Shown here: positions 1 through 64,000 of the stretch, piece after piece | Layout: each line of letters starts with the position of its first letter | Numbering within the stretch: the stretch's first letter is position 1 | Program-made: the position numbers and the translations under genes | The notes under the pieces: generated by a model | What the model was told of the DNA's origin: nothing | Database searches by the model: none | What the model saw: the letters and a program-made list of their open reading frames with translations, nothing else | Source of the DNA: Pseudomonas aeruginosa PAO1 | GTDB lineage: Bacteria > Pseudomonadota > Gammaproteobacteria > Pseudomonadales > Pseudomonadaceae | NCBI RefSeq assembly: GCF_000006765.1 | Contig: NC_002516.2 | Reading direction: 5' to 3' (one strand) | DNA: 64,000 bases

Positions 1-111
1 CTCGCGCATGTCCGGGAGCAGGCGCATGAGCCGCGCGTAGTTCGCTTCGCAGGTCGCCTGCAGGCTGGCCAGGTCGACCCGGTAGCGCTCGCGCAGCAGG
101 TTCAGGCCCAT
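1..111 (-). CDS. yqiB: DUF1249 (YqiB-like) protein, 5' part only; runs off the window start
   Basis: Manual translation from ATG at 111: MGLNLLRERYRVDLASLQATCEANYARLMRLLPDMRE; the CEANY..L motif is typical of DUF1249, which normally follows nudF; start overlaps the nudF stop by 10 nt. Confidence 0.8.
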   Translation of the reverse strand, partial: MGLNLLRERYRVDLASLQATCEANYARLMRLLPDMRE

Positions 112-719
112 AGCCCACGCACCTCGGCCCGGTTCAGGGCCAGCCACTGCAGGGCGATGATGCTCGCCGCGTTGTTGATCCGCCCGTCGCGCACGGCCTG
201 CAGCGCATCTTCCAACGGCCAGACGTGGACGCGGATGTCCTCGCCCTCCTCCGGCAAGCCATGCACGCCGCCGACGCCTTCGCTGTCGCAACGGCCGACG
301 AACAGGTGCACCACTTCGTCGGTGCCGCCCGGCGACGGCAGGTACTGGGTTATCGGCCAGAGCGCACCGAGAGTCAGCCCGGCCTCCTCCATCGCCTCGC
401 GATGGGCCACTTCCTCCGGTTGCTCGTCCTTGTCGATCAGGCCGGCGACCAGCTCCAGCAGCCAGGGGTTGGCGAGCTTCTGCATCGCCCCGACGCGGAA
501 TTGCTCGATGAGCACCACGCAATCGCGCTGCGGGTCGTAGGGCAGCACGCAGACCGCGTCATGGCGGACGAACAGTTCCCGACTGATTTCCCGGCCCATG
601 CTGCCGTCGAACTGGCGATGCCGCAGGCGCAGGCGATCGAGACGATAGAAGCCACGGAAGCATTCCTCGCGCTGCACGAGTTCGACGTCACCGGGGGCGG
701 GTTTGAAGGTTTCGGACAT
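102..719 (-). CDS. nudF: ADP-ribose/ADP-sugar pyrophosphatase (Nudix)
   Basis: Canonical Nudix box GLIDKDEQPEEVAHREAMEEAG (G-X5-E-X7-RE-X2-EE-X-G), SPGG loop, EGEDI motif; nudF-yqiB synteny. Confidence 0.95.
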   Translation of the reverse strand: MSETFKPAPGDVELVQREECFRGFYRLDRLRLRHRQFDGSMGREISRELFVRHDAVCVLPYDPQRDCVVLIEQFRVGAMQKLANPWLLELVAGLIDKDEQPEEVAHREAMEEAGLTLGALWPITQYLPSPGGTDEVVHLFVGRCDSEGVGGVHGLPEEGEDIRVHVWPLEDALQAVRDGRINNAASIIALQWLALNRAEVRGLWA

Positions 720-961
720 CCTCGACTCACTTCACTCGGGTATGTGGGTTTCGCGCCATCCTATCGCGGCCCGGCGCAGGGCGCAGCCACTTTCAGGACA
801 GCTCGGGAAAACTTCGTGGCGCTCGCCGCACGGGCGTGTTTCCCGGCCACGGCTAGGCCATACTTGGGGTTTGCGCGGGCCGAACTCAAGCGCGACGCCA
901 GGGTCGAAACGGACTGGTCGACGCTTCGAGCCCGCCCATCCACCGTCGCAAAAGGAATCCC

Positions 962-1708
962 ATGCGCCTTCTGAAATTCGCCGCCCTCGGCAGCCTGGTC
1001 GTTCTGCTGAGCGCCTGCCAGAGCCTCTTCAAGCCCGGCCTCGACGACCCGCTGCCCACCGAGCGCCTCGCCAGCGAGCACCTGAAGCCCGGCTGTCAGG
1101 GCGAACAGTGTCCCTTGGTAAACATCGACACCTTGAAGTTCCCCGACGAACCGCAGTTGGACCCGATCGTCGAGCGCGCCCTGCTGGAAATGACCCGGGA
1201 AAACAACGAAACGCCCCTGCCGGCATCGCTGGCGGCCTACGAGCGGCAGTTCCTGGACAGCGCCGAGCCGGGCTGGAGCAGCTACCTGCAAGCCAAGGTG
1301 CGCGAACAACATGACGGTCTGGTGATCATCGAGCTTTCCAGCTACCTGTTCACCGGCGGCGCCCACGGCATGCCCGGTCGCGGCTTCATCAACTACGACC
1401 GCAGGCAGCACAAGGTGCTGAGCCTGCAGGACATGCTGGTTCCCGGCCAGGAAGAAGCCTTCTGGAAACAGGCCGAGCTGGCGCACAAGGCCTGGCTGCT
1501 GGCCAACAAGCTCGACCAGGACGCCGATTTCCAGAAGACCTGGCCGTTCCAGCGCACCCCGCACGTGGCATTGACCTTCGGCGCGGTGACGCTGAAGTAC
1601 GACGCCTACTCCATCGCGCCGTATTCCTATGCCCACCCCGAACTGAAGATCCCGTATCCGCGCCTGAACGGCATCGTCAAGCCGAACCTGTTCCCCGGCC
1701 GCGGCTGA
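962..1708 (+). CDS. Lipoprotein of the RsiV/PdaC-like (DUF3298/DUF4163) family
   Basis: Lipobox LSAC at residue 19; YLFTGGAHG and C-terminal YDAYSIAPYSYAHPELKIPY motifs typical of DUF3298/DUF4163; RBS AAGGA. Confidence 0.75.
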   Translation: MRLLKFAALGSLVVLLSACQSLFKPGLDDPLPTERLASEHLKPGCQGEQCPLVNIDTLKFPDEPQLDPIVERALLEMTRENNETPLPASLAAYERQFLDSAEPGWSSYLQAKVREQHDGLVIIELSSYLFTGGAHGMPGRGFINYDRRQHKVLSLQDMLVPGQEEAFWKQAELAHKAWLLANKLDQDADFQKTWPFQRTPHVALTFGAVTLKYDAYSIAPYSYAHPELKIPYPRLNGIVKPNLFPGRG

Positions 1709-1726
1709 CGCTTCCGACGCTCCGCA

Positions 1727-1748
1727 GCCCCTCGTCACGGCGAGGGGC
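1727..1748. terminator. Hairpin between the convergent lipoprotein gene and thiC
   Basis: GCCCCTCG-tcacgg-CGAGGGGC, 8-bp stem, no long U tract. Confidence 0.55.
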
Positions 1749-1761
1749 CCCGTGGCGCGGC

Positions 1762-3868
<2,107 letters not shown>

Positions 3869-4100
3869 CCCCGGCAGTCTAATCAACACCGGCGGGATAC
3901 GCCAACGGGAAAACGCCCCGCCCGACCGGCAGTCATGGTCCAGTCCGGCGCCCTCTCGCCAGGGAAGACGCAGATCCCCGCACGTTCGCCGGCACATCGA
4001 TCCGGACTGGCTCTTCGATCAGTTGCCGCGCAGGTGCCTTGACCGCCACCGGTAGCGACCTTAGCCTTGCCCCACCTCGCATCTTTTCCAGGACGAACGA

Positions 4101-5549
4101 ATGCTGCGCAGACTCTCCCTGGCGGCCGCCGTGGCCGCTGCTACCGGTGTCGCCTGGGCCGCCCAGCCGACCCCGCTGCCGACCAAGACCGACCTGATCA
4201 GCGTCTACAAGGAAGCCGTCGACAACAACGCCGACCTCGCCGCCGCCCAGGCCGACTACCTGGCGCGCAAGGAAGTGGTGCCCCAGGCCCGCGCCGGCCT
4301 GCTGCCGCAACTCGGCGCCGGCGCCCGCGTCGGAGACACCCGGATCGCATTCGACGAGCGTCCGGCGACCGTCAAGCGCAACAGCCAGGTCGTCCAGGCC
4401 ACCCTCAGCCAGCCGTTGTTCCGCGCCGACCGCTGGTTCCAGTGGCAGGCCGCCAAGGAAACCAGCGACCAGGCCCGGCTGGAATTCTCCGCGACCCAGC
4501 AGGACCTGATCCTGCGCAGCGCCGAGACCTACTTCACGGTGCTCCGCGCCCAGGACAACCTGGCCACCAGCAAGGCCGAGGAAGCCGCCTTCAAGCGCCA
4601 GCTGGACCAGGCCAACGAGCGCTTCGACGTGGGCCTTTCCGACAAGACCGACGTGCTCGAGGCCCAGGCCAGCTACGACACCGCCCGCGCCAACCGGTTG
4701 ATCGCCGAACAGCGCGTGGACGATGCCTTCCAGGCCCTGGTGACCCTGACCAACCGCGACTACAGCGCCATCGAGGGCATGCGCCACACCCTGCCGGTGG
4801 TGCCGCCGGCGCCGAACGACGCCAAGGCCTGGGTCGACACCGCGGTGCAGCAGAACCTGCGCCTGCTGGCCAGCAACTACGCGGTCAACGCCGCCGAGGA
4901 AACCCTCCGCCAGCGCAAGGCCGGGCACCTGCCGACCCTCGATGCCGTGGCCCAGTACCAGAAGGGCGACAACGACGCCCTCGGCTTCGCCAACAGCGCC
5001 GCCAATCCGCTGGTGCACTATGGCAAGTATGTCGACGAGCGCAGCATTGGCCTGGAACTGAACATCCCGATCTACAGCGGCGGCCTGACCTCCTCCCAGG
5101 TCCGCGAGTCCTACCAGCGCCTCAACCAGAGCGAGCAATCCCGCGAAGGCCAGCGCCGCCAGGTGGTGCAGGATACCCGCAACCTGCACCGCGCGGTGAA
5201 TACCGACGTCGAGCAGGTCCAGGCGCGGCGCCAGGCGATCATCTCCAACCAGAGTTCGCTGGAAGCCACCGAGATCGGCTACCAGGTCGGCACCCGCAAC
5301 ATCGTCGACGTGCTCAACGCCCAGCGCCAGCTGTACGCCGCCGTGCGCGACTACAACAACAGCCGCTACGACTACATCCTCGATACCCTGCGCCTGAAGC
5401 AGGCGGCCGGCACCCTCAGCCCGGCCGACCTGGAGGCGCTCAGCGCCTACCTGAAGCAGGACTACGATCCGGACAAGGACTTCCTCCCGCCGGACCTGGC
5501 CAAGGCCGCCGCCGAGCAGTTACAGAGCAAGCCGCGCCAGCAGTACTAG
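4101..5549 (+). CDS. opmH: TolC-family outer membrane efflux protein (OpmH)
   Basis: Signal peptide, two OEP repeats, GHLPTL, NIPIYSGG, YQVGTRNIVDVLNAQ motifs; tolC-thiC synteny of pseudomonads. Confidence 0.9.
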   Translation: MLRRLSLAAAVAAATGVAWAAQPTPLPTKTDLISVYKEAVDNNADLAAAQADYLARKEVVPQARAGLLPQLGAGARVGDTRIAFDERPATVKRNSQVVQATLSQPLFRADRWFQWQAAKETSDQARLEFSATQQDLILRSAETYFTVLRAQDNLATSKAEEAAFKRQLDQANERFDVGLSDKTDVLEAQASYDTARANRLIAEQRVDDAFQALVTLTNRDYSAIEGMRHTLPVVPPAPNDAKAWVDTAVQQNLRLLASNYAVNAAEETLRQRKAGHLPTLDAVAQYQKGDNDALGFANSAANPLVHYGKYVDERSIGLELNIPIYSGGLTSSQVRESYQRLNQSEQSREGQRRQVVQDTRNLHRAVNTDVEQVQARRQAIISNQSSLEATEIGYQVGTRNIVDVLNAQRQLYAAVRDYNNSRYDYILDTLRLKQAAGTLSPADLEALSAYLKQDYDPDKDFLPPDLAKAAAEQLQSKPRQQY

Positions 5550-5553
5550 CACG

Positions 5554-5587
5554 AGCCAAGACGCCCCCGGTCGGGGGCGTCTTGGCT
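5554..5587. terminator. Probable bidirectional terminator between opmH and the convergent quinone oxidoreductase gene
   Basis: Perfect 15-bp inverted repeat AGCCAAGACGCCCCC-ggtc-GGGGGCGTCTTGGCT. Confidence 0.8.
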
Positions 5588-5614
5588 TGACTGGCCTGGC
5601 GCGCGTCGCCCGGG

Positions 5615-6319
5615 TCAGCGCGCCAGCGGCTGGAGCAGCGCGTCGAACTGCTCCAGCCGCGGGAACCGCAGGGGTACATCCTGCTCGAGATTTTCCAGCC
5701 GCGCCCGGTAGGCGCGCAGGAAGTTGCCGCGCGCTTCCTCGCTGATGTATGGCACGTGCCAGGCGACGAAGGGCTCCAGCACCTGCATGCCGACATAGGC
5801 CAGGGTGCCGCGCAGGATCGGCCGCAGCATGTCCTCCAGCGGTCCGTGGATGGCACCCTCGCCGAACATGTGCTGGCGCCCGCCCAGGGTCAGGCTGACC
5901 AGCGCCTTCTTGCCGGCCAGGCCACCCTGGTCGTAGAAGCGCTTGCCGCCATAGCAGACCCCGGACACCAGTACCCGGTCGAACCACCCCTTGAGGATCG
6001 CCGGCACCGAGAACCAGTAGATCGGAAAGTTGAGGATCAGCAGGTCGGCCCACAGCAGCTTGTCCAGCTCGGCCTGGATGTCGGCGGCCAGGCTCTGGCG
6101 CTTGACGCTCTCGCGCTGCTCCAGGGCGTACACCAGGTAGTCGGGATCGGCGCGCTCGGCGAAGTCGGCGGCACTGGCCACCGGATTCCAGTTCATCGCG
6201 TAGAGATCCGAGACCTGCACCGCGTGGCCCTGGCCTGCCAGGGTCTCGCATGCCTGGTCACAGAGCGCGCGGGTGAAGGATTGCGGTTCGTTGTGGGCGT
6301 GGACGATCAGTACGTTCAT
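5615..6319 (-). CDS. Flavodoxin-fold NAD(P)H:quinone oxidoreductase (234 aa from MNVLIVHAH)
   Basis: VHAHNEPQSF, DLYAMNWNP, FPIYWFSVPAILKGWFDRV motifs of the MdaB/NQO/KefF family. Confidence 0.9.
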   Translation of the reverse strand: MNVLIVHAHNEPQSFTRALCDQACETLAGQGHAVQVSDLYAMNWNPVASAADFAERADPDYLVYALEQRESVKRQSLAADIQAELDKLLWADLLILNFPIYWFSVPAILKGWFDRVLVSGVCYGGKRFYDQGGLAGKKALVSLTLGGRQHMFGEGAIHGPLEDMLRPILRGTLAYVGMQVLEPFVAWHVPYISEEARGNFLRAYRARLENLEQDVPLRFPRLEQFDALLQPLAR

Positions 6320-6369
6320 CGTGGTTTCCGAATCGTGGTGACCGGCCGCATCGCTCGCGGCCGAGGGGT

Positions 6370-7551
6370 TCAGGCCTGGCCGAGCAACTCGGCGGCGCAC
6401 AGCGCAATGCGCCGACAGGCTTCGCGCAGCGGTTCGGCGCCCAACACCAGGCCGAGGCGGATGTGACCGGCGGCGCTCGGGCCGAAGGCTTCGCCGGCGA
6501 GCACCGATACGCCATGGCGGTCCAGCAGGCGGTCGGCGAAGGCCTGGGCGGAAAGTCCGGTGGGACGGATGTCGACCATCACGAACATGCCGCCGTCCGG
6601 GCGCAGTGGACGCAGGCCGGGGCTGTCGGCCAGGCACTCGATTACCAGGTCGCGGCGGCGGCGGTAGGCCTCGCGCATCGCCTCCAACTCCGGCAGCGGC
6701 GCTTCCAGCGCGGTGCAGGCGGCATCCTGGATGAATTCCGGCGAGCCATAGAGCATGCACAGGGCGAGGTTCTCCAGGTGCGCGCAGAGTGCTGCGGGAC
6801 CGACCACCCAGCCGACCCGCCAGCCGGTCATGGCGTGGGATTTCGACAGGCTGTTGAGGGTCGCGGTACGGTCGGCCATCCCCGGCAGGCTGGCCGGGCT
6901 GACATGCTCGCCGTCGAACAGCAGTTCGCTGTAGACCTCGTCGGAGATCATCCACAGGTCATGGGCCATGCACAGCTCGGCCAGGGCTTCCCAGGTGGCC
7001 CGCGGCAGGCTGGCGCCGGACGGGTTGTGCGGGCTGTTCAGCGCCATCGCGCGCGTGCGCGGGGTGATCAGTGCGGCGACCTCCTCGGCCTGCACGCGGA
7101 AGCCATTCTCGGAGCGCACCGGCACCGGCACCACCCGCGCGCCACAGGCGCCGAACACCGCTTCGTAGGTGACGTACATCGGCTCGGCGACTATCACCTC
7201 GTCGCCCGGATTCAGCAGGCACTGCACCACCGCGTACAGCGCGCATTGGGCACCTGCCAGCACCACCACCTGCTCCGCGTCCACCGCCTGGCCGCTGCGC
7301 CGCCGGTGGCGCTCGGCGATGCGCTGGCGCAGGGCGCGCTTGCCGCGCACGTCGGCGTAGTGGGTGTTGCCGGCCAGCAGGCTGTCGATGGCCGCCTGGA
7401 CGATGGGCGCCGGGGTATCGAAGTCGGGGTCGCCGACCGACAGCAGGAGGATTTCCTCGCCCTGCTCGACCCGCGCCAGCGCGCGATAGTGGATGTCCCA
7501 GGCAGCGGCGCCGTCGCCGGCGATACGTTGAGTGAAGTCGGAATAGCGCAT
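6370..7551 (-). CDS. aruH: Arginine:pyruvate transaminase (class I PLP aminotransferase)
   Basis: NSPHNPSG, DEVY, SLSKSHAMTGWRVG (PLP lysine); position directly after aruI. Confidence 0.9.
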   Translation of the reverse strand: MRYSDFTQRIAGDGAAAWDIHYRALARVEQGEEILLLSVGDPDFDTPAPIVQAAIDSLLAGNTHYADVRGKRALRQRIAERHRRRSGQAVDAEQVVVLAGAQCALYAVVQCLLNPGDEVIVAEPMYVTYEAVFGACGARVVPVPVRSENGFRVQAEEVAALITPRTRAMALNSPHNPSGASLPRATWEALAELCMAHDLWMISDEVYSELLFDGEHVSPASLPGMADRTATLNSLSKSHAMTGWRVGWVVGPAALCAHLENLALCMLYGSPEFIQDAACTALEAPLPELEAMREAYRRRRDLVIECLADSPGLRPLRPDGGMFVMVDIRPTGLSAQAFADRLLDRHGVSVLAGEAFGPSAAGHIRLGLVLGAEPLREACRRIALCAAELLGQA

Positions 7552-7573
7552 GGATGCTCTCCTTGTCCGGCGG

Positions 7574-9184
7574 TCAGCGCGCGCAGGCGTGCCGCAGTTC
7601 GATCAGGGTCACGCCGGACTGCCCGAAGCCGGCGCGCAGGTCGCGCTCCAGTTCGTCCAGGTCCTGCGGCTGGCGCACCGCGCAACCGTAGGCGCGGCCC
7701 AGCAGGGCGAAGTCGGGGTTGCGCGGCAGCACGCCGACCGGCTCGATGTCCAGGCCGAGCATGTCGTCGCGGATCTGGCCGAGCGCGTCGTTGTTCCACA
7801 GTAGCACCACCAGCGGACTGTCCAGTTCCTCGCTGGCGGTGGCCAGTTCCTGCGCGGTGTAGAGGAAGCCGCCATCGCCGACCAGCACCAGGCCCGGGCG
7901 CTGCGGGGCGCCGAGCTTGGCGCCGATGCCGGCCGGCAGGCCGTAGCCGAGGGTGCCGTAGCCGGTGGGATGCAGCCAGCTGCGCGGTGCTCGGCTGGCG
8001 AACGCGTAGTTGCCGGTATAGGCCAGTTGGGTCATGTCGGTGCTGACGAACGCATCGGCCGGCAGCGCGGCGGCGATCCGGTCGAGGATCGCCTGGTGCA
8101 GCGCCTGCAGCGGCGCGTGTGCCGCGCGGATCTCCGCGCGCAGGCGCGCCACCCTCGCGGCGGCCGGCGCGGAGTCGCGGGCCTCCTGCGGCAGGCGCAC
8201 CAGCAGCGCCTCCAGGGTCTGCCGGGCATCGCCCCTGAGCGCTACGGCAGAGGGATAGAAGTCGTTGAACTTGCGCGGGTCGATATCGACGCGGATCAGT
8301 TCGCCGGACAGCGGCAGGCGTTCGCGCCAGAAGTCGGTGTCGGCCATCTCGGTGCCCACCGCCAGCACCAGGTCGGCCTCGGCGATCATCTCCCAGCCCG
8401 GCGCTACGCACAGGCTGGCCCCGGCGTTGAGCGGCGCGTCCGGCGGCAGCAGACCCTTGCCGGCGACGCTGGTGAACAGCGGCGCGGCCAGGCGCTCGCT
8501 CAGCGCGGCAAGCGCCTCGCCGGCCGCCAGCGCGCCGCCGCCGGCGATGAGCATTGGTCGCCGGGCCGCAGCCAGGCGCTCCGCCGCCGCCCGCAATGCC
8601 TCGCTGCACGGCACACCACGACCCGGGCGGCGCGCTACGGCAGCGCTCCAGTCATGGGCCACCGGCGCGGCGAGCACGTCGAGCGGGATCGAGATATGCA
8701 CCGGGCGCGGACGCTCGCTGTCGAACACCGCGTAGGCCCGGGCGATCAGTTCGGGCAGCTGTTCCGGGCTCAAGGCCAGGGCGGAGAAGGCAGTGATCGG
8801 CGCGGTCATGGCACGCTGGTCCTGGGTCTCGTGCAGGCAGCCCCAGCCCTTGCCCAGGCTGGCGCTGTGGTTGACGCTGGAAATCACCAGCAGCGGCACC
8901 GAGTCGGCGTAGGCCTGGCCGATGGCGGTGGCGACGTTGGTCACGCCCGGCCCGGTGATGACGAAGCACACTCCCGGCTTGCCGCTGACCCGCGCATAAC
9001 CGTCGGCCATGAAGCCGGCGCCCTGCTCGTGGCGGGTCAGCACGTGGCGGATGCCGCTGCCCGGAAGTCCGCGGTACAGCTCCAGGGTATGCACGCCGGG
9101 GATGCCGAAAACGGTATCCACGCCGTAGTTGGCCAGCAAGCGGACCAGGGCCTGGCCGGCGGTGAGGGTCTTCTGTGGTTGCAT
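7574..9184 (-). CDS. aruI: 2-ketoarginine decarboxylase (TPP-dependent), 536 aa from MQPQKT
   Basis: FGIPGVH, RHEQGAGFMADGYAR, GPGVTN, GDGGF...NND TPP-binding motif; GAGGA RBS before ATG 9184. Confidence 0.88.
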   Translation of the reverse strand: MQPQKTLTAGQALVRLLANYGVDTVFGIPGVHTLELYRGLPGSGIRHVLTRHEQGAGFMADGYARVSGKPGVCFVITGPGVTNVATAIGQAYADSVPLLVISSVNHSASLGKGWGCLHETQDQRAMTAPITAFSALALSPEQLPELIARAYAVFDSERPRPVHISIPLDVLAAPVAHDWSAAVARRPGRGVPCSEALRAAAERLAAARRPMLIAGGGALAAGEALAALSERLAAPLFTSVAGKGLLPPDAPLNAGASLCVAPGWEMIAEADLVLAVGTEMADTDFWRERLPLSGELIRVDIDPRKFNDFYPSAVALRGDARQTLEALLVRLPQEARDSAPAAARVARLRAEIRAAHAPLQALHQAILDRIAAALPADAFVSTDMTQLAYTGNYAFASRAPRSWLHPTGYGTLGYGLPAGIGAKLGAPQRPGLVLVGDGGFLYTAQELATASEELDSPLVVLLWNNDALGQIRDDMLGLDIEPVGVLPRNPDFALLGRAYGCAVRQPQDLDELERDLRAGFGQSGVTLIELRHACAR

Positions 9185-9245
9185 GGGCAATATCCTCGTC
9201 CAGTTCGGCGACCATCGGAGTCGCCGTTCGCGCCGCAGCGCTCTT

Positions 9246-9275
9246 GCTCCCATTCCCACAAGCGGGAGGGGGAGC
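9246..9275. repeat. REP-like imperfect palindrome, copy 1 (aru operon junction)
   Basis: GCTCCCATTCCC-acaagc-GGGAGGGGGAGC; related to the element at 11415-11443. Confidence 0.5.
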
Positions 9276-9294
9276 CGTCGTGTCCCCCCGGCCT

Positions 9295-11385
9295 TCAGCC
9301 ATTGGCCAGCCGGATCAACGCATCCACCGCCAGCGCTCCCTCGGCATCCGCCAGCAACGGATTGACGTCCAGCTCCAGCAAGCGCTCGGCATGTTCGCAG
9401 GCGAATTCGGCGACCGCGCGGATCGCCGCCACCAGGGCCTCCATGCACACTGCCGGGCGACCGCGGAAGCCGCTGAGCAACGGCGCGCTGCGCAGGCTCA
9501 GCAGGGCATCGCGGATCGCCGCGTCGGTGGTTGGCAGCAGCAGGCTGCGACTGTCGCGCAGCAGCTCCACGAGTATCCCGCCGGCACCGATCACCAATGC
9601 CAGGCCGAAGCCCTCCTCGCGCTTGACCCCGACGATCAGCTCGGCCAGCGGCGCGCCAGCCATGCGCTCCAATAAAACACGCTCGAAGACCAGTTGCGGC
9701 GCGTGCCGGGCCAGGCTTTCGCGCATGTCGAACAATGCCGCCTCCAACGCCGCTTCGTTGCGTAGGCCGAGCGCCACGCCACCGGCCTCGGTCTTGTGCG
9801 GCAGTGCGGCGCTGACCGCCTTGAGCACCAGCGGGAAGCCGAGGTCGAGGGCCGCTTCGCGGGCCTGGCCGGGGGTGCTCAGCACCCCCTGGGGCAGTGG
9901 CAGGCCGAAGGGTTTCAGCGCCTGCTTGGATTGCCACTCGTCGAGCAGGTAGCCGTCGCCCGCCAGCGGCCCTGGGCAGATCGGCACCAACGCCGCCTCA
10001 CCGCGCTCCAGCAGCGCCGCGCGGCGCTGGCGGTAGCGGGCGATCCGTCCCCAGGCGGCGAGACCATCCTCGACGCCCTGCAGCGCGGCGACGCCCTCGC
10101 CGTGCAACAGCTCGCGGGCCCGGGCCGGCAGCAGTTCCGGGAACGCCGAGGCGATGAAGCCGACTTTGCCGTGGCGCTTCAGCGCGGCGCAGTAGCGTTG
10201 CAGAAGCAGGTCGCACTGCGGCCGCTCGCCGGTTTCCTCGCCCGGATAGTCGAGCACCAGCAGGGCGGCGTCGGCAGGGCTGCGCAAAGCGCTGTCGAGC
10301 ATTTCCTCCAGGGCCGCGGCATCGCCCCAGATGGCGGTGGTGAAGTCCAGCGGGTTGGCGATGTTGGCGTAGTCGGGCAGCACCCCGGCCAGTTCGTCGC
10401 GCTGTCCGGCGTCGAAAGACGGCAACCCCAGGCCGTTGCGCTCGGCGTAATCGGCGATCAACCCGGCGTCGCCGCCGGAACAGGCCAGCGCGACCAGGCT
10501 CGGCCCGCCAGGCAGGTGGCCGCAGGCGGCGGCCTTGAGGGTTTCGACGAAGCTCACCGGGCCGCTCACGCGGATCACCCCGAGGCGCTCGAACAGGCTG
10601 TCGTAGAGCGCGTCGGAACCGGCCAGGGAACTGGTGTGGCTGAGCGCGAGGGCCGCGCCGATCTTCGACACCCCGGTCTTCAGGGCGATCACCGGCACGC
10701 CTTTCTGCAACGCCTTGTAGGCTGCGCGGGCGAACCCCGGGACGTTCTTCAGCCCTTCCAGATGCAGGCCGATGGCAGTCACCCGCGGCTCGTCGAGCAG
10801 CACGTCCATCAGCTCGGCGATGCCCAGCTGCGCCTGGTTGCCCACCGATGCCATATAGGCCACCGGCAGCGAACGGTCGCTCATCGACAGGTTGTAGGCG
10901 AAGTTGCCACTCTGCGTCAGCACCGCGACGCCCCGCTCCACCTGCCGACCGCCATGTGCCACCGGCCATAGCGCGGCGCCGTGCAGGTAGTCGAGCAAGC
11001 CGTAGCAGTTCGGGCCGAGCAGCGCCATTTCGCCGGCGGCGGCCAGCAGCCGGCGTTGCACGGCCAGGCCCTGTTCGCCGGTTTCGGCGAAGCCGGAGGC
11101 ATAGCAGATCGCCCCGCCGGCGCCTTTGGCGGCGAGCGCGGCGACCGCGTCGAGGGTCAGTTCGCGGTTGGTGGCGACGAACGCCGCGTCCGGGCCGCAC
11201 GGCAGGTCGGCGACGCTGGCCACGCAGGGTACGCCTTCGAGTTCGGCGTGCTGCGGATTGACCAGCCACAACTGGCCGGCGAAACCGCCTTCGGCACAGC
11301 GTTTCAGGGCACGCGCCATGCCACGGCCGCCAATGAAGGCGAGATGCCTGGGTGCCAGCAGGCGCTTGAGGTTTTCACGATTCAT
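9295..11385 (-). CDS. ADP-forming acyl-CoA synthetase (CoA-binding plus ATP-grasp domains)
   Basis: LLGPNCYG, TQSG, SVGNQA, SHTSSLAG phospho-His motif, NPLD, PLVLK..HKTEAGGV, ELDVNPL; no C-terminal GNAT domain, so a ligase rather than a PatZ-type acetyltransferase. Confidence 0.85.
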   Translation of the reverse strand: MNRENLKRLLAPRHLAFIGGRGMARALKRCAEGGFAGQLWLVNPQHAELEGVPCVASVADLPCGPDAAFVATNRELTLDAVAALAAKGAGGAICYASGFAETGEQGLAVQRRLLAAAGEMALLGPNCYGLLDYLHGAALWPVAHGGRQVERGVAVLTQSGNFAYNLSMSDRSLPVAYMASVGNQAQLGIAELMDVLLDEPRVTAIGLHLEGLKNVPGFARAAYKALQKGVPVIALKTGVSKIGAALALSHTSSLAGSDALYDSLFERLGVIRVSGPVSFVETLKAAACGHLPGGPSLVALACSGGDAGLIADYAERNGLGLPSFDAGQRDELAGVLPDYANIANPLDFTTAIWGDAAALEEMLDSALRSPADAALLVLDYPGEETGERPQCDLLLQRYCAALKRHGKVGFIASAFPELLPARARELLHGEGVAALQGVEDGLAAWGRIARYRQRRAALLERGEAALVPICPGPLAGDGYLLDEWQSKQALKPFGLPLPQGVLSTPGQAREAALDLGFPLVLKAVSAALPHKTEAGGVALGLRNEAALEAALFDMRESLARHAPQLVFERVLLERMAGAPLAELIVGVKREEGFGLALVIGAGGILVELLRDSRSLLLPTTDAAIRDALLSLRSAPLLSGFRGRPAVCMEALVAAIRAVAEFACEHAERLLELDVNPLLADAEGALAVDALIRLANG

Positions 11386-11414
11386 GTCGGTTCTCGATTC
11401 GGAACATGGCAGCC

Positions 11415-11443
11415 TTCCCCTCTCCCCTGGAGGAAGAGGGGAG
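11415..11443. repeat. REP-like imperfect palindrome, copy 2 (aru operon junction)
   Basis: TTCCCCTCTCCC-ctgga-GGAAGAGGGGAG. Confidence 0.5.
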
Positions 11444-11451
11444 CCAGGACT

Positions 11452-12621
11452 TCAACGCAGCAACGGCCGCAGCAGTTCGCGGGAAACGATGTGCCGCTGG
11501 ATTTCCGAAGTGCCCTCCCAGATCCGTTCGATCCGCGCGTTGCGCCAGATGCGCTCGACCGGTCCTTCATCCATCAGGCCCATGCCGCCGAAGATCTGCA
11601 CCGCTTCGTCGGCGACCTTGCCGAGGGTCTCGCTGGCGAACAGCTTGGCCATGCCGGCCTCGCCGTCGGTCATGGTGCCCTGGTCCATCTTCCAGGCGGT
11701 GTGCAGGGTCATCAGCTCGGCGGCACGGATCTGCGTGGCCATGTCGGCGAGCTTGAAGGAAACGCCCTGGTAGCTGCCGATCGGCTGGCCGAACTGCTTG
11801 CGATCGGCCGCCCAGCGCAGCGACAGGTCGAGGGCGCGCTGGGCCTGGCCGACGCAGTTGGCGGCGACCATCACCCGTCCGGCGGTGAGCCAGGCGTTGG
11901 CCACTTCCCAGCCCTTGCCGACCTCGCCGAGTACCTTGGAGGCCGGCACCCGGCAATCGTCGAAGAAGATCTCGTAAGTGTGGTAGCCACGGTTGCTCAC
12001 GCATTTCGGCCCGCGGCGCACGGTCATCCCGGGCGTGCCCTTGTCCACCAGGAAGGCGGTCACCGCGTTGCGCTTGCGGCCGTTGTGCTCGTAGCTGTCG
12101 GTGACAGCGAAGACGATGGCGAAGTCGGCGTGCCCGGCGTGGCTGATGAAGTGCTTGCTACCGTTGATCACGAAGGCGTCGCCGTCGCGCACCGCGCGGG
12201 TCTTGATCGAATTGGCGTCGGAGCCGGCGCCCGGCTCGGTGAGGGCGAAGCAATCGGTCTTTTCGCCCTGCACGCAGGGCAACAGGTAGTCGCCGAGCTG
12301 TTCTCCGGTGCAGGCCATGAGGATCTTCGAGGGCCGCGCGACGAATACGTGGAGGGCCCAGGAGACCTTCGACAGCTCGCGTTCGACCAGCGCCTGGGAC
12401 AGGTAGTCGAGGCCGCCGCCGCCCACTTCCTCGGGCATGTTGAAGGCATAGAAACCGGCGGCGATGGCCTTGCCGCGAATCTGTGCGGCCAGCTCCGGCG
12501 ACACCGCGTCGGCGCGGTCGATATCGTCCTCGTGGGGCAGCAGTTCCTTCTCGACGAAGCTGCGCACCGCCTCGACCAGCATGTCCTGTTCCTGGGTCAG
12601 CCTGAAATCCATGGGAATCAC
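11452..12621 (-). CDS. Acyl-CoA dehydrogenase (start may be MDFRL at 12612)
   Basis: FALTEPGAGSDA, NGSKHFI, RKQFGQPI, QIFGGMG, RIWEGTSEIQR with catalytic Glu. Confidence 0.93.
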   Translation of the reverse strand: MIPMDFRLTQEQDMLVEAVRSFVEKELLPHEDDIDRADAVSPELAAQIRGKAIAAGFYAFNMPEEVGGGGLDYLSQALVERELSKVSWALHVFVARPSKILMACTGEQLGDYLLPCVQGEKTDCFALTEPGAGSDANSIKTRAVRDGDAFVINGSKHFISHAGHADFAIVFAVTDSYEHNGRKRNAVTAFLVDKGTPGMTVRRGPKCVSNRGYHTYEIFFDDCRVPASKVLGEVGKGWEVANAWLTAGRVMVAANCVGQAQRALDLSLRWAADRKQFGQPIGSYQGVSFKLADMATQIRAAELMTLHTAWKMDQGTMTDGEAGMAKLFASETLGKVADEAVQIFGGMGLMDEGPVERIWRNARIERIWEGTSEIQRHIVSRELLRPLLR

Positions 12622-12632
12622 CTGCTCGGCGC

Positions 12633-13424
12633 CTAGCGCCCGCTGAATTGAGGGGAACGTTTCTCGGCCACGGCGCGCAGCGCCTCGGCGGCATCCTCGC
12701 TGCGCCCGCAGAGCAGCCCGGCGGCCTGCTCGGCCCGCAACTGCTCGGCCAGCGAGCGCCCGGCGCCGTCGCGCAGCAGGCGCTTGGTCTGGGCGAAGGC
12801 AAAGGTCGGACCGCTGGCGAGACGCGCAGCGAAGGCGCCGACCGCCTCAACCAGGTGCTCGTCGGCGACCACCTCGCCGACCAGTCCGGCGCCCAGGGCT
12901 CGCTCCGCGCTCCAGGCTTCGTCGAGGAACAGCAGGCGCTTGGCCGCCTCGCTGCCGAGCAGCCGTGGCAGATGCCAACTGGCGCCGGCGTCCGGGCAGT
13001 AGGCCATGCCGGTGTAGCCGGCCTTGAAGCGCGCCGAGGCGGCGGCGATGCGGAAATCGCAGCACAGCGCCAGGTCCATGCCAGCGCCCACGGCGCTGCC
13101 GTTGACGGCGGCGACTGTGGGTTTGTCGAGGGCGTGCAGGCGCCCCATCAGGGCGTGGGCGGCCTCGGTCCAGCCATAGCTTTCCAGCTCGCCACGGGCT
13201 TCAGCCGCCGCCCATTCGGCGAGATCGGCCCCGGCGCAGAAGCTGCGTCCGCTGCCGCCGAGCACCACAGCGCGCACTGCCGGGTCGCGCTCGCAGGCAT
13301 CGAGTCGGACGTGCAGGGCCTCCAGGGTGGGGATATCCAGTGCATTGCGCTGTTGCGGACGGTTCAGGACGAGCCAGGCGATCCCGGCTTCGACCCGCGT
13401 CTGCAATGGGGAAAGGTCAGTCAT
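12633..13424 (-). CDS. Enoyl-CoA hydratase/isomerase (crotonase fold)
   Basis: LNRPQQRNAL, FCAGADL, AAVNGSAVGAG, CDFRIA, PDAGASW. Confidence 0.92.
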   Translation of the reverse strand: MTDLSPLQTRVEAGIAWLVLNRPQQRNALDIPTLEALHVRLDACERDPAVRAVVLGGSGRSFCAGADLAEWAAAEARGELESYGWTEAAHALMGRLHALDKPTVAAVNGSAVGAGMDLALCCDFRIAAASARFKAGYTGMAYCPDAGASWHLPRLLGSEAAKRLLFLDEAWSAERALGAGLVGEVVADEHLVEAVGAFAARLASGPTFAFAQTKRLLRDGAGRSLAEQLRAEQAAGLLCGRSEDAAEALRAVAEKRSPQFSGR

Positions 13425-13629
13425 GCGGCCCTCGTTCTTATTGTTGGTTGATGGCGATCGCGGCTTTCAGGTAATACTAAACACTCGTTCAACAAGACCA
13501 CAATCCACCCATTCGGGTGTATGTAACGGCCCTGCGGCAGGCGCAAAGCCACACGCCATGCGATCCGCCGAAAAGCGGCGGAGGCCCGCGCGAGCCGGCT
13601 GTTACAACTTCGAACAAACCAACCAGGCG

Positions 13630-13662
13630 AAAACGAAAACGCCCGCCGGATGCGGCGGGCGT
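13630..13662 (-). terminator. Rho-independent terminator after the permease gene
   Basis: Minus strand ACGCCCGCCG-catc-CGGCGGGCGT followed by TTTCGTTTT. Confidence 0.75.
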
Positions 13663-13682
13663 CGGGTCCTGCGAATGGCCGT

Positions 13683-15095
13683 TCAGCCGGCCCGTCCCAG
13701 GGCGGGGTCGCCCAGTCCCTGCGGCTGCCGGCGACGAACCACGTAATAGGCCAGGTAGCAGGCGGCGATGAAGCCGAAGCCCCAGTACAAGGACGGCCGC
13801 TGGGTGGGATCGAGGGCGAGGAAGACGAACAGCGAGCAGCACACGGCGATGCAGGCCAGCGGCACCAGCGGGAACAGCGGCGCGGCATATTTCAGCTCGG
13901 CGACCGTGCCGCCGCTGGCCATGTGCTCGCGGCGGAAGCGGTATTGGGCGTAGGCGATGACGATCCAGGTGACGGTGCCGGACATCCCGCTCACCGCCAT
14001 CAGCACCATGAACAGGGTGTCGGCGGCGACCACGCTGGTCAGCAACGAGAGCAGGGCGAAGCACAGGGTGATCAGCAACGCGTAGAGCGGCACGCCGCGC
14101 GCGCTGAGCTTCGACAGGCCGCGCGGGGCCATGCCGGACCTGGACATCGCCCAGAGGATCCGCGTCGAGGCGTACAGGCCCGAGTTGCCTACCGAGAGGA
14201 TGGCGGTGAGGATGACGAAGTTCATCAGGTCCGCCGCGTAGGGAATCCCGACCATGTCGAACACCTGCACGAACGGGCTTTCCATCAGCCCGGCCTGTTG
14301 CCAGGGAATGATGGCGGAAAGCACGACGATGGCCAGCACGTAGAAGATCAGTACGCGGAACACCACGTTGCGCACCGCCCGCGGGATGCTCTTCTCCGGT
14401 CGCTCGGTCTCGCCGGCGGCGACGCCCATGATCTCGCAACCCTGGAAGGCATAGACCACCGTCATCATCACCGCGAACACCGCCGACAGGCCGTTGGGGA
14501 ACAGCCGCTCGCCGACCAGGTTGGAGAACATCGGCGCCGGCGCACCGCTCTTCAGTTCGATACCGCCGAAGATCACCAGCCCCCCGACCACGATGAACAC
14601 CAGGATCGCCGCCACCTTGATCCCGGCGAACCAGTACTCGGCCTCGCCGAAAGCGCGGGTCGCCAGGGCATTGAGGGAGAACAGCACGACCACGAAGAAA
14701 CCCGACCATAGCCACACGGGCACCTCCGGGAACCAGCGGGTCATGAGCATCCCGGCCGCGGTGAATTCCAGGCCTACCGTGGAGGCCCAGCTCATCCAGT
14801 AGACCCAGCCGATCATGAAGCCAGTCGCCGGGCCGATGAAACGCGTCGCGTGGGCCTGGAACGAACCGGAGACCGGCATCTGCACCGACAGCTCGCCGAG
14901 GCAGACCATCACCAGGTACATCAGCACCCCGGCCACCAGGTAGGCCAGCACCGCGCCGGCCGGGCCGCCCTGGTTGATGGTCACGCCGGAGCCCATGAAC
15001 AGCCCGGTGCCGATCACCCCGCCGAGGGACAGCATGAAGATGTGGCGGCTCGCCAGGGCCCGGGTGAGTTGCAGCCTTTCCTTGCCGTCAGCCAT
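13683..15095 (-). CDS. APC-family amino acid permease (LysP/RocE-like)
   Basis: LASRHIFMLSLGGVIGTGLFMGSG, LGELSV, FGEAEYWF, YAFQGCE; about 12 TM segments; GGAGG RBS. Confidence 0.92.
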   Translation of the reverse strand: MADGKERLQLTRALASRHIFMLSLGGVIGTGLFMGSGVTINQGGPAGAVLAYLVAGVLMYLVMVCLGELSVQMPVSGSFQAHATRFIGPATGFMIGWVYWMSWASTVGLEFTAAGMLMTRWFPEVPVWLWSGFFVVVLFSLNALATRAFGEAEYWFAGIKVAAILVFIVVGGLVIFGGIELKSGAPAPMFSNLVGERLFPNGLSAVFAVMMTVVYAFQGCEIMGVAAGETERPEKSIPRAVRNVVFRVLIFYVLAIVVLSAIIPWQQAGLMESPFVQVFDMVGIPYAADLMNFVILTAILSVGNSGLYASTRILWAMSRSGMAPRGLSKLSARGVPLYALLITLCFALLSLLTSVVAADTLFMVLMAVSGMSGTVTWIVIAYAQYRFRREHMASGGTVAELKYAAPLFPLVPLACIAVCCSLFVFLALDPTQRPSLYWGFGFIAACYLAYYVVRRRQPQGLGDPALGRAG

Positions 15096-15278
15096 GGCGC
15101 ACCTCCGGACGAGGGTACGCGCAGGGGTCTTCGAGATGGCTCATTATTCTTGTCTCCACTCTGTCAGAGGCCGTGTCTTGCGCACGGATGAGCGGATTAT
15201 TGGCGGCGGATGTAAGACGCCGTTGAACGCGCGGATCGAAGATGTAAAAAGCTGTAAGGAAGTTGTTCGCCGCGCCGC

Positions 15279-17531
15279 TCAACCGGCCGCTGAGTCGGCT
15301 TCGCCGAGGAAGCCGGCGCGGCGCAGGGCTTCGGCGCCGTCGCGGCGCAGGCTACCCAGGCGTGCGCCCCAGGCCCGCGGGTCGACCCCGGCCGCGCCCA
15401 GGGCCTCGCGCTCCAGCTCGCCCAGGCCGGCGCCGAGCGCCACCAGGCCCATGGAGTGGCAGCTTCCGGACAGGCGATGGGCGATGTTCGCCGCCTCGGC
15501 CAGGTCCGCCTGGTCCAGGGCTTCGGCCAGCAGCGGCAACTGCTCGTCCAGGCTTCCCAGCAGGTTGCCCAGCAGTCCGGCGAGCTTGTGCCGCCCCAGC
15601 AGGCGGCGGTGGGTCTCGAGCATTTGCCGGTCCAGCGCGGCGTCCACCGCAAGCGCAGGCACGCTGGTGCCGACCTCGCCCAGCGCGCGGCGCAGCTCGT
15701 CCATCCGCAGGGGCTTGCCGAGCACCCCCTGCATGCCCGCGGCGAAGTACCGACGCACCATGTCCGGCTGGATGCTGGCGGTGAAGGCGAAGATCGGCGT
15801 GGCGCGGTTCAGGCCGTCGAGCTGCCGGCGAATCCCGGCGCAAAGCTCGAGGCCAGCCATCCCCGGCAGGTGCATGTCCAGCAGGATCAGGTCGAAGCGC
15901 CGCTGCCGGCACAACGCCAGGGCCGGCCCCGCGTCCTCGGCCAGCATCACCCGGTGGCCGTCCCGCTCGAGCAGGCCCTGGGCCACCTCGCGGTTGAGCG
16001 CCACGTCCTCCACCAGCAGCACCTCCAGCGCAGACACCGATGCCGCCGGCGGCGTCGCGCCGGACAAGCTCGCCAGCGCCAGCTCGATCTCGAACCAGAA
16101 CGTGCTGCCCTGGCCGACCCGGCTTTCCACGCCGATCCGCCCGCCCAGCGCTTCCACCAGCCGCTTGCTGATCGCCAGGCCCAGGCCGGTTCCGCCGTAA
16201 CGGCGGGTCACGGCGTCGCCGCCCTGGGTGAAGCGTTCGAAGATGCGTTCGCGCATTTCCTCGGGAATGCCGATTCCATCGTCCGCGACGCTCAGCCGCA
16301 GGCGCTCGCTTCCTGCGCTGCGCGCCAGCCGCTCGACGCGAACGCGCACCTCGCCGGCCTCGGTGAACTTCACCGCGTTGCCCAGCAGGTTGGTCAACAC
16401 CTGGCGCAGGAACTGCTCGGCGCCGCGATGGCCGTCATGAACCTGTGGGTCCAGCCACAGGTCCAGCCGTGTGGCGTTCTCCCGCGCCCGTGGTTCGAGC
16501 AGGGTGAGGACGTCCTCGAGCAGGCTCCGCAAGGAAAAGTCCACCGCTTCCGGCACATCCGGCGCTTCCTCCAGCCGGGCGAAGTGGAGGACCTCGTTGA
16601 GGATCGCCAGCAGTCCCTCCCCCGCTGTCGCCAGTGCCCGCAGGCGCTGGCGGTCACGCTCGCCGAGCGATGCCTCGCGCAGCAGCTCGGCCATGCCCAG
16701 GATGCCGTTCAGCGGGGTACGGATCTCATGGCTCATGGTCGCGAGAAAACGGCTCTTGGCGCGGTCGGCGGCTTCCGCCTGGTCCTTCGCCCGGCGCAGG
16801 CTGGCGGTGCGCCGCTCGACCTGCCGACGCAACTCGTCGCGATCGGCATCGCGCCGGCGGCGGTCGGTGCGCAGGGCCTGGCGCATGTCTTCCAGGGCGG
16901 CGGCGACGGCGTCGATCTCATCGCGCTCGCGGTCCACCTTGTCCAGTCGCAGCGGCTGTTGCAGGTCGCCTTCGGCGATATGCCCGGCGAACTCGGACAT
17001 GCGCCACAGATGGCGAGTGACCAGGCTGTGGAACAGCCAACTGAGGGCCACCGCCAGGCCGCAAAGGAAACTGCCCATCCACAAGAGGCTGGCCAGGCCG
17101 CCGGAAACCAGCCGGCGATAGACCGCCGCCAGGTCGATGGCGATCTCCAGCTCGCCCAGTTGCCGACGCTCGCCCCCCGGCGGCTGGTAGCTCAAGGGAA
17201 AGCGCTCGACCCGCAGCATGCCGCGTGGACGCTGGTCGCCCTGCAACAGGTTGAAGTCGGCGCTTTGCAGGCTGACACGGGCGATGTCGGGGAAATCCCC
17301 GAGGCCGCGCAACTGCACGTTCAACTGCTCCTGGTTGAGATCCCACAGGCTGCGCTCGAAGCTGGCCAGGTAGCCGCTGCGGATCAGTTCCAGGCGCGCC
17401 TCGATCTCGCGCATTTCGCGGCGGTATTCGAAGAACAGCTGCACGGCGCCGGCGAGGACGGTGAAACACAGGCTGAACAGCAGCACCCGCCACAGCAGGC
17501 GCCGCGCCAACACTCCGCCGTGGCCGCTCAC
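15279..17531 (-). CDS. aruS: Unorthodox hybrid sensor kinase (2 TM, HAMP, HisKA, HATPase, REC, HPt), 750 aa from GTG 17531
   Basis: MSHEIRTPLNG H-box, NLLGNAVKFT, DDGIGI, GGTGLGLAI, receiver LLVED/LLDMHLPG/KP, HPt IAHRLSGS; GTG start overlaps the TGA of the upstream SBP gene. Confidence 0.85.
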   Translation of the reverse strand: MSGHGGVLARRLLWRVLLFSLCFTVLAGAVQLFFEYRREMREIEARLELIRSGYLASFERSLWDLNQEQLNVQLRGLGDFPDIARVSLQSADFNLLQGDQRPRGMLRVERFPLSYQPPGGERRQLGELEIAIDLAAVYRRLVSGGLASLLWMGSFLCGLAVALSWLFHSLVTRHLWRMSEFAGHIAEGDLQQPLRLDKVDRERDEIDAVAAALEDMRQALRTDRRRRDADRDELRRQVERRTASLRRAKDQAEAADRAKSRFLATMSHEIRTPLNGILGMAELLREASLGERDRQRLRALATAGEGLLAILNEVLHFARLEEAPDVPEAVDFSLRSLLEDVLTLLEPRARENATRLDLWLDPQVHDGHRGAEQFLRQVLTNLLGNAVKFTEAGEVRVRVERLARSAGSERLRLSVADDGIGIPEEMRERIFERFTQGGDAVTRRYGGTGLGLAISKRLVEALGGRIGVESRVGQGSTFWFEIELALASLSGATPPAASVSALEVLLVEDVALNREVAQGLLERDGHRVMLAEDAGPALALCRQRRFDLILLDMHLPGMAGLELCAGIRRQLDGLNRATPIFAFTASIQPDMVRRYFAAGMQGVLGKPLRMDELRRALGEVGTSVPALAVDAALDRQMLETHRRLLGRHKLAGLLGNLLGSLDEQLPLLAEALDQADLAEAANIAHRLSGSCHSMGLVALGAGLGELEREALGAAGVDPRAWGARLGSLRRDGAEALRRAGFLGEADSAAG

Positions 17532-18304
17532 CAGGCGTCCGCGCGGTTGCCGGCGAGGCGCCGATAGTCGCGCACGCTGTCGTCCAGCCAACGCTGGATG
17601 CTGCCGTCGTCGCGATAGCCACGCAGGGCCCGGTCGATCTCGTCCATCTTCGCCGCCAGCGGCGAGTGCCGCGAGACCGCCACCCGCAGGTAGTCCACCG
17701 TCAGCGGTTCGGGCAGCGCACGGATGTTCTCGCCGCCGGCCAGGCGCTCGGCGAACAGCGTGCCGGTGCGTCGTTCGTGGGCGATGTAGTCGATGCGCTG
17801 GCGCACCAGCTTGCCGAAGTTCTGTCGGCTGTCGGAAACCCATTCGACGTTGCCGTGGCGGCCGACGAAGCGGTCGAAGTCCGCCCCGTAGCTTTCGCCG
17901 AACAACAGCCCGCCGCGATAGCCGGCGAGGTCGCCGAGGGATTGGATGCGCACCGGCCGCTGGCGGTTGTAGAAGATCGCCACCTCCTCGCGCAGCACCG
18001 GCTCGGCGGAAAACGCCAGGTCGCGATCGCGCGCGGGCGTGCGGTAGGCCAGTATCAGGTCGACCCGTCCGGCGGCGGCGTCGAGCAGGCAGCGCCGCCA
18101 GTTGCCCAGCACCACCACCTCGACCCGGTAGCCCAGCGCGCCGAACAGCCGCTTCACCAGCTCCGGCGCCAGCCCCCGGACCTGCTGGCCGTCGCTCCAG
18201 GAAATCGGCGGGTATACCGGATAGTCGCAATAGCGGATGGTCTCCGCAGCCTGTGCCAGGCCGCCCAGCAGCCATCCGCAGAGCGCCAGCCAGCAGGCCT
18301 GCAT
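17528..18304 (-). CDS. Periplasmic substrate-binding protein (family 3, amino-acid type)
   Basis: Signal peptide ending AQA-AE, DYPVYPP, NWRRCL...GRVDL, RIDY; no adjacent ABC permease or ATPase. Confidence 0.85.
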   Translation of the reverse strand: MQACWLALCGWLLGGLAQAAETIRYCDYPVYPPISWSDGQQVRGLAPELVKRLFGALGYRVEVVVLGNWRRCLLDAAAGRVDLILAYRTPARDRDLAFSAEPVLREEVAIFYNRQRPVRIQSLGDLAGYRGGLLFGESYGADFDRFVGRHGNVEWVSDSRQNFGKLVRQRIDYIAHERRTGTLFAERLAGGENIRALPEPLTVDYLRVAVSRHSPLAAKMDEIDRALRGYRDDGSIQRWLDDSVRDYRRLAGNRADAW

Positions 18305-18307
18305 GGC

Positions 18308-19045
18308 TCAGGCGTCGCTGGCCGCGGCGGTGAACAGGTAGCCGGCGCCGTGGATGGTGATGATCAGTTGCGGTTCGGCCGGGTCGTCGCGCAGCTTGCG
18401 ACGCAGGCGGCCGACCAGCACGTCGATGGAGCGATCGCTGGGCAGCCACTCGCGGTTGCGGATCTGGTCCATCAACTGGTCGCGGCTCAGGGTATGCCCG
18501 CTGTTGCGCAGGAAAGCGCCGAGCAATTGGAATTCGCCATGGGTGAGCAGGGTTTCGTTGCCCGCGTGGTCGATCAGGCGGCGCCGGTCGGCGTCCAGCA
18601 GCCAGTCGCCGAACTGCCTGAGGGCCTGCCGGGCGGGGCCGGCGCTGGCCTGGGCATGGCGCACCCGGCGGATCAGGTTCTTCGCCCGCGACACCAGTTC
18701 GCGCGGGTTCAGCGGCTTGATCACGTAATCGTCGGCGCCGCACTCCAGGCCGACGATGCGATCGATCTCGTCGTTGCGCCCGGTGATCAGGATGATCCCC
18801 ACCTCGGAGCGCACCCGCAGCTCGCGGGTCAGGGTCAGGCCGTCCTTGCCGGGCAGGCGGATGTCCAGCAGCACCAGCTCGACCGGCTGGCCGAGATGGG
18901 CGCACTCGGCAAGGCAGGCTTCCGCCTGCTCGGCGTTGCCGGCGCAGAGGACGTCATAGCCCTCCTCGCCGAGATAGGCCTGGAGAAGCTCACGAATCAC
19001 CGGGTCGTCGTCGACCACCAATACGCGCGGAACCATCGCCATCAC
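18308..19045 (-). CDS. aruR: OmpR/TorR-family response regulator
   Basis: VVDDDP, LVLLDIRLPG (phospho-Asp), GADDYVIKP, wHTH RSIDVLVGRLRRKL...ITIHGAGY. Confidence 0.9.
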   Translation of the reverse strand: MMAMVPRVLVVDDDPVIRELLQAYLGEEGYDVLCAGNAEQAEACLAECAHLGQPVELVLLDIRLPGKDGLTLTRELRVRSEVGIILITGRNDEIDRIVGLECGADDYVIKPLNPRELVSRAKNLIRRVRHAQASAGPARQALRQFGDWLLDADRRRLIDHAGNETLLTHGEFQLLGAFLRNSGHTLSRDQLMDQIRNREWLPSDRSIDVLVGRLRRKLRDDPAEPQLIITIHGAGYLFTAAASDA

Positions 19046-19159
19046 CTTGCGCCTCCGGCGGGCCGGGGCGTTTCTTGTTCTGGGTTGTCGGACGGTGGGC
19101 GGAAGGGGCCGGGGCGCCTTCCGCTGCCAGCAGCAGCCTATCCACTACTGAACGAACGA

Positions 19160-19807
19160 TCAACAAGCTTCCATCGCACGCCGGAAGCGGCGATGGGCGC
19201 CCGCCTCCAGGCCATCCACCCAGGCCTCGCAAATCTGCACGCCCTGCCGCGGCGTGAAGGTCGCGGGATTCAGCCCAGACTCCAGCCACAGCCCGTCGAG
19301 CAGGGCGCTGAGGCTGATGGCCGCCAGTTCCGCGTCGAAGTCCGCCCAGCCGCCCTCCTCCGCCAGTTGCCGCAGCACGCCGACCAGCAGCGCCCGGTAC
19401 TCGCCATAGGAATGGTCGTGGACCCGCCCGATCGCTTCGATGCTGCCCACCGCACCCCAGAACGCCAGCCAGGCGTCGAGCAATTGCGGATCGAGCAGCT
19501 CGGCGGAGAAGGATGCCTCGAAGAACGCCGAGAGCCGCGGGCGGGCGCCGCCCGGCGCGGTGTCGATGGCACCGCGGAGCAGGCGCATGACGCGTCCGGT
19601 GACCGCCAGGTAGGCCTCGGCCACCAGCGCGTCCTTGCCATCGTAGTGGTGATTGATCAGGCCCACCGATACCCCGGCCTCGGCGCAGATCTTGCGCACC
19701 GAGGCGCCCTGGAAGCCATGCCGCTTCAGGCAGGCCAGGGTCGCCTCGATCAGCAGCGCCTTGCGCTGCTCTGGCTCCAGACGGGAAAAGCGCACTTCCT
19801 GGTTCAT
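19160..19807 (-). CDS. TetR-family regulator (BetI-like C-terminal domain)
   Basis: HTH ASVRKICAEAGVSVGLINHHYDGKDAL; WLAFW and ALLDGLWL motifs of the BetI-type ligand domain. Confidence 0.9.
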   Translation of the reverse strand: MNQEVRFSRLEPEQRKALLIEATLACLKRHGFQGASVRKICAEAGVSVGLINHHYDGKDALVAEAYLAVTGRVMRLLRGAIDTAPGGARPRLSAFFEASFSAELLDPQLLDAWLAFWGAVGSIEAIGRVHDHSYGEYRALLVGVLRQLAEEGGWADFDAELAAISLSALLDGLWLESGLNPATFTPRQGVQICEAWVDGLEAGAHRRFRRAMEAC

Positions 19808-19883
19808 CCTTTCGCGGCTCCTGCTCGTCGCCCGCGACCACCGGCGGGCAGCCCCGATGATCGCAGGTTACGTGGCGCCCGTC

Positions 19884-20975
19884 TCACTGGCTGGCCCAGG
19901 CGTTGAAGCGCTCCTCCAGCTCCTCGCCGTGCTCGACCCAGAATTCGTCGTCCATCGCCAGGCCCTGCTCCAGGTTCGCCGGCGCGGTCGGCACCCAGCT
20001 CGCCAGTTGCGCGGGCAGACGCTGGGCGGCCTGGCGGTTGGTCGGCCCGTAGGGAATGTTCTCGACGTAGCGCACCTGGGCATCCGGGGCATTGGCGAAG
20101 GCGATGAAGCGACGCGCCTCGGCGCCGCGCTTCGAACCCTTGACCACCGCCCAGTAGTCCATGCCGTACAGGCTGCCCTGCCATACCAGGGCCAGGTTGC
20201 GCCCCGCGCGGTGGGCGTCGGCGATGCGCCCGGTGTAGGTGGACGTCATCACCACGTCGCCGGCGGCCAGCCACTGCGCCGGCTGCGCTCCCGCCTCCCA
20301 CCACTGGATGTAGGGCTTGAGCTGGCCCAGCTTGGCGAAGGCACGGTCGGCACCAGCGCGGGTCGCCAGCAGCGGATAGACCTGCTCGCGTGGCACGCCG
20401 TCGGCGAGCAGGGCGAACTCCAGGTTGTAGATCGCCCGCTTGCGCAGGCCGCGCTTGCCGGGGAAGCGCTGGACGTCCCAGAAGTCGGCCCAGGACGCCG
20501 GCGGCTGTTGCAGCCGGTCGGCGTCGTAGCCGATCGCCACGCCCCAGACCAGCGCGGCGGAACCGCATTCCTGGGCGGCATTGGCGATCAACTGCTGCTT
20601 GCCGCCGATGGCCTGCCAGTCCAGACGCTCGAACAGGCCGTCGTCGCAACCGCGCGCCAGGTCCGGCCCCTCGACCTGGACCAGGTCCCAGTCGGCGTGA
20701 CCGGTGTCGGCCATCACCTTGATCCGGGCCATCTCGCCGTTGTACTCGCTCTGCACCACGGGAATCCCGGTCTGCTGCGTGAAGGGCTGGAAGAACGCCA
20801 CCTCCTGGGCCTTCTGTCCGGCGCCGCCGTAGCCGACCACCACCAGGCCATCATCGGCCTGGACCGGCGCGAGGCCGCCGAACGCCAGCAGGACGGCGCC
20901 GAGCAGGACGCGGCAAGGAAAAACCGGGTGCGGACGGGCGCTGGCCGCGCGGCGCAACGGAAAGGAACGGTTCAT
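19884..20975 (-). CDS. PotD/PotF-like polyamine-type periplasmic binding protein (363 aa from MNRSF)
   Basis: VVGYGG, WDLVQVE, PASWADFWD..FPGKRG, DYWAVVKGS, YGPTN; GAGGAG RBS. Confidence 0.88.
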   Translation of the reverse strand: MNRSFPLRRAASARPHPVFPCRVLLGAVLLAFGGLAPVQADDGLVVVGYGGAGQKAQEVAFFQPFTQQTGIPVVQSEYNGEMARIKVMADTGHADWDLVQVEGPDLARGCDDGLFERLDWQAIGGKQQLIANAAQECGSAALVWGVAIGYDADRLQQPPASWADFWDVQRFPGKRGLRKRAIYNLEFALLADGVPREQVYPLLATRAGADRAFAKLGQLKPYIQWWEAGAQPAQWLAAGDVVMTSTYTGRIADAHRAGRNLALVWQGSLYGMDYWAVVKGSKRGAEARRFIAFANAPDAQVRYVENIPYGPTNRQAAQRLPAQLASWVPTAPANLEQGLAMDDEFWVEHGEELEERFNAWASQ

Positions 20976-21148
20976 GTGCGTCTCCTCTTGTTCTTGTTGT
21001 GGAGTGGATCGCAGCGAGCCGCCGGGAAGCGGCCACGGGACAGAAACTATCCAGTCGATTTTAAAAAAACAAGTTGATTTTTTACTGATGGTAAATTCAT
21101 ATCCTGTTTCTGAAGCGCGCCGCGAGAACAACAAGAAGGACGCCAACC

Positions 21149-23095
21149 GTGAATTTCCCGCACCTGTTCAGCCCCCTGGAAATCCGGGGCAAACGCCTGA
21201 AAAACCGCATCATGTCGAGCGGCCACGACACGTCGATGCCTACCGACAACCTGGTCAACGAGCCACTCGTCGCCTATCACCGCGCCCGGGCCCGCGGCGG
21301 CGCCGGACTGATCGTCATGCAGGTGGCGGGGGTCCACGACAGCGCGCGCTACACCTCGCACGTGCTGATGGCCACCGACGATGCCTGCATCCCCGGCTAC
21401 CGGCGGGTCGCCGAGGCCTGCCACGCCGAAGGCTGCGTGGTGCTGTCGCAGATATTCCATCCCGGGCGCGAGATCATGGAGTCCGCCGACGGCCTGCTGG
21501 CGGTGGCCTATTCCGCCTCGGCCTCGCCCAACGAACGGTTCCGGGTGATGCCACGCGAACTCGACCAGCCGCTGATCGACGAGATCGTCGCCGGCTACGC
21601 CGCCGCCGCGCGCCGCCTGCACCAGGCAGGACTGGACGGGGTGGAGGTGGTCGCCAGCCACGGCTACCTGCCGGCGCAATTCCTCAACCCGCGGGTGAAC
21701 CGCCGCACGGATGGCTACAACGGCGACCTCGATGCCCGCCTGCGTTTCCTCCGCGAAGTGCTGGCAGCGGTGCGCGCGGCCACCTCCGAGGACTTCATCG
21801 TCGGCCTGCGCCTGTCCGCCGACGAGCGCGACCCCGAGGGTCTCAGCGAAAGCGAGTCGCTGCAGGCGGCCGAGGCGGTCCAGGGCGAGCTGGACTACCT
21901 GCACATCGTCGCCGGCACTTCGGCCTCCCTCGGCGGCGCCATCCATATCGTCCCGCCGATGGCCATCGAGCCGGCCTACCTGGCCCGCGAAGCCAGTACC
22001 TTCAAGGCGCGCCTGGCGATCCCGCTGTTCGTCACCGGGCGCATCAACCAGCCCCAGGAGGCCGAGGCCATCCTCGCCCGAGGCCAGGCCGACGTCTGCG
22101 GCATGACCCGCGCGCTGATCTGCGACCCGCAGATGCCGAACAAGGCCGAGGCCGGGCGCAGCGACGACGTGCGCGCCTGCATCGCCTGCAACCAGGCCTG
22201 CATCGGACATTTCCACCGAGGCTATCCGATCTCCTGCATCCAGCACCCGGAAACCGGCCGCGAGCTGACCTACGCAACGCCCAATCCGGCCTCGCGGCGC
22301 AAGCGCGTGCTGGTCGCCGGCGGCGGCCCGGCGGGGATGAAGGCGGCGGCGGTGGCGGCACAGCGCGGCCACGAGGTAGTGCTCTGCGAGGCCGGCGCCC
22401 AGCTCGGCGGCCAGGTCAACCTGGCGCAACTGCTGCCGCGCCGCGCGGAATTCGGCGGCGCCTCCACCAACCTGCAACGGGAGATGCAACTGGCCGGCGT
22501 CGAGGTACGCCGCAACACGCCGGTCGACCGCGCGCTGGTGGAGCGCGAACGGCCGGACCTGGTGATCGTCGCTACCGGCGCCGAACCCTATTGGCCGCCT
22601 TTCGAGCGCGGCGGCGAGCTGCAGGTGGTGGATGCCTGGCAGGTGCTGCGCGGCGAGGTGCGGGTCGGTCGTTCGGTGCTGGTCACCGACTGGCGGGGCG
22701 ACTGGATCGGCCCCGGTATCGCGGAAAAGCTTGTACGCGAGGGCCACCAGGTGCGCCTGGCGGTGAACGGCACCCACTGCGGCGAGAGCCTGCCGCTGTA
22801 TGTGCGCGACCAGTTGGCCGGCGAGCTGCACCGCCTGGGTATCCCGGTCACGCCCTACGCCCGCCTGTACGGCTGCGACGATACCACGGTGTACATGCAG
22901 CACAGCGCCAGCGGCGAGGCGATGCTGTTCGAGGAGGTCGATACCCTGGTGCTATGCCAGGGCCACCAGCCGGTGGACCGCCTGGCCGACAGCCTGCACG
23001 GCCTGGCGGAGGTGTTGCGGATCGGCGACTGCCTGGCCCCCCGCACTGCCGAGGAGGCGATCTACGAAGGGCTCAAGGCCGCCTGGAGCATCTGA
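21149..23095 (+). CDS. Old-yellow-enzyme TIM barrel plus FAD/NAD(P) domain flavoenzyme (DgcA/StcD/TMADH-like) with Fe-S motif
   Basis: LKNRIM, RARGGAGLI, QIFHPGRE, SHGYLPAQFL, CIACNQAC...C cluster motif, VAGGGPAG, IGDCLAPR. Confidence 0.88.
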   Translation: MNFPHLFSPLEIRGKRLKNRIMSSGHDTSMPTDNLVNEPLVAYHRARARGGAGLIVMQVAGVHDSARYTSHVLMATDDACIPGYRRVAEACHAEGCVVLSQIFHPGREIMESADGLLAVAYSASASPNERFRVMPRELDQPLIDEIVAGYAAAARRLHQAGLDGVEVVASHGYLPAQFLNPRVNRRTDGYNGDLDARLRFLREVLAAVRAATSEDFIVGLRLSADERDPEGLSESESLQAAEAVQGELDYLHIVAGTSASLGGAIHIVPPMAIEPAYLAREASTFKARLAIPLFVTGRINQPQEAEAILARGQADVCGMTRALICDPQMPNKAEAGRSDDVRACIACNQACIGHFHRGYPISCIQHPETGRELTYATPNPASRRKRVLVAGGGPAGMKAAAVAAQRGHEVVLCEAGAQLGGQVNLAQLLPRRAEFGGASTNLQREMQLAGVEVRRNTPVDRALVERERPDLVIVATGAEPYWPPFERGGELQVVDAWQVLRGEVRVGRSVLVTDWRGDWIGPGIAEKLVREGHQVRLAVNGTHCGESLPLYVRDQLAGELHRLGIPVTPYARLYGCDDTTVYMQHSASGEAMLFEEVDTLVLCQGHQPVDRLADSLHGLAEVLRIGDCLAPRTAEEAIYEGLKAAWSI

Positions 23096-23172
23096 GCGGC
23101 GCGGCCGCGGCTCCCTCGACGGGTCCCGGCCCAGCCCCTAGAATGCCGCAAACGCAGCCAGGACCCCGCCGC

Positions 23173-23772
23173 ATGCCCCGCCCGTCACCGCCGGACGCCA
23201 CCGACACGCCGCGCAGCGAAACGCACTTCCTCGGCACCCGCATCCGCGGCCTGCGCAAGCGCCGCGGCCTGACCCTGGCCGAGCTGGCCGCACAGAGCGA
23301 ACTCACCGCCGGCTACATCAGCCAGTTGGAACGCAACCTGGCGTATCCGTCGATTCCGGCGCTGTTCAACATCGCCCGCAGCCTCGGCGTGACCATCCAG
23401 TGGTTCTTCGCCAGCGAGGCCGCGGTGGACCCGGCGGACGCCGGCTACGTGGTGCGGCGCAACACGCGCATGAGCGTGCATTACGAAGACGGCATCATCG
23501 ACGAACTGCTCACCCCGCAGCCCAGCCGCCAGTTGGAGATCCTCCACTCGCGTTTCCCGCCGGGCACCTACAGCCAGCAGAGCTACAGCCATGAGGGCGA
23601 GGAAGCCGGCTACATCCTCAGCGGAATCTTCGAACTCTGGGTCGGCGACCGCCATTTCCAGCTCCGCGAGGGCGACAGCTTCAGCTACTCCAGCCAGGAA
23701 CCGCATCGCTACGGCAACCCGGGCGACAGCGATACCCTGGTGCTCTGGGTGATCACCCCGCCGACGTTCTGA
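23173..23772 (+). CDS. XRE-HTH plus cupin transcriptional regulator (PuuR-like), 199 aa
   Basis: IRGLRKRRGLTLAELA...YISQLERN..PSI HTH; HEGEEAGYILSG cupin motif. Confidence 0.9.
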   Translation: MPRPSPPDATDTPRSETHFLGTRIRGLRKRRGLTLAELAAQSELTAGYISQLERNLAYPSIPALFNIARSLGVTIQWFFASEAAVDPADAGYVVRRNTRMSVHYEDGIIDELLTPQPSRQLEILHSRFPPGTYSQQSYSHEGEEAGYILSGIFELWVGDRHFQLREGDSFSYSSQEPHRYGNPGDSDTLVLWVITPPTF

Positions 23773-23820
23773 AACGCCCTGTCGCGATGCAGGGCCAGGG
23801 GAGGGCCGACGGGGCGAGCG

Positions 23821-25098
23821 CTACCCGCCGCGCCCGAGCAACCGCGCCAACCCCGCCAGCAGCCGCTCCAGGGCGCCCTGGTTGTTGCGCAGCACCTTCT
23901 CTCCGGCAGTGGCCATGGCCGTCGCGACCTCCGGCTGCGCCCACAGGCGCGCGAGGCCGTCGCACAGCTCGCCGGCATCCGTCACCTCGAGCAGCGCCCC
24001 GGCGTCGCGCAATTGCGCGGCGATGTCGAGGAAGTTGAACAGGTGCGGACCGGCGAACACCGGCTTGCCCAGGGCCGCCGGCTCCAGCAGGTTGTGCCCG
24101 CCGTTGGGCACCAGGCTGCCGCCGACGAAAGCGATGTCGGCCAGGGCATAGAGGAACAGCAGCTCGCCCATGGTATCGCCGAGCAGCACCTGGGTCGCGC
24201 GTGCCACCGGCTCGCCGCCGGAGCGCCGGACCGTGGCGAAGCCTTCGCGGCGGCATAGCTCGTGGACGCCGGCGAAGCGTTCCGGATGGCGCGGCACCAG
24301 GATCAGCAACGCGTCGGGACGCGTTTCCAGCAGGCGCCGGTGGGCTGCCAGGACGATCTCGTCCTCGCCGGCATGGGTGCTGGCGGCGATCCACAGCGGT
24401 CGCGCCGTCGCGTCCCATTCCTCGCGCAGGGCGGCAGCGGCCAGCGGCAGCTGCGGGTCGATGCGCAGGTCGAACTTGATCGAGCCGGTCACGCTGACGC
24501 ACTCAGGACGCGCGCCGAGACGACGGAAGCGCTCGGCCTCGGCCTCGGTCTGCACGGCGATCCAGGACAGCTCGGCGAGCATCGGCCGGGTCAGCCCGGC
24601 GAAGCGCGCGTAGCCACGCGCCGAGCGCTCGGACAGGCGCGCATTGGCCAGCGCCACCGGGATCCCGCGCACGGCGCAGGCATGGATATGGTTGGGCCAC
24701 AGCTCGGTTTCCATGATCACCGCCAGGCGCGGCCGCACCCGGTCGAGGAAGCGCGCCGCCGCCCAGGGCAGGTCGTAGGGCAGGTAGCAGTGCCGGACCT
24801 GCTCGCCGAACAATGCGCGGATGCGCTCCGAGCCGGTCGGGGTCATGCAGGTGACGGTGACCGGCAGCTGCGGATGGCGCTCCAGCAGCGCCCGCACCAT
24901 CGGCGCGGCGGCGATGCTCTCGCCCACCGAGACGGCGTGCACCCAGATGCCGCCGGGCGGCACCTCGGGCAAGGACAGGGAAAAACGCTCGCCGATGCGC
25001 TTGGCATAGGCCGGCGCCTGGCGCGCGCGCCACCACAGGCGCAACGCCACCAGCGGCAAGCCGAGGTGGAACAGCAGGGTATAGAGGGTACGGTTCAT
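23821..25098 (-). CDS. waaA: Kdo transferase (425 aa from MNRTLY)
   Basis: IWVHAVSVGE, YLPYDLP, ETELWPN, ASTHAGE, VPRHPERF, FVGGSL...GGHNLLEPA. Confidence 0.97.
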   Translation of the reverse strand: MNRTLYTLLFHLGLPLVALRLWWRARQAPAYAKRIGERFSLSLPEVPPGGIWVHAVSVGESIAAAPMVRALLERHPQLPVTVTCMTPTGSERIRALFGEQVRHCYLPYDLPWAAARFLDRVRPRLAVIMETELWPNHIHACAVRGIPVALANARLSERSARGYARFAGLTRPMLAELSWIAVQTEAEAERFRRLGARPECVSVTGSIKFDLRIDPQLPLAAAALREEWDATARPLWIAASTHAGEDEIVLAAHRRLLETRPDALLILVPRHPERFAGVHELCRREGFATVRRSGGEPVARATQVLLGDTMGELLFLYALADIAFVGGSLVPNGGHNLLEPAALGKPVFAGPHLFNFLDIAAQLRDAGALLEVTDAGELCDGLARLWAQPEVATAMATAGEKVLRNNQGALERLLAGLARLLGRGG

Positions 25099-25133
25099 GG
25101 GCGCGCAGCTTAGCAAAACTCCCGCCGACCGGC

Positions 25134-26018
25134 TCAGCCGATGGCGCGCAGGTGGCGGGTGAAGGTTTCGCCGAGCCAGGCCGCCGCCGGGCCGAGCACC
25201 TCGTTGCGCCGCCAGACCAGTTCGACCACCAGCGCCGGCGGCGTCCAGTCGCTGGTCAGCTCCACCATCAGCCGGTCGTAGGTGGGGTACTGCACCACGT
25301 GCCGCGGTAGCCAGGCCCAGCCGAGGTTACGCATCAGCAGCTCGGCCATGGAATAGAAGCTGTCCAGCCGCCAGACCTGCGGGCTGATCTGCTCGCCGCC
25401 CGGATAGCCGCTCTGCTGGGGCACGATCAAAAGTTGCCGGTGCTGTGCCAGCTCGCGGCGACTGACCCGTTGCAGCCCGGCCAGCGGGTGGCCGGCACCG
25501 CACACCGTGACCATCTCGACGCTGCCGAGGCGCCGCCGCTCCAGCGACTCAGGCATGCGCTCATGGTGGAACAGCAGGCCGAGGTCAGCCTGCTCCTCGA
25601 GCAAACGACGGGTGACGTCACCCTGGCCGCCGCTGGACACCTGCACCTCCAGACTGGGAAAGCGCTGCGCCAGCGCTTCCAGGCTGTCCAGCACCGGCTG
25701 GTAGGGCATCGCCTCGTCCTGGGCCAGGCGCAGCCGCGGCTCCTCGCCGCGCGCCAGCCCCAGCGCGCGCCCCTGCAGGCGCTCGCACTGGCGCAGCACC
25801 TCGCGCGCCTCCGCCAGCAGCACCCGGCCCTCGTCGGTCAGGCGCGGCTGGCGTCCGCTGCTGCGTTCGAACAGGGTGACGCCGAGGTCCGCCTCCAGCA
25901 GCGCGATGCCGTTGCTCACCGCCGATTGCACCCGCTTCAGTTCGCGGGCGGCGGCAGAGAACGACTGGCGCTCGGCGACGCTGACGAACAGGCGGATCTG
26001 CTCCAGGTTCCACTGCAT
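25134..26018 (-). CDS. LysR-family transcriptional regulator
   Basis: N-terminal HTH SFSAAARELKRVQSAVSNGIALLEADLGVTLFERS; substrate-binding domain ending GWAWLP. Confidence 0.93.
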   Translation of the reverse strand: MQWNLEQIRLFVSVAERQSFSAAARELKRVQSAVSNGIALLEADLGVTLFERSSGRQPRLTDEGRVLLAEAREVLRQCERLQGRALGLARGEEPRLRLAQDEAMPYQPVLDSLEALAQRFPSLEVQVSSGGQGDVTRRLLEEQADLGLLFHHERMPESLERRRLGSVEMVTVCGAGHPLAGLQRVSRRELAQHRQLLIVPQQSGYPGGEQISPQVWRLDSFYSMAELLMRNLGWAWLPRHVVQYPTYDRLMVELTSDWTPPALVVELVWRRNEVLGPAAAWLGETFTRHLRAIG

Positions 26019-26019
26019 A

Positions 26020-26042
26020 ACCTATCTCCAATAAAGATAGGT
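26020..26042. promoter_or_regulatory. LTTR recognition site (T-N11-A inside a perfect 8-bp dyad)
   Basis: ACCTATCT-ccaataa-AGATAGGT; T26025-N11-A26037; abuts the LysR start codon; TAGAAT -10-like hexamer for emrE at 26071-26076. Confidence 0.75.
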
Positions 26043-26102
26043 AACGACTTTATCCCATCCGCCGGCTCCCTAGAATGGCCGCAGTTTCCGGAGGACCCCG
26101 CC

Positions 26103-26435
26103 ATGACCAACTATCTCTACCTCGCCATCGCCATCGCCGCCGAAGTGGTCGCCACCACCTCGCTGAAAGCCGTCGCCGGATTCAGCAAGCCACTGCCGCT
26201 GCTGCTGGTGGTGGGCGGCTACGTGCTCGCCTTCAGCATGCTCGTGCTGGTCATGCGCACCCTGCCGGTCGGCGTGGTCTACGCCATCTGGTCCGGACTC
26301 GGCATCGTCCTGGTCAGCCTGGTGGCGATGTTCGTCTACGGCCAGCGCCTGGACCCCGCCGCCCTCCTCGGCATCGGCCTGATCATCGCCGGCGTGCTGG
26401 TGATCCAGTTGTTCTCCCGCGCTTCGGGGCACTGA
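26103..26435 (+). CDS. emrE: SMR-family multidrug transporter, 110 aa (missed as a clean ORF by the track)
   Basis: MTNYLYLAIAIAAEVVATTSLK with conserved Glu14, PVGVVYAIWSGLG, four TM helices; GGAGG RBS. Confidence 0.93.
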   Translation: MTNYLYLAIAIAAEVVATTSLKAVAGFSKPLPLLLVVGGYVLAFSMLVLVMRTLPVGVVYAIWSGLGIVLVSLVAMFVYGQRLDPAALLGIGLIIAGVLVIQLFSRASGH

Positions 26436-26495
26436 ACGACCGTCGCGGGCGCAGGTTGTATACTGCGCCCTTTCCGTTCCCGATAAGGCAGCCCC

Positions 26496-27671
26496 ATGCC
26501 CCAAGCCCTTTCCACCGACATCCTCATCGTTGGCGGCGGTATCGCCGGCCTCTGGCTGAACGCCCGCTTGCGCCGGGCCGGCTACGCCACCGTGCTGGTG
26601 GAAAGCGCCAGCCTCGGCGGCGGACAGAGCGTGAAGTCGCAGGGGATCATCCACGGCGGCGCCAAGTACGCCCTGCATGGTGCCCTGACCGGCGCCTCCG
26701 AAGCCATCGCCGACATGCCGCGGCGCTGGCGCGCCTGTCTCGGCAGCGACGGCGAACTCGACCTGCGGGGCGTGCGCCTGCTTTCCGAGGCGCACTACCT
26801 GTGGTCGCCGGGCGGCCTGGCCGGCAGCCTTACCAGCTTCTTCGCCAGCAAGGCTGTGCGCAGTCGGGTCGAGCAGGCCAAGGGCGAGGATTTGCCTCCG
26901 GCGCTGCGCGACAAGGGGTTCAAGGGCAAGGCCTACCGCCTCACGGAAATCGTCTTCGACGTCCCCGACCTGATTCGCCGCCTGGCGGAACTGGCCGGCG
27001 ACAGCCTGCTCGCCGGCGAACGCATCGAACCGCTGCGCGAAGGCCGGGAACTGGCCGGCCTGTGCGTCGACGGCCGGGAGATCCGTGCCCAGCGCGTGGT
27101 GCTCAGCGCCGGTGCCGGCAACGAGGCGCTGCTCCGCGAACTGGGCCTGGAACAACCGGCCATGCAGCGGCGGCCGCTGCACATGGTGATGGTCAAGGCG
27201 GCGACCCTGAAACCGCTGTACGCCCACTGCCTGGGGGCAGGGCCGAAGCCACGGATCACCGTGACCACCCATCCGACCCGCGACGGCCAGTCGGTCTGGT
27301 ACCTCGGCGGCGACATCGCCGAAACCGATGGCGTGGCCCGCGACGAAGCCGCGCAGATCGCCGAAGCGCGTCGCGAACTGGCAAAGCTGCTGCCCTGGAT
27401 CGACCTCGGCCAGGCGCAGTGGGCCACCTTGCGGGTGGATCGCGCCGAGCCGGCACAGTCCAACCTGTTGCGTCCGGACAACGCCTTCCTCGCCGAACAG
27501 GGACGCCTGCTGGTCGGCTGGCCGACCAAGCTGGCGCTGGCCCCTGACTTCGCCGACCGGGTCTGCGCCCGCCTGGAAGAAGACGGCATCCGCCCCAGCG
27601 AACATGCCGCGCTGCCGCAACTGCCGCGTCCGCCGCTCGCCGAACCGGCCTGGGAGGTGGCCTTCGCATGA
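26496..27671 (+). CDS. FAD-dependent oxidoreductase (DAO/GlpA/L-2-hydroxyglutarate oxidase-like)
   Basis: DILIVGGGIAGL dinucleotide-binding motif; SVKSQGIIHGG; TATACT -10-like hexamer at 26459-26464. Confidence 0.85.
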   Translation: MPQALSTDILIVGGGIAGLWLNARLRRAGYATVLVESASLGGGQSVKSQGIIHGGAKYALHGALTGASEAIADMPRRWRACLGSDGELDLRGVRLLSEAHYLWSPGGLAGSLTSFFASKAVRSRVEQAKGEDLPPALRDKGFKGKAYRLTEIVFDVPDLIRRLAELAGDSLLAGERIEPLREGRELAGLCVDGREIRAQRVVLSAGAGNEALLRELGLEQPAMQRRPLHMVMVKAATLKPLYAHCLGAGPKPRITVTTHPTRDGQSVWYLGGDIAETDGVARDEAAQIAEARRELAKLLPWIDLGQAQWATLRVDRAEPAQSNLLRPDNAFLAEQGRLLVGWPTKLALAPDFADRVCARLEEDGIRPSEHAALPQLPRPPLAEPAWEVAFA

Positions 27672-28480
27672 TCAGGGATACCCTCCACGACCTGCACCGC
27701 CCGCTGGGCGACACCGGCCTGGCCGTTTCGCCGCTGGGCCTGGGCACCGTCAAGTTCGGCCGCGACCAGGGAGTGAAGTACCCTTCCGGCTTCACCATCC
27801 CCGACGACCGCGAAGCCGCCGACCTGCTGGCCCTGGCCCGCGACCTCGGCATCAACCTGATCGACACCGCCCCGGCCTACGGCCGCAGCGAGGAACGCCT
27901 CGGCCCGCTGCTGCGCGGCCAGCGCGAACATTGGGTGATCGTCAGCAAGGTCGGCGAAGAGTTCGTCGACGGCCAGTCAGTCTTCGACTTCTCCGCCGCG
28001 CATACCCGGCGCTCCGTCGAGCGCAGCCTGAAGCGCCTGGAGACCGACCGGATCGAACTGGTGCTGGTGCATTCCGATGGCAACGACCTGGATATCCTCG
28101 AGAACAGCGAGGTCTACCCGACTCTCGCCGCGCTCAAGCGCGAGGGCCTGATCGGCGCCTACGGACTCTCCGGCAAGACCGTCGAAGGTGGCCTGCGCGC
28201 CCTGCGCGAGGGCGATTGCGCGATGGTCACCTACAACCTGAACGAGCGCGCCGAGCGCCCGGTCATCGAGTACGCCGCGGCCCATGCCAAGGGCATCCTG
28301 GTGAAGAAGGCGCTGGCCAGCGGGCATGCCTGCCTGGGCGCCGGACAGGACCCGGTGCGCGCCAGCTTCGAACTGGTCTTCGACCAGCCCGGCGTCGCCG
28401 CCGCCATCGTCGGCACCATCAATCCGCTGCACCTGGCCCATAATGTCGCGATGGCCGCGCAAGCCCTGAAAAAGGCCTGA
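27668..28480 (+). CDS. Aldo-keto reductase
   Basis: SPLGLGT, GINLIDTAPAYG (Asp, Tyr), VSKVG (Lys), LVHSD (His) catalytic tetrad; ATGA overlap with the upstream gene. Confidence 0.92.
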   Translation: MIRDTLHDLHRPLGDTGLAVSPLGLGTVKFGRDQGVKYPSGFTIPDDREAADLLALARDLGINLIDTAPAYGRSEERLGPLLRGQREHWVIVSKVGEEFVDGQSVFDFSAAHTRRSVERSLKRLETDRIELVLVHSDGNDLDILENSEVYPTLAALKREGLIGAYGLSGKTVEGGLRALREGDCAMVTYNLNERAERPVIEYAAAHAKGILVKKALASGHACLGAGQDPVRASFELVFDQPGVAAAIVGTINPLHLAHNVAMAAQALKKA

Positions 28481-28501
28481 ACCATACATCGGCTGCAACA
28501 T

Positions 28502-28521
28502 CCGCGGGTTGACACCCGCGG
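28502..28521. other. Perfect 8-bp palindrome after the AKR gene, with TTGACA across its loop
   Basis: CCGCGGGT-tgac-ACCCGCGG; could be a terminator stem or an operator; no good -10 at 17 bp. Confidence 0.35.
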
Positions 28522-28648
28522 TGCATTCCGCTGCCATGTTCCTCCCGAACGAGCCGTATCCTGCCTGCCGCCCTCGCCTCCGGTGGCCGGTGCATCGAAC
28601 GTGAGCCTCCGTCCCGCCCCGGCGCGATGACCCGACAAGGAGCCCCGT

Positions 28649-29569
28649 ATGCCCCGTATGCTCGCCCGCAAGGATCCGTCCGCCTTCAAGACCCTGCCGC
28701 TGCTGGTAGAGGCCTCCCCGGACGGGCTGGTCTACCAGGCCCTCGGCCTGCCGCTGAACTTCCAGCAGATGCTCGTACGCCGCCGCCGCATGGAGGTAGC
28801 CGACCCGCAGCGCTTCGTCGCCGAGCTGGCCAACCTGGGGGTCTCGGTGCGCTTGACCCTGAACTGGCAGGGCCGCGACTACTGGGTGCTGGTCCGTCAG
28901 CGCCGGCTGGACCGCGGCGATACCGTGCTCAAGCTGATCTCCGGCTACGTACCGGCCCACGAACTGAACCTGCCGTTGCTCACGGCGATCCAGGAAGTCG
29001 CCGAGGAATGCCTGGTGGAGACCGCCGGCGGCTGGCTCGGCGGGCGCTTCGGCGACACCTGGCTGCCGACGCCCTACCAGGGTTCGCTGCGCTACCGGGA
29101 GAACAGCCACTTCGTCCTCACCCCGCTGTCCGGCGCCGCCCGTCCGGTGCAAGCCGGCAGCCTGCGCTTGCTGGAGCGCCCGCGCGCCTACGTACACCTG
29201 CCCACGGCCTCGCTGCAACTGGTCTACGACATGCGCCTGGAGCTGCCGCGCGATGCGCGCGAGCCGAGCCTCTACCATGTCGACGAGCGGCTCGAGAGCG
29301 GTCCGCTGGTGGCGCGCCTGGACCGTCGGCGCCCCGATCTCTACCTGCTGCCGCTGGACCAGGGGCGCCCCACCGGCGACCTGTTCACCCTGCGCAAGGG
29401 CCAGTTGCGCCCTGCGGCCACCCGCGGCCTGTGGTTGGCCGAGAGCTTTGCCGTACAGGACGGCTGGCTGGTGCATGAGGAACGCATCCGTTTCCGCGAC
29501 TGGCTGGCACTGTGGCCATCCAGCAACGGCGACCAGGCCGGCGGTGGACGCGACCGCGCCAGCGCCTGA
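28649..29569 (+). CDS. Conserved hypothetical protein with a degenerate Nudix-like box
   Basis: LKLISGYVPAHELNLPLLTAIQEVAEECLV = G-X5-E-X9-QE-X2-EE; no Walker A motif. Confidence 0.7.
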   Translation: MPRMLARKDPSAFKTLPLLVEASPDGLVYQALGLPLNFQQMLVRRRRMEVADPQRFVAELANLGVSVRLTLNWQGRDYWVLVRQRRLDRGDTVLKLISGYVPAHELNLPLLTAIQEVAEECLVETAGGWLGGRFGDTWLPTPYQGSLRYRENSHFVLTPLSGAARPVQAGSLRLLERPRAYVHLPTASLQLVYDMRLELPRDAREPSLYHVDERLESGPLVARLDRRRPDLYLLPLDQGRPTGDLFTLRKGQLRPAATRGLWLAESFAVQDGWLVHEERIRFRDWLALWPSSNGDQAGGGRDRASA

Positions 29570-29593
29570 ACCGGGCGGGCTTTGCCGCCCTTT

Positions 29594-30802
29594 CTACTTC
29601 AACTGGCTGGAAGACTTGCCGAGCAGGCGGCGGGCGACGATGAGCAGCTGGATCTGCTGGGTGCCCTCGAAGATGTCGAGGATCTTCGAGTCCCGCGCCC
29701 ACTTCTCCAACAGCTCATCCTCGGCGTAGCCGAGAGCGCCGGCCAGCTCCACGCACTTCAGGGTGATCTCGTTGGCCACCCGTCCAGCCTTGGCCTTGGC
29801 GATGGACGCTTCCTTCGAGTTGGGCAGCTTGTTGTCGGCCATCCATGCCGCCTTCAGGGTCAACAGGCGCGCTGCCTCCCACTCCGCCTCCAGGCGATAG
29901 AGAGTGGCCTCGGCGTGGCTGACGGTCAGCAGCGGCTTCCTGTAGTCGAACTTGCAGCCAGCCTTCTTCAGCAATTCGCGGGTCCGGTCCAGCGCCGCCT
30001 TGGCCACCCCGACAGCCATGCCGGCCACCAGCGGGCGGGTATTGTCGAAGGTCTCCATGACCCCGGCGAAACCCTTCTGCACGTCGACCTCGGCGTTGCC
30101 CAGCAGGTTCGCGGCCGGCACCCGGCAATCATTGAAACTGATCGAAGCGGTATCCGAAGCCTTGATCCCGAGCTTCTTCTCCAGGCGCGTCACGGTCATC
30201 CCCGGCGTGCCCTTCTCGACCACGAAGGACTTGATCGCCGCCCGCCCCAGGTTGCGGTTCAGGGTGGCCCAGACCACCACGGCATCGGCCCGCTCGCCGG
30301 AAGTGACGAAAATCTTCTCGCCGTTCAGTACATAGTGGTCGCCATCCTGGGTCGCGGTGGTGCGGATCGCCGCCGAGTCCGAGCCGCAGCCCGGCTCGGT
30401 GATCGCCATTGCCGCCCAGGTGCCGCCGAAGCGCTGCAACTGCTCCTCGTTGGCCACCGCGGCGATCGCCGCATTGCCCAGCCCCTGGCGCGGCATGGCC
30501 AGGAGCAGGCCGACGTCGCCCCAGCACAGTTCCATCACGCCGAGCAACGCCGACAGGTTGCCGCCGTTCTTGATGCCCTCCTCTACCTGCTTGCCGGCGC
30601 GCTTGCTCGCCGAGGTCGCACCGACAGCCTCGGGCGAGCCGCTGTTCATGCCGTCCAGCAAGGCCGCGAGCAGGTCCAGCTCCTTCGGATAGGCGTGTTC
30701 GGCCTTGTCGTACTTGCGCGAGATCGGCCGGAAATAGTTTTCCGCGACCTGATGCGCCTGGTTGGCCAGGCTGCGGAATTTCTTCGGGGTTTCCAGGTAC
30801 AT
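29594..30802 (-). CDS. Acyl-CoA dehydrogenase, catalytic subunit (FadE23-like)
   Basis: AMAITEPGCGSDS, NGEKIFVT, KLGIKASDTA, KILDIFEGTQQIQ with catalytic Glu. Confidence 0.92.
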   Translation of the reverse strand: MYLETPKKFRSLANQAHQVAENYFRPISRKYDKAEHAYPKELDLLAALLDGMNSGSPEAVGATSASKRAGKQVEEGIKNGGNLSALLGVMELCWGDVGLLLAMPRQGLGNAAIAAVANEEQLQRFGGTWAAMAITEPGCGSDSAAIRTTATQDGDHYVLNGEKIFVTSGERADAVVVWATLNRNLGRAAIKSFVVEKGTPGMTVTRLEKKLGIKASDTASISFNDCRVPAANLLGNAEVDVQKGFAGVMETFDNTRPLVAGMAVGVAKAALDRTRELLKKAGCKFDYRKPLLTVSHAEATLYRLEAEWEAARLLTLKAAWMADNKLPNSKEASIAKAKAGRVANEITLKCVELAGALGYAEDELLEKWARDSKILDIFEGTQQIQLLIVARRLLGKSSSQLK

Positions 30803-30850
30803 GTCGATTCCTCGTTCACTCGTCGCGGCGGACCGCGCACTCGCTCGGGT

Positions 30851-32140
30851 TCACAGGTGCAGGCCGCCGGCCATCAGCGCTACCGCGCGCAGGTCGCGGT
30901 ACCAGCGCTCGGCCGGATGCTCCTTGGTGAAGCCGTGGCCACCGAGCAGCTGCACCGCGTCGGTGCCGATCTTCATCGCCTTCTCGGCGCACAGCAGCCG
31001 CGCCAGGTAAGCCTCGCGCTGGAACGGCTGGCCGCGCTCGGCCAGGGCGCAGGCGCGCCAGACCATCAGGCGCATGGCGTCCAGTTCGATGGCGATGTCG
31101 GCGACCATGAAGGCGACCCCCTGGCGATGGCTGATCGGCTCGCCGAAGGCCTCACGCTCGTTGCAGTAGGCGATCACGTAGTCCAGCGCCGCCTGTCCGG
31201 TGCCCAGCGCCAGGGCACACCAGGCCAGGGACGCGTGATCGAGGAAGGCCCGGTAGTCGAAATGCTCGGCGGCCAGGCGGTTGTCCGCCGGCACCTTGAC
31301 GCTCTTCAGGCGCAACCGGGCGGTGCCGCCGGCCTTCAGTCCCATCGCCGGCTCGGCACGTCGCTCGACGCCCTTGGCGGAGGCTTCCACCAGGAACAGC
31401 GCAGGCCCCTCGTCGGTCTTCGCCGCGACGATCAGGCGGCTGGCCTCCAGGCCGCGCAGGACCAGGCATTTCTCTCCGGAAAGCAGGTAGTGACTGCCCT
31501 TGCGCCGGGCGCGGGTCGCCAGTTTCTGCGGGTCGAACAGCAGACTCGGCTCGTTGACCGCGATGGCGGTGAGCGGCGCCCCCTCTTCGCTGACGAACGC
31601 CGGCAGCCACTGCGCCTGCTGCGAGGGGCTGCCCCAGCGGCGGATGCAGTTGGCCGCCGACAACGGCACCAGCAGGGCCGCCGCCAGCGTCAGGTCGCCC
31701 TTGGCCAGGGCCTCGGCGATAAGGGCAGTGGTCACCGTGGTGCGCTCACCGGCCATGCCGCCGTGCACCTCGCCGACCCCATAGTGGGTCAGGCCCAGCT
31801 CCAGCGCCTGGTTGAGCAGTTCCGCCGGCAGGCTGGCCTCGGCATCCGCGTCATGAGCCAGCGGACGCAACACCTCCAGGGCGAAGCCTTCGAGCATGTC
31901 CACCAGCATCTGCTGGTCGTCGGAGAACGACAGGTCGAACAACCCGTCCGGATCGGCCTTGCGCGGTCCCTTCGCCTGCTTCGCCGAACGCTCGCTGGCC
32001 AGGCGGAAGCCGGTACGGCTGCCGCTGTAGAGCAGTTTTTCGAAGGGTTTGCGAAGATTGAAGCGATCCGGCCAGTCGGCCTGGGCGACACGGTTCAGTA
32101 CAGCCAGGGCACGGCCCTGTACATCGGTGCTCATGGGCAT
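30851..32140 (-). CDS. Acyl-CoA dehydrogenase-like subunit lacking the C-terminal catalytic Glu (FadE24-like), 429 aa from MPMSTD
   Basis: REAFGEPI, QLLGGHGF, ERWYRDLRAVALMAGG (no xEGT); VNEPSLLFD instead of TEP..GSD; GGAG RBS before ATG 32140. Confidence 0.88.
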   Translation of the reverse strand: MPMSTDVQGRALAVLNRVAQADWPDRFNLRKPFEKLLYSGSRTGFRLASERSAKQAKGPRKADPDGLFDLSFSDDQQMLVDMLEGFALEVLRPLAHDADAEASLPAELLNQALELGLTHYGVGEVHGGMAGERTTVTTALIAEALAKGDLTLAAALLVPLSAANCIRRWGSPSQQAQWLPAFVSEEGAPLTAIAVNEPSLLFDPQKLATRARRKGSHYLLSGEKCLVLRGLEASRLIVAAKTDEGPALFLVEASAKGVERRAEPAMGLKAGGTARLRLKSVKVPADNRLAAEHFDYRAFLDHASLAWCALALGTGQAALDYVIAYCNEREAFGEPISHRQGVAFMVADIAIELDAMRLMVWRACALAERGQPFQREAYLARLLCAEKAMKIGTDAVQLLGGHGFTKEHPAERWYRDLRAVALMAGGLHL

Positions 32141-32267
32141 CTTGCTCCACGCAGGATGGGATGCCCGGATCATGCGCCGCCGCATGGGCAGCGCCTATGA
32201 CCGTCTCGCCGAAGGGAGTTGTCAGGCCAGCCAGTCATCCGCCAGGGGCGACCGACCGGGGAAAGGC

Positions 32268-33692
32268 TCAGCCTTTCTGGCGGATCTTCTCGACGATGGC
32301 GGTGGTGGAGCTGTTCTCCACCAGGCCGAGCACCCGTACCTCGCCGCCGTAGGCCTTGACGATCTGCGCGCCGACCACCTGCTCGACGCCGTAATCGCCG
32401 CCCTTGACCAGCACGTCCGGACGCACCTGCTCGAGCAGGCGCTCAGGAGTGTCTTCGGCGAAGCTCACCACCCAGTCCACCGCGCCGAGCCCGGCGAGTA
32501 CCGCCATGCGCCGGTCCACCGAGTTGATCGGCCGGCCAACGCCCTTCAGGCGAGTGACCGAGGCGTCGTCGTTGACCCCGACGATCAGGCGGTCGCCCTG
32601 GGCGCGCGCCTGTTCGAGGTAGGTCACGTGGCCGGCGTGAAGGATGTCGAAGCAGCCATTGGTGAAGACGATCTTCTCGCCGTGGGCGCGGGCGTCTTCG
32701 ATTGCCAGCAGCAATTGCTCCAGGCCCAGCACGCCACGCTCGGAACCCTGCTCGCGCTGCACCGCGCGACGCAGTTCGGGCGCGCTGATCGCCGCGGTAC
32801 CCAGCTTGCCGACCACGATGCCGGCGGCCAGGTTGGCCAGACCCACCGCGGAAGGCAGCTCCTCGCCGGCGGCAAGCGCCGCGGCCAGGGTGGAGATGAC
32901 CGTATCGCCGGCACCGGTGACGTCGAACACTTCCCGCGCCCGCGCCGGCAGGTGCAGGGCCGGCTGGCCATGGCGGAGCAGGGTCATGCCATGCTCGCCG
33001 CGGGTCACCAGCAAGGCACCGAGGTCGAGTTCGCTCATCAGCGCCTGGCCCTTGGCGACCAGTTCGGCTTCGTCGGCGCAACGGCCGACGATGGTCTCGA
33101 ATTCGGACAGGTTCGGGGTGATCAGGCTGGCGCCGCGATAGATGGCGAAGTCCTTGCCCTTGGGATCGGCCAGTACCGGAATGTTGCGCGCCCGCGCCGC
33201 CTGGATCAGCACCTGGTGGTTCTGTAGCGCGCCCTTGCCGTAGTCGGACAGCACCAGCACCTTGACCTTGGCCAGCAGCGACTCGACGTCCACGGCCAGG
33301 GCCGCCGCGTCGGTGCGGAACGGTTCCTCGAAGTCGACCCGCAGCAGTTGCTGGTGGCGACTCATGACCCGCAGCTTGACGATGGTCGGCTGGCTATCGA
33401 TGCGCTGGAAGCGCGCGTCCACTCCAGCGGCCTTGAGGCTGTTGGCCAGGCTGTCGGCGGCCTCGTCGCGGCCGGTGACGCCGACCAGCAAGGCCTGCGC
33501 GCCCAGCGCGGCGATGTTCAGCGCGACGTTGGCGGCGCCGCCGGGGCGGTCCTCGTGCTGTTCGACGCGGACCACCGGCACCGGGGCCTCCGGCGAAATG
33601 CGCGAAGTCGCGCCATGCCAGTAGCGGTCGAGCATCACATCACCGACCACCAACACCGGGGCCTGGTCGAAACGGGGCATGGACAACTTCAT
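32268..33692 (-). CDS. hldE: Bifunctional heptose-7-phosphate kinase / heptose-1-phosphate adenylyltransferase (474 aa from MKLSMP)
   Basis: VVGDVMLDRY, SRISPEAPVPV, DVTGAGD, FTNGCFDILHAGH, VKGGDY. Confidence 0.97.
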   Translation of the reverse strand: MKLSMPRFDQAPVLVVGDVMLDRYWHGATSRISPEAPVPVVRVEQHEDRPGGAANVALNIAALGAQALLVGVTGRDEAADSLANSLKAAGVDARFQRIDSQPTIVKLRVMSRHQQLLRVDFEEPFRTDAAALAVDVESLLAKVKVLVLSDYGKGALQNHQVLIQAARARNIPVLADPKGKDFAIYRGASLITPNLSEFETIVGRCADEAELVAKGQALMSELDLGALLVTRGEHGMTLLRHGQPALHLPARAREVFDVTGAGDTVISTLAAALAAGEELPSAVGLANLAAGIVVGKLGTAAISAPELRRAVQREQGSERGVLGLEQLLLAIEDARAHGEKIVFTNGCFDILHAGHVTYLEQARAQGDRLIVGVNDDASVTRLKGVGRPINSVDRRMAVLAGLGAVDWVVSFAEDTPERLLEQVRPDVLVKGGDYGVEQVVGAQIVKAYGGEVRVLGLVENSSTTAIVEKIRQKG

Positions 33693-33732
33693 GGGAACTC
33701 CAAACAACCTCTCGGGGCAGACGCCCAGTTTA

Positions 33733-35544
33733 TCAGCCGACAGGCGCCGGCGCCTGCTCATCCAGTCCCATCGCGTGCAGCCGCGCATAATGGCCGTTCT
33801 GCGCCAGCAGTTCGGCGTGGCTGCCGCGCTCGACGATCTGCCCCTGGTCCATCACCAGGATCAGGTCGGCCTTCTCGATGGTCGACAGGCGGTGGGCGAT
33901 CACCAGGGTGGTGCGCCCCTTCATCACTTCGTCCAGCGCCGCCTGGATATGCCGCTCCGACTCGGTGTCCAGCGCCGAGGTCGCCTCGTCGAGGATCAGC
34001 AGGGGCGCGTCCTTGAGCAGCGCCCGGGCGATCGCCAGACGCTGGCGCTGGCCGCCGGAAAGCAGCACGCCATTCTCGCCGACCTCGGTGTCGAAGCCTT
34101 GCGGCAGGTTGTCGATGAACTCCTTGGCGTTGGCAGCCTTCGCCGCCCGCTCGATTTCCTCGCGCGGCGCGCCAGCCAGGTCGCCGTAGGCGATGTTGTT
34201 GGCCACGCTGTCGTTGAACAGCGTGACCTGCTGGGTCACCAGGGCGATGTGGCGGCGCAGGTTGCGCAGGCGATAATCCTCGACTTCAACGCCATCAAGG
34301 AGGATCTTGCCGTCATTGTGCTGGTAAAAGCGCGGAACCAGGTTGGCCAGGGTCGATTTGCCGCTACCGGAACGGCCGACCAGGGCGATCATCTGCCCGG
34401 GCTCGGCGATGAAACTGATGTCATCCAGCACCTGCTTGTCGGTTCCGGGATAACGGAAGCTCAGGTTGCGCACTTCCAGGCGCCCGCTGACCCGCTCCTT
34501 CTCGACGGTACCCTGGTCTTCCTCCGCCGCTTCGTCGAGCTGCTCGAAGATGCTCTCGGCGCCGGCGACGCCGCGCTGGACCGTGGAACTGACTTCGGAA
34601 AGCTGGCGGATCGGCTTGGGCAACAGGCCCGCCGCGGTGATATAGGCCACCAGGTCGCCGGCCGAGGCGTCCCCGCGCAGCCACAGCACGAGGAACATCA
34701 GTATCGCCATGGCGACGTAGATCACCAATTGCAGCATCGGCGTGTAGACCGCGCCGGTCTTGGTCATCCGCAACTGCTTGTCGGTATTGCTCTGGCTGGC
34801 GTCGAGGAAGCGCTTCTCTTCATAGGCTTCGCCGCCGAAGCTGCGCACCACCCGGTAGCCCTGGATGGTTTCCGAGGCGACGTGGGTGACGTCGCCCATG
34901 GCCACCTGGATCTTCTTGCTCTGCTTGCGGAACTTGCGGCTGGCGGTAGTCACCATCACCGCGATGACCGGCAGGATCGCCAGCATCACCAGGGTCAGCT
35001 TCCAGTTCATCCACAGCAGGTAGAGGAACAGGAAGACCACGGTCAGGCCCTCACGGATCACCACCTTGATGGCATCCGTGGCCGCTCCGGTGACCATGGT
35101 CACGTTGAAGGTGATGCGCGAGATCAGGTGGCCGGAGCTGTGCGTGTCGAAATAGCGGTTCGGCAGCACCAGCAGCTTGTTGAACAGGGCGACCCGCAGG
35201 TCATGCACCAGCCCCAGGGAAACCTTGGCGAGGAAGAAGTTGCCGAGGAACGAGCCCAGCCCCTGCCAGGCAGCGATCAGGATGATCAGCAACGGCACCG
35301 CGTAGACCAGGTGCAAGTCGCGCAACCAGGGCCACTGCACATTCGGAAACAATGCCGCGTCAGGATTGGAGAGGCCGTCGACGAAATACTTGAGGATGCC
35401 CGCCAGCATCGGCTGGGTCGACGCGAAGATCAGGAAACCGACGATGCTGAGTAGGAACATTCCGATGTAGGGCTTCACGTAACCCAACAGGCGGAAATAG
35501 ATCTTGAGACTGGAAGGTCCGGGATTCTGAGGACTATCGCTCAT
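33733..35544 (-). CDS. msbA: Lipid A-core flippase ABC transporter
   Basis: Six-TM domain plus GRSGSGKS Walker A, LSGGQRQR signature, LILDEATSALD. Confidence 0.96.
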   Translation of the reverse strand: MSDSPQNPGPSSLKIYFRLLGYVKPYIGMFLLSIVGFLIFASTQPMLAGILKYFVDGLSNPDAALFPNVQWPWLRDLHLVYAVPLLIILIAAWQGLGSFLGNFFLAKVSLGLVHDLRVALFNKLLVLPNRYFDTHSSGHLISRITFNVTMVTGAATDAIKVVIREGLTVVFLFLYLLWMNWKLTLVMLAILPVIAVMVTTASRKFRKQSKKIQVAMGDVTHVASETIQGYRVVRSFGGEAYEEKRFLDASQSNTDKQLRMTKTGAVYTPMLQLVIYVAMAILMFLVLWLRGDASAGDLVAYITAAGLLPKPIRQLSEVSSTVQRGVAGAESIFEQLDEAAEEDQGTVEKERVSGRLEVRNLSFRYPGTDKQVLDDISFIAEPGQMIALVGRSGSGKSTLANLVPRFYQHNDGKILLDGVEVEDYRLRNLRRHIALVTQQVTLFNDSVANNIAYGDLAGAPREEIERAAKAANAKEFIDNLPQGFDTEVGENGVLLSGGQRQRLAIARALLKDAPLLILDEATSALDTESERHIQAALDEVMKGRTTLVIAHRLSTIEKADLILVMDQGQIVERGSHAELLAQNGHYARLHAMGLDEQAPAPVG

Positions 35545-35651
35545 GGTTTCTTACATGCTGAAAAGGTCCCGGAGTGTAGCACAGGACCTCCATCACTCTG
35601 CCTGGAAGGCGTGTTGGGGTAAGATGGCGGGCCGTTCGTTCAGGAGCTCGC

Positions 35652-36302
35652 ATGCGAGTCATAGACTACCCCTCCTACTTGCAGTTGCGTGACAACGCAG
35701 AAGTGCTGGAAGCCGATGGTCATGGGGACAAGGTACTGCGTCTGCGCGACGGGTCCTTCCTCAAGCTGTTTCGCCGCAAGCGCCTGATTTCCTCCGCAGC
35801 CCTGTTCCCCTATGCGGAGCGCTTCGCCCGCAATGCCAGCGAACTGGCGCGGCGCGGCATCGTCTGCCCGAAGGTGCTGGACGTATTGCGGATCCCACAT
35901 ATCCAGCGCGACGCGGTGCACTACGAGCCGCTACCGGGGCAGACCCTCCGCCAACTCGACCGCAACGACCCGGAGTGCGGCGACGCAGTCCGGACGCAAC
36001 TGGGCGAGCTGATCGCCGCGCTGCACGCCAAGGGGGTGTACTTCCGCTCGCTGCACCTGGGCAACGTGGTGCGCACGCCGGAAGGCCGGATGGGCCTGAT
36101 CGACATCGCCGACCTGCGGGTCCAGCGCTCGGCGCTCAGCGCCGCCCAGCGCATTCGCAATTTCAAGCACCTGCTGCGCTACGAACAGGATCGAACCTGG
36201 TTCCTCGACGACAGCGAGCACCTGGTGCTCAAGGCCTATCTCCGCAGCAGCCAGGTCCACTGGACACTCGAGCAGCTCCTCAAGCAACTGCAACTGGATT
36301 GA
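35652..36302 (+). CDS. Kdo/WaaP-family kinase-like protein ('toluene tolerance' type)
   Basis: FLKLF, ERFARN, YFRSLHLGNVV catalytic-loop analogue, LIDIAD; operonic with waaL (7-nt gap). Confidence 0.75.
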   Translation: MRVIDYPSYLQLRDNAEVLEADGHGDKVLRLRDGSFLKLFRRKRLISSAALFPYAERFARNASELARRGIVCPKVLDVLRIPHIQRDAVHYEPLPGQTLRQLDRNDPECGDAVRTQLGELIAALHAKGVYFRSLHLGNVVRTPEGRMGLIDIADLRVQRSALSAAQRIRNFKHLLRYEQDRTWFLDDSEHLVLKAYLRSSQVHWTLEQLLKQLQLD

Positions 36303-36309
36303 GCAAGGA

Positions 36310-37515
36310 ATGTTCGCAGCTACCCGACTGTCCCGTCTTCGTCACGATACCAGCCGCATCCTCAGCCACTGGATCCTGCCGCTGGGCTGGCTGGCCCTGC
36401 TCACCGGAATGTTCTGGGTCGGCGACCGTTCCGACTATCACCGGCTTTTCTATATCTTGCTGGCTGCACCGACGCTGCTGTACGTGATACTGCAACCGCG
36501 TCTGCTTCGCCCGCTAACGGGCTCGCCGCTGTTCATCGCCTTCCTCGCCTTCAGCAGCTACATGATGCTGAGCCTGTCCTGGTCGACCCCCGAGAACTCC
36601 ACCGGCTCGCTGCTCAAGCGCCCCCTGTACATCGCCCTCCTGTTCTTCTGCGCCGCCATCCTGGCGCTCGAAGCTCCCCTCCGCCTCAAGACCGCGACCT
36701 GGCTGGCAGCCCTTGGCGCGGTGATCTCCGCGGCAGCCACCTTGCTGCGATACTACTGGGACGCCAACCCGCTGCGCCTTACCGGTTATGGCGCTCTCTA
36801 TAACCCATTACTGAGCGCCCATGTCTATGGCGCCTTCACGGCACTCTGGCTGGCCTATTGGATGCAATCCCGCCCCATCCTGGCCCCCTTGCCACTGATA
36901 TCTCTGGCGCTGCTCGGTGGCCTTCTCATCGCGACCGGTTCACGTACTCCCCTGGTAGGGCTCACAGCGGCCCTTATGTGGCTGGTCCTGGCCGGAGACA
37001 GGAAAAAAGCCCTCATCGCCCTGGCACTCGCCCTGGCTGGAGCGCTACTGGGCTACATCCTGTACCCGGAAGTGATCACCCAGAGAGGGGCATCGTTCCG
37101 CCCGGAAATCTGGGCCGACGCCCTACGCCAGATCAGCGAGCATCCATGGCTCGGACACGGCTACGATCATCCGATGCGAATCGTCCTGAGCAACGGCATG
37201 CTGCTCGCCGACCCGCACAACATCGAACTGGGTGTGCTTTTCGCTGGAGGGATCATCGGGCTCCTGCTGTGGGTGGCGATCTACGCACTGGCCTTCGGCT
37301 TCTCCTGGAAAAACCGGAAGTCTCCAGCCGTTCTGCTAGCCTCGACCTGGCTGGTGTTCGGCCTGGCAGCCGGACTCACGGAGGGCAACGCCTTCCTGCC
37401 CCGTCCCAAGGAACACTGGTTCCTGATCTGGATTCCCATGGCGCTGCTGTATGCGCTGTGGATCCAGCAAAGGTTCGCCGCCAGCAGGCGCGGTGAGGAT
37501 ATCGCCGCGCCTTGA
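36310..37515 (+). CDS. waaL: O-antigen ligase
   Basis: About 12 TM segments, TGSRT motif, RPEIW, WLGHG, DPHNIEL (conserved His); location in the core cluster. Confidence 0.92.
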   Translation: MFAATRLSRLRHDTSRILSHWILPLGWLALLTGMFWVGDRSDYHRLFYILLAAPTLLYVILQPRLLRPLTGSPLFIAFLAFSSYMMLSLSWSTPENSTGSLLKRPLYIALLFFCAAILALEAPLRLKTATWLAALGAVISAAATLLRYYWDANPLRLTGYGALYNPLLSAHVYGAFTALWLAYWMQSRPILAPLPLISLALLGGLLIATGSRTPLVGLTAALMWLVLAGDRKKALIALALALAGALLGYILYPEVITQRGASFRPEIWADALRQISEHPWLGHGYDHPMRIVLSNGMLLADPHNIELGVLFAGGIIGLLLWVAIYALAFGFSWKNRKSPAVLLASTWLVFGLAAGLTEGNAFLPRPKEHWFLIWIPMALLYALWIQQRFAASRRGEDIAAP

Positions 37516-37528
37516 GTGCGGCGATATC
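37498..37528. terminator. Hairpin spanning the waaL stop codon between convergent waaL and wapR
   Basis: GATATCGCCGC-gccttgagt-GCGGCGATATC, perfect 11-bp arms. Confidence 0.65.
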
Positions 37529-37533
37529 AGCGA

Positions 37534-38418
37534 TCAGGAGAAAAACAGCCGCGCAATGCCGCGGAAGGTCTTCTCGTTCCAGTACTTCAGCGGCAAGCCG
37601 GAGAGCAGCTCCCGGGCCAGTACCTTGTCCCGGTTCGAGCACTTGAGGAACATCGAATTGCGGAAGCGCATGATCACCTGCTCGTAATCGGGGTGATCGC
37701 TGAACTGGCTGTACGTCTTGAATACGTTGTCCACCATGAAACGGGCGTTCTTGTACGTATTGGTGGGATGCTTGCGGTACTGGGCGAGGACCTCGCCAAG
37801 AATGTCGATGACGTAGCCAGCCTTGGTCACCGCCAGTTCGATATAGACATCTTCCAGGCGTATGTCCGGATCGAAACCGCCGACCTTCTCCAGGGCTTCC
37901 CGCCGGAACATCAAGGTGGGCGCCATCGGGCCCGGCTTGCGGTCCAGGAACAGGTCATCGAAGTCGAGACGGCGGAAAGGCAGGTCGCGTTTGCGCTGCT
38001 CCTTTCCCGGCATGACCCGGCCATTGGAGTCGATGATCTCGATATTGCCCGCGCAGATACCTACCTCGGGCTTGTCCCACATGTGTGCCACCTGTTTCTC
38101 CAGGCGTTGCGGCAACATGATGTCGTCCGAACCGAAAGGCACGATGAGATTTCCCCGGGCCCTGGTGATCGCCTCGTTGAGCGTTCTCGACAGTCCCTGG
38201 TTCTGCTGGACCCTGAGGTCGAAGCCGTACTTCGCCTGGAGCCCGCGCAAAAGCTCGACGCTGCCATCGCTGGAACCATCGTCCACCACCAGCAGTTCCA
38301 CGTTGCGGTATGTCTGCGCAGCCACGCTGGCGATGCTCGCTTCTATGTACTTTTCGTGGTTATAGGAAGCGATGATCACGGAAACCAATGGCTGCGAACC
38401 ATCATCGACGAGCGCCAT
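37534..38418 (-). CDS. wapR: GT2 glycosyltransferase, LPS core alpha-1,3-rhamnosyltransferase
   Basis: VSVIIASYNH, VVDDGSSDGS, GSDD, LED motifs; 294 aa, convergent with waaL. Confidence 0.85.
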   Translation of the reverse strand: MALVDDGSQPLVSVIIASYNHEKYIEASIASVAAQTYRNVELLVVDDGSSDGSVELLRGLQAKYGFDLRVQQNQGLSRTLNEAITRARGNLIVPFGSDDIMLPQRLEKQVAHMWDKPEVGICAGNIEIIDSNGRVMPGKEQRKRDLPFRRLDFDDLFLDRKPGPMAPTLMFRREALEKVGGFDPDIRLEDVYIELAVTKAGYVIDILGEVLAQYRKHPTNTYKNARFMVDNVFKTYSQFSDHPDYEQVIMRFRNSMFLKCSNRDKVLARELLSGLPLKYWNEKTFRGIARLFFS

Positions 38419-38578
38419 AACTACAACCTTACCTGTCCTTCACGTCCCCATTCAAAGCGCCAGACATGCATGAGCGATCCTGCGATCTTCATCGGTCCTA
38501 CACCTCCCCCCAGCCCGGAAAAACAAGCTGAACAATAGCAAACACGCCTGAAGCCCCAGCTCTTTTCGGCTGCTACTC

Positions 38579-39535
38579 TCAGGTAAAAATACGTCGCCAG
38601 GTCTTCTCCAGCCATCCGGGACGCTCCGGCTCGCGCAACGCGGGCCGCATGGCCTCGACGATACTCTGACCGACAGCGGCGAAGCTGAATCGTTCGATGG
38701 CCAGCGCCTGGCCGCTTCGCGCGATCCGCTCGGCGAGAGCCGTATCGAGGCGCAGGATCGCGAGCTTTTCCTGGATGTCCGCCACCGAGCGATACAGCAC
38801 GATATTCTCCATGTCCCGGAAACCCAAGGCCTCGTTTTCCCGCTCGCCCTGGTCGTAGGCCAGCAGTACGCAACCGCAGGCCATCGCCTCGAAATTCTTG
38901 ATCATGTATTCGCCCATGCCGACATCCGCGCTGACGAAGAAACGGATGCGGTTGAGCGTACGCAGGTACTCCTCGCCGGACTTGGTCTTGGTCACCAGCA
39001 GGTTCTCCACTCCGCCCAACTCGTCGAGCAGCGCCTTGCGTCCACTGTAAGCCACGCTGCCGGTACTGCCGACGAAGCCCAGCTCGATATCGCGCGCCAG
39101 GCCCAGGTCATGCAACAGGGTCTGGTCGTAGCCCTTGGGCACGAATACCGCGTCGAATCCCTCCTGGCGCAGGCGTTCGCTGACCGTATGGCCCGAACTG
39201 ATCACCCGTGCCCAGGGCAGGCGCCGGTAATGGGCGCTGAACTTGCCGGTGTACTTGCAGGGAATGTAGTTCTGGTAGGCATCGTGCTCGAGGATCACCA
39301 GGTTGGGCACGCTGCGGATGAAGCGGACCTGGCGCATTTCCTTCTTGAAACGGAGGAAGAACAGGATGCGGTCGTAGCGCGAGACATCCACGTGCTTGCG
39401 GAAGTAGCCGCGCAGGTCGGCCTGCTCCTCGCTGCTCAGCCAGCGGGTATCGCACTCGCAATGGGCGGCGATGCCGTCGTACAGGCGATCCAGGATCGCG
39501 CGCTGCTCTTTCTGGACCAGAAACAGAACTTTCAT
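38579..39535 (-). CDS. ssg: Glycosyltransferase (CgeB-like C-terminal domain), 318 aa from MKVLFL
   Basis: FVPKGYD, FVGS, KNFEAMACGCVL nucleotide-sugar-binding motif. Confidence 0.8.
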   Translation of the reverse strand: MKVLFLVQKEQRAILDRLYDGIAAHCECDTRWLSSEEQADLRGYFRKHVDVSRYDRILFFLRFKKEMRQVRFIRSVPNLVILEHDAYQNYIPCKYTGKFSAHYRRLPWARVISSGHTVSERLRQEGFDAVFVPKGYDQTLLHDLGLARDIELGFVGSTGSVAYSGRKALLDELGGVENLLVTKTKSGEEYLRTLNRIRFFVSADVGMGEYMIKNFEAMACGCVLLAYDQGERENEALGFRDMENIVLYRSVADIQEKLAILRLDTALAERIARSGQALAIERFSFAAVGQSIVEAMRPALREPERPGWLEKTWRRIFT

Positions 39536-39607
39536 CAGACCTTCATCCTCGCGGCTTCTCCGAAGCAGCATGGCGGCTCGAACCTTGCCGAACGCTCGAC
39601 CCAAGCA

Positions 39608-41026
39608 TCACGCCTCCCCATCCAGCGACTCCACCCAGAACAACTCGTGCCGACGCACCGCCTTGCGCATGAACTCGTCCTCGCCGTAAGCCGGCCAGCG
39701 ACGCCCGGCGAGCCAGCCCTGCAGACGGCGGCGCAGACGGCGCTTGAACGGCGGCCTGGGTTGCAGGTCGTGCATCATGCCCAAGGCCATGGCCTTGTCC
39801 ACCTGGCGCGTGCGCTCCAGCGCCAGCGTCCATGGCAGCAACGGCGAGCATTCTTCGGTCAGCGGTGGCAGGCTGACCCCCATGTGCGCATCGCCCATCG
39901 GCCAGCGATCGTTGTCGTGCAGGTGATTGGCATAGTGCAACAATGCCTGCGGCTGCCAGTCCAGGCCCTGGAGCGCCTCGCGCACAGCCTCCTGGGCGCG
40001 GACATGGTCCGGGTGCGGATCGAAATGCGGATGAGGCAGGACGATGACCTCGGGACGTGCCAGCAGGATCAGCTCGCGGAGATCGGCCAGCAGATTGTTC
40101 CAGGTCGACAGGCCATCGGCATCGCTGGCCAGGCGCAGGCGGTTGAACTGGCGGAACGGACGGATATCGGCGAGATCGGCCTCACGGGACGGCACCACCT
40201 CGCCCGGGTTCGCCTGCATGGCAGGCAATTGCAGGCAGAAATAACCCAGTTGCACGCAGCGCTCGGCCGGCACCCCACCCCACGTCGGCACGGCCTGGCT
40301 ATCCCAGGCGCGCAGGCGGCCCTTCAGGCGCGCCGCAGCTATTCCGTCGAGGCCCATGCGGCGGTAATGCTCGGTTTCGATCTCGCCGGCGGTCAGGGTC
40401 ACGATCCAGGCCTCGCGAGCCTGGCTGTAGAGGCCGAAGGCGGCCAGCTCGGCGTCGTCGGCATGCGGAGCGATGACCATCACCCGCCGATCACGGTAGT
40501 CGGGATGGCGCGCACGCCACAGGGTCGGTTCGCCGACCAGCCGGCAATGCCGGCCGCGCAGGCGAATCCGGCCCTCGCCCAGCGGCCCGGCCAGTCCCGT
40601 CAGGTTCAGGTAGCGCAAGCCGTTCACCCCACGTTCGAAAGCCTGGGCATCGGCCTCCGCGCCACCTTCCAGCAGCACCGAGGGTTCGAGGAAGCGCCCC
40701 AGCCAGCCAGCGCGCACGCCGATGCCAAGCACCAGCGTATCGCCTTCGCGCAGCTCACCGTCGACTCGCAGACGGCCATCCGCCAGGCGTACCGGCAGCG
40801 ACTCGACCCCTTCCGCGAAACGGTAGCGGTAGTCCTCGCCCGGCGAATAGAACAGGTGATCGGCGAACCAGGCTTCGTGGGCGACCCACAGGGCCACGAG
40901 GAGGATCGGCAACAACCAGGGGCTGACCAGCAGACCGACGGCCAGCAATGCCAGCAGCGCAACCAGTAGGCCGATCCGCTTGTTGCGTCGATGACGCTTG
41001 AGCAACTGCTGCTTGCGTGCGCTCAT
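39608..41026 (-). CDS. dnpA: PIG-L/LmbE-family de-N-acetylase with N-terminal TM anchor
   Basis: APHADDAEL (HxDD) and PHPDH metal/catalytic motifs, LTAGE. Confidence 0.88.
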   Translation of the reverse strand: MSARKQQLLKRHRRNKRIGLLVALLALLAVGLLVSPWLLPILLVALWVAHEAWFADHLFYSPGEDYRYRFAEGVESLPVRLADGRLRVDGELREGDTLVLGIGVRAGWLGRFLEPSVLLEGGAEADAQAFERGVNGLRYLNLTGLAGPLGEGRIRLRGRHCRLVGEPTLWRARHPDYRDRRVMVIAPHADDAELAAFGLYSQAREAWIVTLTAGEIETEHYRRMGLDGIAAARLKGRLRAWDSQAVPTWGGVPAERCVQLGYFCLQLPAMQANPGEVVPSREADLADIRPFRQFNRLRLASDADGLSTWNNLLADLRELILLARPEVIVLPHPHFDPHPDHVRAQEAVREALQGLDWQPQALLHYANHLHDNDRWPMGDAHMGVSLPPLTEECSPLLPWTLALERTRQVDKAMALGMMHDLQPRPPFKRRLRRRLQGWLAGRRWPAYGEDEFMRKAVRRHELFWVESLDGEA

Positions 41027-41029
41027 GCT

Positions 41030-41926
41030 TCAGACCTGGAAGACCGGAGAAGGATGGCACCAGCGATCCTTGTATTCGCGGTCGGCGCGACCGAACGAAT
41101 AGCGCAGGGGTTTGCCCAGCGCTCGCGCATCCTCCCAGGCGGCCTGGGTGTTCAGGTAACTGAGCACGCTGCCAGGGCTGAACTCGCGGGTCTGCGGATC
41201 GACGCCGCCGTTGATGTACTCGACGCTGAGCCAGCCCGGCGCTTCGGCGCGATACAGTACCTGGACCGCGATGGGCTGGTCGTTGAGCAGCAGGACCGAG
41301 CCGCGCAGCAATTCGCGCAGCCGCTCGAAGACCTCGGCCATGCGCTCCGCGCCGGTGGCAGGGAAACCCCAGCGACGCTGGAACAGTTCAAGATAGATGG
41401 CAGCGAACTCGGCCGGGGCGAAGCTGTCTGCCTGGCGCACCTGGCCACCGGCCTCCTCCACCAGGCGCACTTCGCGCCGCTGGTTATAGCGGAACTTCTT
41501 GGAGAAATCCTCGGGAGCACGAGCGAAAGCCAGTTGCTCGGTCTGAGGGCGCAGCGTGACGATGTTCCGCTCATGCAGCGCCGACAGGTAGCGTCCCGCA
41601 TGGCGGAGGGCGATGCGGGCATCGCCGGCCACCGGCAGGATCAGTTCGGCGTTGCCCAGGTCGTACAGGCCCTTCTTGCCGCGCCGCTTGAGCACGTCCT
41701 TGGACAACGCCAGGTGGCGGCCCCAGGTCGGGATCGCCGCAACCAGTTCGCCAGCGCTCTCCCAACCCAGGTAACGCACCGGGATTCCAGCCATTTCGGC
41801 GAGCTGCTCGACCACCAGCGGGTGGGTCGCGACGCTGCCGCCGAAACGCTGCCAGGCCTGGGCGTAGGTCGGCGCGTCCACTTCGCGCCAACCGCGTTCG
41901 CGGAAGGCGCGCAACCTGTTCAGCAT
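41030..41926 (-). CDS. Mig-14 family protein (GNAT/FemAB-like fold)
   Basis: FGGSVATHP, YNQRREVRLVEEAGG, INGGVDP..SPGSVLSYLN, YSFG..YKDRW. Confidence 0.8.
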   Translation of the reverse strand: MLNRLRAFRERGWREVDAPTYAQAWQRFGGSVATHPLVVEQLAEMAGIPVRYLGWESAGELVAAIPTWGRHLALSKDVLKRRGKKGLYDLGNAELILPVAGDARIALRHAGRYLSALHERNIVTLRPQTEQLAFARAPEDFSKKFRYNQRREVRLVEEAGGQVRQADSFAPAEFAAIYLELFQRRWGFPATGAERMAEVFERLRELLRGSVLLLNDQPIAVQVLYRAEAPGWLSVEYINGGVDPQTREFSPGSVLSYLNTQAAWEDARALGKPLRYSFGRADREYKDRWCHPSPVFQV

Positions 41927-43056
41927 GCAGACTCCGAAGCGAAGCCGGCAATCGTCGGCAGGCGCCAGAATTCGCGGCGCACCGCAGCGTCGGAGAAGCG
42001 TGTCTCCAGGCGCTCGAGCATGAGCCGCGCACAGGCCTCGCGCTGGCGGCGGTCAAGCGCCGCCAGGTGGGTCAGGCCCTCGGCCAGGGCCGTCTCGTCG
42101 CCCAGCGGGAAGAGGATGCCGACCCCTTCCACCACTTCGCGGGCGCCGCCACAGGCGGTGGCGATCAGCGGTACACCGGCAACCATGGCCTCCAGCAGGA
42201 CCATGCCGAACGGCTCGTGGTCGGAACTCAGGGCGAAGGCGTCGAACGCCTTGAAGTAGCGCCGTGCCTCTTCGACCTGGCCGAGGAACAGCACGCGCTC
42301 GCCGATACCCAGTTCGCAGGCCAGGTCCTTGAGCTGCTCTTCCAGGCGGCCGCTGCCGAGGATCGCCAGCAGGCTGTTCTGCGGCAGGCGCGGCAGCGCG
42401 GCGGCAAAGCCGCGCAGCAGGGTAGCCTGGTCCTTGTCCGGATGCAGGCGGCCGACGTTGCCGACCACCCAGGCCTCGTCGGGCAGGCGCAGTTGCCGGC
42501 GCGCACTCAGGCGCTCGACCTGCTCGGCCTGCAGCGCAGCGACGTCGATGCGGTTGTAGAGCGTCTCGATCCGCTCCGCCGGCCACTTCGGCAGGCAACG
42601 GCGGATATCGTCGCGCACCGCGTCGGACACCGCCAGCAGGCTCAGGCGCTTGCTCATCAGGCCGGCGAAGACCTTGCGCGACAACCGCTGGTAATCGCCG
42701 AAGGCGTGGTGCACGCCAACGATCGGCAGACGAGTGGCCAGGCTGGCGATCCAGATCGGCTTGAAGCGGTGCGCGATGCAGAAGCGGAAGTCGCGCGAAC
42801 GGGCGATCTCGCGCAAGTCGCGGATCGCCTTCAGCTTGAGGCCACGGATGTCCCTGGAGCCGTACTCGAGGAACAGTACCTCGTCGGAGGCGCAACGCGC
42901 CGCCACCTCAGGATCGGAACGCCCGGTGAGGAACACCGTGGTGACCTTGTACGGGGTTCCGGCGAACAGGCTGGCGTACTGACGGGCACAGTCGAGGAAA
43001 GGCCCGTCGTAGCCGTGACAGAACTGCAGGACGCGAGGTTCAGCCGACCGAGTCAT
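41920..43056 (-). CDS. wapH: GT4 glycosyltransferase (outer-core glucosyltransferase)
   Basis: VGRLHPDKD, SDHEPFGMVLLEAM GT-B motif; overlaps neighbours by 7 and 17 nt. Confidence 0.82.
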   Translation of the reverse strand: MTRSAEPRVLQFCHGYDGPFLDCARQYASLFAGTPYKVTTVFLTGRSDPEVAARCASDEVLFLEYGSRDIRGLKLKAIRDLREIARSRDFRFCIAHRFKPIWIASLATRLPIVGVHHAFGDYQRLSRKVFAGLMSKRLSLLAVSDAVRDDIRRCLPKWPAERIETLYNRIDVAALQAEQVERLSARRQLRLPDEAWVVGNVGRLHPDKDQATLLRGFAAALPRLPQNSLLAILGSGRLEEQLKDLACELGIGERVLFLGQVEEARRYFKAFDAFALSSDHEPFGMVLLEAMVAGVPLIATACGGAREVVEGVGILFPLGDETALAEGLTHLAALDRRQREACARLMLERLETRFSDAAVRREFWRLPTIAGFASESAC

Positions 43057-44797
43057 ACCAGTCCACGCCCTCCTTCACGACCAGGATGTCCTCCATGATC
43101 AGGTACTGCAGATCGGAGCCGAAGAACATGTTCAGGGCGTCGGTCGGCGAGCAGATCATCGGTTCGCCACGGCGATTGAGCGAAGTGTTCAGGGCCACGC
43201 CGTTGCCGGTGAGGTTCTCCAGTTCCTTCATCAGGTCGTAGTAGCGCGGGTTGTACTCGCGCTTCAGCACCTGGGCGCGGGAGGTACCGTCTTCGTGCAC
43301 CACTTCCGGCACTCGCTCCTTCCACTCTTCGTTGACTTCGAAGGTGAAGGTCATGAACGGGGCCGGGTGGTCGATCTTGAACATCTGCGGGCCGACGGTA
43401 TCCAGCATCGACGGGCAGAAGGGCCGCCAGCGCTCGCGGAACTTGATCTGCGCATTGATCCGGTCGGCCACGCCCGGCACGCTCGGGCAGCCGAGAATGG
43501 AGCGGCCACCGAGGGCACGCGGACCGAACTCCATGCGTCCCTGGAACCAGGCCACCGGGTTGCCGTCGGCAAGGATCCTGCCGATACGCCGGCTGCGGTT
43601 GTGGATCTTCTGCCACTGCGGCCTGGCCTCGTGACGGGCGCAGGCGGCGATGACGTCCTCGTTGGAATACTCCGGGCCGAGGTAGACGTGCTCCATCTTC
43701 TCCACCGGCACGCCGCGCTGGTGCGACACGTAGGCCGCCGCGCCGACCGCGGTGCCGGCGTCGCTGGCCGCCGGCTGGACGAACAGCTCCTTCACTTCGG
43801 GGCGCGAGATGATCTTCTGGTTGAGCTTGACGTTCAGCGCGCAGCCGCCGGCGAAAGCGACCTTGCCGGTCTCGCGGATGATATCGCCGAGGTAGTAGTC
43901 CATCATCTCCAGCGCGAGCTTCTCGAACAGCGCCTGGATGCTCGCGGCGTAATGGATGTAGGGATCGTCGGCGATGTCGCCTTCGCGCTTGGGCCCCAGC
44001 CACTCGATCAGCTTGGGCGAGAAGTAGTAGCCCTTGCCTTTCTCCTTGTAGCGGCGGAAGCCGATGACGTTGGCATAATCGGTGTTGATCACCAGTTCGC
44101 CGTTCTCGAACTTGGCGAGACGGGAGAAATCGTACTTGCTGGCGTCACCGTAGGGCGCCATGCCCATGACCTTGAACTCGCCGTCGAGCATGTCGAAGCC
44201 GAGGTACTCGGTGATCGCGCCGTACAGGCCGCCCAGCGAATCCGGATCGTAGAACTCCTTGATCTTGTGGATCCGACCGTTCTCGCCCCAGCCGAAGAAA
44301 GTGGTGGCGTATTCGCCCTTGCCGTCGATGCCGAGGATCGCGGTCTTTTCCTTGAACCCCGAGCAATGGTAGGCACTGGAGGCGTGGGCAAGGTGGTGCT
44401 CGACCGGCTGGATCTTGATTTTCTTCAGGTCGAAGCCGAGTTGCTGCAGGCACCACTCGATGCGCTTGTAGTAACGCTTGTAGCGGCGGTTGCCGAGCAG
44501 GATCGCATCCAGCGCGCGATCCGGCGCGTAGGCGTAGCGCTTGGCGTAGTGCCAGCGGGCCTTTTCCATGATGCTGATGGGAGCGAAGGGAATCGCCACC
44601 ACGTCGACATCGGCCGGCTCGATCCCTGCCTGCTCCAGGCAGAACTTCGCCGATTCGTAGGGCATGCGGTTCTTCGCGTGCTTGTCGCGCACGAAGCGCT
44701 CTTCCTCGACGGCCGCGACCAGCTTGCCGTCGATGTACAGGGCGGCGGACGGGTCATGGCTTACGGCGCCAGACAGGCCTAGGACGGTCAATGCCAC
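43040..44797 (-). CDS. CmcH/NodU-family carbamoyltransferase (candidate heptose II 7-O-carbamoyltransferase)
   Basis: HDPSAAL..EEERF, EHHLAHASSA, IDGKGE, KVMGMAPYG, AGGCALNVKLN, EFGPRALGGRS, RERWRPF, LNTSLN; GTG start. Confidence 0.9.
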   Translation of the reverse strand: MALTVLGLSGAVSHDPSAALYIDGKLVAAVEEERFVRDKHAKNRMPYESAKFCLEQAGIEPADVDVVAIPFAPISIMEKARWHYAKRYAYAPDRALDAILLGNRRYKRYYKRIEWCLQQLGFDLKKIKIQPVEHHLAHASSAYHCSGFKEKTAILGIDGKGEYATTFFGWGENGRIHKIKEFYDPDSLGGLYGAITEYLGFDMLDGEFKVMGMAPYGDASKYDFSRLAKFENGELVINTDYANVIGFRRYKEKGKGYYFSPKLIEWLGPKREGDIADDPYIHYAASIQALFEKLALEMMDYYLGDIIRETGKVAFAGGCALNVKLNQKIISRPEVKELFVQPAASDAGTAVGAAAYVSHQRGVPVEKMEHVYLGPEYSNEDVIAACARHEARPQWQKIHNRSRRIGRILADGNPVAWFQGRMEFGPRALGGRSILGCPSVPGVADRINAQIKFRERWRPFCPSMLDTVGPQMFKIDHPAPFMTFTFEVNEEWKERVPEVVHEDGTSRAQVLKREYNPRYYDLMKELENLTGNGVALNTSLNRRGEPMICSPTDALNMFFGSDLQYLIMEDILVVKEGVDWYDSVG

Positions 44798-44900
44798 GGT
44801 AGAACCTCTTCAAAGCAGCTCGCGGTTGCGGAGTGGGACCGACAACCGCGGCTTTCGTTTAACTCGTCGACCGCCGCAGGCGGTGGTCGTCGCTTGTCGT

Positions 44901-46379
44901 TCAAGCCCCGGCGGCGTCGCCGAGGCGGGGAATCCGTTGCTCCAGCAGCCGGTAGAGGCCGCTGTCCTGCGGCCAGTTGCGCAGGAAGCGCGCGCGGTCG
45001 CGGGCGTAGGCGCGGGCAAAGGACGCCTGGCTGTGATGCTTGCGCATCGCGTCCAGGTCGATCAGCGCCCATTCGCCGCCTTGTTCATGGGCCTGCCAGA
45101 ACAGGTTGTGTCCCTTCAGGTCGCCGTGGCTGATGCGTTCGCGGATCAACGTCGAAAACAGCCGATCCAGTGCCGCCAACTCGGCTTCCGGTGGCGAAAC
45201 GGCGCCATCGGGCATGTCCAGGCAAGGCTTAAAACGAGCGATTATATCCTGACCGCCGAGATAATCGGTAATCAGGTAGGCGCGCCCGCGCAGCCAGCAC
45301 CAGCGCCGCTCCAGCATCGCCAGCGGACGGGCGGTGGCGATGCCGAGGAATTCCAGGCGGTTGCCTTCGCGCCAGGAGGCCCAGGCCCGGCTCGGCCGCC
45401 AGAAGCGCTTCAGCCAATGGACCCAGCCCTTGATGTTGTAGCGCTTGATGATCAGCGTGCGGCCGTTCGCTTCGACCCGGGCGACGGTGGCCGCGCCGCC
45501 GTCCTTGTAGACGTGGCCGGCGGCGATCAGGCGGTCCGCGTCCGCCAGCAGGGGCGCCATCGTCTCGGCCTCGCTGCGGCGGGCGGCGAACAGGCGGAAC
45601 GGACCGCGCACGACGCTGAACAGGCTACAGTCGCGACCGACCTTTCTCAGCAGGTCGCGCACCCGCCAGCGGCGAACCTTGGCGATTTCCTTCTGCAAGG
45701 CTTCCAGCGGCAGCGCATGCTCGCCGTTGGCCAGCAGGTAATGCACCAGCAACTCCTCCAGGAAAGGATCGAGGAGCGCCGGCAACTGGGCGAAGAACAC
45801 CCCGAGGTTTTCCAGCACTTTCTGTCGCGACAGCGGCTGGCCGGGAGTTTCCGCACGCACGCCGCCACCGTCGATGAGATACAGGCGGCCGGCGTGGCGC
45901 AACAGGTTGTCCAGGTGCAGGTCGTCCTGCCAGAGGCCCTTTGCATGCAGCTCGCCAATGGCTGCCAGGGCTTCGCCGAGCACCGCTTGCTGGGCATCGC
46001 CCAGCGGCGCCTGGGCCTCCACCGCACGCCAGGCGTCACCGAGGCTCTGCGCCGCGTCGAGGTAGTCGAACAGCAACCAGCCGCCCTCGCCCTGCTGCAG
46101 CCCGTCGGCCAGCAGCGCCGGGGTGGTCAGCCCCTGGGCCGCGAGCAGACGCGCCCCTTCCAGTTCGCGCTGGAAATGCCGTGCGGCCTTGCCGCCCACC
46201 AGCAGCTTGGCCAGCACCTTGCGCCCACGCCATTCGCCGGCACCGACGTAGCGCTGCCCGGGCAGCACCCGCAGCAGACTGTCCAGGCGCAGTTCGGCAG
46301 CGCCGGCGCCATCCGCCAGGGTCACCCGCAATGGCAGTTGCGGCTGGCGCCCGGCGGCTTGCAGTTCGGCCAGTCTCAT
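44901..46379 (-). CDS. Tandem two-domain Kdo/WaaP-family sugar kinase (492 aa from MRLAEL)
   Basis: Two catalytic loops WQDDLHLDNLL..LIDG and HGDLKGHNL..LIDLD; ATGA overlap with the upstream gene. Confidence 0.82.
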   Translation of the reverse strand: MRLAELQAAGRQPQLPLRVTLADGAGAAELRLDSLLRVLPGQRYVGAGEWRGRKVLAKLLVGGKAARHFQRELEGARLLAAQGLTTPALLADGLQQGEGGWLLFDYLDAAQSLGDAWRAVEAQAPLGDAQQAVLGEALAAIGELHAKGLWQDDLHLDNLLRHAGRLYLIDGGGVRAETPGQPLSRQKVLENLGVFFAQLPALLDPFLEELLVHYLLANGEHALPLEALQKEIAKVRRWRVRDLLRKVGRDCSLFSVVRGPFRLFAARRSEAETMAPLLADADRLIAAGHVYKDGGAATVARVEANGRTLIIKRYNIKGWVHWLKRFWRPSRAWASWREGNRLEFLGIATARPLAMLERRWCWLRGRAYLITDYLGGQDIIARFKPCLDMPDGAVSPPEAELAALDRLFSTLIRERISHGDLKGHNLFWQAHEQGGEWALIDLDAMRKHHSQASFARAYARDRARFLRNWPQDSGLYRLLEQRIPRLGDAAGA

Positions 46380-47134
46380 CGGCGCGACTCCTTGCGCCGA
46401 CGGCGCTGGTCGAGAAGGCGATACCACTGCTCGACCTCGGCCGAGTCGAGGGGTTCGTCGACATAGGCGGAGATGAATTCGTGCACATCCGCTTCGCTCC
46501 AGTCCGGGGCACGGCGCAGCATCGGCTCCAGGTCCTTGACCTGGTCGCGGCGGCCGAACCAGATCGGGCGGGTCTTCTCCAGGTCGATCAGGCAGGCCTC
46601 GAAGACACCATCGGCCCCCTCGCGGAGGAATACATGCTTGGGATAGAAGCAACCATGCATCTGTCCGGCCGCGTGCAGCTGGCGCGCCAGCCTGCCAACC
46701 GCCCGGAGAATCGCCCGGCGCCGCTCTTCGGCCAGGTCGTGCCAGGACGCCAGCCAGGTGTCCAGGTCCTGCCAACCGTCCAGGGCGCGGGTCAGGAGGA
46801 TCGCCTGGCGCTCTCCGCCGACCGCCTGCTGGGCGAAGAACGCCGCCTGCAGGGCGGGAATGCCCAGCGCCCGGTAGCGCTCGATGTTGCGGAACTCGCG
46901 GGCGAAGGTCGGCTCGCCCAGCGGATGGCGCAGGCTGCGGGTCAGGTGGTTGCTCTGGCGCTTCAGGTAGTAGGCGGAGTCGCCCAGGTCGAGGCGGTAG
47001 ACGCTGCTCCAGCCACCCCGCTCGGTATTCGGTTCGTCCACGGCGTCCAGCTGCAAGGCCCACAGGGCGTCGAAGCTGTCCAGACGGTTGCGCTGGAGCA
47101 GGTCGTGGTCCTGCGCGGCGATGAAAACGCTCAT
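46376..47134 (-). CDS. wapQ: InaA/WaaP-family LPS kinase (252 aa from MSVFIA)
   Basis: YLKRQ, REFRNI, HGCFYPKHVF, LIDLEK; position in the waaP-wapP-wapQ run. Confidence 0.8.
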   Translation of the reverse strand: MSVFIAAQDHDLLQRNRLDSFDALWALQLDAVDEPNTERGGWSSVYRLDLGDSAYYLKRQSNHLTRSLRHPLGEPTFAREFRNIERYRALGIPALQAAFFAQQAVGGERQAILLTRALDGWQDLDTWLASWHDLAEERRRAILRAVGRLARQLHAAGQMHGCFYPKHVFLREGADGVFEACLIDLEKTRPIWFGRRDQVKDLEPMLRRAPDWSEADVHEFISAYVDEPLDSAEVEQWYRLLDQRRRRKESRR

Positions 47135-47865
47135 TCGCGCCCCTCGAAGAAAGCCACCACCTGGCGAATACGCTTCTTGTCGGATTCGTTCAGGTGCCGG
47201 CGACGGCGATATTGCAGGTAGAAGCGCAGGCGCTGGGTGCGCGACAGGTGGTACTTGGCCACCTTGTCCAGGCAGGCCAGGTCCTTGGTGATCCGATAGC
47301 GCAGCATGAAGCTCCACCAGAACGCGCCGTTCGGGCAGTCGATGAAATACACCAGCGGCTGGTCGTCCACCAGCAGGTTGCGCCACTTCAGGTCGTTATG
47401 GGTGAAATGCTGGTCATGCATCAGGCGCGTAGCCTTGGCGATCTGCCGGCTGACGCCGTCCACCCAGCGCGGGTCCTTCAGGCGCGGATCCCGGTTGCAG
47501 GCGAGCACCGACAAGTCCTCGGTGCCCGGCAGCTCGCGGGTGATCATGGCGCCGCGCTGGAAGGCGCCGGCCTTGCGCTCCAGCCCCCAGGCGACCACTT
47601 CGGCGGTGGGAATGCCCCACTTCTCGAAGCGCTTGAGGTTCTGCCACTCGGCCTTGATCCGCGGTCGCGCCAGGTAGCGGCGCAGGCCCTTGCCGGCGCT
47701 GCGGTAGCGCTTGACGTAGTAACGCACGCCGTCGCGCTCGATGCGGATGACTTCGGACAACGGGTCGCGGGTCAGGCGCTCGCCCTCCAGGGCGAACACG
47801 CTATCGAGGCTACCGAAGTCGGCGGCCAGGTGACGGTAATCGGGTTCGAGGGTCCACCCCGCCAT
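47131..47865 (-). CDS. wapP: LPS core heptose kinase
   Basis: YYVKRY, EWQNL, HNDLKWRNLL, FIDC, KDLACL. Confidence 0.85.
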   Translation of the reverse strand: MAGWTLEPDYRHLAADFGSLDSVFALEGERLTRDPLSEVIRIERDGVRYYVKRYRSAGKGLRRYLARPRIKAEWQNLKRFEKWGIPTAEVVAWGLERKAGAFQRGAMITRELPGTEDLSVLACNRDPRLKDPRWVDGVSRQIAKATRLMHDQHFTHNDLKWRNLLVDDQPLVYFIDCPNGAFWWSFMLRYRITKDLACLDKVAKYHLSRTQRLRFYLQYRRRRHLNESDKKRIRQVVAFFEGRE

Positions 47866-48671
47866 CAGAGCAGGTCTCCGTAACGCTGCTTGCGTTCGTA
47901 GAGTTTTTCCGCCTTGCGTTCCATCCAGGCCAGCAGGCCGGCCTCGTCGCGCAGTATCTCGCGCAACGGCCGGCGGAAATAGGTGCGCAGGAAGCGTAGC
48001 TTGTCGCGACGCGTCAGTCCGATGTCCAGCGCAGAGAAATACAATGCCGCCAGATCCTTGTTACGCCAGCGTTTCGGCGTGGCGTCGCGGGTCTGGGCAC
48101 GGTGCAGATCGATCACCGAGAGGCGGAAATCGTCCGCGCTCACCGGCTTGTCGGTGTGCAACAGGAAATGACAGATGTAGCAGTCGCGATGGTTGACTCC
48201 GGCACGGTGCATGTCGCCGACCATCCGCGCCACCGCCTCGACCAGCGCGCGCTTGAGCCGCGGCGGTGGAGGACGTTCGCGCCAGTCCTGGGAGAACACC
48301 TCGAGGTCCACGGTCGGCGCCAGTTCCTCGGTGACGATGAAGGAATGCTGCCGCGCCGGATCGCTGCCGCGCTCGCCGTAGGCGACCGCGGTCATGGTCG
48401 CTACGCCGGCCTCGTGCAGGCGCCGGATGGCCTGCCACTCCTGGCGCGCGCCGAGCACCGGGAGCTTGGCGGTGAGCAGGTTCTTGGCGATCTCGCCCCA
48501 GCCGATGCCACGGTGGATCTTGACGAAGTAGCCACGCCCGTCGACCTCGGTGCGCAGGGTGCGGCGCCCTTCCAGTTCGCGGTAGACCTTGCCTTGCAGC
48601 GCCTCCACCGCCTCGAACGGGTCGCGCCCGTTCCACAGGCGCTTGAACGGCTCTTCCAGCACCAGCCTCAT
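47865..48671 (-). CDS. waaP: LPS core heptose I kinase (268 aa from MRLVLE)
   Basis: YRELEGRRTLR, YFVKIH, HRDCYICHFLL, VIDLHRAQ, KDLAALYFS. Confidence 0.95.
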   Translation of the reverse strand: MRLVLEEPFKRLWNGRDPFEAVEALQGKVYRELEGRRTLRTEVDGRGYFVKIHRGIGWGEIAKNLLTAKLPVLGARQEWQAIRRLHEAGVATMTAVAYGERGSDPARQHSFIVTEELAPTVDLEVFSQDWRERPPPPRLKRALVEAVARMVGDMHRAGVNHRDCYICHFLLHTDKPVSADDFRLSVIDLHRAQTRDATPKRWRNKDLAALYFSALDIGLTRRDKLRFLRTYFRRPLREILRDEAGLLAWMERKAEKLYERKQRYGDLL

Positions 48672-49789
48672 GAGGCCTCCCCGAGGATCAGGTCGGCGGC
48701 GCGCTGCGGCATGCTGTAGAGGTCGGCGTGATCGGCGTAGGCCAGGCCATTGCGCGACCAGGCGGCGCGCGCCGGAGCGTCCTCCAGCATTTCCGCGAGC
48801 AGGCGGTTGAGACTGTCCTGCTCGAAGGGACTCGGCAGCACCCGCCCGGCGTCGGCCTCGGCGATGTAGTGGGCATAGCCGCAGACATCGGTCACCAACA
48901 CCGGCAGGCCGGAGACCAGCGCCTCCAGCAGCACCGTACCGGTGTTCTCGTTGTAGGCCGGGTGGATCAGCAGGTCGGCGCCGAGCAGGAAGCGCGGGAT
49001 ATCGCTGCGCCCCTTGAGGATCTGTACCTGGTCGTTGAGACCGAGGGCGGCGATCTGTAGCAGGAACGGCTTGGGATCGTCCTGGCCGATGGCGATCAGC
49101 CGGGTACGCCTGCGCAACGCCTTGGGCAGCGCGGACAGCGCCTTCAGGCTGCGATCCAGGCCCTTGGTCTTGAAGCCGGAACCGATCTGCACCAGCAGCA
49201 GGTCGTCCTCCTCCAGGCCGAACTCGCGGCGGAATTCCGCACGCACGTCCGCGGCGTTGGCCGGCGCCCGGCGATCCTGGCTGATCCCCGGCGGCAGCAG
49301 ATGGAAACGCTCGGCCTGGGTGCCGTAGTGCTTGACGAAGAGCGGCTGCTGCACCTCGGAGATCATCAGGATCTCGGTCTTCGAGGCCGGGTCGAACACT
49401 GCCCGTTCGTAGCCGGCGAAGTGGCGGTAGCGGCCCCACTGGCGGTACAGCGGGTTGCGCAAGGTCTGGGCCTTTTCCTCGAAACAGGCGTCGGCGGCGT
49501 AGTAGACATCCAGTCCGGGCATCTTGTTGAAGCCGATCACCCGCTGCACCGGGCGCCTGTCCAGGTCGGCGCGGACCCACGCGGTGAACTTCTCGTTGCG
49601 CCGGTGGTTGAAGATCGAGCGCACCGGGGCCACCAGCACTTCGAAGCCGTCCGGCACGTCGCCCTCCCAGATCAGGGTATAGACGCGGATGTCGTGCCCG
49701 CGCCGCTGGCATTCCAGGGCGATGCGCATGAAGTCACGCTGCAGGCCGCCGAAGGGGAAGTATTTGTAGAGGATGAACGCCAGGGTCAT
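48668..49789 (-). CDS. waaG: Core glycosyltransferase I (373 aa from MTLAFI)
   Basis: YKYFPFGGLQRDF, GFNKMPGLDVYYAAD, IGSGFKTKG, PAYNENTGTVLLEA. Confidence 0.93.
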   Translation of the reverse strand: MTLAFILYKYFPFGGLQRDFMRIALECQRRGHDIRVYTLIWEGDVPDGFEVLVAPVRSIFNHRRNEKFTAWVRADLDRRPVQRVIGFNKMPGLDVYYAADACFEEKAQTLRNPLYRQWGRYRHFAGYERAVFDPASKTEILMISEVQQPLFVKHYGTQAERFHLLPPGISQDRRAPANAADVRAEFRREFGLEEDDLLLVQIGSGFKTKGLDRSLKALSALPKALRRRTRLIAIGQDDPKPFLLQIAALGLNDQVQILKGRSDIPRFLLGADLLIHPAYNENTGTVLLEALVSGLPVLVTDVCGYAHYIAEADAGRVLPSPFEQDSLNRLLAEMLEDAPARAAWSRNGLAYADHADLYSMPQRAADLILGEAS

Positions 49790-50853
49790 CGGAGGGTCTC
49801 CGGGGCCAGCAGCATGGCCTCCAGCTGGGTGGCCACGCGCTGGGGATTCAGCCGGGTGAAGCACAGCGGCTGCTCACGCTTGAGATCGAACAGTTTGCGA
49901 TCCTCTTCGGTCGGCTGGTAGGTACAAGTCTTCTTCAGGCACGGCGCACAGGGGAAGTCGCTGCCCAGGTGGACCTGGGAACGCCCGTAGGCGCCGGTGA
50001 AGCCAGGATTGGTCGGGCCGAACAGCGACAGCGTCGGCACGTCCAGCGCCGCCGCCAGGTGACCGAGGCCGGTATCCACCGCCACGCAGGCGCGCGCGCC
50101 GGCAAGCACCTTGGCCATGCCGGCCAGGGATAATCTGGGGAGTACCGCGGCATTTTCCAACCCCGCCGCCAGGCGCCCGGCCCGCTCCCGCTCGGCGGCG
50201 CTGCCCCAGGGCAGGCGCACCGACCAGCCGCGCTCGCACATGCGCTCGGCCAGTTCGCGCCAGTAGGCTTCCGGCCAATGCTTGGTGACCCAGGTAGTAC
50301 CGTGCAGGAACACCAGGTACGGCGCGCCAGGGTCGGCGTCGGCCAACTGCTCGCGGTCCAGGCCATAGTCACCGACCGACTCGGGCAACGGGTAGTCCAG
50401 CGCCTGGGCGAACAACTGGCGCGTGCGCTCCACCGCATGCTGTCCCCAGGCGACCGGATAGGCACGGCGATAGAAGCGGCTGGCGAGCGGCTCGCGCGCC
50501 GAGTCGCGATCGAGACCGGCGACCGGCGTCTTGCCCACGTAGCGGGTCAGCCAGGCACTCTTCAGCAGCCCCTGGGCGTCGATCACCAGGTCATAGTCGA
50601 CTTCCTTCAGGCGCTGCTTGAAGCGCCGCCATTCGCCGTTGCGCAGGGTCTGCCAGAGGTTCTTGCGCCAGCGCCGGATCGCCACCGGGATCACCCGCGC
50701 CACCGCCGGATGCCAGGCGGGAATCTCGGCGAAACCTTCCTCCACCACCCAGTCGAACTGGATGCCGGGAATCGCCCGGGCGGCGTCGGTAAGCGCCGGC
50801 AGGGTGTGGATCACGTCGCCGAGGGACGAGGTCTTGACCAGCAGCACCCTCAT
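49786..50853 (-). CDS. waaC: Heptosyltransferase I (355 aa from MRVLLV)
   Basis: KTSSLGDVIH, DAQGLLKS, VDTGLGHLAAA, LFGPT. Confidence 0.95.
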   Translation of the reverse strand: MRVLLVKTSSLGDVIHTLPALTDAARAIPGIQFDWVVEEGFAEIPAWHPAVARVIPVAIRRWRKNLWQTLRNGEWRRFKQRLKEVDYDLVIDAQGLLKSAWLTRYVGKTPVAGLDRDSAREPLASRFYRRAYPVAWGQHAVERTRQLFAQALDYPLPESVGDYGLDREQLADADPGAPYLVFLHGTTWVTKHWPEAYWRELAERMCERGWSVRLPWGSAAERERAGRLAAGLENAAVLPRLSLAGMAKVLAGARACVAVDTGLGHLAAALDVPTLSLFGPTNPGFTGAYGRSQVHLGSDFPCAPCLKKTCTYQPTEEDRKLFDLKREQPLCFTRLNPQRVATQLEAMLLAPETLR

Positions 50854-51887
50854 CCGGCGACCTCGGCAGGGTCGCCGACCAGCCGCTCCAGGGCTTGCAA
50901 TACCAGGCCAGGCGGCAGCTCGCGGAGGCAATTGTAGTGGCCGAAGCGACAGGTGCGCTCGAAGCACGGGCTGCACTCGAGACCGAGGCGGACGATCTCC
51001 ACCCGGTCCGCCAGCGGCGGGGTGAACTGCGGCGAGGTGGAGCCATAGACGCCCACCAGCGGGCGATCCAGCGCGGCCGCCACGTGCATCAGGCCGGAAT
51101 CGTTGGACACCACCGCGCCAGCGCAGGACATCAGGTCGATGGCCTCGGCCAGCGAAGTCTCCCCGGCAAGATTGAAGGACTCCTCGCGCAACCCCGGAAT
51201 CAGGCGCTGGCGAATCTCCTCTCCACCGGGATGGTCGTTCTTCGAGCCGAACAGCCAGACCTGCCAGCCGGCACGGATCTTCGCCTCGGCGACCGCGGCG
51301 TAGTGTTCCGCCGGCCAGCGCTTGGCCTCGCCGAACTCGGCGCCGGGACAGAGCGCCAGCACCGGGCGGTCCAGGCTCAGGGCGAACTTGTCGAGCGCCG
51401 CCTGGCGGCTGCCGTCGTCGATCCGCAGGCGCGGCTGCGGATAGGGCTTCGGCAACTCCACGCCCGGCTCGAAGGCCAGGGCCATGAAGCGTTCGATCAT
51501 CAGCGGATAGCGCTGCTTGTCGAGCTTGCGGATGTCATTGAGCAGCCCGTAGCGCATCTCGCCGCGCCAGCCGGTACGCTTCGGTATTCCGGCGAACCAG
51601 GGCACCAGCGCCGACTTCAGCGAGTTGGGCAGCAGGATCGCCTGCTCGTACTGACCGCGCAGGCCGCGTCCGATCCGGCGCCGTGTGGCGACGTCCATCA
51701 CCCCGTGGCCGAGCGGGAAGCTCAGGGCCTGGCGCACCTCGGGCATGCGCTCGAGGATCGGTCGGCTCCACTCGGGCGCCAGCACGTCGATCACGCACTC
51801 GGGATGCCGCTGGCGCAGACACTGGAACAGGGTCTGCGCCATCACCATGTCCCCCACCCAGGAGGGACCTACGATCAGAATTCTCAT
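50850..51887 (-). CDS. waaF: Heptosyltransferase II
   Basis: GPSWVGDMVM, LPNSLKSA, CPGAEFGEAKRWP, NDSGLMHVAAA. Confidence 0.96.
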   Translation of the reverse strand: MRILIVGPSWVGDMVMAQTLFQCLRQRHPECVIDVLAPEWSRPILERMPEVRQALSFPLGHGVMDVATRRRIGRGLRGQYEQAILLPNSLKSALVPWFAGIPKRTGWRGEMRYGLLNDIRKLDKQRYPLMIERFMALAFEPGVELPKPYPQPRLRIDDGSRQAALDKFALSLDRPVLALCPGAEFGEAKRWPAEHYAAVAEAKIRAGWQVWLFGSKNDHPGGEEIRQRLIPGLREESFNLAGETSLAEAIDLMSCAGAVVSNDSGLMHVAAALDRPLVGVYGSTSPQFTPPLADRVEIVRLGLECSPCFERTCRFGHYNCLRELPPGLVLQALERLVGDPAEVAG

Positions 51888-51905
51888 TCAGGCTCCGGAA
51901 ATGAT

Positions 51906-51927
51906 CAGGGAGGCTTTCGCCTCCCTG
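51906..51927 (-). other. Stem-loop between ilvE and waaF
   Basis: Minus strand CAGGGAGGC-gaaa-GCCTCCCTG, 9-bp stem with GNRA loop, weak U tract. Confidence 0.6.
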
Positions 51928-51946
51928 TCACACCCTTCTTCGGTGC

Positions 51947-52870
51947 TTACTTGACCAGGGTACGCCACTCGGCGTGGGCCTCGGTCTTGCCGCTGACCAG
52001 GTCGAAATAGGCTTTCTGCAGCTTTTCGGTGACCGGGCCACGGCGGCCGGCGCCGATCTTGCGACCGTCCACTTCGCGGATCGGCGTGACTTCCGCGGCA
52101 GTGCCAGTGAAGAAGGCCTCGTCGGCGATGTACACCTCGTCGCGGGTGATGCGCTTCTCGACCAGTTTAAAACCGTGTTCGGCGGCCAGGGTCAGGATAG
52201 TGTTACGAGTGATGCCGTTCAGGCAGGCGGTGACTTCCGGGGTGTAGATCACGCCATCCTTGATGATGAAGATGTTCTCGCCGGAGCCTTCGGCCACGTA
52301 GCCTTCCGGATCGAGCATCATGGCCTCGTCGGCGCCGCCGGAGATCGCTTCCTGGAGGGCCAGCATCGAGTTGATGTAGGCGCCGTTGGACTTGGCGCGG
52401 GTCATCGAGATGTTGACGTGGTGGCGGGTGAAGGAACTGGTGCGCACCTTGATGCCTTGCTGCAGGGCTTCCTCGCCCATGTAGGCGCCCCAGCTCCAGG
52501 CGGCGATGATCACATGGACCTTCAGGCCGCTGGCGCGCAGGCCCATGCCTTCGCTTCCGTAGAACACCATCGGGCGGATATAGGCGCTTTCCAGGTTGTT
52601 CTCGCGCACGGCGGCGCGGGTCGCCTCGTTGATCTCGTCGCGGCTGTACGGGATCTGCATGTTCATGATGTGCGCGGAGTCGAACAGCCGGTCGGTATGC
52701 GCCTGCAGGCGGAAGATCGCCGTGCCCTGCGGGGTGTCGTAGGCGCGCACGCCCTCGAACACGCCCATTCCATAGTGCAGGGTATGGGTCAGCACGTGCG
52801 TGGTCGCGTCGCGCCACTGCACCAGTTCACCGTCATACCAGATCACGCCATCACGATCGGCCATCGACAT
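51947..52870 (-). CDS. ilvE: Branched-chain amino acid aminotransferase
   Basis: LHYGMGVFEGVRAY, RAKSNGAY (PLP Lys), EGSGEN, GITR, FTGTAAEVTP. Confidence 0.98.
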   Translation of the reverse strand: MSMADRDGVIWYDGELVQWRDATTHVLTHTLHYGMGVFEGVRAYDTPQGTAIFRLQAHTDRLFDSAHIMNMQIPYSRDEINEATRAAVRENNLESAYIRPMVFYGSEGMGLRASGLKVHVIIAAWSWGAYMGEEALQQGIKVRTSSFTRHHVNISMTRAKSNGAYINSMLALQEAISGGADEAMMLDPEGYVAEGSGENIFIIKDGVIYTPEVTACLNGITRNTILTLAAEHGFKLVEKRITRDEVYIADEAFFTGTAAEVTPIREVDGRKIGAGRRGPVTEKLQKAYFDLVSGKTEAHAEWRTLVK

Positions 52871-52925
52871 AGTTGCCAGCTCCTTCAGATATTCGTTACG
52901 TACTTGCGTTACGTGCCTGAGTGGA

Positions 52926-55874
52926 TCAGCCGAGCCGCAGCTCGCGCCAGATCCTGATCACTTCTCGCCGCTCCGTCTGGAAGTGCTCGCCGCTCACGAC
53001 CCCGGCCTCCTTCTGTAGTGCCAGGCGGTGTGCGGCTGCGCGATAGGCCTTGTAGGCCTCCTGCAGGAGACGGACGTCCTCGCTGGCGATCAGGCCAGCC
53101 CGTTCCAGTCCTTCCAGAATGCGGATGTTATCGGTGAATTCGAGCAGCGCCGGGTGTTCTCCGGACCAAGCTAGAACCGCATATTGCACCATAAATTCGA
53201 TATCGACGATACCACCGGCATCGTGCTTGAGATCGAAGGCTGCCGTGGCCTCGAAGGCATTCGAGGCGGTACCGGCGGCGGTCGCGCGGGTTCCCAGGTT
53301 GTCGCGCATCTTGGCGCGCATTTCGCTGACTTCGGTGCGCAACGCGTCGAGATCGCGCGGCCTCGCCAGCACCTCGGCACGTACCGCCTCGAAGCTCGCC
53401 TGCACCCGCCGGCAACCGGCCAGCACCCGGGCGCGGACCAACGCCTGGTGCTCCCAGGTCCAGGCCTCCTGCTCCTGGTAGCGCTGGAAGGCGCCCAGCG
53501 AACTCACCAGCAGGCCGGCCGCGCCGCTCGGACGCAGGCGCATGTCGACCTCGTAGAGGGTGCCGGATGGCGTCTGCGCGGTGAGGAAATGGATGATCTT
53601 CTGCCCCAGGCGGGTAAAGAACTGCGCGCCATCGATGGATTTGCCGCCATCGGTCTCGCACTGGGGGTCGCCGTCATGGATGAACACCAGGTCGAGGTCC
53701 GAGCCATGGCCGAACTCCAGCCCGCCGACCTTGCCGTAGCCGACGATGACGAAGTCCGGATCGCACGGCGTGCCGTCGGCGCGCAACGGCCGGCCGTGAC
53801 GCTGCACCAACTGCCGCCAGGCCAGTTCGAGGACCTCGACGAGGATCGCCTCGGCCAGCCAGGTCAGGTAGTCGCTGACCTTCATCAACGGCAGCGTGCC
53901 GGCGATCTCCGAGGCCGCCACCCGCAGCCCGTGGGCCAGCTTGAAGTGACGAAGGGTCTCCATCTGCTGCTCGAGGTCGTCCTCGGGAATCCGCATCAGC
54001 CGTTCGCGCAGCTCGGCGGCCAGCTCGGCGGCCTGTGGAGGACGGAACAGGCGCCCCTCGTTGAGCAGCTCGTCGAGCAGAATCGGGAACCGCGCGATCT
54101 GCTCGGCAACCATCGGGCTGGCCGCGCAGAGGGTCAGCAGGCGCTCCAGCGCGCCGGGGTTCTCGGTCAGCAACACCAGGTAGGCGGAACGCCGCGCCAC
54201 CGCTTCCACCAGCGGCAGGACCCGCTCCAGCACCAGGTCCGGCTGGGGGTTTTCCACGGTCATCGCCAGCAGGCGCGGAACGAAGGCATCCAGGCGCTCC
54301 CGGCCGAGACGCTGCATCGCTCGTACCTGGGGGCCGTGGCGCAGATCGCTGAGACGCTTCCAGGCCGCCTCGGCATCGACGAAGCCGGCGTCGGCCAGTT
54401 GCCGGCTGGCCGACTCCTCGTCCAGCGCCTCCTCCCACAGCGGGATCCACTCGGCGCCGACGCTGCCGCAGGCCGCCTCGCCGCTTTCGTCCTCGTCCGG
54501 GTCGGCGATCACCTGGCGGAAGTGCCAGTCGATGCGCGCCCGCCAGTGGCTCAGGCGCTCGTGGAATGCGGCCCAACTGGCGAAGCCCATGATGAAGGCC
54601 ACGCGGATGCGGTCGTATTCGTCGCTGGGCAGCATTTGCGTCTGCCGGTCGGCCAGCGCCTGGATGGCATGCTCGGCGTAGCGCAGGAACTCGTAGCCGC
54701 CGCGCAGCTCCTCGACCACCGCCGGCGGCAGGTAGCCCTGCCCCTCCAGGGTCGCCAGCACCTTCAGCAGCGGCCGTTGCTGCAAGCTCAGGTCGCGCCC
54801 GCCATGGATCAACTGGAAGGCCTGGGCGATGAACTCCACCTCGCGGATACCGCCTTCGCCCAGCTTGATGTTTTCCGACATCCCCTTGCGCCGGACCTCC
54901 TGCTGGATCAGCTGCTTCATGGTGCGCAGCGCCTCGATGGCGGAAAAGTCCAGGTAGCGCCGATAGACGAACGGCCGCAGCATGCCGAGCAGTTGCTCGC
55001 CTGCCTGCTGGTCGCCGCCGACCACCCGCGCCTTGATCATCGCGTAGCGCTCCCAGTCGCGCCCCTGGTCCTGGTAGTACTGCTCCAGCGCGGCGAAGCT
55101 GTAGACCAGCGGTCCGCTGGAGCCGTAGGGACGCAGGCGCATGTCGACGCGGAAGACGAAGCCGTCGACGGTGATCGCATCCAGCGCCTTGATCAGCTTC
55201 TGCCCCAAGCGGGTGAAGAACTCCTGGTTGTCCAGCGAACGCTTCGCCCCCTCGGTCTCGCCGCCCTCCGGGTAACCGAAGATCAGGTCGATGTCCGACG
55301 ACAGGTTGAGTTCCACCGCGCCCAGCTTGCCCATGCCGAGGACCACCATCCGCTGCGGTTCGCCGGAGCGCCGGCCGATCGGCGTGCCGAACTGCTCGCA
55401 CTGGCGCCGATGGAGCCACTCGCAAGCCAGGTCGATGCAGGCGTCGGCCAGGGCCGACAGGTCGCGACAGGTTTCCGCCAGCGCGGCGCGGCGGGTCAGG
55501 TCGCGCCAGATGATGCGCAGTTGCTGGCGTGTGCGGAAACGTCGCAGGCGCCGACCGAGTTCGTCCTCGTCGGCGCAATCCTCCAGCCGCGCCTGCAACT
55601 GACTGCGCAGTTCGCCGGGCGCGTGGGGGTTCTCCAGCTCGCCGCGTTCGGCCAGTTCCAGCAGCATCGCCGAGTCGCGCACTGCCTGCTCGGCGACGAA
55701 ATCGCTGGCCGCGGCGACCCGTCGGAAATCCTCCAGGCGCTCCTCGGGCCAGGCCTCCAGGCGGGCCAGGGCGGCGGCATCGAGGGCGGCGACAGCGGAG
55801 CGGAGGGCAGTCCCGGCGCGTTCGGCGGCGGGCAGCAGGGTGGCCGGCAGATTCGCCAGCGAAGGCAGGCTCAT
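52926..55874 (-). CDS. glnE: Bifunctional glutamine synthetase adenylyltransferase/deadenylase
   Basis: Two nucleotidyltransferase domains: GMGKLGAVELNLSSDIDL and GYGKVGGLEFGHGSDLDL; RVDMRLRP twice. Confidence 0.97.
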   Translation of the reverse strand: MSLPSLANLPATLLPAAERAGTALRSAVAALDAAALARLEAWPEERLEDFRRVAAASDFVAEQAVRDSAMLLELAERGELENPHAPGELRSQLQARLEDCADEDELGRRLRRFRTRQQLRIIWRDLTRRAALAETCRDLSALADACIDLACEWLHRRQCEQFGTPIGRRSGEPQRMVVLGMGKLGAVELNLSSDIDLIFGYPEGGETEGAKRSLDNQEFFTRLGQKLIKALDAITVDGFVFRVDMRLRPYGSSGPLVYSFAALEQYYQDQGRDWERYAMIKARVVGGDQQAGEQLLGMLRPFVYRRYLDFSAIEALRTMKQLIQQEVRRKGMSENIKLGEGGIREVEFIAQAFQLIHGGRDLSLQQRPLLKVLATLEGQGYLPPAVVEELRGGYEFLRYAEHAIQALADRQTQMLPSDEYDRIRVAFIMGFASWAAFHERLSHWRARIDWHFRQVIADPDEDESGEAACGSVGAEWIPLWEEALDEESASRQLADAGFVDAEAAWKRLSDLRHGPQVRAMQRLGRERLDAFVPRLLAMTVENPQPDLVLERVLPLVEAVARRSAYLVLLTENPGALERLLTLCAASPMVAEQIARFPILLDELLNEGRLFRPPQAAELAAELRERLMRIPEDDLEQQMETLRHFKLAHGLRVAASEIAGTLPLMKVSDYLTWLAEAILVEVLELAWRQLVQRHGRPLRADGTPCDPDFVIVGYGKVGGLEFGHGSDLDLVFIHDGDPQCETDGGKSIDGAQFFTRLGQKIIHFLTAQTPSGTLYEVDMRLRPSGAAGLLVSSLGAFQRYQEQEAWTWEHQALVRARVLAGCRRVQASFEAVRAEVLARPRDLDALRTEVSEMRAKMRDNLGTRATAAGTASNAFEATAAFDLKHDAGGIVDIEFMVQYAVLAWSGEHPALLEFTDNIRILEGLERAGLIASEDVRLLQEAYKAYRAAAHRLALQKEAGVVSGEHFQTERREVIRIWRELRLG

Positions 55875-55975
55875 GGTCTATCCTGTTTGGGCTTCCGACC
55901 GAAGACCACAGGCTCGACGCACAACGTCGAAAAGGCTCTACATCGGGCCTTATAGCCTGACAGCGACAATCGAAA

Positions 55976-56042
55976 TGTAGTTTTACTACTAAAAATTGTA
56001 TCCAGAGGGCTGTTTCTCAGACTGATCTGTAGTAAAACTACA
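55976..56042. promoter_or_regulatory. Paired TGTAGT-N3-ACTAC(A) operators upstream of aceE (RccR/HexR-family type)
   Basis: TGTAGTTTTACTAC 55976-55989 and its exact reverse complement GTAGTAAAACTACA 56029-56042; each copy is itself a near-palindrome. Confidence 0.75.
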
Positions 56043-56155
56043 AGTCGCCGGGTACACCCCCGGAGAACATCCAAGAATTAGCTGCGGTCGCCCACGAGGC
56101 CGGCCGCTCACCTATGGCATCCGATTCTGGAAGCCTTTCCGCCCTGGAGCAAGCC

Positions 56156-58804
56156 ATGCAAGACCTCGATCCCGTCGAAACCCAGGAATGGCTGGACGCC
56201 CTGGAGTCCGTACTCGACCGCGAAGGTGAAGACCGCGCTCATTACCTGATGACCCGCATGGGCGAGCTGGCCAGCCGTAGCGGCACCCAACTGCCCTACG
56301 CGATCACCACGCCCTATCGCAACACCATTCCGGTAACCCACGAAGCACGCATGCCCGGCGACCTGTTCATGGAACGCCGGATCCGCTCCCTGGTGCGCTG
56401 GAACGCCCTGGCGATGGTGATGCGGGCGAACAAGCACGACCCGGACCTGGGCGGCCACATCTCCACCTTCGCCTCCTCGGCGACCCTCTACGACATCGGC
56501 TTCAACTATTTCTTCCAGGCTCCCACCGACGAACACGGCGGCGACCTGGTGTTCTTCCAGGGCCACGCGTCCCCCGGCGTCTACGCCCGGGCCTTCCTCG
56601 AAGGCCGCATCAGCGAGGAACAACTGGAGAACTTCCGCCAGGAAGTGGACGGCAACGGCCTGTCCTCCTATCCGCACCCCTGGCTGATGCCAGACTTCTG
56701 GCAGTTCCCCACCGTATCCATGGGCCTTGGCCCGATCCAGGCGATCTACCAGGCACGCTTCATGAAGTACCTGGAAAGCCGCGGCTTCATCCCCGCCGGC
56801 AAGCAGAAGGTCTGGTGCTTCATGGGCGACGGCGAGTGCGACGAGCCGGAATCCCTCGGCGCGATCTCCCTGGCCGGCCGCGAGAAACTCGACAACCTGA
56901 TCTTCGTCATCAACTGCAACCTGCAGCGCCTCGACGGCCCGGTCCGCGGCAACGCCAAGATCATCCAGGAACTGGAAGGCGTGTTCCGCGGCGCCGAGTG
57001 GAACGTCAACAAGGTCATCTGGGGTCGCTTCTGGGACCCGCTGTTCGCCAAGGACACCGCCGGCCTGCTGCAGCAGCGCATGGACGAGGTCATCGACGGC
57101 GAATACCAGAACTACAAGGCGAAAGACGGCGCCTACGTGCGCGAGCACTTCTTCGGCGCGCGTCCGGAACTGCTGGAAATGGTCAAGGACCTTTCCGACG
57201 AGGAAATCTGGAAGCTCAACCGCGGCGGCCACGACCCCTACAAGGTCTATGCGGCCTACCACCAGGCGGTCAACCACAAGGGCCAGCCGACCGTCATCCT
57301 GGCCAAGACCATCAAGGGCTACGGCACCGGCAGCGGCGAAGCGAAGAACATCGCGCACAACGTGAAGAAGGTCGACGTCGACAGCCTGCGCGCGTTCCGC
57401 GACAAGTTCGACATCCCGGTCAAGGACGCCGACCTGGAGAAGCTGCCGTTCTACAAGCCTGAAGAAGGCAGCGCCGAGGCCAAGTACCTGGCCGAGCGCC
57501 GCGCCGCGCTGGGCGGCTTCATGCCGGTGCGCCGGCAGAAGAGCATGAGCGTGCCGGTTCCGCCGCTGGAAACCCTGAAGGCCATGCTCGACGGCTCCGG
57601 CGATCGCGAGATCTCCACCACCATGGCCTTCGTGCGGATCATCTCGCAGCTGGTCAAGGACAAGGAACTCGGCCCGCGCATCGTCCCGATCGTCCCGGAC
57701 GAGGCCCGTACCTTCGGCATGGAAGGCATGTTCCGCCAGCTCGGCATCTACTCCTCGGTCGGCCAGCTCTACGAGCCGGTGGACAAGGACCAGGTGATGT
57801 TCTACCGCGAGGACAAGAAGGGCCAGATCCTCGAGGAAGGCATCAACGAGGCCGGCGCCATGTCCAGCTGGATTGCCGCCGGTACCTCCTACAGCACCCA
57901 CAACCAGCCGATGCTGCCGTTCTACATCTTCTATTCGATGTTCGGCTTCCAGCGCATCGGCGACCTGGCCTGGGCCGCCGGCGACAGCCGCGCGCACGGC
58001 TTCCTGATCGGCGGCACCGCCGGTCGCACCACGCTGAACGGCGAAGGCCTGCAGCACGAGGACGGCCACAGCCACCTGCTGGCCTCGACCATCCCGAACT
58101 GCCGCACCTACGATCCGACCTACGCCTACGAACTGGCGGTGATCATCCGCGAAGGCTCGCGGCAGATGATCGAAGAGCAGCAGGACATCTTCTACTACAT
58201 CACCGTGATGAACGAGAACTACGTCCAGCCGGCCATGCCGAAGGGCGCAGAGGAAGGCATCATCAAGGGCATGTACCTCCTCGAGGAGGACAAGAAGGAA
58301 GCCGCTCACCACGTGCAACTGCTGGGCTCCGGCACCATCCTGCGCGAAGTCGAGGAAGCGGCCAAGCTGCTGCGCAACGACTTCGGCATCGGCGCCGACG
58401 TCTGGAGCGTGCCGAGCTTCAACGAGCTGCGTCGCGACGGCCTTGCCGTCGAGCGCTGGAACCGCCTGCATCCGGGCCAGAAGCCGAAGCAGAGCTACGT
58501 CGAGGAGTGCCTGGGCGGCCGTCGCGGCCCGGTGATCGCCTCCACCGACTACATGAAGCTCTACGCCGAGCAGATCCGCCAGTGGGTTCCCTCCAAGGAG
58601 TACAAGGTGCTCGGCACCGACGGCTTCGGCCGCAGCGACAGCCGCAAGAAGCTGCGCAACTTCTTCGAAGTGGATCGTCACTGGGTGGTGCTGGCCGCGC
58701 TCGAAGCGCTGGCCGATCGCGGCGATATCGAGCCGAAAGTGGTGGCCGAGGCCATCGCCAAGTACGGTATCGATCCGGAGAAGCGCAACCCGCTGGATTG
58801 CTAA
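56156..58804 (+). CDS. aceE: Pyruvate dehydrogenase E1 (882 aa from MQDLDP)
   Basis: GGHISTFASSA, QFPTVSMGLG, GDGECDEPES TPP motif, GLQHEDGHS, LGTDGFGRSD; GGAG RBS. Confidence 0.98.
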   Translation: MQDLDPVETQEWLDALESVLDREGEDRAHYLMTRMGELASRSGTQLPYAITTPYRNTIPVTHEARMPGDLFMERRIRSLVRWNALAMVMRANKHDPDLGGHISTFASSATLYDIGFNYFFQAPTDEHGGDLVFFQGHASPGVYARAFLEGRISEEQLENFRQEVDGNGLSSYPHPWLMPDFWQFPTVSMGLGPIQAIYQARFMKYLESRGFIPAGKQKVWCFMGDGECDEPESLGAISLAGREKLDNLIFVINCNLQRLDGPVRGNAKIIQELEGVFRGAEWNVNKVIWGRFWDPLFAKDTAGLLQQRMDEVIDGEYQNYKAKDGAYVREHFFGARPELLEMVKDLSDEEIWKLNRGGHDPYKVYAAYHQAVNHKGQPTVILAKTIKGYGTGSGEAKNIAHNVKKVDVDSLRAFRDKFDIPVKDADLEKLPFYKPEEGSAEAKYLAERRAALGGFMPVRRQKSMSVPVPPLETLKAMLDGSGDREISTTMAFVRIISQLVKDKELGPRIVPIVPDEARTFGMEGMFRQLGIYSSVGQLYEPVDKDQVMFYREDKKGQILEEGINEAGAMSSWIAAGTSYSTHNQPMLPFYIFYSMFGFQRIGDLAWAAGDSRAHGFLIGGTAGRTTLNGEGLQHEDGHSHLLASTIPNCRTYDPTYAYELAVIIREGSRQMIEEQQDIFYYITVMNENYVQPAMPKGAEEGIIKGMYLLEEDKKEAAHHVQLLGSGTILREVEEAAKLLRNDFGIGADVWSVPSFNELRRDGLAVERWNRLHPGQKPKQSYVEECLGGRRGPVIASTDYMKLYAEQIRQWVPSKEYKVLGTDGFGRSDSRKKLRNFFEVDRHWVVLAALEALADRGDIEPKVVAEAIAKYGIDPEKRNPLDC

Positions 58805-58817
58805 TTCGCTCCATACT

Positions 58818-58873
58818 CCCCTCGGCAGCGAGGGGTTTCGAGCACGCCGGCGCCGCCAACGGGCGGCGCCGGC
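58818..58873 (+). other. Two stem-loops in the aceE-aceF intergenic region
   Basis: CCCCTCG-gcag-CGAGGGG-TTT (58818-58838) and perfect GCCGGCGCCGCC-aacg-GGCGGCGCCGGC (58846-58873). Confidence 0.65.
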
Positions 58874-58948
58874 TCACAACGAACCAAGGACCAAAAGTCT
58901 TTGTTTTGCGCGCCGCACAGCGGTGGTGGCACGTAAAAGGAGAGGAAT

Positions 58949-60592
58949 GTGAGCGAACTCATTCGCGTACCCGACATCGGCAACGGTGAGGGTGAAGTCA
59001 TCGAGCTGCTGGTCAAGCCCGGCGACAAGGTCGAGGCCGATCAGAGCCTGCTGACCCTGGAATCCGACAAGGCCAGCATGGAAATCCCCAGTCCCAAGGC
59101 CGGGGTAGTGAAAAGCATCAAGGCGAAGGTCGGCGACACCTTGAAAGAAGGTGACGAAATCCTCGAGCTGGAAGTGGAAGGCGGCGAACAGCCTGCCGAA
59201 GCCAAGGCCGAGGCAGCGCCCGCCCAACCGGAAGCGCCGAAAGCCGAAGCGCCTGCTCCCGCCCCGAGCGAGAGCAAGCCGGCCGCCCCCGCCGCGGCCA
59301 GCGTCCAGGACATCAAGGTCCCGGACATCGGCTCGGCCGGCAAGGCCAACGTCATCGAAGTGATGGTCAAGGCCGGCGACACGGTCGAGGCCGACCAGTC
59401 GCTGATCACCCTGGAATCCGACAAGGCCAGCATGGAGATCCCCTCGCCGGCCTCCGGGGTGGTGGAAAGCGTCTCGATCAAGGTCGGTGACGAAGTCGGC
59501 ACCGGCGACCTGATCCTCAAGCTGAAGGTGGAAGGCGCCGCTCCGGCAGCCGAAGAGCAACCGGCAGCCGCTCCGGCCCAGGCCGCGGCGCCCGCCGCCG
59601 AGCAGAAGCCCGCCGCGGCGGCCCCTGCGCCAGCCAAGGCCGATACCCCGGCTCCGGTCGGCGCACCCAGCCGCGACGGCGCCAAGGTCCACGCCGGCCC
59701 GGCGGTGCGCATGCTGGCGCGCGAGTTCGGCGTCGAGCTGAGCGAAGTGAAAGCCAGCGGTCCCAAGGGTCGCATCCTCAAGGAAGACGTCCAGGTCTTC
59801 GTCAAGGAGCAACTGCAGCGCGCCAAGTCCGGCGGTGCCGGCGCCACCGGCGGAGCCGGCATCCCGCCGATCCCGGAAGTCGACTTCAGCAAGTTCGGCG
59901 AAGTGGAAGAAGTGGCGATGACCCGCCTGATGCAGGTCGGCGCCGCCAACCTGCATCGCAGCTGGCTGAACGTGCCGCACGTGACCCAGTTCGACCAGTC
60001 GGACATCACCGACATGGAAGCCTTCCGCGTTGCCCAGAAGGCCGCGGCGGAGAAGGCCGGGGTCAAGCTGACCGTACTGCCGATCCTGCTCAAGGCCTGC
60101 GCCCACCTGCTCAAGGAACTGCCGGACTTCAACAGTTCGCTGGCCCCCAGCGGCAAGGCGCTGATCCGCAAGAAGTACGTACACATCGGCTTCGCCGTGG
60201 ACACTCCGGACGGCCTGCTGGTCCCGGTGATCCGCGATGTCGACCGGAAGAGCCTCCTGCAACTGGCCGCCGAGGCCGCCGACCTGGCCGACAAGGCCCG
60301 CAACAAGAAGCTCTCGGCCGATGCCATGCAGGGCGCCTGCTTCACCATCTCCAGTCTCGGCCACATCGGCGGCACCGGCTTCACGCCGATCGTCAACGCG
60401 CCGGAAGTGGCGATCCTCGGTGTGTCCAAGGCGACCATGCAGCCGGTATGGGACGGCAAGGCCTTCCAGCCGCGCCTGATGCTGCCGCTGTCGCTGTCCT
60501 ACGACCATCGCGTGATCAACGGTGCCGCCGCGGCGCGCTTCACCAAGCGCCTGGGCGAGCTGCTGGCGGACATCCGCACCCTGCTCCTGTAA
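58949..60592 (+). CDS. aceF: Pyruvate dehydrogenase E2 (dihydrolipoamide acetyltransferase), two lipoyl domains
   Basis: Two LESDKASMEIP lipoyl motifs, Ala/Pro linkers, HAGPAVR E3-binding domain, DHRVING catalytic motif. Confidence 0.98.
   Translation: MSELIRVPDIGNGEGEVIELLVKPGDKVEADQSLLTLESDKASMEIPSPKAGVVKSIKAKVGDTLKEGDEILELEVEGGEQPAEAKAEAAPAQPEAPKAEAPAPAPSESKPAAPAAASVQDIKVPDIGSAGKANVIEVMVKAGDTVEADQSLITLESDKASMEIPSPASGVVESVSIKVGDEVGTGDLILKLKVEGAAPAAEEQPAAAPAQAAAPAAEQKPAAAAPAPAKADTPAPVGAPSRDGAKVHAGPAVRMLAREFGVELSEVKASGPKGRILKEDVQVFVKEQLQRAKSGGAGATGGAGIPPIPEVDFSKFGEVEEVAMTRLMQVGAANLHRSWLNVPHVTQFDQSDITDMEAFRVAQKAAAEKAGVKLTVLPILLKACAHLLKELPDFNSSLAPSGKALIRKKYVHIGFAVDTPDGLLVPVIRDVDRKSLLQLAAEAADLADKARNKKLSADAMQGACFTISSLGHIGGTGFTPIVNAPEVAILGVSKATMQPVWDGKAFQPRLMLPLSLSYDHRVINGAAAARFTKRLGELLADIRTLLL
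59054..59436 (+). repeat. 29-nt exact direct repeat in the two lipoyl-domain coding regions
   Basis: ACCCTGGAATCCGACAAGGCCAGCATGGA at 59054-59082 and 59408-59436. Confidence 0.85.
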
Positions 60593-60655
60593 TACCTGCG
60601 CCGCTCCCCACGGAGCGGCCAGCCCCTCTCGCGAGCATGCCACGCTCGTCTCTCG

Positions 60656-60682
60656 GCCCCACCGGATGGTGGGGCTTTTTTT
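60656..60682 (+). terminator. Rho-independent terminator of aceEF
   Basis: GCCCCACC-ggat-GGTGGGGC followed by T7; preceded by a further hairpin GCCGCTCC-ccac-GGAGCGGC (60600-60619). Confidence 0.9.
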
Positions 60683-61009
60683 GCCCGCCTGACGGCTCGG
60701 CGAAACTGCGTCCCGTCGTACCGCCAGCGAATGCCACAGGACCCGCAGGCGCGAGTTCGGCGCGCACGATGACAGGCGCTCGACGCCAACCCTCCCGGCG
60801 AAGCCAACCCTACGAAAAACAGGGCTTTTCCAGCGGCACCGCAGACCTCCGACCGTCCAGCGGTTTTTTCCCGGATACGCTTAACTTGGGCCCTGCCGGG
60901 CCGATACAGAGTTACTTGTCAGACCAATCGGCATAATGCACCCTTTGCCTGCACCCCATCGAAACGGGTCGAGGCCTCCCCCTCGCTCAGTACCTGGAAT
61001 CAGCCTCGC

Positions 61010-63709
61010 ATGAAAAGTCATCCCGATGCCGCCAGCCGTTCGGCGGCCGAGGTTGTCACGCAGCTACCCGTGCCGTCGCGGCTCGGGCTGCTGCGTTTCG
61101 AGCGGCTGAACGAGCCGAGCTGGGCACTGCTGTTCCTCGATCCTGCCTGCGAGCGCCAGCTCGGGCTGCCGGCGACTACCCTCTGCGCACTGCTCGATGC
61201 GCCTTACGCCAGCCTGATGGAACCCGAGGCCCGCCACCGCCTGCACGAGCAGATCCAGCAGCAACTGGTGAAGCGCCCGCACTACCAGGTGAGCTACAAG
61301 CTGCACACACCCAACGGCGTGCTGACCATGCTGGAGTTCGGCGAAGCCTTCCAGCAGCATGGCCGCCAGTTGCTGCACGGCTACCTGATGGTCGAGGAGC
61401 GAGCGGAGAGCGCCGAGCGCAGCGAACAGTTGCTCGACCTGGAATCGCAGAACCTGCGCCTGAAGGCGTCCCTGGACCTCTACCAGCGCTCCCAGGACGA
61501 CCACCTGCAACACCTGCTGCGCTCGCGCACCCAGCAGAACCTGATCGTCCGCCTGGCCCGCCATCGCTACCTGTCCAGCGACCCGCTGCTGGAGGCTGCG
61601 CAACTGATCACCCAGGCCGCCTGCGAAGCCTACGGCACCGCGCGAGCCGGCATCTGGCGGCTGCTCGACGACCAGCGCCTGGAAGCGGTGACCGTCTACC
61701 GCCGCGACCTCGACCAGTACGAGAAGCCCCAGAGCATCGACGCCAGCCGCTACCCCGCCTACCTCGAGGCGGTACACAGCGGGCGCGCCATCGACGCCCA
61801 CAACGCCCAGCGCGACCCACGCACCCAGGAACTCTACAAGGACTACCTGAGGCCGCTGGGCGTCAACGCCCTGCTCGACGCCACCATCCGCATCGGCGGC
61901 GAGGTGGTCGGCGTGCTGTGCCTGGAACACGCCGGCGAGAACCGCATGTGGCAGAGCGACGAGATCGCCTTCGCCGGGGAACTCGCCGACCAGTACGCGC
62001 AGGTCCTGATGAACCACGAGCGACGCAATGTCTCCAGCGCCCTGCACCTGTTCCAGCGCGCGGTGGAACAGAGCGCCAGCGCCTTCCTGCTGATCGACCG
62101 CGACGGCGTGGTGGAATACGTCAATCCGAGCTTCACCTCGATCACCCAGTACAGCGCCGACGAAGTGCGTAACCGACGCCTGTCCGAGCTTCCGGCGCTG
62201 GAGAACCTCAGCGAGCTGCTGTTCGACGCGCGTTCCGCGCTGACCCAGCAGAACAGCTGGCAGGGCGAGTTCCGCAGCCGCCGCAAGAACCACGAGCCTT
62301 ACTGGGGCCAGTTGTCGCTGTCGAAGGTCTACGACGATCTCGGCGAGCTGACCCACTACATCGGCATCTACGAAGACATCACGCAGAACAAGCTGGCCCA
62401 GCAGCACATCGAGAAACTCGCCTACCGCGACAACCTCACCGGCCTGGCCAACCGGCACTATTTCATCGGCGCCCTCGAGGAACGCCTGGAAAGCAGCGGC
62501 GACCGCCCGCTCAGCCTGCTGCTGGTGGACATCGACAACTTCAAGCGGATCAATGACAGCCTCGGCCACCAGACCGGCGACAAGCTGCTGGTCAGCCTGG
62601 CCCGGCGCTTGCGCAGTTGCCTCGGCGACGGCGCCACCCTGGCGCGCTTCGCCAGCAACGAGTTCGCCGTGCTGCTCGACGACACCGCGGTGGAAAAGGG
62701 CGAAAGCATTGCCGCGCAGGTCCTGCACATGCTCGACAAGCCGCTGTTCGTCGACAACCAGTTGATCAACATCACCGGCTCCATCGGCCTGGCCAGCGCC
62801 CCGCAGCACGGCTGCGACCCGCAGACCCTGATGAAGTACGCCGGCCTGGCGCTGCACAAGGCCAAGGCCAACGGCAAGCACCAGGTCCAGGTGTTCACCG
62901 AGGCGCTGACCGCCGAGGCCAGCTACAAGCTGTTCGTCGAGAGCAACCTGCGCCGCGCCCTGGCGCAGAACGAACTGGCGGTGCACTACCAGCCCAAGCT
63001 GTGCCTGCGCAGCGGCCAGTTGCTCGGCCTGGAAGCCCTGCTGCGCTGGCAGCATCCGGAAAAAGGCATGATCCGCCCGGACCGCTTCATCAGCGTGGCC
63101 GAGGAAACCGGGCTGATCGTGCCGATCGGCAAGTGGGTGATCCGCGAAGCCTGTCGCCAGGCCCGCGAGCTGGCCGAGGCCGGGCTGGGCGAGCTGCAGA
63201 TCGCCATCAACCTGTCGCCCAAGCAGTTCACCGACCCGGACCTGGTCGGCTCGATCGCGGCGATCCTCCACGAAGAGAACATCCCGGCCAGCCAGCTGGA
63301 ACTGGAGCTCACCGAAAGCCTGCTGCTGGACGCCACCGACGATACCCGCCAGCAACTCGAACGCCTGAAGAGCCTCGGCCTGACCCTGGCGATGGACGAC
63401 TTCGGCACCGGCTACTCGTCACTGAGCTACCTGAAGAAATTCCCCATCGACGTGATCAAGATCGACCGCAGCTTCATCAAGGACATCCCGGACAGCCAGG
63501 ACGACATGGAAATCACCTCGGCGGTGATCGCCATGGCCCACAACCTCAAGCTCAAGGTAGTCGCCGAAGGCGTGGAGAGCGCCGAGCAACTGGCCTTCCT
63601 CCGGCGCAACCGCTGCGACATCGGCCAGGGCTACCTGTTCGACCGGCCGATCCCCAGCGACCTGCTCAATACCAGTCTGCTGCGCTATCCCTGCCGCACC
63701 CTGCACTGA
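61010..63709 (+). CDS. dipA: c-di-GMP phosphodiesterase (PAS-GAF-PAS-degenerate GGDEF-EAL)
   Basis: GAF (LLDATI..GVLCLEH), PAS (YVNPSF..W.GE), RFASNEF replacing GGDEF, GLEALLRW, MDDFGTGYSSLSYL, VAEGVE. Confidence 0.92.
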   Translation: MKSHPDAASRSAAEVVTQLPVPSRLGLLRFERLNEPSWALLFLDPACERQLGLPATTLCALLDAPYASLMEPEARHRLHEQIQQQLVKRPHYQVSYKLHTPNGVLTMLEFGEAFQQHGRQLLHGYLMVEERAESAERSEQLLDLESQNLRLKASLDLYQRSQDDHLQHLLRSRTQQNLIVRLARHRYLSSDPLLEAAQLITQAACEAYGTARAGIWRLLDDQRLEAVTVYRRDLDQYEKPQSIDASRYPAYLEAVHSGRAIDAHNAQRDPRTQELYKDYLRPLGVNALLDATIRIGGEVVGVLCLEHAGENRMWQSDEIAFAGELADQYAQVLMNHERRNVSSALHLFQRAVEQSASAFLLIDRDGVVEYVNPSFTSITQYSADEVRNRRLSELPALENLSELLFDARSALTQQNSWQGEFRSRRKNHEPYWGQLSLSKVYDDLGELTHYIGIYEDITQNKLAQQHIEKLAYRDNLTGLANRHYFIGALEERLESSGDRPLSLLLVDIDNFKRINDSLGHQTGDKLLVSLARRLRSCLGDGATLARFASNEFAVLLDDTAVEKGESIAAQVLHMLDKPLFVDNQLINITGSIGLASAPQHGCDPQTLMKYAGLALHKAKANGKHQVQVFTEALTAEASYKLFVESNLRRALAQNELAVHYQPKLCLRSGQLLGLEALLRWQHPEKGMIRPDRFISVAEETGLIVPIGKWVIREACRQARELAEAGLGELQIAINLSPKQFTDPDLVGSIAAILHEENIPASQLELELTESLLLDATDDTRQQLERLKSLGLTLAMDDFGTGYSSLSYLKKFPIDVIKIDRSFIKDIPDSQDDMEITSAVIAMAHNLKLKVVAEGVESAEQLAFLRRNRCDIGQGYLFDRPIPSDLLNTSLLRYPCRTLH

Positions 63710-63802
63710 TCGCCCAGGCTTCCCCCGCCGGCGCGGAAAGGCTGTACTCTCTGTGCTCATCCGCGAGTCATTCGCCTACCCCCTGAGCAGGAGACGAGAG
63801 CC

Positions 63803-64000
63803 ATGGTTCTGCGTTCTGAAATCCTCACCAAGAAAAGCGAGCTGCCCACGCCGGACCAGGCCCTGCCGGGTCGCGAAAGCGCCATGCCGGTGCCCGAAGC
63901 GCACTTCGTCAACGGCCGCCCGCTGACCGCGCCGTTCCCCGCCGGCCTGCAACAGGTGCTGTTCGGCATGGGCTGCTTCTGGGGCGCCGAGCGTCGCCTC
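63803..64000 (+). CDS. msrA: Peptide methionine sulfoxide reductase A, 5' part only
   Basis: Manual translation [24 protein letters not shown]...[13 protein letters not shown] with the GCFWG active-site motif; AGGAG RBS. Confidence 0.95.

Follow-up and report, generated by a model that had tools for sequence, protein, structure and literature searches.

Arginine transaminase genes aruI and aruH of Pseudomonas are inherited with a CoA gene module related to gamma-butyrobetaine enzymes and possibly acting on 4-guanidinobutyrate

Introduction

The arginine transaminase (ATA) pathway of Pseudomonas aeruginosa (AruH, AruI, KauB and GbuA), as published, involves no CoA ester and gives no role to PA4975 or PA4978-PA4980; the function of AruH goes back to Yang & Lu 2007, as related in the papers that cite it. 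The aruH and aruI genes of this pathway, with AruRS upstream, are those of a minus-strand run at 5615-13424 of the window (the whole 64,000-nucleotide stretch of PAO1 DNA analysed here), which comprises, in order of transcription, PA4980, PA4979, PA4978, aruI, aruH and PA4975. Why do genes for CoA chemistry lie in one run with the transaminase and the decarboxylase? The initial annotation proposed that they activate and beta-oxidize an omega-guanidino or omega-amino acid. Our analysis keeps a short omega-cationic (guanidino-type) acid as the most plausible substrate, as the nearest relatives elsewhere lie in gamma-butyrobetaine/carnitine clusters, and argues against the beta-oxidation.

Genes of the run and their surroundings

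The positions and strand first assigned to the six genes were all confirmed, and the six open reading frames are intact, without internal stops (Table 1). From PA4980 to PA4975 the intergenic gaps are 11 (or 20), 66, 110, 22 and 50 nt. The description of the run as tightly packed thus holds overall, with gaps of 11-66 nt, save for the 110-nt gap between PA4978 and aruI. For PA4979, an ATG start at 12612 is more likely than one at 12621. We detected no terminator-like sites on the minus strand within 5615-13424, and a search of 13425..13637 for a sigma-70 consensus found none.

Table 1. Features of the run and its upstream neighbours (positions in the window)
Feature	Position	Strand	Evidence or remarks
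PA4975, NAD(P)H:quinone oxidoreductase, Flavodoxin_2, NQO2-like; last gene of run	5615..6319	-	PF02525, 178.7 bits
aruH, arginine:pyruvate transaminase (class I/II aminotransferase)	6370..7551	-	PF00155, 252.8 bits
aruI, ThDP-dependent 2-ketoarginine (5-guanidino-2-oxopentanoate) decarboxylase	7574..9184	-	NF005712, 807 bits, cut-off 500
Spacer PA4978/aruI	9185..9294	-	110 nt; G/C hairpins without T-run; no terminator detected
PA4978, fused alpha/beta ADP(NDP)-forming acyl-CoA synthetase, Bco-type lineage	9295..11385	-	696 aa
PA4979, acyl-CoA dehydrogenase	11452..12621	-	four Acyl-CoA_dh domains (Pfam)
PA4980, PaaG-like crotonase-fold protein; first gene of run	12633..13424	-	263 aa, PF00378
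Non-coding stretch, presumed promoter/regulatory region of run	13425..13637	-	between permease terminator and PA4980 start
Intrinsic terminator of upstream permease gene	13638..13663	-	11-bp stem, 9 G-C pairs, then T-run; strong
PA4981, APC-family amino-acid permease, own transcription unit	13683..15095	-	PF00324, 418 bits
aruS sensor kinase	15279..17531	-	CHASE5-HAMP-HisKA-HATPase-REC-Hpt (Pfam)
SBP_bac_3 periplasmic binding-protein gene, between aruR and aruS	17528..18304	-	PF00497
aruR response regulator	18308..19045	-	REC + winged helix (Pfam)

No NCBIfam model reaches its cut-off on aruH. The best NCBIfam matches of PA4981 are of the MmuP and LysP types, under their cut-offs; this permease is a conserved upstream neighbour (20 of 27 related Pseudomonas loci), and aruR is 79-87% identical across 20 related loci. 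With the GTG start of aruS at 17531, the published ligand-binding-domain clone begins at Gln31, and the stop of the SBP_bac_3 gene, a "substrate-binding periplasmic protein" in the NCBI genome annotation, overlaps that start as GTGA.

The CoA genes are inherited with aruI

The gene order ECH-ACAD-ACS-aruI is kept at 29 of 30 species loci from across the genus and at 26 of 27 further Pseudomonas loci (55/57), an arrangement conserved far beyond chance. Between the synthetase gene and aruI, 19 loci of the putida/fluorescens type have a spacer of -13 to +9 nt (overlaps, or gaps such as 8 nt), against 58-290 nt for loci of the aeruginosa group; the stop/start overlap in the putida group indicates one operon there. 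Gene order, short spacers and the lack of an internal terminator bear out the view that aruIH and the CoA genes are a single conserved unit. The synthetase and true AruI orthologues lie side by side in 26 genomes of a 151-genome family sample, in which AruI occurs alone in two genomes (one copy has an in-frame stop) and the synthetase alone in one. True AruI orthologues (at least 74% identity) are almost confined to sites adjoining the synthetase gene. An AruI paralogue (50% identity; NF005712, 882 bits) lies 2-5 kb from a GbuA-like ureohydrolase gene in many genera, so the GbuA route has a decarboxylase of its own and AruI is tied to the CoA genes.

Quinone reductase activity has been reported for PA4975 in a paper that calls its role in the operon unclear (PMC4051601). 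At one locus (L075) the start of the quinone reductase gene overlaps the synthetase stop, and at another (L053) that gene directly follows the synthetase gene, so it goes with the CoA genes and not with aruIH. As one part of a joint reading to which we give slightly less than an even chance, PA4980-PA4978 and aruI-aruH would form a single unit of transcription and inheritance, probably with PA4975 included.

Other associations occur. At a Labrys locus with the order AruH-AruI-ACAD-ACS-CaiD-like, the dehydrogenase belongs to a different (carnitine) clade, and the AruH/AruI homologues have joined the module independently. In Burkholderia an AruI-like gene, a quinone reductase gene, an aldehyde dehydrogenase gene and a polyamine-type ABC transporter surround ECH80-ACAD-ACS. 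P. turukhanskensis carries the module and the quinone reductase gene without aruIH, beside a class-III aminotransferase gene, which counts against the reading we favour.

Relatives of the synthetase and dehydrogenase lie in carnitine clusters

PA4978, which is not a FadD-type ligase, combines CoA_binding_2, Succ_CoA_lig and ATP-grasp_5 domains (Pfam), and its His250 and His530 are invariant. The solved structures closest to it are those of DddX (7CM9) and a 4-hydroxybutyrate-CoA ligase (8WZU), and it is 37-52% identical to the synthetases of carnitine-type clusters. PA4979, with its catalytic Glu369 in a W-E-G motif, is 88-93% identical within Pseudomonas and 51-63% identical to the dehydrogenases of those clusters. 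In the synthetase tree the Pseudomonas clade and Burkholderia are nested among carnitine-context enzymes, as they are in the dehydrogenase tree (support 100 for the Pseudomonas clade). In a 401-genome class sample, close synthetase homologues occurred in 16 genomes; the loci fetched contained BKACE (7 loci), L-carnitine dehydrogenase (11 loci), a GbdR-like regulator and a CaiD-like hydratase, and never aruHI beside the synthetase homologue. About 43 of the 80 loci from a named genome collection, spanning Proteobacteria, Actinomycetota and Chloroflexota, were in a carnitine context. In Sinorhizobium meliloti, BcoAB uses ATP and CoA to form gamma-butyrobetainyl-CoA. Judged by these phylogenies and contexts, PA4980-PA4979-PA4978 may be a Pseudomonas/Burkholderia offshoot of the Bco-type gamma-butyrobetaine CoA module, which is again a part of the joint reading. 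An Asn132 to Asp change in the synthetase is restricted to the Pseudomonas clade and absent from Burkholderia; residue comparison identified no guanidinium-binding site.

The crotonase is not a canonical hydratase

The PA4980 sequence is identical to PDB 5YLO. Its next-best solved relatives are the PaaG isomerases 6SL9, 3HRX and 4FZW_C (E about 1e-48 to 1e-42), and each of its NCBIfam matches scores under the family cut-off. In a residue census, Asp117/Tyr137/Asp145 were invariant in the crotonases of the Pseudomonas branch (31/31), Tyr137 taking the place of the second hydratase Glu, and 49-52 of 53 carnitine-linked copies were CaiD-like two-Glu hydratases with Trp66. In the Pseudomonas branch a PaaG-like crotonase has taken the place of the two-Glu enzyme, and the quinone reductase has been gained. 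The loss of that Glu speaks against beta-oxidation, and the run 5615-13424 contains no gene for a 3-hydroxyacyl-CoA dehydrogenase or a thiolase. On the joint reading, the module would not encode a complete beta-oxidation spiral and the CoA branch would run parallel to the GbuA route.

The module might instead keep its ancestral job, activating gamma-butyrobetaine or another betaine for an unlinked carnitine operon, with the proximity to aruIH only historical or regulatory. Its nearest homologues do belong to carnitine clusters, and no other Bco-type synthetase was found in the Pseudomonas genomes searched (the second match has just 32-33% identity). L-carnitine dehydrogenase scores above the NCBIfam cut-off in 24 of 27 module-bearing genomes; however, it is equally common in 29 module-free genomes, so its co-occurrence does not discriminate. 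Given the replaced hydratase, the operon formed with aruI in the putida group, and AruRS nearby without any GbdR/CdhR-type regulator, we consider this rather unlikely.

We also think it unlikely that the genes are an auxiliary set for activating and oxidizing short-chain (C4-C6) fatty acids, chemically unconnected to arginine. Among solved structures PA4979 comes closest to short-chain/butyryl-CoA dehydrogenases, and mutants in PP_3726 are moderately impaired on hexanoate and butyrate, a hint of either plain acyl-CoA activity or polarity. Against this, deletion of PP_3724 leaves growth on acetate unaffected, PP_3724 and PP_3725 have no reported fatty-acid phenotype, PA4978 and PA4979 group among betaine-type clusters, the crotonase lacks the hydratase Glu and the CoA genes are co-inherited with aruI.

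A possible 4-guanidinobutyrate branch

Descent from a gamma-butyrobetaine gene set suggests that the substrate is probably an arginine-derived guanidino acid and not a fatty acid or a biofilm signal. 4-Guanidinobutyrate resembles gamma-butyrobetaine in being a C4 acid that carries its cationic head on C4, and it is the product of enzymes predicted to be co-transcribed with the module. We propose, with a confidence that stops a little short of even, that the module activates and desaturates this isostere, made via AruH/AruI. AruH and AruI convert arginine to 4-guanidinobutanal and the unlinked aldehyde dehydrogenase KauB yields 4-guanidinobutyrate, two steps established by others. PA4978 would then form 4-guanidinobutanoyl-CoA, with ATP spent to ADP and Pi, and PA4979 would convert it to the 2-enoyl-CoA. 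PA4980, lacking the two-Glu pair of canonical hydratases, might then isomerize this product by a proton shift, hydrate it in an atypical way or close a ring. Use of 4-guanidinobutyrate by PAO1 reportedly requires GbuA, so the CoA route would be auxiliary at best or lead to a different product. A P. putida fitness study gives arginine phenotypes for aruH, alr, aruI, kauB and guanidinobutyrase and leaves PP_3724-3726 unmentioned.

4-Guanidinobutanoyl-CoA is a real, stable metabolite, and Streptomyces polyketide synthases prefer it as a starter over cyclization-prone 4-aminobutanoyl-CoA (PMC4737276); on the same account, nature uses the guanidino form because 4-aminobutanoyl-CoA cyclizes readily. 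Such cyclization of omega-aminoacyl-CoAs chemically disfavours 5-aminovalerate, offered initially (as lysine-derived) as an option, and likewise GABA; moreover, CoA-free transaminase routes already exist for both. An omega-amino acid substrate (for example one made from lysine via AruH/AruI) is therefore very unlikely, although the nearby binding protein PA4985 has GABA and 5-aminovalerate, not arginine, as ligands, a Lys/Arg racemase gene lies inside the P. putida operon, and in Burkholderia, P. turukhanskensis and a Rhizobiales variant the module comes with SBP_bac_8 binding proteins.

The route first suggested from homoarginine, in which 5-guanidinovalerate (a C5 guanidino acid) is shortened by beta-oxidation to 3-guanidinopropionate for GpuA, would explain a source of 3-guanidinopropionate, and P. 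aeruginosa has GpuA. The amino-donor specificity of AruH is said to be broad. However, of the 27 genomes in the family sample that carry the module, only 14 have a GpuA orthologue (at least 83% identity); for the second large genus the figure is 2 of 11. The absence from the other 13 weakens the idea; in addition, the PA4980 crotonase is non-canonical, the unit lacks the 3-hydroxyacyl-CoA dehydrogenase and thiolase, and the homologous enzymes use a C4 acid. We regard this route, too, as unlikely.

A link to the biofilm-dispersal signal cis-2-decenoic acid, mentioned in the initial annotation, does exist in print: synthesis or sensing by these genes was proposed on the strength of microarray results and of interaction networks in databases (PMC4412052). 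The proposal rests solely on those database "interaction" links, PA4980 lacks the two-Glu pair, and a dispersal role for PA4980 was refuted experimentally, as its deletion left dispersal unaffected and the synthases are DspI/DspII (PMC12923603). We find it hardly credible.

Comparison with known systems

The closest parallel is the Bco pathway of Sinorhizobium meliloti and strain HK4, which takes gamma-butyrobetaine to L-carnitinyl-CoA through the BcoA/B ligase, BcoC dehydrogenase and BcoD hydratase. BcoA/B probably belongs to the PA4978 ligase family, judging from the gene context found here. In both systems the gene for a fused ADP-forming synthetase has a crotonase-fold gene and an acyl-CoA dehydrogenase gene as neighbours, and the Bco substrate is a C4 acid bearing a cationic head group. 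The Bco-context crotonase has Glu/Glu/Asp with Trp66, whereas that of the Pseudomonas module has Asp/Tyr/Asp without Trp66. Unlike in the Bco context, the Pseudomonas module has no BKACE, carnitine dehydrogenase or GbdR-like regulator gene next to it; its linked partners are aruIH, AruRS and an NQO2-like reductase.

Escherichia coli CaiABCD, the anaerobic carnitine/crotonobetaine/gamma-butyrobetaine CoA cycle, likewise dehydrogenates and hydrates a C4 betaine at the CoA level. The CaiD and CaiA models pick up the carnitine-linked homologues and give PA4979 a weaker match, all under cut-offs, but the Cai ligase is AMP-forming, unlike PA4978, and the system includes a CoA transferase. The top match of PA4978 among solved structures (222 bits, full length) is DddX, the ATP-dependent DMSP CoA-ligase/lyase, an ACD-family enzyme whose substrate is a small cationic (sulfonium) acid; it is far more distant from PA4978 than the Bco-type homologues are, and its gene context differs. 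PaaG (1,2-epoxyphenylacetyl-CoA / delta3-delta2-enoyl-CoA isomerase), the best characterized solved relative of PA4980, shares with it the Asp of the P-D-x-G segment and the lack of Glu at the second hydratase position. The first position is Asp in PA4980 and Ser in PaaG, the PaaG family model gives PA4980 187 bits (cut-off 345), and paa genes are absent around PA4980.

The Streptomyces 4-guanidinobutanoyl-CoA route employs an AMP-forming ligase. It is biosynthetic, with an arginine monooxygenase and an amidase and no dehydrogenase or crotonase step. In supplying marginolactone/arginoketide starters it nonetheless turns arginine-derived 4-guanidinobutyrate into its CoA thioester, just as we propose for the Pseudomonas module.

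Conservation of the gene run

We recovered the six genes that the initial annotation had placed on the minus strand at 5615-13424, and all of them are intact. The window has a G+C content of ~68%, and 88% of its sampled words are common to the nearest genome in our comparison. The genes of the run are separated by 11 (20 if the dehydrogenase begins at ATG), 66, 110, 22 and 50 nt. No terminator-like sites were called inside 5615-13424; the 110-nt spacer preceding aruI contains G/C hairpins and no T-run. A sigma-70 promoter consensus was sought upstream of PA4980 and was not found.

Features of the gene run and its upstream flank
Feature	Coordinates	Strand	Observation
Crotonase-fold protein PA4980	12633-13424	minus	intact; identical to PDB 5YLO
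Acyl-CoA dehydrogenase PA4979	11452-12621	minus	intact
Fused ADP/NDP-forming acyl-CoA synthetase PA4978	9295-11385	minus	696 aa, intact
aruI	7574-9184	minus	intact; NF005712 match
aruH	6370-7551	minus	intact; PF00155 (class I aminotransferase)
Flavodoxin_2 NAD(P)H:quinone oxidoreductase PA4975	5615-6319	minus	intact
Strong terminator, end of upstream permease gene	13663-13638	minus	
APC permease	13683-15095	minus	conserved upstream neighbour
SBP_bac_3 periplasmic binding-protein gene, between aruR and aruS	17528-18304	minus	258 aa

As far as the comparative data show, the run is a unit. An orthologue of the synthetase was detected in 33 of the 34 species genomes of the genus (84-100% identity), and 29 of 30 genus loci among those listed have the dehydrogenase/crotonase on one side of it and aruI on the other. 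The order crotonase-dehydrogenase-synthetase-aruI recurs in 26 of 27 additional Pseudomonas loci drawn from named genomes, and the dehydrogenase is the best conserved protein of the run, with 88-93% identity across loci. The spacer from the synthetase to aruI measures 58-290 nt in the aeruginosa group, but 19 loci of the putida/fluorescens type have -13 to +9 nt, which leaves no room for a separate aruI promoter in that gap there; the stop/start overlap in P. putida predicts a single transcript. Our family sample was an even selection of 151 genomes in which true AruI orthologues were defined by 74% identity or more. The synthetase orthologue was found in 27 of these genomes and the AruI orthologue in 28, and the two lie side by side in 26. 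Logan contigs from P. aeruginosa RNA libraries span tens of kb in one piece and so reveal no transcript structure; in one set of raw RNA reads, both strands of the gene run are covered to a depth of roughly 1-9.

One genome of the family sample (G473) has an AruI orthologue (77% identity) with an in-frame TGA and no synthetase orthologue, which looks like decay of the unit. At the P. turukhanskensis locus (L075, 4448-12807), the module and the quinone reductase occur without aruIH. An SBP_bac_8 gene, a gene for a class-III (omega-) aminotransferase and one for a LuxR-type regulator come before them, an arrangement that may supply the same aldehyde or acid in another way, for example from agmatine.

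The gene order upstream of the run is APC permease, aruS, a small SBP_bac_3 gene and aruR; the AruS/AruR two-component system (a CHASE5 hybrid kinase and an OmpR-type regulator) lies at 15279-19045. The best family match of the permease is the S-methylmethionine permease MmuP, with 517 bits against a cut-off of 716, rather than an arginine transporter. The SBP_bac_3 gene starts 3 nt past the aruR stop, and its own stop overlaps the GTG start of aruS (GTGA). Its product is an obvious candidate co-sensor for AruS; a 2024 study on binding proteins near AruS examined PA4985, not this gene.

Descent of the ligase and the dehydrogenase

We compared the CoA genes with their homologues outside the genus. 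Among 401 gammaproteobacterial genomes evenly selected as a class sample, 16 encode a close homologue of the synthetase (38-52% identity). At most of these loci a dehydrogenase of the same family (54-61% identity) and a crotonase adjoin the synthetase, and no aruH or aruI was found in the loci around the matches. About 43 of 80 named-genome loci, from Alpha- and Gammaproteobacteria, Actinomycetota and one Chloroflexota genome, have a carnitine context (BKACE, L-carnitine dehydrogenase, a GbdR-like regulator and a CaiD-like hydratase). In maximum-likelihood trees, the Pseudomonas sequences form one clade for both the dehydrogenase (support 100) and the synthetase (1.0). A Burkholderia sequence is the sister of this clade in both trees, and both fall within the carnitine-linked sequences; the aru-linked CoA genes are thus a derived branch of that module. 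The substrate of the ancestral module would then have been a C4 acid with a cationic head group. A retained gamma-butyrobetaine function is kept as a rival explanation.

BcoA/B, encoded by the genes that lead from gamma-butyrobetaine to carnitinyl-CoA (the Bco module), are taken here to be of the same ligase family as PA4978, from the gene context seen in our loci and from what Bazire et al. 2019 reportedly described. The BcoAB ligase forms gamma-butyrobetainyl-CoA from ATP and CoA. In the nearest (P. aeruginosa-like) genome, 479 kb separate carnitine dehydrogenase from the module. Several species of the genus other than P. aeruginosa have its gene only 26-50 kb away, probably reflecting regional synteny. 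We set aside the co-occurrence of carnitine dehydrogenase as evidence, because it does not discriminate between the readings.

Asn132 of the synthetase, part of the G-P-N-C-Y-G loop, does not vary elsewhere and is Asp only in the Pseudomonas clade, a change that is suggestive at the sequence level. The dehydrogenase has 27 group-specific positions, three of which fall on the pocket helix by alignment. An interpretation of such ligase and dehydrogenase residues as guanidinium recognition was set aside; the Asn132 to Asp change is absent from Burkholderia.

We also considered a route from S-methylmethionine through DMSP to acryloyl-CoA, prompted by best matches to MmuP (permease), DddX (ligase) and acryloyl-CoA reductase (dehydrogenase). 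It was rejected as a leading explanation because the scores are far below the family cut-offs, whereas the Bco-type homologues show much greater similarity.

Exchange of the crotonase and association of the quinone reductase

All 31 PA4980-type crotonases carry Asp117/Tyr137/Asp145 and Ala66, whereas carnitine-linked CaiD-like copies have Glu/Glu/Asp at the equivalents of 117/137/145 (51-52 of 53) and Trp at 66. PA4980 thus lacks the two catalytic glutamates of enoyl-CoA hydratases (rat Glu144/Glu164) and has Asp117 and Tyr137 in their place. None of the NCBIfam models reaches its cut-off for PA4980, and the best characterised solved relatives are PaaG isomerases. The Pseudomonas branch has exchanged a CaiD-like crotonase for the PA4980 type. 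A Rhizobiales variant (L110 6290-12106, L091 and L106) has both CaiD-like and PA4980-like crotonases beside the dehydrogenase and synthetase, which argues that the PA4980 type catalyses something different from ordinary hydration. The same Rhizobiales loci carry a BetI-type TetR gene, a PotABCD-type transporter and a nitronate-monooxygenase-like gene.

The initial annotation had mentioned a proposal linking these genes to cis-2-decenoic acid signalling. The proposal does exist, based on database interaction links (PMC4412052), but in a subsequent systematic deletion study loss of PA4980 left dispersal unaffected (PMC12923603), and PA4980 as a DSF/cis-2-decenoic acid synthase of the RpfF/DspI type was rejected on this ground.

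The NQO2-like reductase stays with the CoA genes across loci. In P. turukhanskensis, where the locus has no aruIH, its start and the stop of the synthetase overlap; in another species it directly follows the synthetase, before a TetR gene and aruI; and in Burkholderia it is near the module. In print, PA4975 has been given no clear role in this operon (PMC4051601).

AruI and its paralogue

The aruI product scores 807 bits on NF005712 (5-guanidino-2-oxopentanoate decarboxylase; ThDP), for which the cut-off is 500. Another gene of the genome encodes a paralogue with 50% identity to AruI, and this protein reaches 882 bits on the same model. In the nearest genome (G001:C1:3963259-3969221; L141, L129) this paralogue is 3.5 kb from a GbuA-like arginase-family gene, and in P. 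aeruginosa, as in numerous further genera of the family sample, 2-5 kb separate it from a GbuA-like ureohydrolase. The guanidinobutyrase route therefore has its own linked decarboxylase; AruI proper occurs almost only together with the CoA genes. The name given to NF005712 may suit the paralogue no less than it suits the characterised AruI.

In the class sample, a Bco-type synthetase is present in 11 of 14 genomes with an AruI-family decarboxylase (the synthetase being in 16 overall), although the two sets are unlinked in those genomes and the counts overstate independence because the genomes are related. Among the AruI-family decarboxylase loci listed, 7 of 12 have an AruH-like neighbour (e.g., L131-L138). 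The co-occurrence may reflect shared ecology or a functional link, such as transamination and decarboxylation of a cationic amino acid that feeds the CoA module.

Proposed function and alternatives

We propose that the CoA module acts on 4-guanidinobutyrate derived from AruH and AruI. AruH and AruI convert arginine to 4-guanidinobutanal, from which an aldehyde dehydrogenase forms 4-guanidinobutyrate, an acid that closely resembles gamma-butyrobetaine in shape and charge. PA4978 would then produce 4-guanidinobutanoyl-CoA, PA4979 would desaturate it, and PA4980 would convert the enoyl-CoA by a non-canonical reaction. We count in favour of this proposal that in Labrys AruH/AruI homologues (43-45% identity) adjoin a module from another clade, of carnitine type, and that the Burkholderia module has an AruI-like gene, an aldehyde dehydrogenase and a polyamine-type ABC transporter around it. 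The natural occurrence of 4-guanidinobutanoyl-CoA (PMC4737276) and the separate decarboxylase linked to the GbuA-like gene count in its favour as well. Against it, classical genetics established that GbuA is needed for growth on 4-guanidinobutyrate. A P. putida fitness study reported arginine phenotypes for aruH, alr, aruI, kauB and guanidinobutyrase, and PP_3724-3726 are not among them. On hexanoate and butyrate, mutants of PP_3726 are moderately impaired, and one species has kept the module without aruIH, next to a class-III aminotransferase. We therefore hold the proposal tentatively, at a little below even probability.

The growth defects of the PP_3726 mutants bear on a short-chain fatty-acid role of the module, which is kept as a rival. 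PA4978 has the CoA_binding_2, Succ_CoA_lig and ATP-grasp_5 domains of the ADP-forming ACD type and is not an AMP-forming FadD-type ligase. For the beta-oxidation envisaged at first, of an omega-guanidino or omega-amino acid, a full spiral is not supported: besides the ligase type, the crotonase is without the second Glu, and no 3-hydroxyacyl-CoA dehydrogenase or thiolase genes are present in 5615-13424 or the flanks to 19045. The example given for it was a C5 route from homoarginine to GpuA, with co-occurrence of gpuA as a suggested check. We ran this check: of 27 module-bearing genomes, 14 have a GpuA orthologue (83% identity or more), and among the 11 from the second large genus only 2 do, so GpuA is not a required partner of the module. 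The route is kept as a rival. Omega-amino acids are likewise kept as possible substrates; against GABA and 5-aminovalerate, PMC4737276 describes 4-guanidinobutanoyl-CoA as natural and as used because 4-aminobutanoyl-CoA cyclises.

An extended form of the 4-guanidinobutyrate proposal is that Pseudomonas and a few other proteobacteria have a new CoA-dependent arginine/4-guanidinobutyrate route that evolved from the gamma-butyrobetaine-to-carnitine module, with an unmapped product and a dedicated AruI. The non-canonical crotonase and the NQO2-like flavoprotein would yield the product, for example a guanidino carnitine analogue, a cyclic guanidine or free guanidine after a double-bond shift, and the paralogous decarboxylase would serve the GbuA route. 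We consider this whole scenario rather unlikely.

Comparison with known systems

The gene set is already known and annotated, and PA4980 has been crystallised. In a bacterium that is among the most thoroughly studied, PA4975 and PA4978-PA4980 are conserved and inherited together with aruIH; the literature since 2007 assigns them no role, and the sole published guess about them has been disproved. The tie to the gamma-butyrobetaine CoA module gives a short list of testable substrates, 4-guanidinobutyrate first, and predicts a third enzyme that is no usual hydratase and a quinone reductase that forms part of the CoA set. If the proposal is true, arginine catabolism has an extra branch, a pathway for betaines has been adapted to a guanidino compound, and the family-model annotation of two 2-ketoarginine decarboxylase paralogues would be corrected. 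The descent from the gamma-butyrobetaine CoA module, the crotonase exchange and the quinone reductase association appear to be undescribed in the literature searched.

PA4980 resembles PaaG in that its invariant Asp145 (P-D-x-G segment) aligns with the catalytic Asp136 of Thermus PaaG, and in the absence of the second Glu. It differs in scoring 187 bits on TIGR02280 against a cut-off of 345, and paa genes are absent nearby. Compared with the Bco module, PA4980 is only ~30% identical to the CaiD/BcoD-like crotonobetainyl-CoA hydratases and has different catalytic residues, and the Pseudomonas loci examined yielded no linked carnitine dehydrogenase, BKACE or GbdR/CdhR-type regulator. The PA4978 ligase and the adjacent PA4979, in contrast, belong phylogenetically to the clade associated with BKACE and carnitine dehydrogenase, as in the Bco module.

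Follow-up and report, generated by a model that had tools for sequence, protein, structure and literature searches.

Organization of the aruRS locus

We analysed a 64,000-nucleotide stretch of the Pseudomonas aeruginosa PAO1 genome (contig NC_002516.2, hereafter called the window), in which three neighbouring minus-strand genes code, in this order, for the response regulator AruR, a solute-binding protein (SBP) and the sensor kinase AruS. The genes and their features are as follows.

18308-19045, minus strand: aruR, GTG start; OmpR-family response regulator (Pfam Response_reg and Trans_reg_C)
about 18683-19024, minus strand: Response_reg domain of AruR (Pfam)
about 18332-18562, minus strand: Trans_reg_C domain of AruR (Pfam)
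17528-18304, minus strand: SBP gene, 258 aa, with its own ATG and TGA; SBP_bac_3-like stand-alone protein, proposed co-sensor of AruS
18248-18304, minus strand: SBP residues 1-19, a predicted Sec signal peptide with A-Q-A at its end (read from the sequence)
17528-17531, minus strand: GTGA stop/start overlap of the SBP gene and aruS; candidate translational coupling
15279-17531, minus strand: aruS, hybrid sensor kinase, 750 aa (Pfam; numbering of the published PA4982 constructs)
17109-17429, minus strand: CHASE5 periplasmic domain of AruS, residues 35-141 (Pfam), with a hydrophobic segment on either side
16869-17024, minus strand: HAMP domain of AruS (Pfam)
16080-16760, minus strand: kinase core of AruS, with HisKA at 16566-16760 and HATPase_c at 16080-16421 (Pfam)
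15681-16022, minus strand: receiver domain (REC) of AruS (Pfam)
15405-15575, minus strand: HPt domain of AruS (Pfam)

The stop codon of aruR (18308-18310) is separated by a 3-nt gap from the ATG of the SBP gene (18302-18304), and the TGA of the latter overlaps the GTG of aruS as GTGA (tcac on the plus strand at 17528-17531), the two genes being in different frames. The three ORFs lie exactly where the initial annotation of this DNA had placed them. The true start of aruR is probably the ATG at 19042, which would match the start of P0016 (MAMVPR). A spurious 1208-residue ORF in the frame of aruS extends upstream across the SBP gene, in a frame unlike that of the SBP.

AruS is a hybrid (unorthodox) histidine kinase with the Pfam domain order CHASE5-HAMP-HisKA-HATPase-REC-HPt. 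HisKA, HATPase_c, Response_reg and Hpt were all matched on this single chain, which bears out the HK-REC-HPt architecture first proposed for it. The best NCBIfam model for AruR is TorR, at 241 bits without reaching the cut-off of 275, and AruS scores 405.8 bits against the TorS model (cut-off, 676.5), in a match that covers the cytoplasmic core only. No ABC permease or ATPase domains were found among the long ORFs in about 4-27 kb of the window, in line with the lack of a permease reported initially; the transporter gene closest to the locus codes for an APC-type AA_permease.

The SBP and the kinase are separate proteins

The initial annotation raised the idea that the SBP and the kinase are fused in PAO1. 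Contigs assembled from four public RNA-seq studies span positions 16900-19200 without a single difference or gap relative to the window, this support being that of assembled contigs, whose presence is no proof of transcription. Their identity to the window rules out a sequencing error at the TGA at 17528-17530. The nearest of the compared genomes (G001, with 88% of sampled words in common with the window) harbours an identical 258-residue ORF, and the 90% cluster of the SBP comprises 580 P. aeruginosa members, mostly of 258 residues. A separate SBP ORF is kept at all 25 orthologous loci, which belong to two Pseudomonas-family genera, and a 4-nt NTGA stop/start overlap is found at all 24 loci other than that of the window as well (25/25 in total). 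In addition, the sensor domain of PA4982 was cloned as residues 31-141, with a primer starting at Q31 (Cerna-Vargas and Krell, PMC11113362). As this published numbering corresponds to the 750-residue split kinase and as the orthologous loci are split in 25/25 cases, we conclude that there is no fused PAO1 allele, contrary to that idea.

The SBP is predicted to be an exported amino acid-binding protein

The SBP matches Pfam SBP_bac_3 (PF00497) with 42.2 bits (cut-off, 26.4), and its score against TIGR01096, the model of lysine/arginine/ornithine transporter SBPs, is 16.6 bits, below the cut-off of 256.35. By eye, its N-terminus shows a hydrophobic core ending with A-Q-A, and the N-termini of its orthologues have classic leaders with an n-region, an h-region and an AXA motif; these features predict export of the protein to the periplasm. 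The structural model (pLDDT 92.9) displays the complete two-lobe fold of type-II amino acid binders. Foldseek analyses with this model gave as the top match arginine-bound AncQR (4zv1; TM 0.77-0.81, E 2e-16), and the fold and profile matches include AncCDT-1, an amino acid binder, AncCDT-3, a bifunctional CDT enzyme and fused SBP_bac_3 (Venus flytrap) sensor domains.

Residues Tyr31, Trp69, Arg92 and Glu177 of the SBP are invariant in 25/25 orthologues and Thr89 is conserved in 24/25, and the cleft-lining positions vary between SBP subfamilies. By correspondence with LAO, we take Tyr31 and Trp69 to be the canonical aromatic pair, Thr89 to be the Thr, Arg92 to be the Arg of the carboxylate clamp and Glu177 to be the acidic ligand of the amine. 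As judged from alignment to distant homologues of about 19% identity, the most likely ligand is an alpha-amino acid whose side chain is long, for example L-arginine or one of its close derivatives.

The CHASE5 domain of AruS resembles protein-docking modules

How AruS gets activated is an acknowledged open question, and its sensor domain, placed between two predicted transmembrane helices, is insoluble in isolation (PMC11113362). Residues 35-141 match Pfam CHASE5 (PF17149) with 56.1 bits (cut-off, 27). A search of the PDB with the CHASE5 sequence gave no match, and Foldseek with its model (pLDDT 90.3) returned a marginal match only (E 3.8e-3); the clear matches came from a wider structural search. 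The best of them is the periplasmic domain of a LapD orthologue (4u64; Z 11.3, rmsd 3.0 over 111/118 residues, 13% identity), and the sensor domains of WalK and LuxQ are among the weaker ones (Z 6.6 for LuxQ). The small PDC-like periplasmic output domain of LapD/CdgS9 binds a protein, the protease LapG, rather than a small molecule, and from its model the CHASE5 domain of AruS likewise looks more like a protein-docking PDC module than like a ligand pocket. LapD differs from AruS in that the two have no detectable sequence relationship, and it signals inside-out and pairs with a protease rather than an SBP. Complex predictions with residues 28-145 of AruS and the mature SBP, using alignments A3 and A2, gave scores of 0.09 and 0.01, respectively, for a mark of 0.32.

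SBP genes are associated with CHASE5 genes

Of 151 genomes of the family, 25 have both an SBP orthologue and a CHASE5 kinase of the AruS type and the other 126 have neither, and at the 25 orthologous loci the regulator, SBP and kinase genes are always adjacent and in this order. The sampled genomes are related, and such counts of adjacency and co-inheritance overstate independence. They show a functional link, without giving its mechanism.

We then considered CHASE5 proteins at large. A set of 301 Gammaproteobacteria genomes yielded 31 CHASE5 matches, and the neighbourhoods of 30 of them were retrieved. An SBP_bac_3-type gene lies directly upstream on the same strand at 21/30 loci and is divergently placed at one more, and one locus has a Peripla_BP_4 gene instead. 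No binding-protein gene was found within 1.5 kb at six of the 30 loci, and the last one (L055) shows only a weak match to a binding protein on the opposite strand. Similarly, no neighbouring binding-protein gene was found for two CHASE5-GGDEF proteins of the Pseudomonas family. CHASE5 genes thus also occur with no SBP gene next to them.

For the reciprocal count, the CHASE5-associated SBP subfamily was defined in the present analysis as the homologues of SBP-like ORFs that immediately precede CHASE5 genes in other Gammaproteobacteria. CHASE5 matches adjoin 21 of its 26 members; among the other five, three have a different membrane sensor as neighbour and one occurs as a fusion with a PAS sensor ORF. 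An iterated hmm profile of this subfamily recovers the Aru SBP and 19 other proteins, and the A2 profile matches the Aru SBP of G001 with an E value of 1.7e-86. The Aru SBP represents a divergent branch of the subfamily, with about 20% identity to the rest. The SBP + CHASE5 module recurs across Gammaproteobacteria, in GGDEF/EAL proteins as well as in histidine kinases.

A probable three-component sensor and alternative roles for the SBP

We consider it likely that aruR, aruS and the SBP gene between them make up a single operon encoding a three-component sensor, in which the SBP is a ligand-binding co-sensor that docks on the CHASE5 domain of AruS. The co-sensor role is the best reading because the SBP family is linked to CHASE5 sensors generally, as indicated by comparative genomics. 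The three-component arrangement put forward in the initial annotation has gained comparative support from a conserved stand-alone SBP without an adjacent transporter and from the adjacencies described above, and as for SBP-stimulated sensor kinases, the SBP gene is grouped with those of a sensor and a regulator and not with a transporter.

The SBP is translated from its own start, 3 nt past the aruR stop codon, and since its stop codon overlaps the start of aruS, the SBP and AruS are probably made in coupled amounts. The exported SBP would bind the inducing molecule in the periplasm, within its interlobe cleft, and in its loaded (or unloaded) form it would dock on the small CHASE5 domain of AruS. 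Docking would shift the kinase/phosphatase output via HAMP, and the His-Asp-His relay formed by HisKA, REC and HPt would then hand the signal on to AruR, which would control the arginine transaminase genes aruHI. AruR and AruS turn on a pathway of arginine breakdown, and arginine induces the Aru system (PMC11113362).

Other roles of the SBP deserve consideration. The association of its gene with CHASE5 genes would be accounted for equally well if the SBP-like protein assisted AruS without binding a signal itself, as a scaffold, a chaperone or a constitutive inhibitor of CHASE5, with AruS sensing its inducer otherwise. The fold of CHASE5, which is like that of protein-docking domains, and the insolubility of the isolated sensor domain (PMC11113362), which fits the need for a partner, are consistent with this. 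Nevertheless, cleft positions that are invariant in the 25 orthologues (24/25 for Thr89) and differ between subfamilies, as for ligand specificity, together with a high-confidence model of a complete two-lobe binder, make such a role unlikely.

Transport is an improbable function. P. aeruginosa has several orphan SBPs, the neighbouring PA4985 among them (PMC11113362), and given its membership in SBP_bac_3 and the transporter SBPs found as its closest structures, the Aru SBP could be one more of them, feeding an ABC importer encoded elsewhere and placed in the operon only for AruR to control its level. The lack of nearby permease or ATPase genes and the score of 16.6 bits for a 256-bit cut-off with the lysine/arginine/ornithine transporter model argue against it, as do the location of 21/26 subfamily members beside CHASE5 sensors, and of most others beside other sensors, and the overlap of the SBP stop with the kinase start in 25/25 loci.

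The presence among the structural matches of AncCDT-1 and AncCDT-3, which are reconstructed ancestors of cyclohexadienyl dehydratase (the former an amino acid binder), and of a bifunctional CDT enzyme raises the idea of an SBP-fold periplasmic enzyme, akin to the cyclohexadienyl dehydratase PheC, that makes or destroys the signal of AruS. It appears highly improbable, as the top matches are binders rather than enzymes, no catalytic motif was identified in the SBP and its tight pairing with the sensor domain suits a receptor better. Finally, the split might be artefactual or peculiar to the allele of one strain, with a single SBP-kinase fusion as the true or reference gene, and the 1208-residue ORF could hint at such a longer kinase. 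This idea is already refuted, since the frame of that ORF differs from that of the SBP, four independent RNA-seq assemblies are identical to the window at every base, the orthologous loci are split in 25/25 cases and the PA4982 numbering in print equals that of the 750-residue kinase.

Comparison with known systems

The three-component sensor proposed here is reminiscent of TorT-TorS-TorR, the established co-sensor system for TMAO of E. coli and Vibrio, with a binding-protein gene beside two-component genes, a HisKA-HATPase-REC-HPt hybrid kinase and an OmpR-type regulator, and TorR and TorS are the top-scoring models for AruR and AruS, respectively, with scores below the equivalog cut-offs. 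The parallel drawn initially holds as an analogy but not as homology: TorT belongs to Peripla_BP_1/4 and the sensor domain of TorS is helical and HBM-like, whereas in the Aru pair an SBP_bac_3 protein of type II goes with a CHASE5 domain of alpha/beta fold.

A 2021 review lists ScrB and GlnH as the sole SBP_bac_3 proteins among receptor co-sensors (PMC8050422). In ScrB-ScrC of Vibrio parahaemolyticus and GlnH-GlnX-PknG of Mycobacterium, as in the Aru system, the SBP_bac_3 gene lies beside a signalling gene and not a transporter gene. Unlike AruS, neither partner is a CHASE5 histidine kinase, ScrC being a GGDEF-EAL protein that carries a dCache-like domain and GlnX a membrane protein with a four-helix bundle. 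LuxP-LuxQ, HptA-HptS, AioX-AioS, ChvE-VirA and XylFII-LytS are SBP-stimulated sensor kinases whose SBP gene adjoins the kinase gene, but their SBPs come from other families (Peripla_BP_4, SBP_bac_11, Phosphonate-bd) and their sensor domains are of types other than CHASE5. The same SBP fold also serves signalling in BvgS, AgtS (PA0600), RmcA and the Geobacter histidine kinase 3h7m, whose SBP domain belongs to the receptor polypeptide itself, whereas the Aru SBP is a separate, predicted secreted protein in 25/25 orthologous loci.

Implications

Our literature search on CHASE5 histidine kinases retrieved one relevant paper (PMC11113362), among otherwise unrelated ones. This 2024 study, in search of an SBP co-sensor for AruS, tested PA4985, encoded two genes away, and found that its ligand is GABA and not arginine and that it does not interact with AruS (PMC11113362). 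The gene between aruR and aruS is missing from the locus description in that work, and its product is missing from the curated SBP repertoire of PAO1 (PMC6829864, Supp. Table 1). Without a PA number in either report, the Aru SBP appears to have been overlooked in studies based on PAO1.

By extension, CHASE5 as a class may be a docking domain for dedicated secreted SBP_bac_3-like co-receptors, such that the CHASE5 kinases and cyclases of Gammaproteobacteria would be indirect sensors and the 258-residue protein would be the real signal receptor of AruRS in P. aeruginosa; we regard this generalization as evenly balanced. If the SBP is indeed a co-sensor, AruS would be the first case of a histidine kinase with a family-3 SBP as its partner, and a function would be assigned to the uncharacterised CHASE5 domain. 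CHASE5 receptors could then be de-orphaned by ligand screens on the soluble SBPs, bypassing the insoluble sensor domain. More generally, gaps in reference annotations can conceal parts of well-studied regulatory systems.

Organization of the aruR-aruS region

A short gene lies between aruR and aruS, and its product matches the Pfam family SBP_bac_3 with 42.2 bits (cut-off 26.4). The elements of this region are the following.

Genes and open reading frames around aruR and aruS (window coordinates, strand, description)
15279-17531, minus: aruS, 750 residues, with a string of Pfam domains
17528-18304, minus: solute-binding protein (SBP) ORF, 258 residues, Pfam SBP_bac_3
18308-19045, minus: aruR, OmpR-type regulator, likely true start at the ATG at 19042
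15279-18905, minus: spurious ORF of 1208 residues in the aruS frame, open through the whole SBP gene into aruR
19160-19807, minus: TetR/BetI-type regulator (PA4984), just upstream of aruR
19884-21146, minus: orphan SBP_bac_8 protein (PA4985), upstream of aruR beyond the TetR/BetI-type gene

Three bases separate the aruR stop codon (18308-18310) from the SBP ATG (18302-18304), and the SBP TGA overlaps the GTG of aruS as GTGA (17528-17531), in two different frames. AruS harbours, in this order, CHASE5 (residues 35-141), HAMP, HisKA, HATPase_c, REC and HPt domains (Pfam). The neighbouring genes are those of the aru locus. Downstream they code for an aminotransferase (aruH), a TPP enzyme (aruI) and a CoA-ligase-like protein, and also for an acyl-CoA dehydrogenase, an enoyl-CoA hydratase and an APC-type amino-acid permease. 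The region from about 4 to 27 kb of the window yielded neither a permease nor an ATPase gene of the ABC type. The initial annotation had described this layout, an SBP gene between aruR and aruS without an ABC permease nearby, correctly in every detail checked.

The SBP and kinase genes are separate

RNA-seq libraries from four separate studies gave contigs that span positions 16900-19200 without a mismatch or gap; a misassembly at the TGA is thereby excluded, although such contigs do not prove transcription. The possibility that this codon (17528-17530) is a sequencing error is therefore ruled out. An identical 258-residue ORF is present in the nearest genome compared (G001), and the 90%-identity cluster of the SBP comprises 580 P. 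aeruginosa sequences, named 'substrate-binding periplasmic protein' by NCBI. The order regulator-SBP-CHASE5 kinase is kept in all 25 orthologous loci, which come from 14/14 genomes of the same genus and 11/13 of its sister genus. Each SBP gene has its own TGA, overlapped by four bases by the kinase start (ATGA, TTGA or GTGA), and all 25 loci are split. Of 151 genomes from this family, 25 have both the SBP ortholog and an AruS-type CHASE5 kinase, and the remaining 126 have neither. The contigs, the identical ORF, the 580-member cluster and the 25 split loci establish that the split is real, and an artefactual division of a single SBP-kinase gene is effectively excluded.

Several variants and relatives of the SBP were also found. 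In a protein from a P. aeruginosa contig (P0016), AruR (up to GYLFTA) is joined in frame to SBP residue 83 (DLILAY). It represents a natural in-frame deletion allele, corresponding to about 18058-18325 in the window, in which the aruR stop codon and SBP residues 1-82, signal peptide included, are lost. Its source, if traceable, would be a ready-made SBP-null strain. Another form (P0005, 13 members) is truncated to 208 residues. Most Pseudomonas genomes harbour one or two further SBP_bac_3 paralogs with approximately 30% identity to the Aru SBP (e.g. G001:C1:2238289-2238927); in a sample of five such loci in other genera (L026-L030), the paralog has no AruS-like kinase or regulator beside it.

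A gene apparently overlooked in the PAO1 annotation

The AruS sensor domain, named 'CHASE 5' and located between two predicted membrane helices, was expressed as PA4982 residues 31-141, using a forward primer that starts at the codons for Q-L-F-F-E-Y (Cerna-Vargas and Krell, PMC11113362). The first residue of this stretch coincides with Q31 of the kinase translated from the window, and PA4982 is therefore the split 750-residue kinase. The fused SBP-kinase ORF suggested for PAO1 in the initial annotation was thus a mistake. The same study assigns PA4982 to AruS, PA4983 to AruR, PA4984 to a transcriptional regulator and PA4985 to an SBP, so that the gene separating aruR from aruS is left without a locus tag. 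A curated list of PAO1 SBPs contains 24 SBP_bac_3 proteins, with no entry of this family between PA4195 and PA5076 and none of 258 residues (PMC6829864, Supplementary Table 1). On the basis of these two sources, the annotation in general use in the field appears to lack the SBP gene. The 1208-residue ORF, of a kind that could mislead gene callers in GC-rich DNA, may be the reason why the SBP has no PA number in these PAO1 studies. As a consequence, the sole study asking whether an SBP activates AruS tested PA4985, which binds GABA and 5-aminovalerate but not L-arginine; this protein showed no interaction with the AruS domain (PMC11113362).

Association of CHASE5 receptors with SBPs

A search of 301 genomes spread over Gammaproteobacteria with the CHASE5 model yielded 31 matches in 25 genomes. 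In 20 of the 30 loci fetched, a homologous SBP-like ORF of 240-270 residues lies directly upstream on the same strand, ending approximately 95-130 nt before the CHASE5 match, right at the receptor start; one of these 20 ORFs carries a frameshift. In one further locus the same upstream position is taken by a more generic SBP_bac_3 gene, in another the SBP gene is placed divergently, and a third has a Peripla_BP_4 gene. Only 14 of the upstream ORFs match SBP_bac_3 at E <0.01, indicating a divergent subfamily. With a profile of this subfamily, 26 members were collected from the same genomes, 21 of which adjoin a CHASE5 match. Of the remaining five, three have a different membrane sensor as neighbour (a GGDEF-EAL protein, a HAMP kinase and a chemoreceptor), a fourth is fused to a PAS sensor within a single ORF, and the fifth lies on a short contig. 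Receptor outputs vary, with HisKA in 22/29 and GGDEF/EAL in 3/29. Given this adjacency in both search directions and the varied outputs, the SBP travels with the periplasmic CHASE5 module and not with a particular pathway; the counts describe an association, with no formal statistic, in a finite sample of related genomes.

Some loci depart from the common arrangement. In L037 (G195:C1:1122091-1122618), the SBP gene upstream of the CHASE5 receptor is broken across two frames, which reflects pseudogenization or an error in the sequence. In L052 (G412:C6, 2170-3288, minus), a Peripla_BP_4/Peripla_BP_1-type gene of the TorT/LuxP class replaces the family-3 SBP upstream of the CHASE5 kinase, an assignment made by elimination from the domain tally and locus scans. 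L065 (G196:C201, 838-3105, plus) carries the N-terminal half of the SBP profile (positions 9-150) within a 756-residue frame running into PAS domains; this may reflect a fusion of SBP and sensor, or else a faulty assembly or a frameshift in the 3.1-kb contig. The only other CHASE5 proteins among the 151 family genomes are two unrelated CHASE5-PAS-GGDEF proteins of approximately 560 residues. One of 559 residues (L066, G147:C1, 1670-3349, minus; also G140:C43:16792-17112) departs from the pairing, as no SBP gene lies within 6 kb of it.

Predicted structures and candidate ligand site

The confident CHASE5 model (pLDDT 90.3) begins with a long and then a short helix, followed by four strands, and ends in a further helix. 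A sequence search against solved structures gave no match for this domain. By structure, the domain comes closest to the periplasmic output domain of CdgS9, an ortholog of LapD (4u64; Z 11.3, rmsd 3.0, 111/118 residues), followed by Cache/PDC modules and the WalK extracellular domain, with LuxQ lower. The function of the LapD/CdgS9 domain is to hold a protein partner, and the modelled fold fits a docking role, although a shared PDC fold by itself proves no function.

The SBP model (pLDDT 92.9) is a complete two-lobe type-II binder. It best matches the arginine-bound form of an ancestral arginine binder (4zv1; E 2e-16, TM 0.77-0.81), and its further matches include sensor-embedded SBP domains such as 3h7m, RmcA and BvgS VFT2. 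Ligand positions were mapped by HMMER alignment of the SBP to AncQR. We take the canonical LAO/HisJ-site residues to be the aromatic pair Y31 and W69, the hydroxyl residue T89, the carboxylate-clamp R92 and E177, the acidic ligand of the alpha-amino group; R92 is two residues off the HMMER placement but is the sole conserved Arg there. Y31, W69, R92 and E177 are invariant in 25/25 Aru-type orthologs and T89 is present in 24/25, whereas the other CHASE5-associated SBP subfamily has different residues at those columns. This pattern suggests that the Aru branch has a specific ligand resembling an amino acid. The obvious candidate would be L-arginine or one of its close derivatives, because the arginine transaminase pathway is under AruRS control (PMC11113362).

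C26 and C72 (about 18227-18229 and 18089-18091 in the window) are also invariant in all 25 SBPs of the Aru type, whereas the other subfamily lacks them; they could form a periplasmic disulfide.

Proposed mechanism and comparison with known systems

The anatomy of the operon, its conservation and the association of CHASE5 with SBPs are established. Beyond these, the SBP is likely a co-sensor of AruS: we infer that it would be secreted, bind the inducer and dock on the CHASE5 domain, switching the kinase output through HAMP and a His-Asp-His relay to AruR. Rival explanations, all considered less probable, are that it is an accessory partner binding no ligand, an orphan transport SBP or an SBP-fold enzyme. 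Of the initial reading, the co-sensor role is retained as likely; the fusion allele is abandoned, and TorT serves as an analogy only.

The nine SBP-stimulated kinases of a 2021 review (LuxQ, LytS, TorS, HptS, VirA, AioS, BctE, ChiS and GtrS) include none with CHASE5 and none served by a family-3 SBP, the only family-3 cases being ScrB-ScrC and GlnH-GlnX-PknG (PMC8050422). TorT-TorS-TorR, the parallel drawn initially, is the closest to the Aru system in logic and cytoplasmic phosphorelay, but neither of its periplasmic components is homologous to the Aru SBP or to CHASE5. The Aru system would therefore work like a TorT-type three-component sensor, but it is built from other periplasmic parts. 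The overlooked SBP gene makes both the activation of AruS and the general function of CHASE5 directly testable.

Follow-up and report, generated by a model that had tools for sequence, protein, structure and literature searches.

We analyzed a window of 64,000 nucleotides from Pseudomonas aeruginosa PAO1 (contig NC_002516.2), in which two overlapping genes of the plus strand encode dissimilar redox enzymes. PA4991 (26496..27671; 391 aa; Pfam PF01266, PDB 5EZ7) is an FAD-dependent oxidoreductase of the DAO/GR2 family, and PA4992 (27668..28480; 270 aa; Pfam PF00248, PDB 4EXA/4EXB) is a short aldo-keto reductase (AKR) that binds NADP(H). The stop codon of the former and the start codon of the latter share an ATGA at 27668-27671, the overlap that a preliminary description of this DNA had reported. 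Along the window, the gene order is waaA (Kdo transferase; 23821..25098, minus strand; NF004388, 645 bits), a LysR-family regulator (25134..26018, minus; Pfam HTH_1 + LysR_substrate), an SMR (EmrE/Qac-type) efflux gene (26103..26435, plus; Pfam Multi_Drug_Res), the flavoenzyme, the AKR, the conserved hypothetical gene PA4993 (28649..29569, plus), two acyl-CoA dehydrogenase genes (PA4994/PA4995; 29594..32140, minus; Pfam), hldE (bifunctional heptose-7-P kinase + heptose-1-P adenylyltransferase; 32268..33692, minus; NF008454, 775 bits against a cut-off of 521) and msbA (lipid A-core flippase; 33733..35544, minus; TIGR02203, 851 bits). This order agrees with the earlier placement of the pair between waaA and hldE-msbA. 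The pair lies inside the LPS cluster, as had also been claimed, only in a loose sense, with five other genes in between. Farther along the window, on the minus strand, is an ilvE-waaF-waaC block (49786..52870) comprising ilvE (51947-52870; TIGR01122) and the genes for heptosyltransferases II (waaF, 50850-51887; TIGR02195) and I (waaC, 49786-50853; NF008204/TIGR02193), so that ilvE does precede waaF as described.

Some of the immediate neighbors are confined to Pseudomonas. The SMR gene adjoins the pair in Pseudomonas loci only and is not part of the module; the LysR regulator is absent beside the pair outside Pseudomonas and is probably tied to the SMR gene, outside the module. Only a minority of species in the genus have the acyl-CoA dehydrogenase insertion between PA4993 and hldE. 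Genes for such dehydrogenases also turn up near the pair in three loci outside the genus (L104, L112 and L167), where the proteins share 78-83% identity with one another but only about 25% with PA4994/PA4995; we therefore regard them as the local synteny of one clade and reject a shared link.

The preliminary description had also credited the pair with a -10-like TATACT of its own. The hexamer is present (26459..26464, plus strand, 31 nt before the flavoenzyme ATG), and TATA(C/A)T is unchanged in 10/10 Pseudomonas species at an about equal distance from the ATG. However, it has no -35 partner, which is why our promoter scan upstream of PA4991 returned no sigma-70 match there, and in P. aeruginosa it falls within the loop of a hairpin, terminator-like in form, that follows the SMR gene (26447..26470, plus strand; an 8-bp stem with 7 G-C pairs, then a TTTCCGTTCC tail). 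As the flanks of the hexamer and the hairpin stem vary among the same 10 species while the hexamer stays constant, a genuine -10 element is plausible. No Rfam family matched between 25900 and 29700.

PA4991 belongs to the DAO/GR2 family by its score against Pfam DAO (PF01266; 72.3 bits, cut-off 27.9), by its full-length match to PDB 5EZ7, deposited as 'flavoenzyme PA4991' (E 5e-259), and by its bound FAD, with the GxGxxG motif at G13-G18 (PMC4741190). Across the family, for which we collected 724 cluster representatives at E<1e-30, the residues H53, R226, H244, R316 and K345 are invariant. One functional comparison is with GlpD/GlpO, the FAD glycerol-3-phosphate (G3P) dehydrogenase/oxidase, which has the GR2/DAO fold and a His/Arg/Lys set around the flavin; these residues are kept in PA4991, and in the dehydrogenase the Arg holds the phosphate (PMC4741190). 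PA4991 nevertheless differs from these enzymes in having an identity below 18%, an NCBIfam score of ~27 bits where at least 350 is required, and no extra domain. Assignment as GlpD/GlpA was ruled out by the scores of those models (25-27 bits, cut-offs 352-425, with alignments limited to the N-terminal 70 residues) together with the lack of activity on G3P and dihydroxyacetone phosphate (DHAP); 41 amines likewise gave no activity (PMC4741190). By analogy, we infer that the C6(OH)-C7H2-OPO3 end of heptose 7-phosphate may resemble G3P.

PA4992 is equally clear as a member of the AKR superfamily: it scores 119 bits against Pfam Aldo_ket_red (PF00248; cut-off 24), matches the PA4992 entries PDB 4EXA/4EXB over its full length (E 1e-177), and binds NADP+, which is present in 4EXA (PMC3539698). 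Its catalytic D-Y-K-H tetrad (D66, Y71, K94, H135) is invariant in 36 diverse orthologues, as are K29, R32 and K37 of a basic loop. The structures of PA4991 and PA4992 have disordered loops, at residues 54-67 and 106-125 in the former and 33-41 in the latter. Among solved structures, the nearest relatives of PA4992 are AKRs that act on sugars, and a chain of PDB 9wk1 ('DON 3-epimerase') is one of them. In the DepA/DepB system for deoxynivalenol 3-epimerisation, a dehydrogenase oxidises the carbinol and an AKR reduces the product to the epimer, but the oxidase there depends on PQQ, and the pathway is a catabolic one that acts on a mycotoxin.

Both genes are reported to be essential in transposon screens of PAO1 and PA14, and their function was given as unknown (PMC4741190), in agreement with the essentiality mentioned in the preliminary description. 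For two decades they have been listed as essential P. aeruginosa genes whose function was never found, and they entered a structure-based drug-target programme in which both structures were solved. Our literature searches found nothing that ties PA4991 or PA4992 to heptose.

To place the pair in a wider context, we compared loci within and beyond the genus. A profile search of genome contigs with a 30-member alignment gave Pseudomonas matches only and was used for within-genus synteny: the order waaA...pair-PA4993...hldE-msbA is found in 80 Pseudomonas species. Beyond the genus, we used metagenome loci that were the best-scoring 80 of the first 600 pattern matches, not a random sample, and counted 34 non-Pseudomonas lineages, defined as clusters at 65% identity, whose flavoenzymes share 40-50% identity with PA4991. 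Immediately after the flavoenzyme gene comes the AKR gene in 37/39 non-Pseudomonas loci, counting only those with room for an AKR (the exceptions are L114 and L161), and according to the gene calls it starts with an overlap of 1 to 14 nt. The view of the pair as a coupled unit thus holds across lineages.

The same loci speak to what the unit may be doing. Within 3 kb of the pair, hldE, gmhA, waaA, waaF or waaC occurs in 24/34 of these lineages, with neighbors named by tblastn to reference proteins and few of them checked against curated models; hldE is the commonest, in 21 of the 24, while waaA is a neighbor in nine lineages and KdoO in one. The pair is combined with heptose genes in at least six different arrangements and in both orientations, among them ilvE-hldE-pair-waaF, gmhA-pair facing hldE-waaC, waaA divergent from the pair, hldE-pair-gmhA-waaA, and KdoO-waaF-hldE divergent from the pair. 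Sulfurivermis fontis has hldE, flavoenzyme, AKR, waaF, GT2 and GT4 in a row, with spacings of +4, -10, -1, -8 and -4 nt; its hldE and waaF both score above their NCBIfam equivalog cut-offs, and hldE-flavoenzyme-AKR-waaF is an apparent operon. The linkage to LPS and heptose genes therefore recurs outside Pseudomonas, mostly beside hldE, and supports a role of the pair in ADP-heptose or inner-core synthesis. The cross-lineage coupling of the two genes and their recurrent placement near heptose genes are the new observations here.

One reading of these data is that the two enzymes are housekeeping oxidoreductases with no part in LPS synthesis, and that their neighborhood is inherited synteny. Four lineages clearly have no heptose or core gene near the pair (6/34 contigs were too short to judge), and the pair sits among unrelated housekeeping genes in four or more lineages (L083, L104/L112/L167, L122, L161); a protein search with the L161 flavoenzyme matched Gammaproteobacteria MAGs only. 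In P. aeruginosa itself, five unrelated genes part the pair from waaA and hldE. Inherited synteny would, however, have to account for a linkage that spans at least six rearranged architectures in both orientations, and for hldE lying within 3 kb in 21/28 judgeable lineages, against an estimated ~0.2% expected by chance with one hldE per genome. We consider this reading very unlikely. Since the pair adjoins heptose genes in many unrelated Gammaproteobacteria, it probably performs a two-step redox reaction in the heptose pathway that has so far gone undescribed.

The preliminary description had proposed that the pair replaces or complements HldD, the ADP-heptose 6-epimerase. Its statement that hldD is missing from the window is correct, as tblastn with E. 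coli HldD gave a best E of 5, and no hldD was found in any of the fetched loci. A short-chain dehydrogenase (SDR) gene next to gmhB/gmhA in L085 was rejected as hldD, since it scores 104 bits where the cut-off is 274.6 and shares 25% identity with E. coli HldD. The SDR of P. fluorescens-group loci and the one that closes the S. fontis locus were rejected likewise. One of the arrangements puts the pair directly upstream of waaF, the place of hldD in E. coli, and the company of hldE, waaF and waaC is common to both. Despite this, strict replacement as the organism's ADP-heptose 6-epimerase is refuted for P. aeruginosa, which carries rfaD/hldD (PA3337) elsewhere in its genome; the gene is functional, because its deletion alters outer-membrane permeability and polymyxin tolerance. 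We therefore regard replacement as highly improbable. The pair is also unlike HldD in kind: HldD is a single SDR with tightly bound NADP+ whose reaction is redox-neutral and reversible, whereas PA4991 and PA4992 have two unrelated folds (DAO flavoenzyme and AKR) and no sequence relationship to it, matching the DAO and Aldo_ket_red models and giving no match to HldD (TIGR02197 / NF008360) or Epimerase models.

Complementation of HldD fares better. In P. aeruginosa, rfaD can be deleted or disrupted although inner-core phosphorylation is essential (PMC3147165); the authors of PMC10269820 offer another explanation for this dispensability, the use of D,D-heptose. The gene is also listed as up under Anr and low O2, together with hemN and nrdD. 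The dispensability of rfaD and its place in the Anr/low-oxygen regulon fit a division in which the flavin/NADPH pair would work aerobically and HldD would carry out the same inversion independently of oxygen; this match to an oxygen-independent twin of an aerobic route is indirect support for complementation.

We therefore propose the following mechanism. The flavoenzyme would act on a glycero-manno-heptose, phosphorylated or ADP-activated, and oxidise one of its secondary hydroxyls to the ketone, passing its electrons to O2 or the respiratory chain, and the AKR would then reduce the ketone with NADPH from the opposite face. The net result would equal that of HldD, the inversion of a heptose carbinol via a keto intermediate, and the centre inverted would most economically be C6, the one that HldD inverts. 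With an external acceptor and NADPH in use, the reaction would be irreversible. In air, P. aeruginosa would make L-glycero-D-manno-heptose mainly through the pair, with HldD (rfaD), induced by Anr and low oxygen, as the oxygen-independent route. What we infer is which substrate is used, which carbon is attacked, what accepts the electrons and how the work is shared with HldD; if the two routes yield the same product, essentiality of the pair assumes that aerobic rfaD expression is too low. That the two genes encode a translationally coupled module of two enzymes acting in ADP-heptose or LPS inner-core synthesis, by this mechanism, seems to us to have a little under an even chance of being right. 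A broader version is more tentative, and we would call it possible but unlikely in full: that many Gammaproteobacteria have an aerobic, irreversible heptose route made of a DAO-type flavoenzyme and an AKR, driven by NADPH and by oxidising power from respiration or O2, maybe acting at the 7-phosphate stage, with HldD, in those that have it, as an Anr-controlled oxygen-independent isozyme and PA4993 as a divergent Nudix protein policing the ADP-heptose pool.

A precedent for such a division of labour is DprE1/DprE2, the mycobacterial decaprenylphosphoryl-ribose 2'-epimerase, in which an FAD oxidase forms a keto-sugar that a separate NAD(P)H reductase converts to the epimer (PMC4366402, PMC9993113). 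There too, the genes are adjacent and the step is essential for the cell envelope and a drug target. DprE1 has a VAO-type fold, DprE2 is an SDR, and their substrate is a lipid-linked ribose. PA4991 and PA4992 fall into other Pfam families and show no homology to DprE1 (FAD_binding_4/VAO) or DprE2 (SDR), so that the pair would be at most an analogue and no homologue, in which gene coupling suggests a possible hand-over from oxidase to reductase.

The same neighborhoods would equally suit metabolite repair or detoxification, in which the pair would clear or recycle a damaging by-product of heptose synthesis, such as a keto-heptose set free or an isomer of the wrong kind, and cells without the pair would die from a poisoned pathway. 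This would explain why the pair is essential although the canonical pathway is intact, and a Nudix-like neighbor would suit nucleotide-sugar housekeeping. On the other hand, repair is not usually built as an oxidase plus a subsequent reductase, E. coli is not known to need such a pair for the same heptose pathway, and we know of no candidate toxic compound; we think repair unlikely.

A further reading places the reaction on another inner-core component, such as Kdo 8-phosphate, arabinose 5-phosphate or a lipid-linked core hydroxyl, and thus on a feature other than heptose C6. The waaA neighbors in nine lineages and the single KdoO favor it, every terminally phosphorylated sugar would present a G3P-like end, and the preliminary description had also allowed a lipid-linked substrate. 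We nonetheless hold it to be quite unlikely, as hldE is by far the commoner neighbor (21/24 lineages), gmhA or waaF adjoins the pair in operon-like runs, and PA4991 is a soluble monomer.

Placing the pair at the heptose and inner-core stage gives a short list of candidate substrates for two essential enzymes. If the proposed heptose route is true, it would explain why rfaD is deletable in an organism that depends on its heptose region, give LPS synthesis an aerobic/anaerobic pair of enzymes, and provide Gram-negative bacteria with a target comparable to mycobacterial DprE1/DprE2. Because ADP-heptose and its precursors act as innate-immune agonists, an extra control point for their pool would be of wider interest.

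The neighboring PA4993, whose fold may be a divergent Nudix one, is found with the pair in Pseudomonas and its close relatives only. It has no Pfam match even at E<=10, and no NCBIfam or PHROG match. Its AF2 model has a pLDDT of 90, and the top 50 Foldseek matches are all Nudix ADP-sugar pyrophosphatases, at weak similarity (E>=1.5e-3, TM 0.2-0.4), a likeness that would fit the proposed role of the pair in ADP-heptose synthesis. The protein contains a degenerate Nudix box, G99-x5-E105-x9-QEVAEE compared with GX5EX7REUXEEXGU, in which G99, E116, E119 and E120 are invariant. We rejected PA4993 as a conserved third member of the module, since it is non-homologous to the weakly GT2-like gene that follows the AKR in L085. 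In L083, a canonical NUDIX gene abuts the pair.

The flavoenzyme gene PA4991 (26496-27671, +) encodes a 391-residue FAD-dependent oxidoreductase (Pfam DAO) and the aldo-keto reductase (AKR) gene PA4992 (27668-28480, +) a 270-residue Aldo_ket_red protein; the ATGA at 27668-27671 is common to both reading frames as a stop/start overlap. The first product aligns along its whole length with PDB 5EZ7 ("flavoenzyme PA4991"; E 5e-259), and thousands of P. aeruginosa contigs encode the identical sequence; the second matches 4EXA/4EXB (PA4992). No NCBIfam equivalog model came near its cut-off for either. The two genes share one operon; their products came from a drug-target structural programme, and both genes were scored as essential in transposon libraries of PAO1 and of PA14 as well as by Tn-seq in sputum (PMC4741190), as the preliminary description had stated. 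Its observations of the overlap, of LPS genes around the pair and of the absence of hldD from the window (tblastn with E. coli HldD, best E = 5) were likewise borne out. Our literature search found no paper connecting PA4991 or PA4992 with heptose or LPS.

The -10-like TATACT also pointed out there is present at 26459-26464 (+), in the loop of a terminator-like hairpin (26447-26470, +; G+C-rich, with a T-rich tail) that lies just after the SMR efflux gene and encloses this element of the next operon. Although no -35 partner was found for it, ten Pseudomonas species all have TATA(C/A)T, equally far from the start codon, while its surroundings drift, and we therefore accept it, from sequence conservation, as a probable -10 element. 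Since the hexamer is kept across the genus and the hairpin stem is not, P. aeruginosa may be alone in having the terminator overlap the promoter.

The order in the window is waaA (-), a LysR regulator gene (-), the SMR gene (+), the flavoenzyme, AKR and PA4993 genes (all +), two acyl-CoA dehydrogenase genes (29594-32140, -), hldE (-) and msbA (-), with waaC, waaF and ilvE farther along. The pair lies inside the LPS cluster only loosely: LPS genes stand on both sides, but five other genes separate them from the pair here. A survey of core-oligosaccharide genes in P. syringae took the cluster to begin at hldE. Most Pseudomonas species lack the acyl-CoA dehydrogenase genes; P. aeruginosa and a minority of the genus have them at the PA4993-hldE junction, which suggests that they were inserted into an older junction. 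One P. aeruginosa strain (CP118566.1) has an extra asparagine-synthase-like gene, missing from the window, between them and hldE (16175-18073, +, in locus L002).

The order waaA...flavoenzyme-AKR-PA4993...hldE-msbA is fixed across 80 Pseudomonas species. Because synteny within one genus proves little, we searched for metagenome loci using an alignment headed by a sequence from outside Pseudomonas; the best-scoring 80 of the first 600 pattern matches, with five loci looked up individually, formed the comparison set, in which neighbouring genes were named by tblastn with reference proteins. The flavoenzyme family comprises 724 cluster representatives at E<1e-30 in a full-library search, which align over their whole length with 36-54% identity. 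Of the 39 non-Pseudomonas loci with enough room, 37 have the AKR gene immediately after the flavoenzyme gene, and the two overlap by 1-14 nt wherever genes were called. Clustered at 65% identity, the non-Pseudomonas flavoenzymes form 34 clusters, of which 24 have hldE, gmhA, waaA, waaF or waaC within 3 kb of the pair (hldE in 21, waaA in 9, waaF in 7, gmhA in 4), four are clearly without LPS or heptose neighbours and six are on contigs too short to judge. In the commonest arrangement (about ten clusters), (glnE)-ilvE-hldE-pair-waaF on one strand, the pair immediately precedes waaF, the position of hldD in E. coli. Other arrangements are gmhA-pair convergent with hldE-waaC; gmhA, then waaA divergent from pair-hldE-msbA; hldE-pair-gmhA-waaA; hldE-pair-waaA; and KdoO-waaF-hldE divergent from the pair. 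The complete Sulfurivermis fontis genome, whose hldE and waaF exceed curated equivalog cut-offs, has hldE, flavoenzyme, AKR, waaF, GT2 and GT4 genes in succession, with gaps of +4, -10, -1, -8 and -4 nt. Two pair-bearing heptose/Kdo clusters also hold, respectively, a 2OG-Fe(II) oxygenase-like gene (L085 15547-16173, -) and a KdoO-type Kdo hydroxylase gene (L084 6475-7389, +).

An association that outlasts repeated rearrangement is a signature of functional coupling, and we estimate chance adjacency at ~0.2% per lineage, assuming one hldE per genome. We consider it quite probable that the pair works in heptose or inner-core synthesis. Four kinds of exception make the link strong rather than universal: the pair adjoins serine-pathway genes and a canonical NUDIX gene (12030-12602, -) in L083, lies between acyl-CoA dehydrogenase and CCA-adding/poly(A) polymerase genes in L104, L112 and L167 (one clade), and adjoins mnmG and a nicotinate phosphoribosyltransferase gene in L122, while in L161 the flavoenzyme gene adjoins ankyrin-protein and permease genes with no AKR downstream. 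We regard coincidental synteny as very unlikely. A CCA-adding/poly(A)-polymerase-family gene is near the pair in three loci of one clade (L112 12026-13399, L125 3072-4211, L167 12164-13354); in L112 and L125 it is the next gene downstream.

PA4991, which is soluble and monomeric, binds FAD non-covalently, and its closest structural kin are glycerol-3-phosphate dehydrogenase, glycine oxidase and relatives (<18% identity); it keeps GlpD's His53, Arg316 and Lys345, the arginine being a phosphate or carboxylate anchor, and was inactive on G3P/DHAP and 41 amines/amino acids (PMC4741190). We find H53, R316 and K345 invariant in 30 diverse members, as well as R226 and H244, and invariant basic residues beyond the Arg/His/Lys set lie in the substrate domain. 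PA4992 binds NADP+ and has the triad Asp66/Tyr71/Lys94 (PMC3539698); the AKR's conserved basic loop, K29/R32/K37, is disordered in crystals. The Arg/His/Lys set, the other basic residues and the AKR loop all hint at an anionic substrate.

Epimerisation by an oxidase and a reductase has a precedent in DprE1/DprE2, which act on decaprenylphosphoryl-ribose, and a second in a deoxynivalenol 3-epimerase entry (PDB 9wk1), one chain of which is among the nearer solved relatives of PA4992. Two-step inversion of a heptose carbinol appears the most economical reading; taken jointly with a role in heptose or inner-core synthesis, it falls slightly short of an even chance. Among rival readings, metabolite repair within the heptose pathway is unlikely, and action on Kdo-pathway or lipid-linked substrates, for all the waaA neighbours, a shade more so. 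As to the stage of the heptose inversion, the heptose 7-phosphate end, C6(OH)-C7H2-OPO3, resembles glycerol 3-phosphate, so that inversion might precede nucleotide activation, on heptose 7-phosphate instead of ADP-heptose. Operons of gmhA with the pair would fit this stage, whereas an hldE-pair-waaF operon would suit inversion of the ADP-sugar; gene order does not discriminate between the two.

The earlier proposal of a two-enzyme ADP-heptose 6-epimerase replacing or complementing HldD agrees with the neighbouring genes and likely type of chemistry, but replacement fails in P. aeruginosa, where rfaD (hldD) is PA3337 and its deletion has LPS-type phenotypes, altered outer-membrane permeability and polymyxin tolerance (PMC10269820). 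Complementing HldD is, we infer, the better fit. Whereas P. aeruginosa does not tolerate inactivation of waaP, inner-core phosphates being needed for viability (PMC3147165), rfaD can be removed (PMC10269820), and cells with an insertion in it survive (PMC11120684). A table that lists rfaD as activated by Anr and by oxygen limitation also contains hemN and nrdD, whose products are oxygen-independent counterparts of aerobic enzymes (PMC8575079), and two further papers list it among anaerobically regulated genes (PMC8087004; PMC13086522). The pair might be an aerobic twin of HldD, with an NADPH reductase acting after a flavin oxidase that depends on O2 or on the respiratory chain. Aerobic transposon screens would then score the pair essential and rfaD dispensable, in agreement with the record; the pattern would reverse without oxygen, and overexpressed hldD would rescue pair depletion.

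None of the fetched loci has a canonical hldD less than 10 kb from the pair, and the SDRs near the pair were rejected as hldD, being distant and all below HldD cut-offs. In the P. fluorescens group, a 301-aa SDR epimerase/dehydratase gene lies directly downstream of hldE (L115 13020-13922, -; likewise L032, L053, L064, L065, L078, L079, L082, L137 and L151); its product is GalE-like, under both GalE and HldD cut-offs (HldD: 117 bits vs 274.6).

PA4993 (28649-29569, +), which follows the AKR gene in Pseudomonas, is found with the pair only in that genus and in two relatives (L142, L159). No family match was found for it. Its AF2 model is confident (pLDDT 90), and the best 50 PDB matches are all Nudix ADP-ribose/ADP-sugar pyrophosphatases, weakly matched (E 1.5e-3 to 2e-2, TM 0.2-0.4); a degenerate Nudix box, G99-x5-E105-x9-QEVAEE, has G99, E116, E119 and E120 invariant. 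A Nudix-type enzyme is a lead rather than an assignment, and it is consistent with an ADP-sugar theme at the locus. After msbA, a 216-aa protein (35652-36302, +) that has no Pfam match and is 39-63% identical across Pseudomonas corresponds to PA4998, listed as a kinase (PMC8005017), and is followed by a Wzy_C-family O-antigen ligase gene (36310-37515, +).
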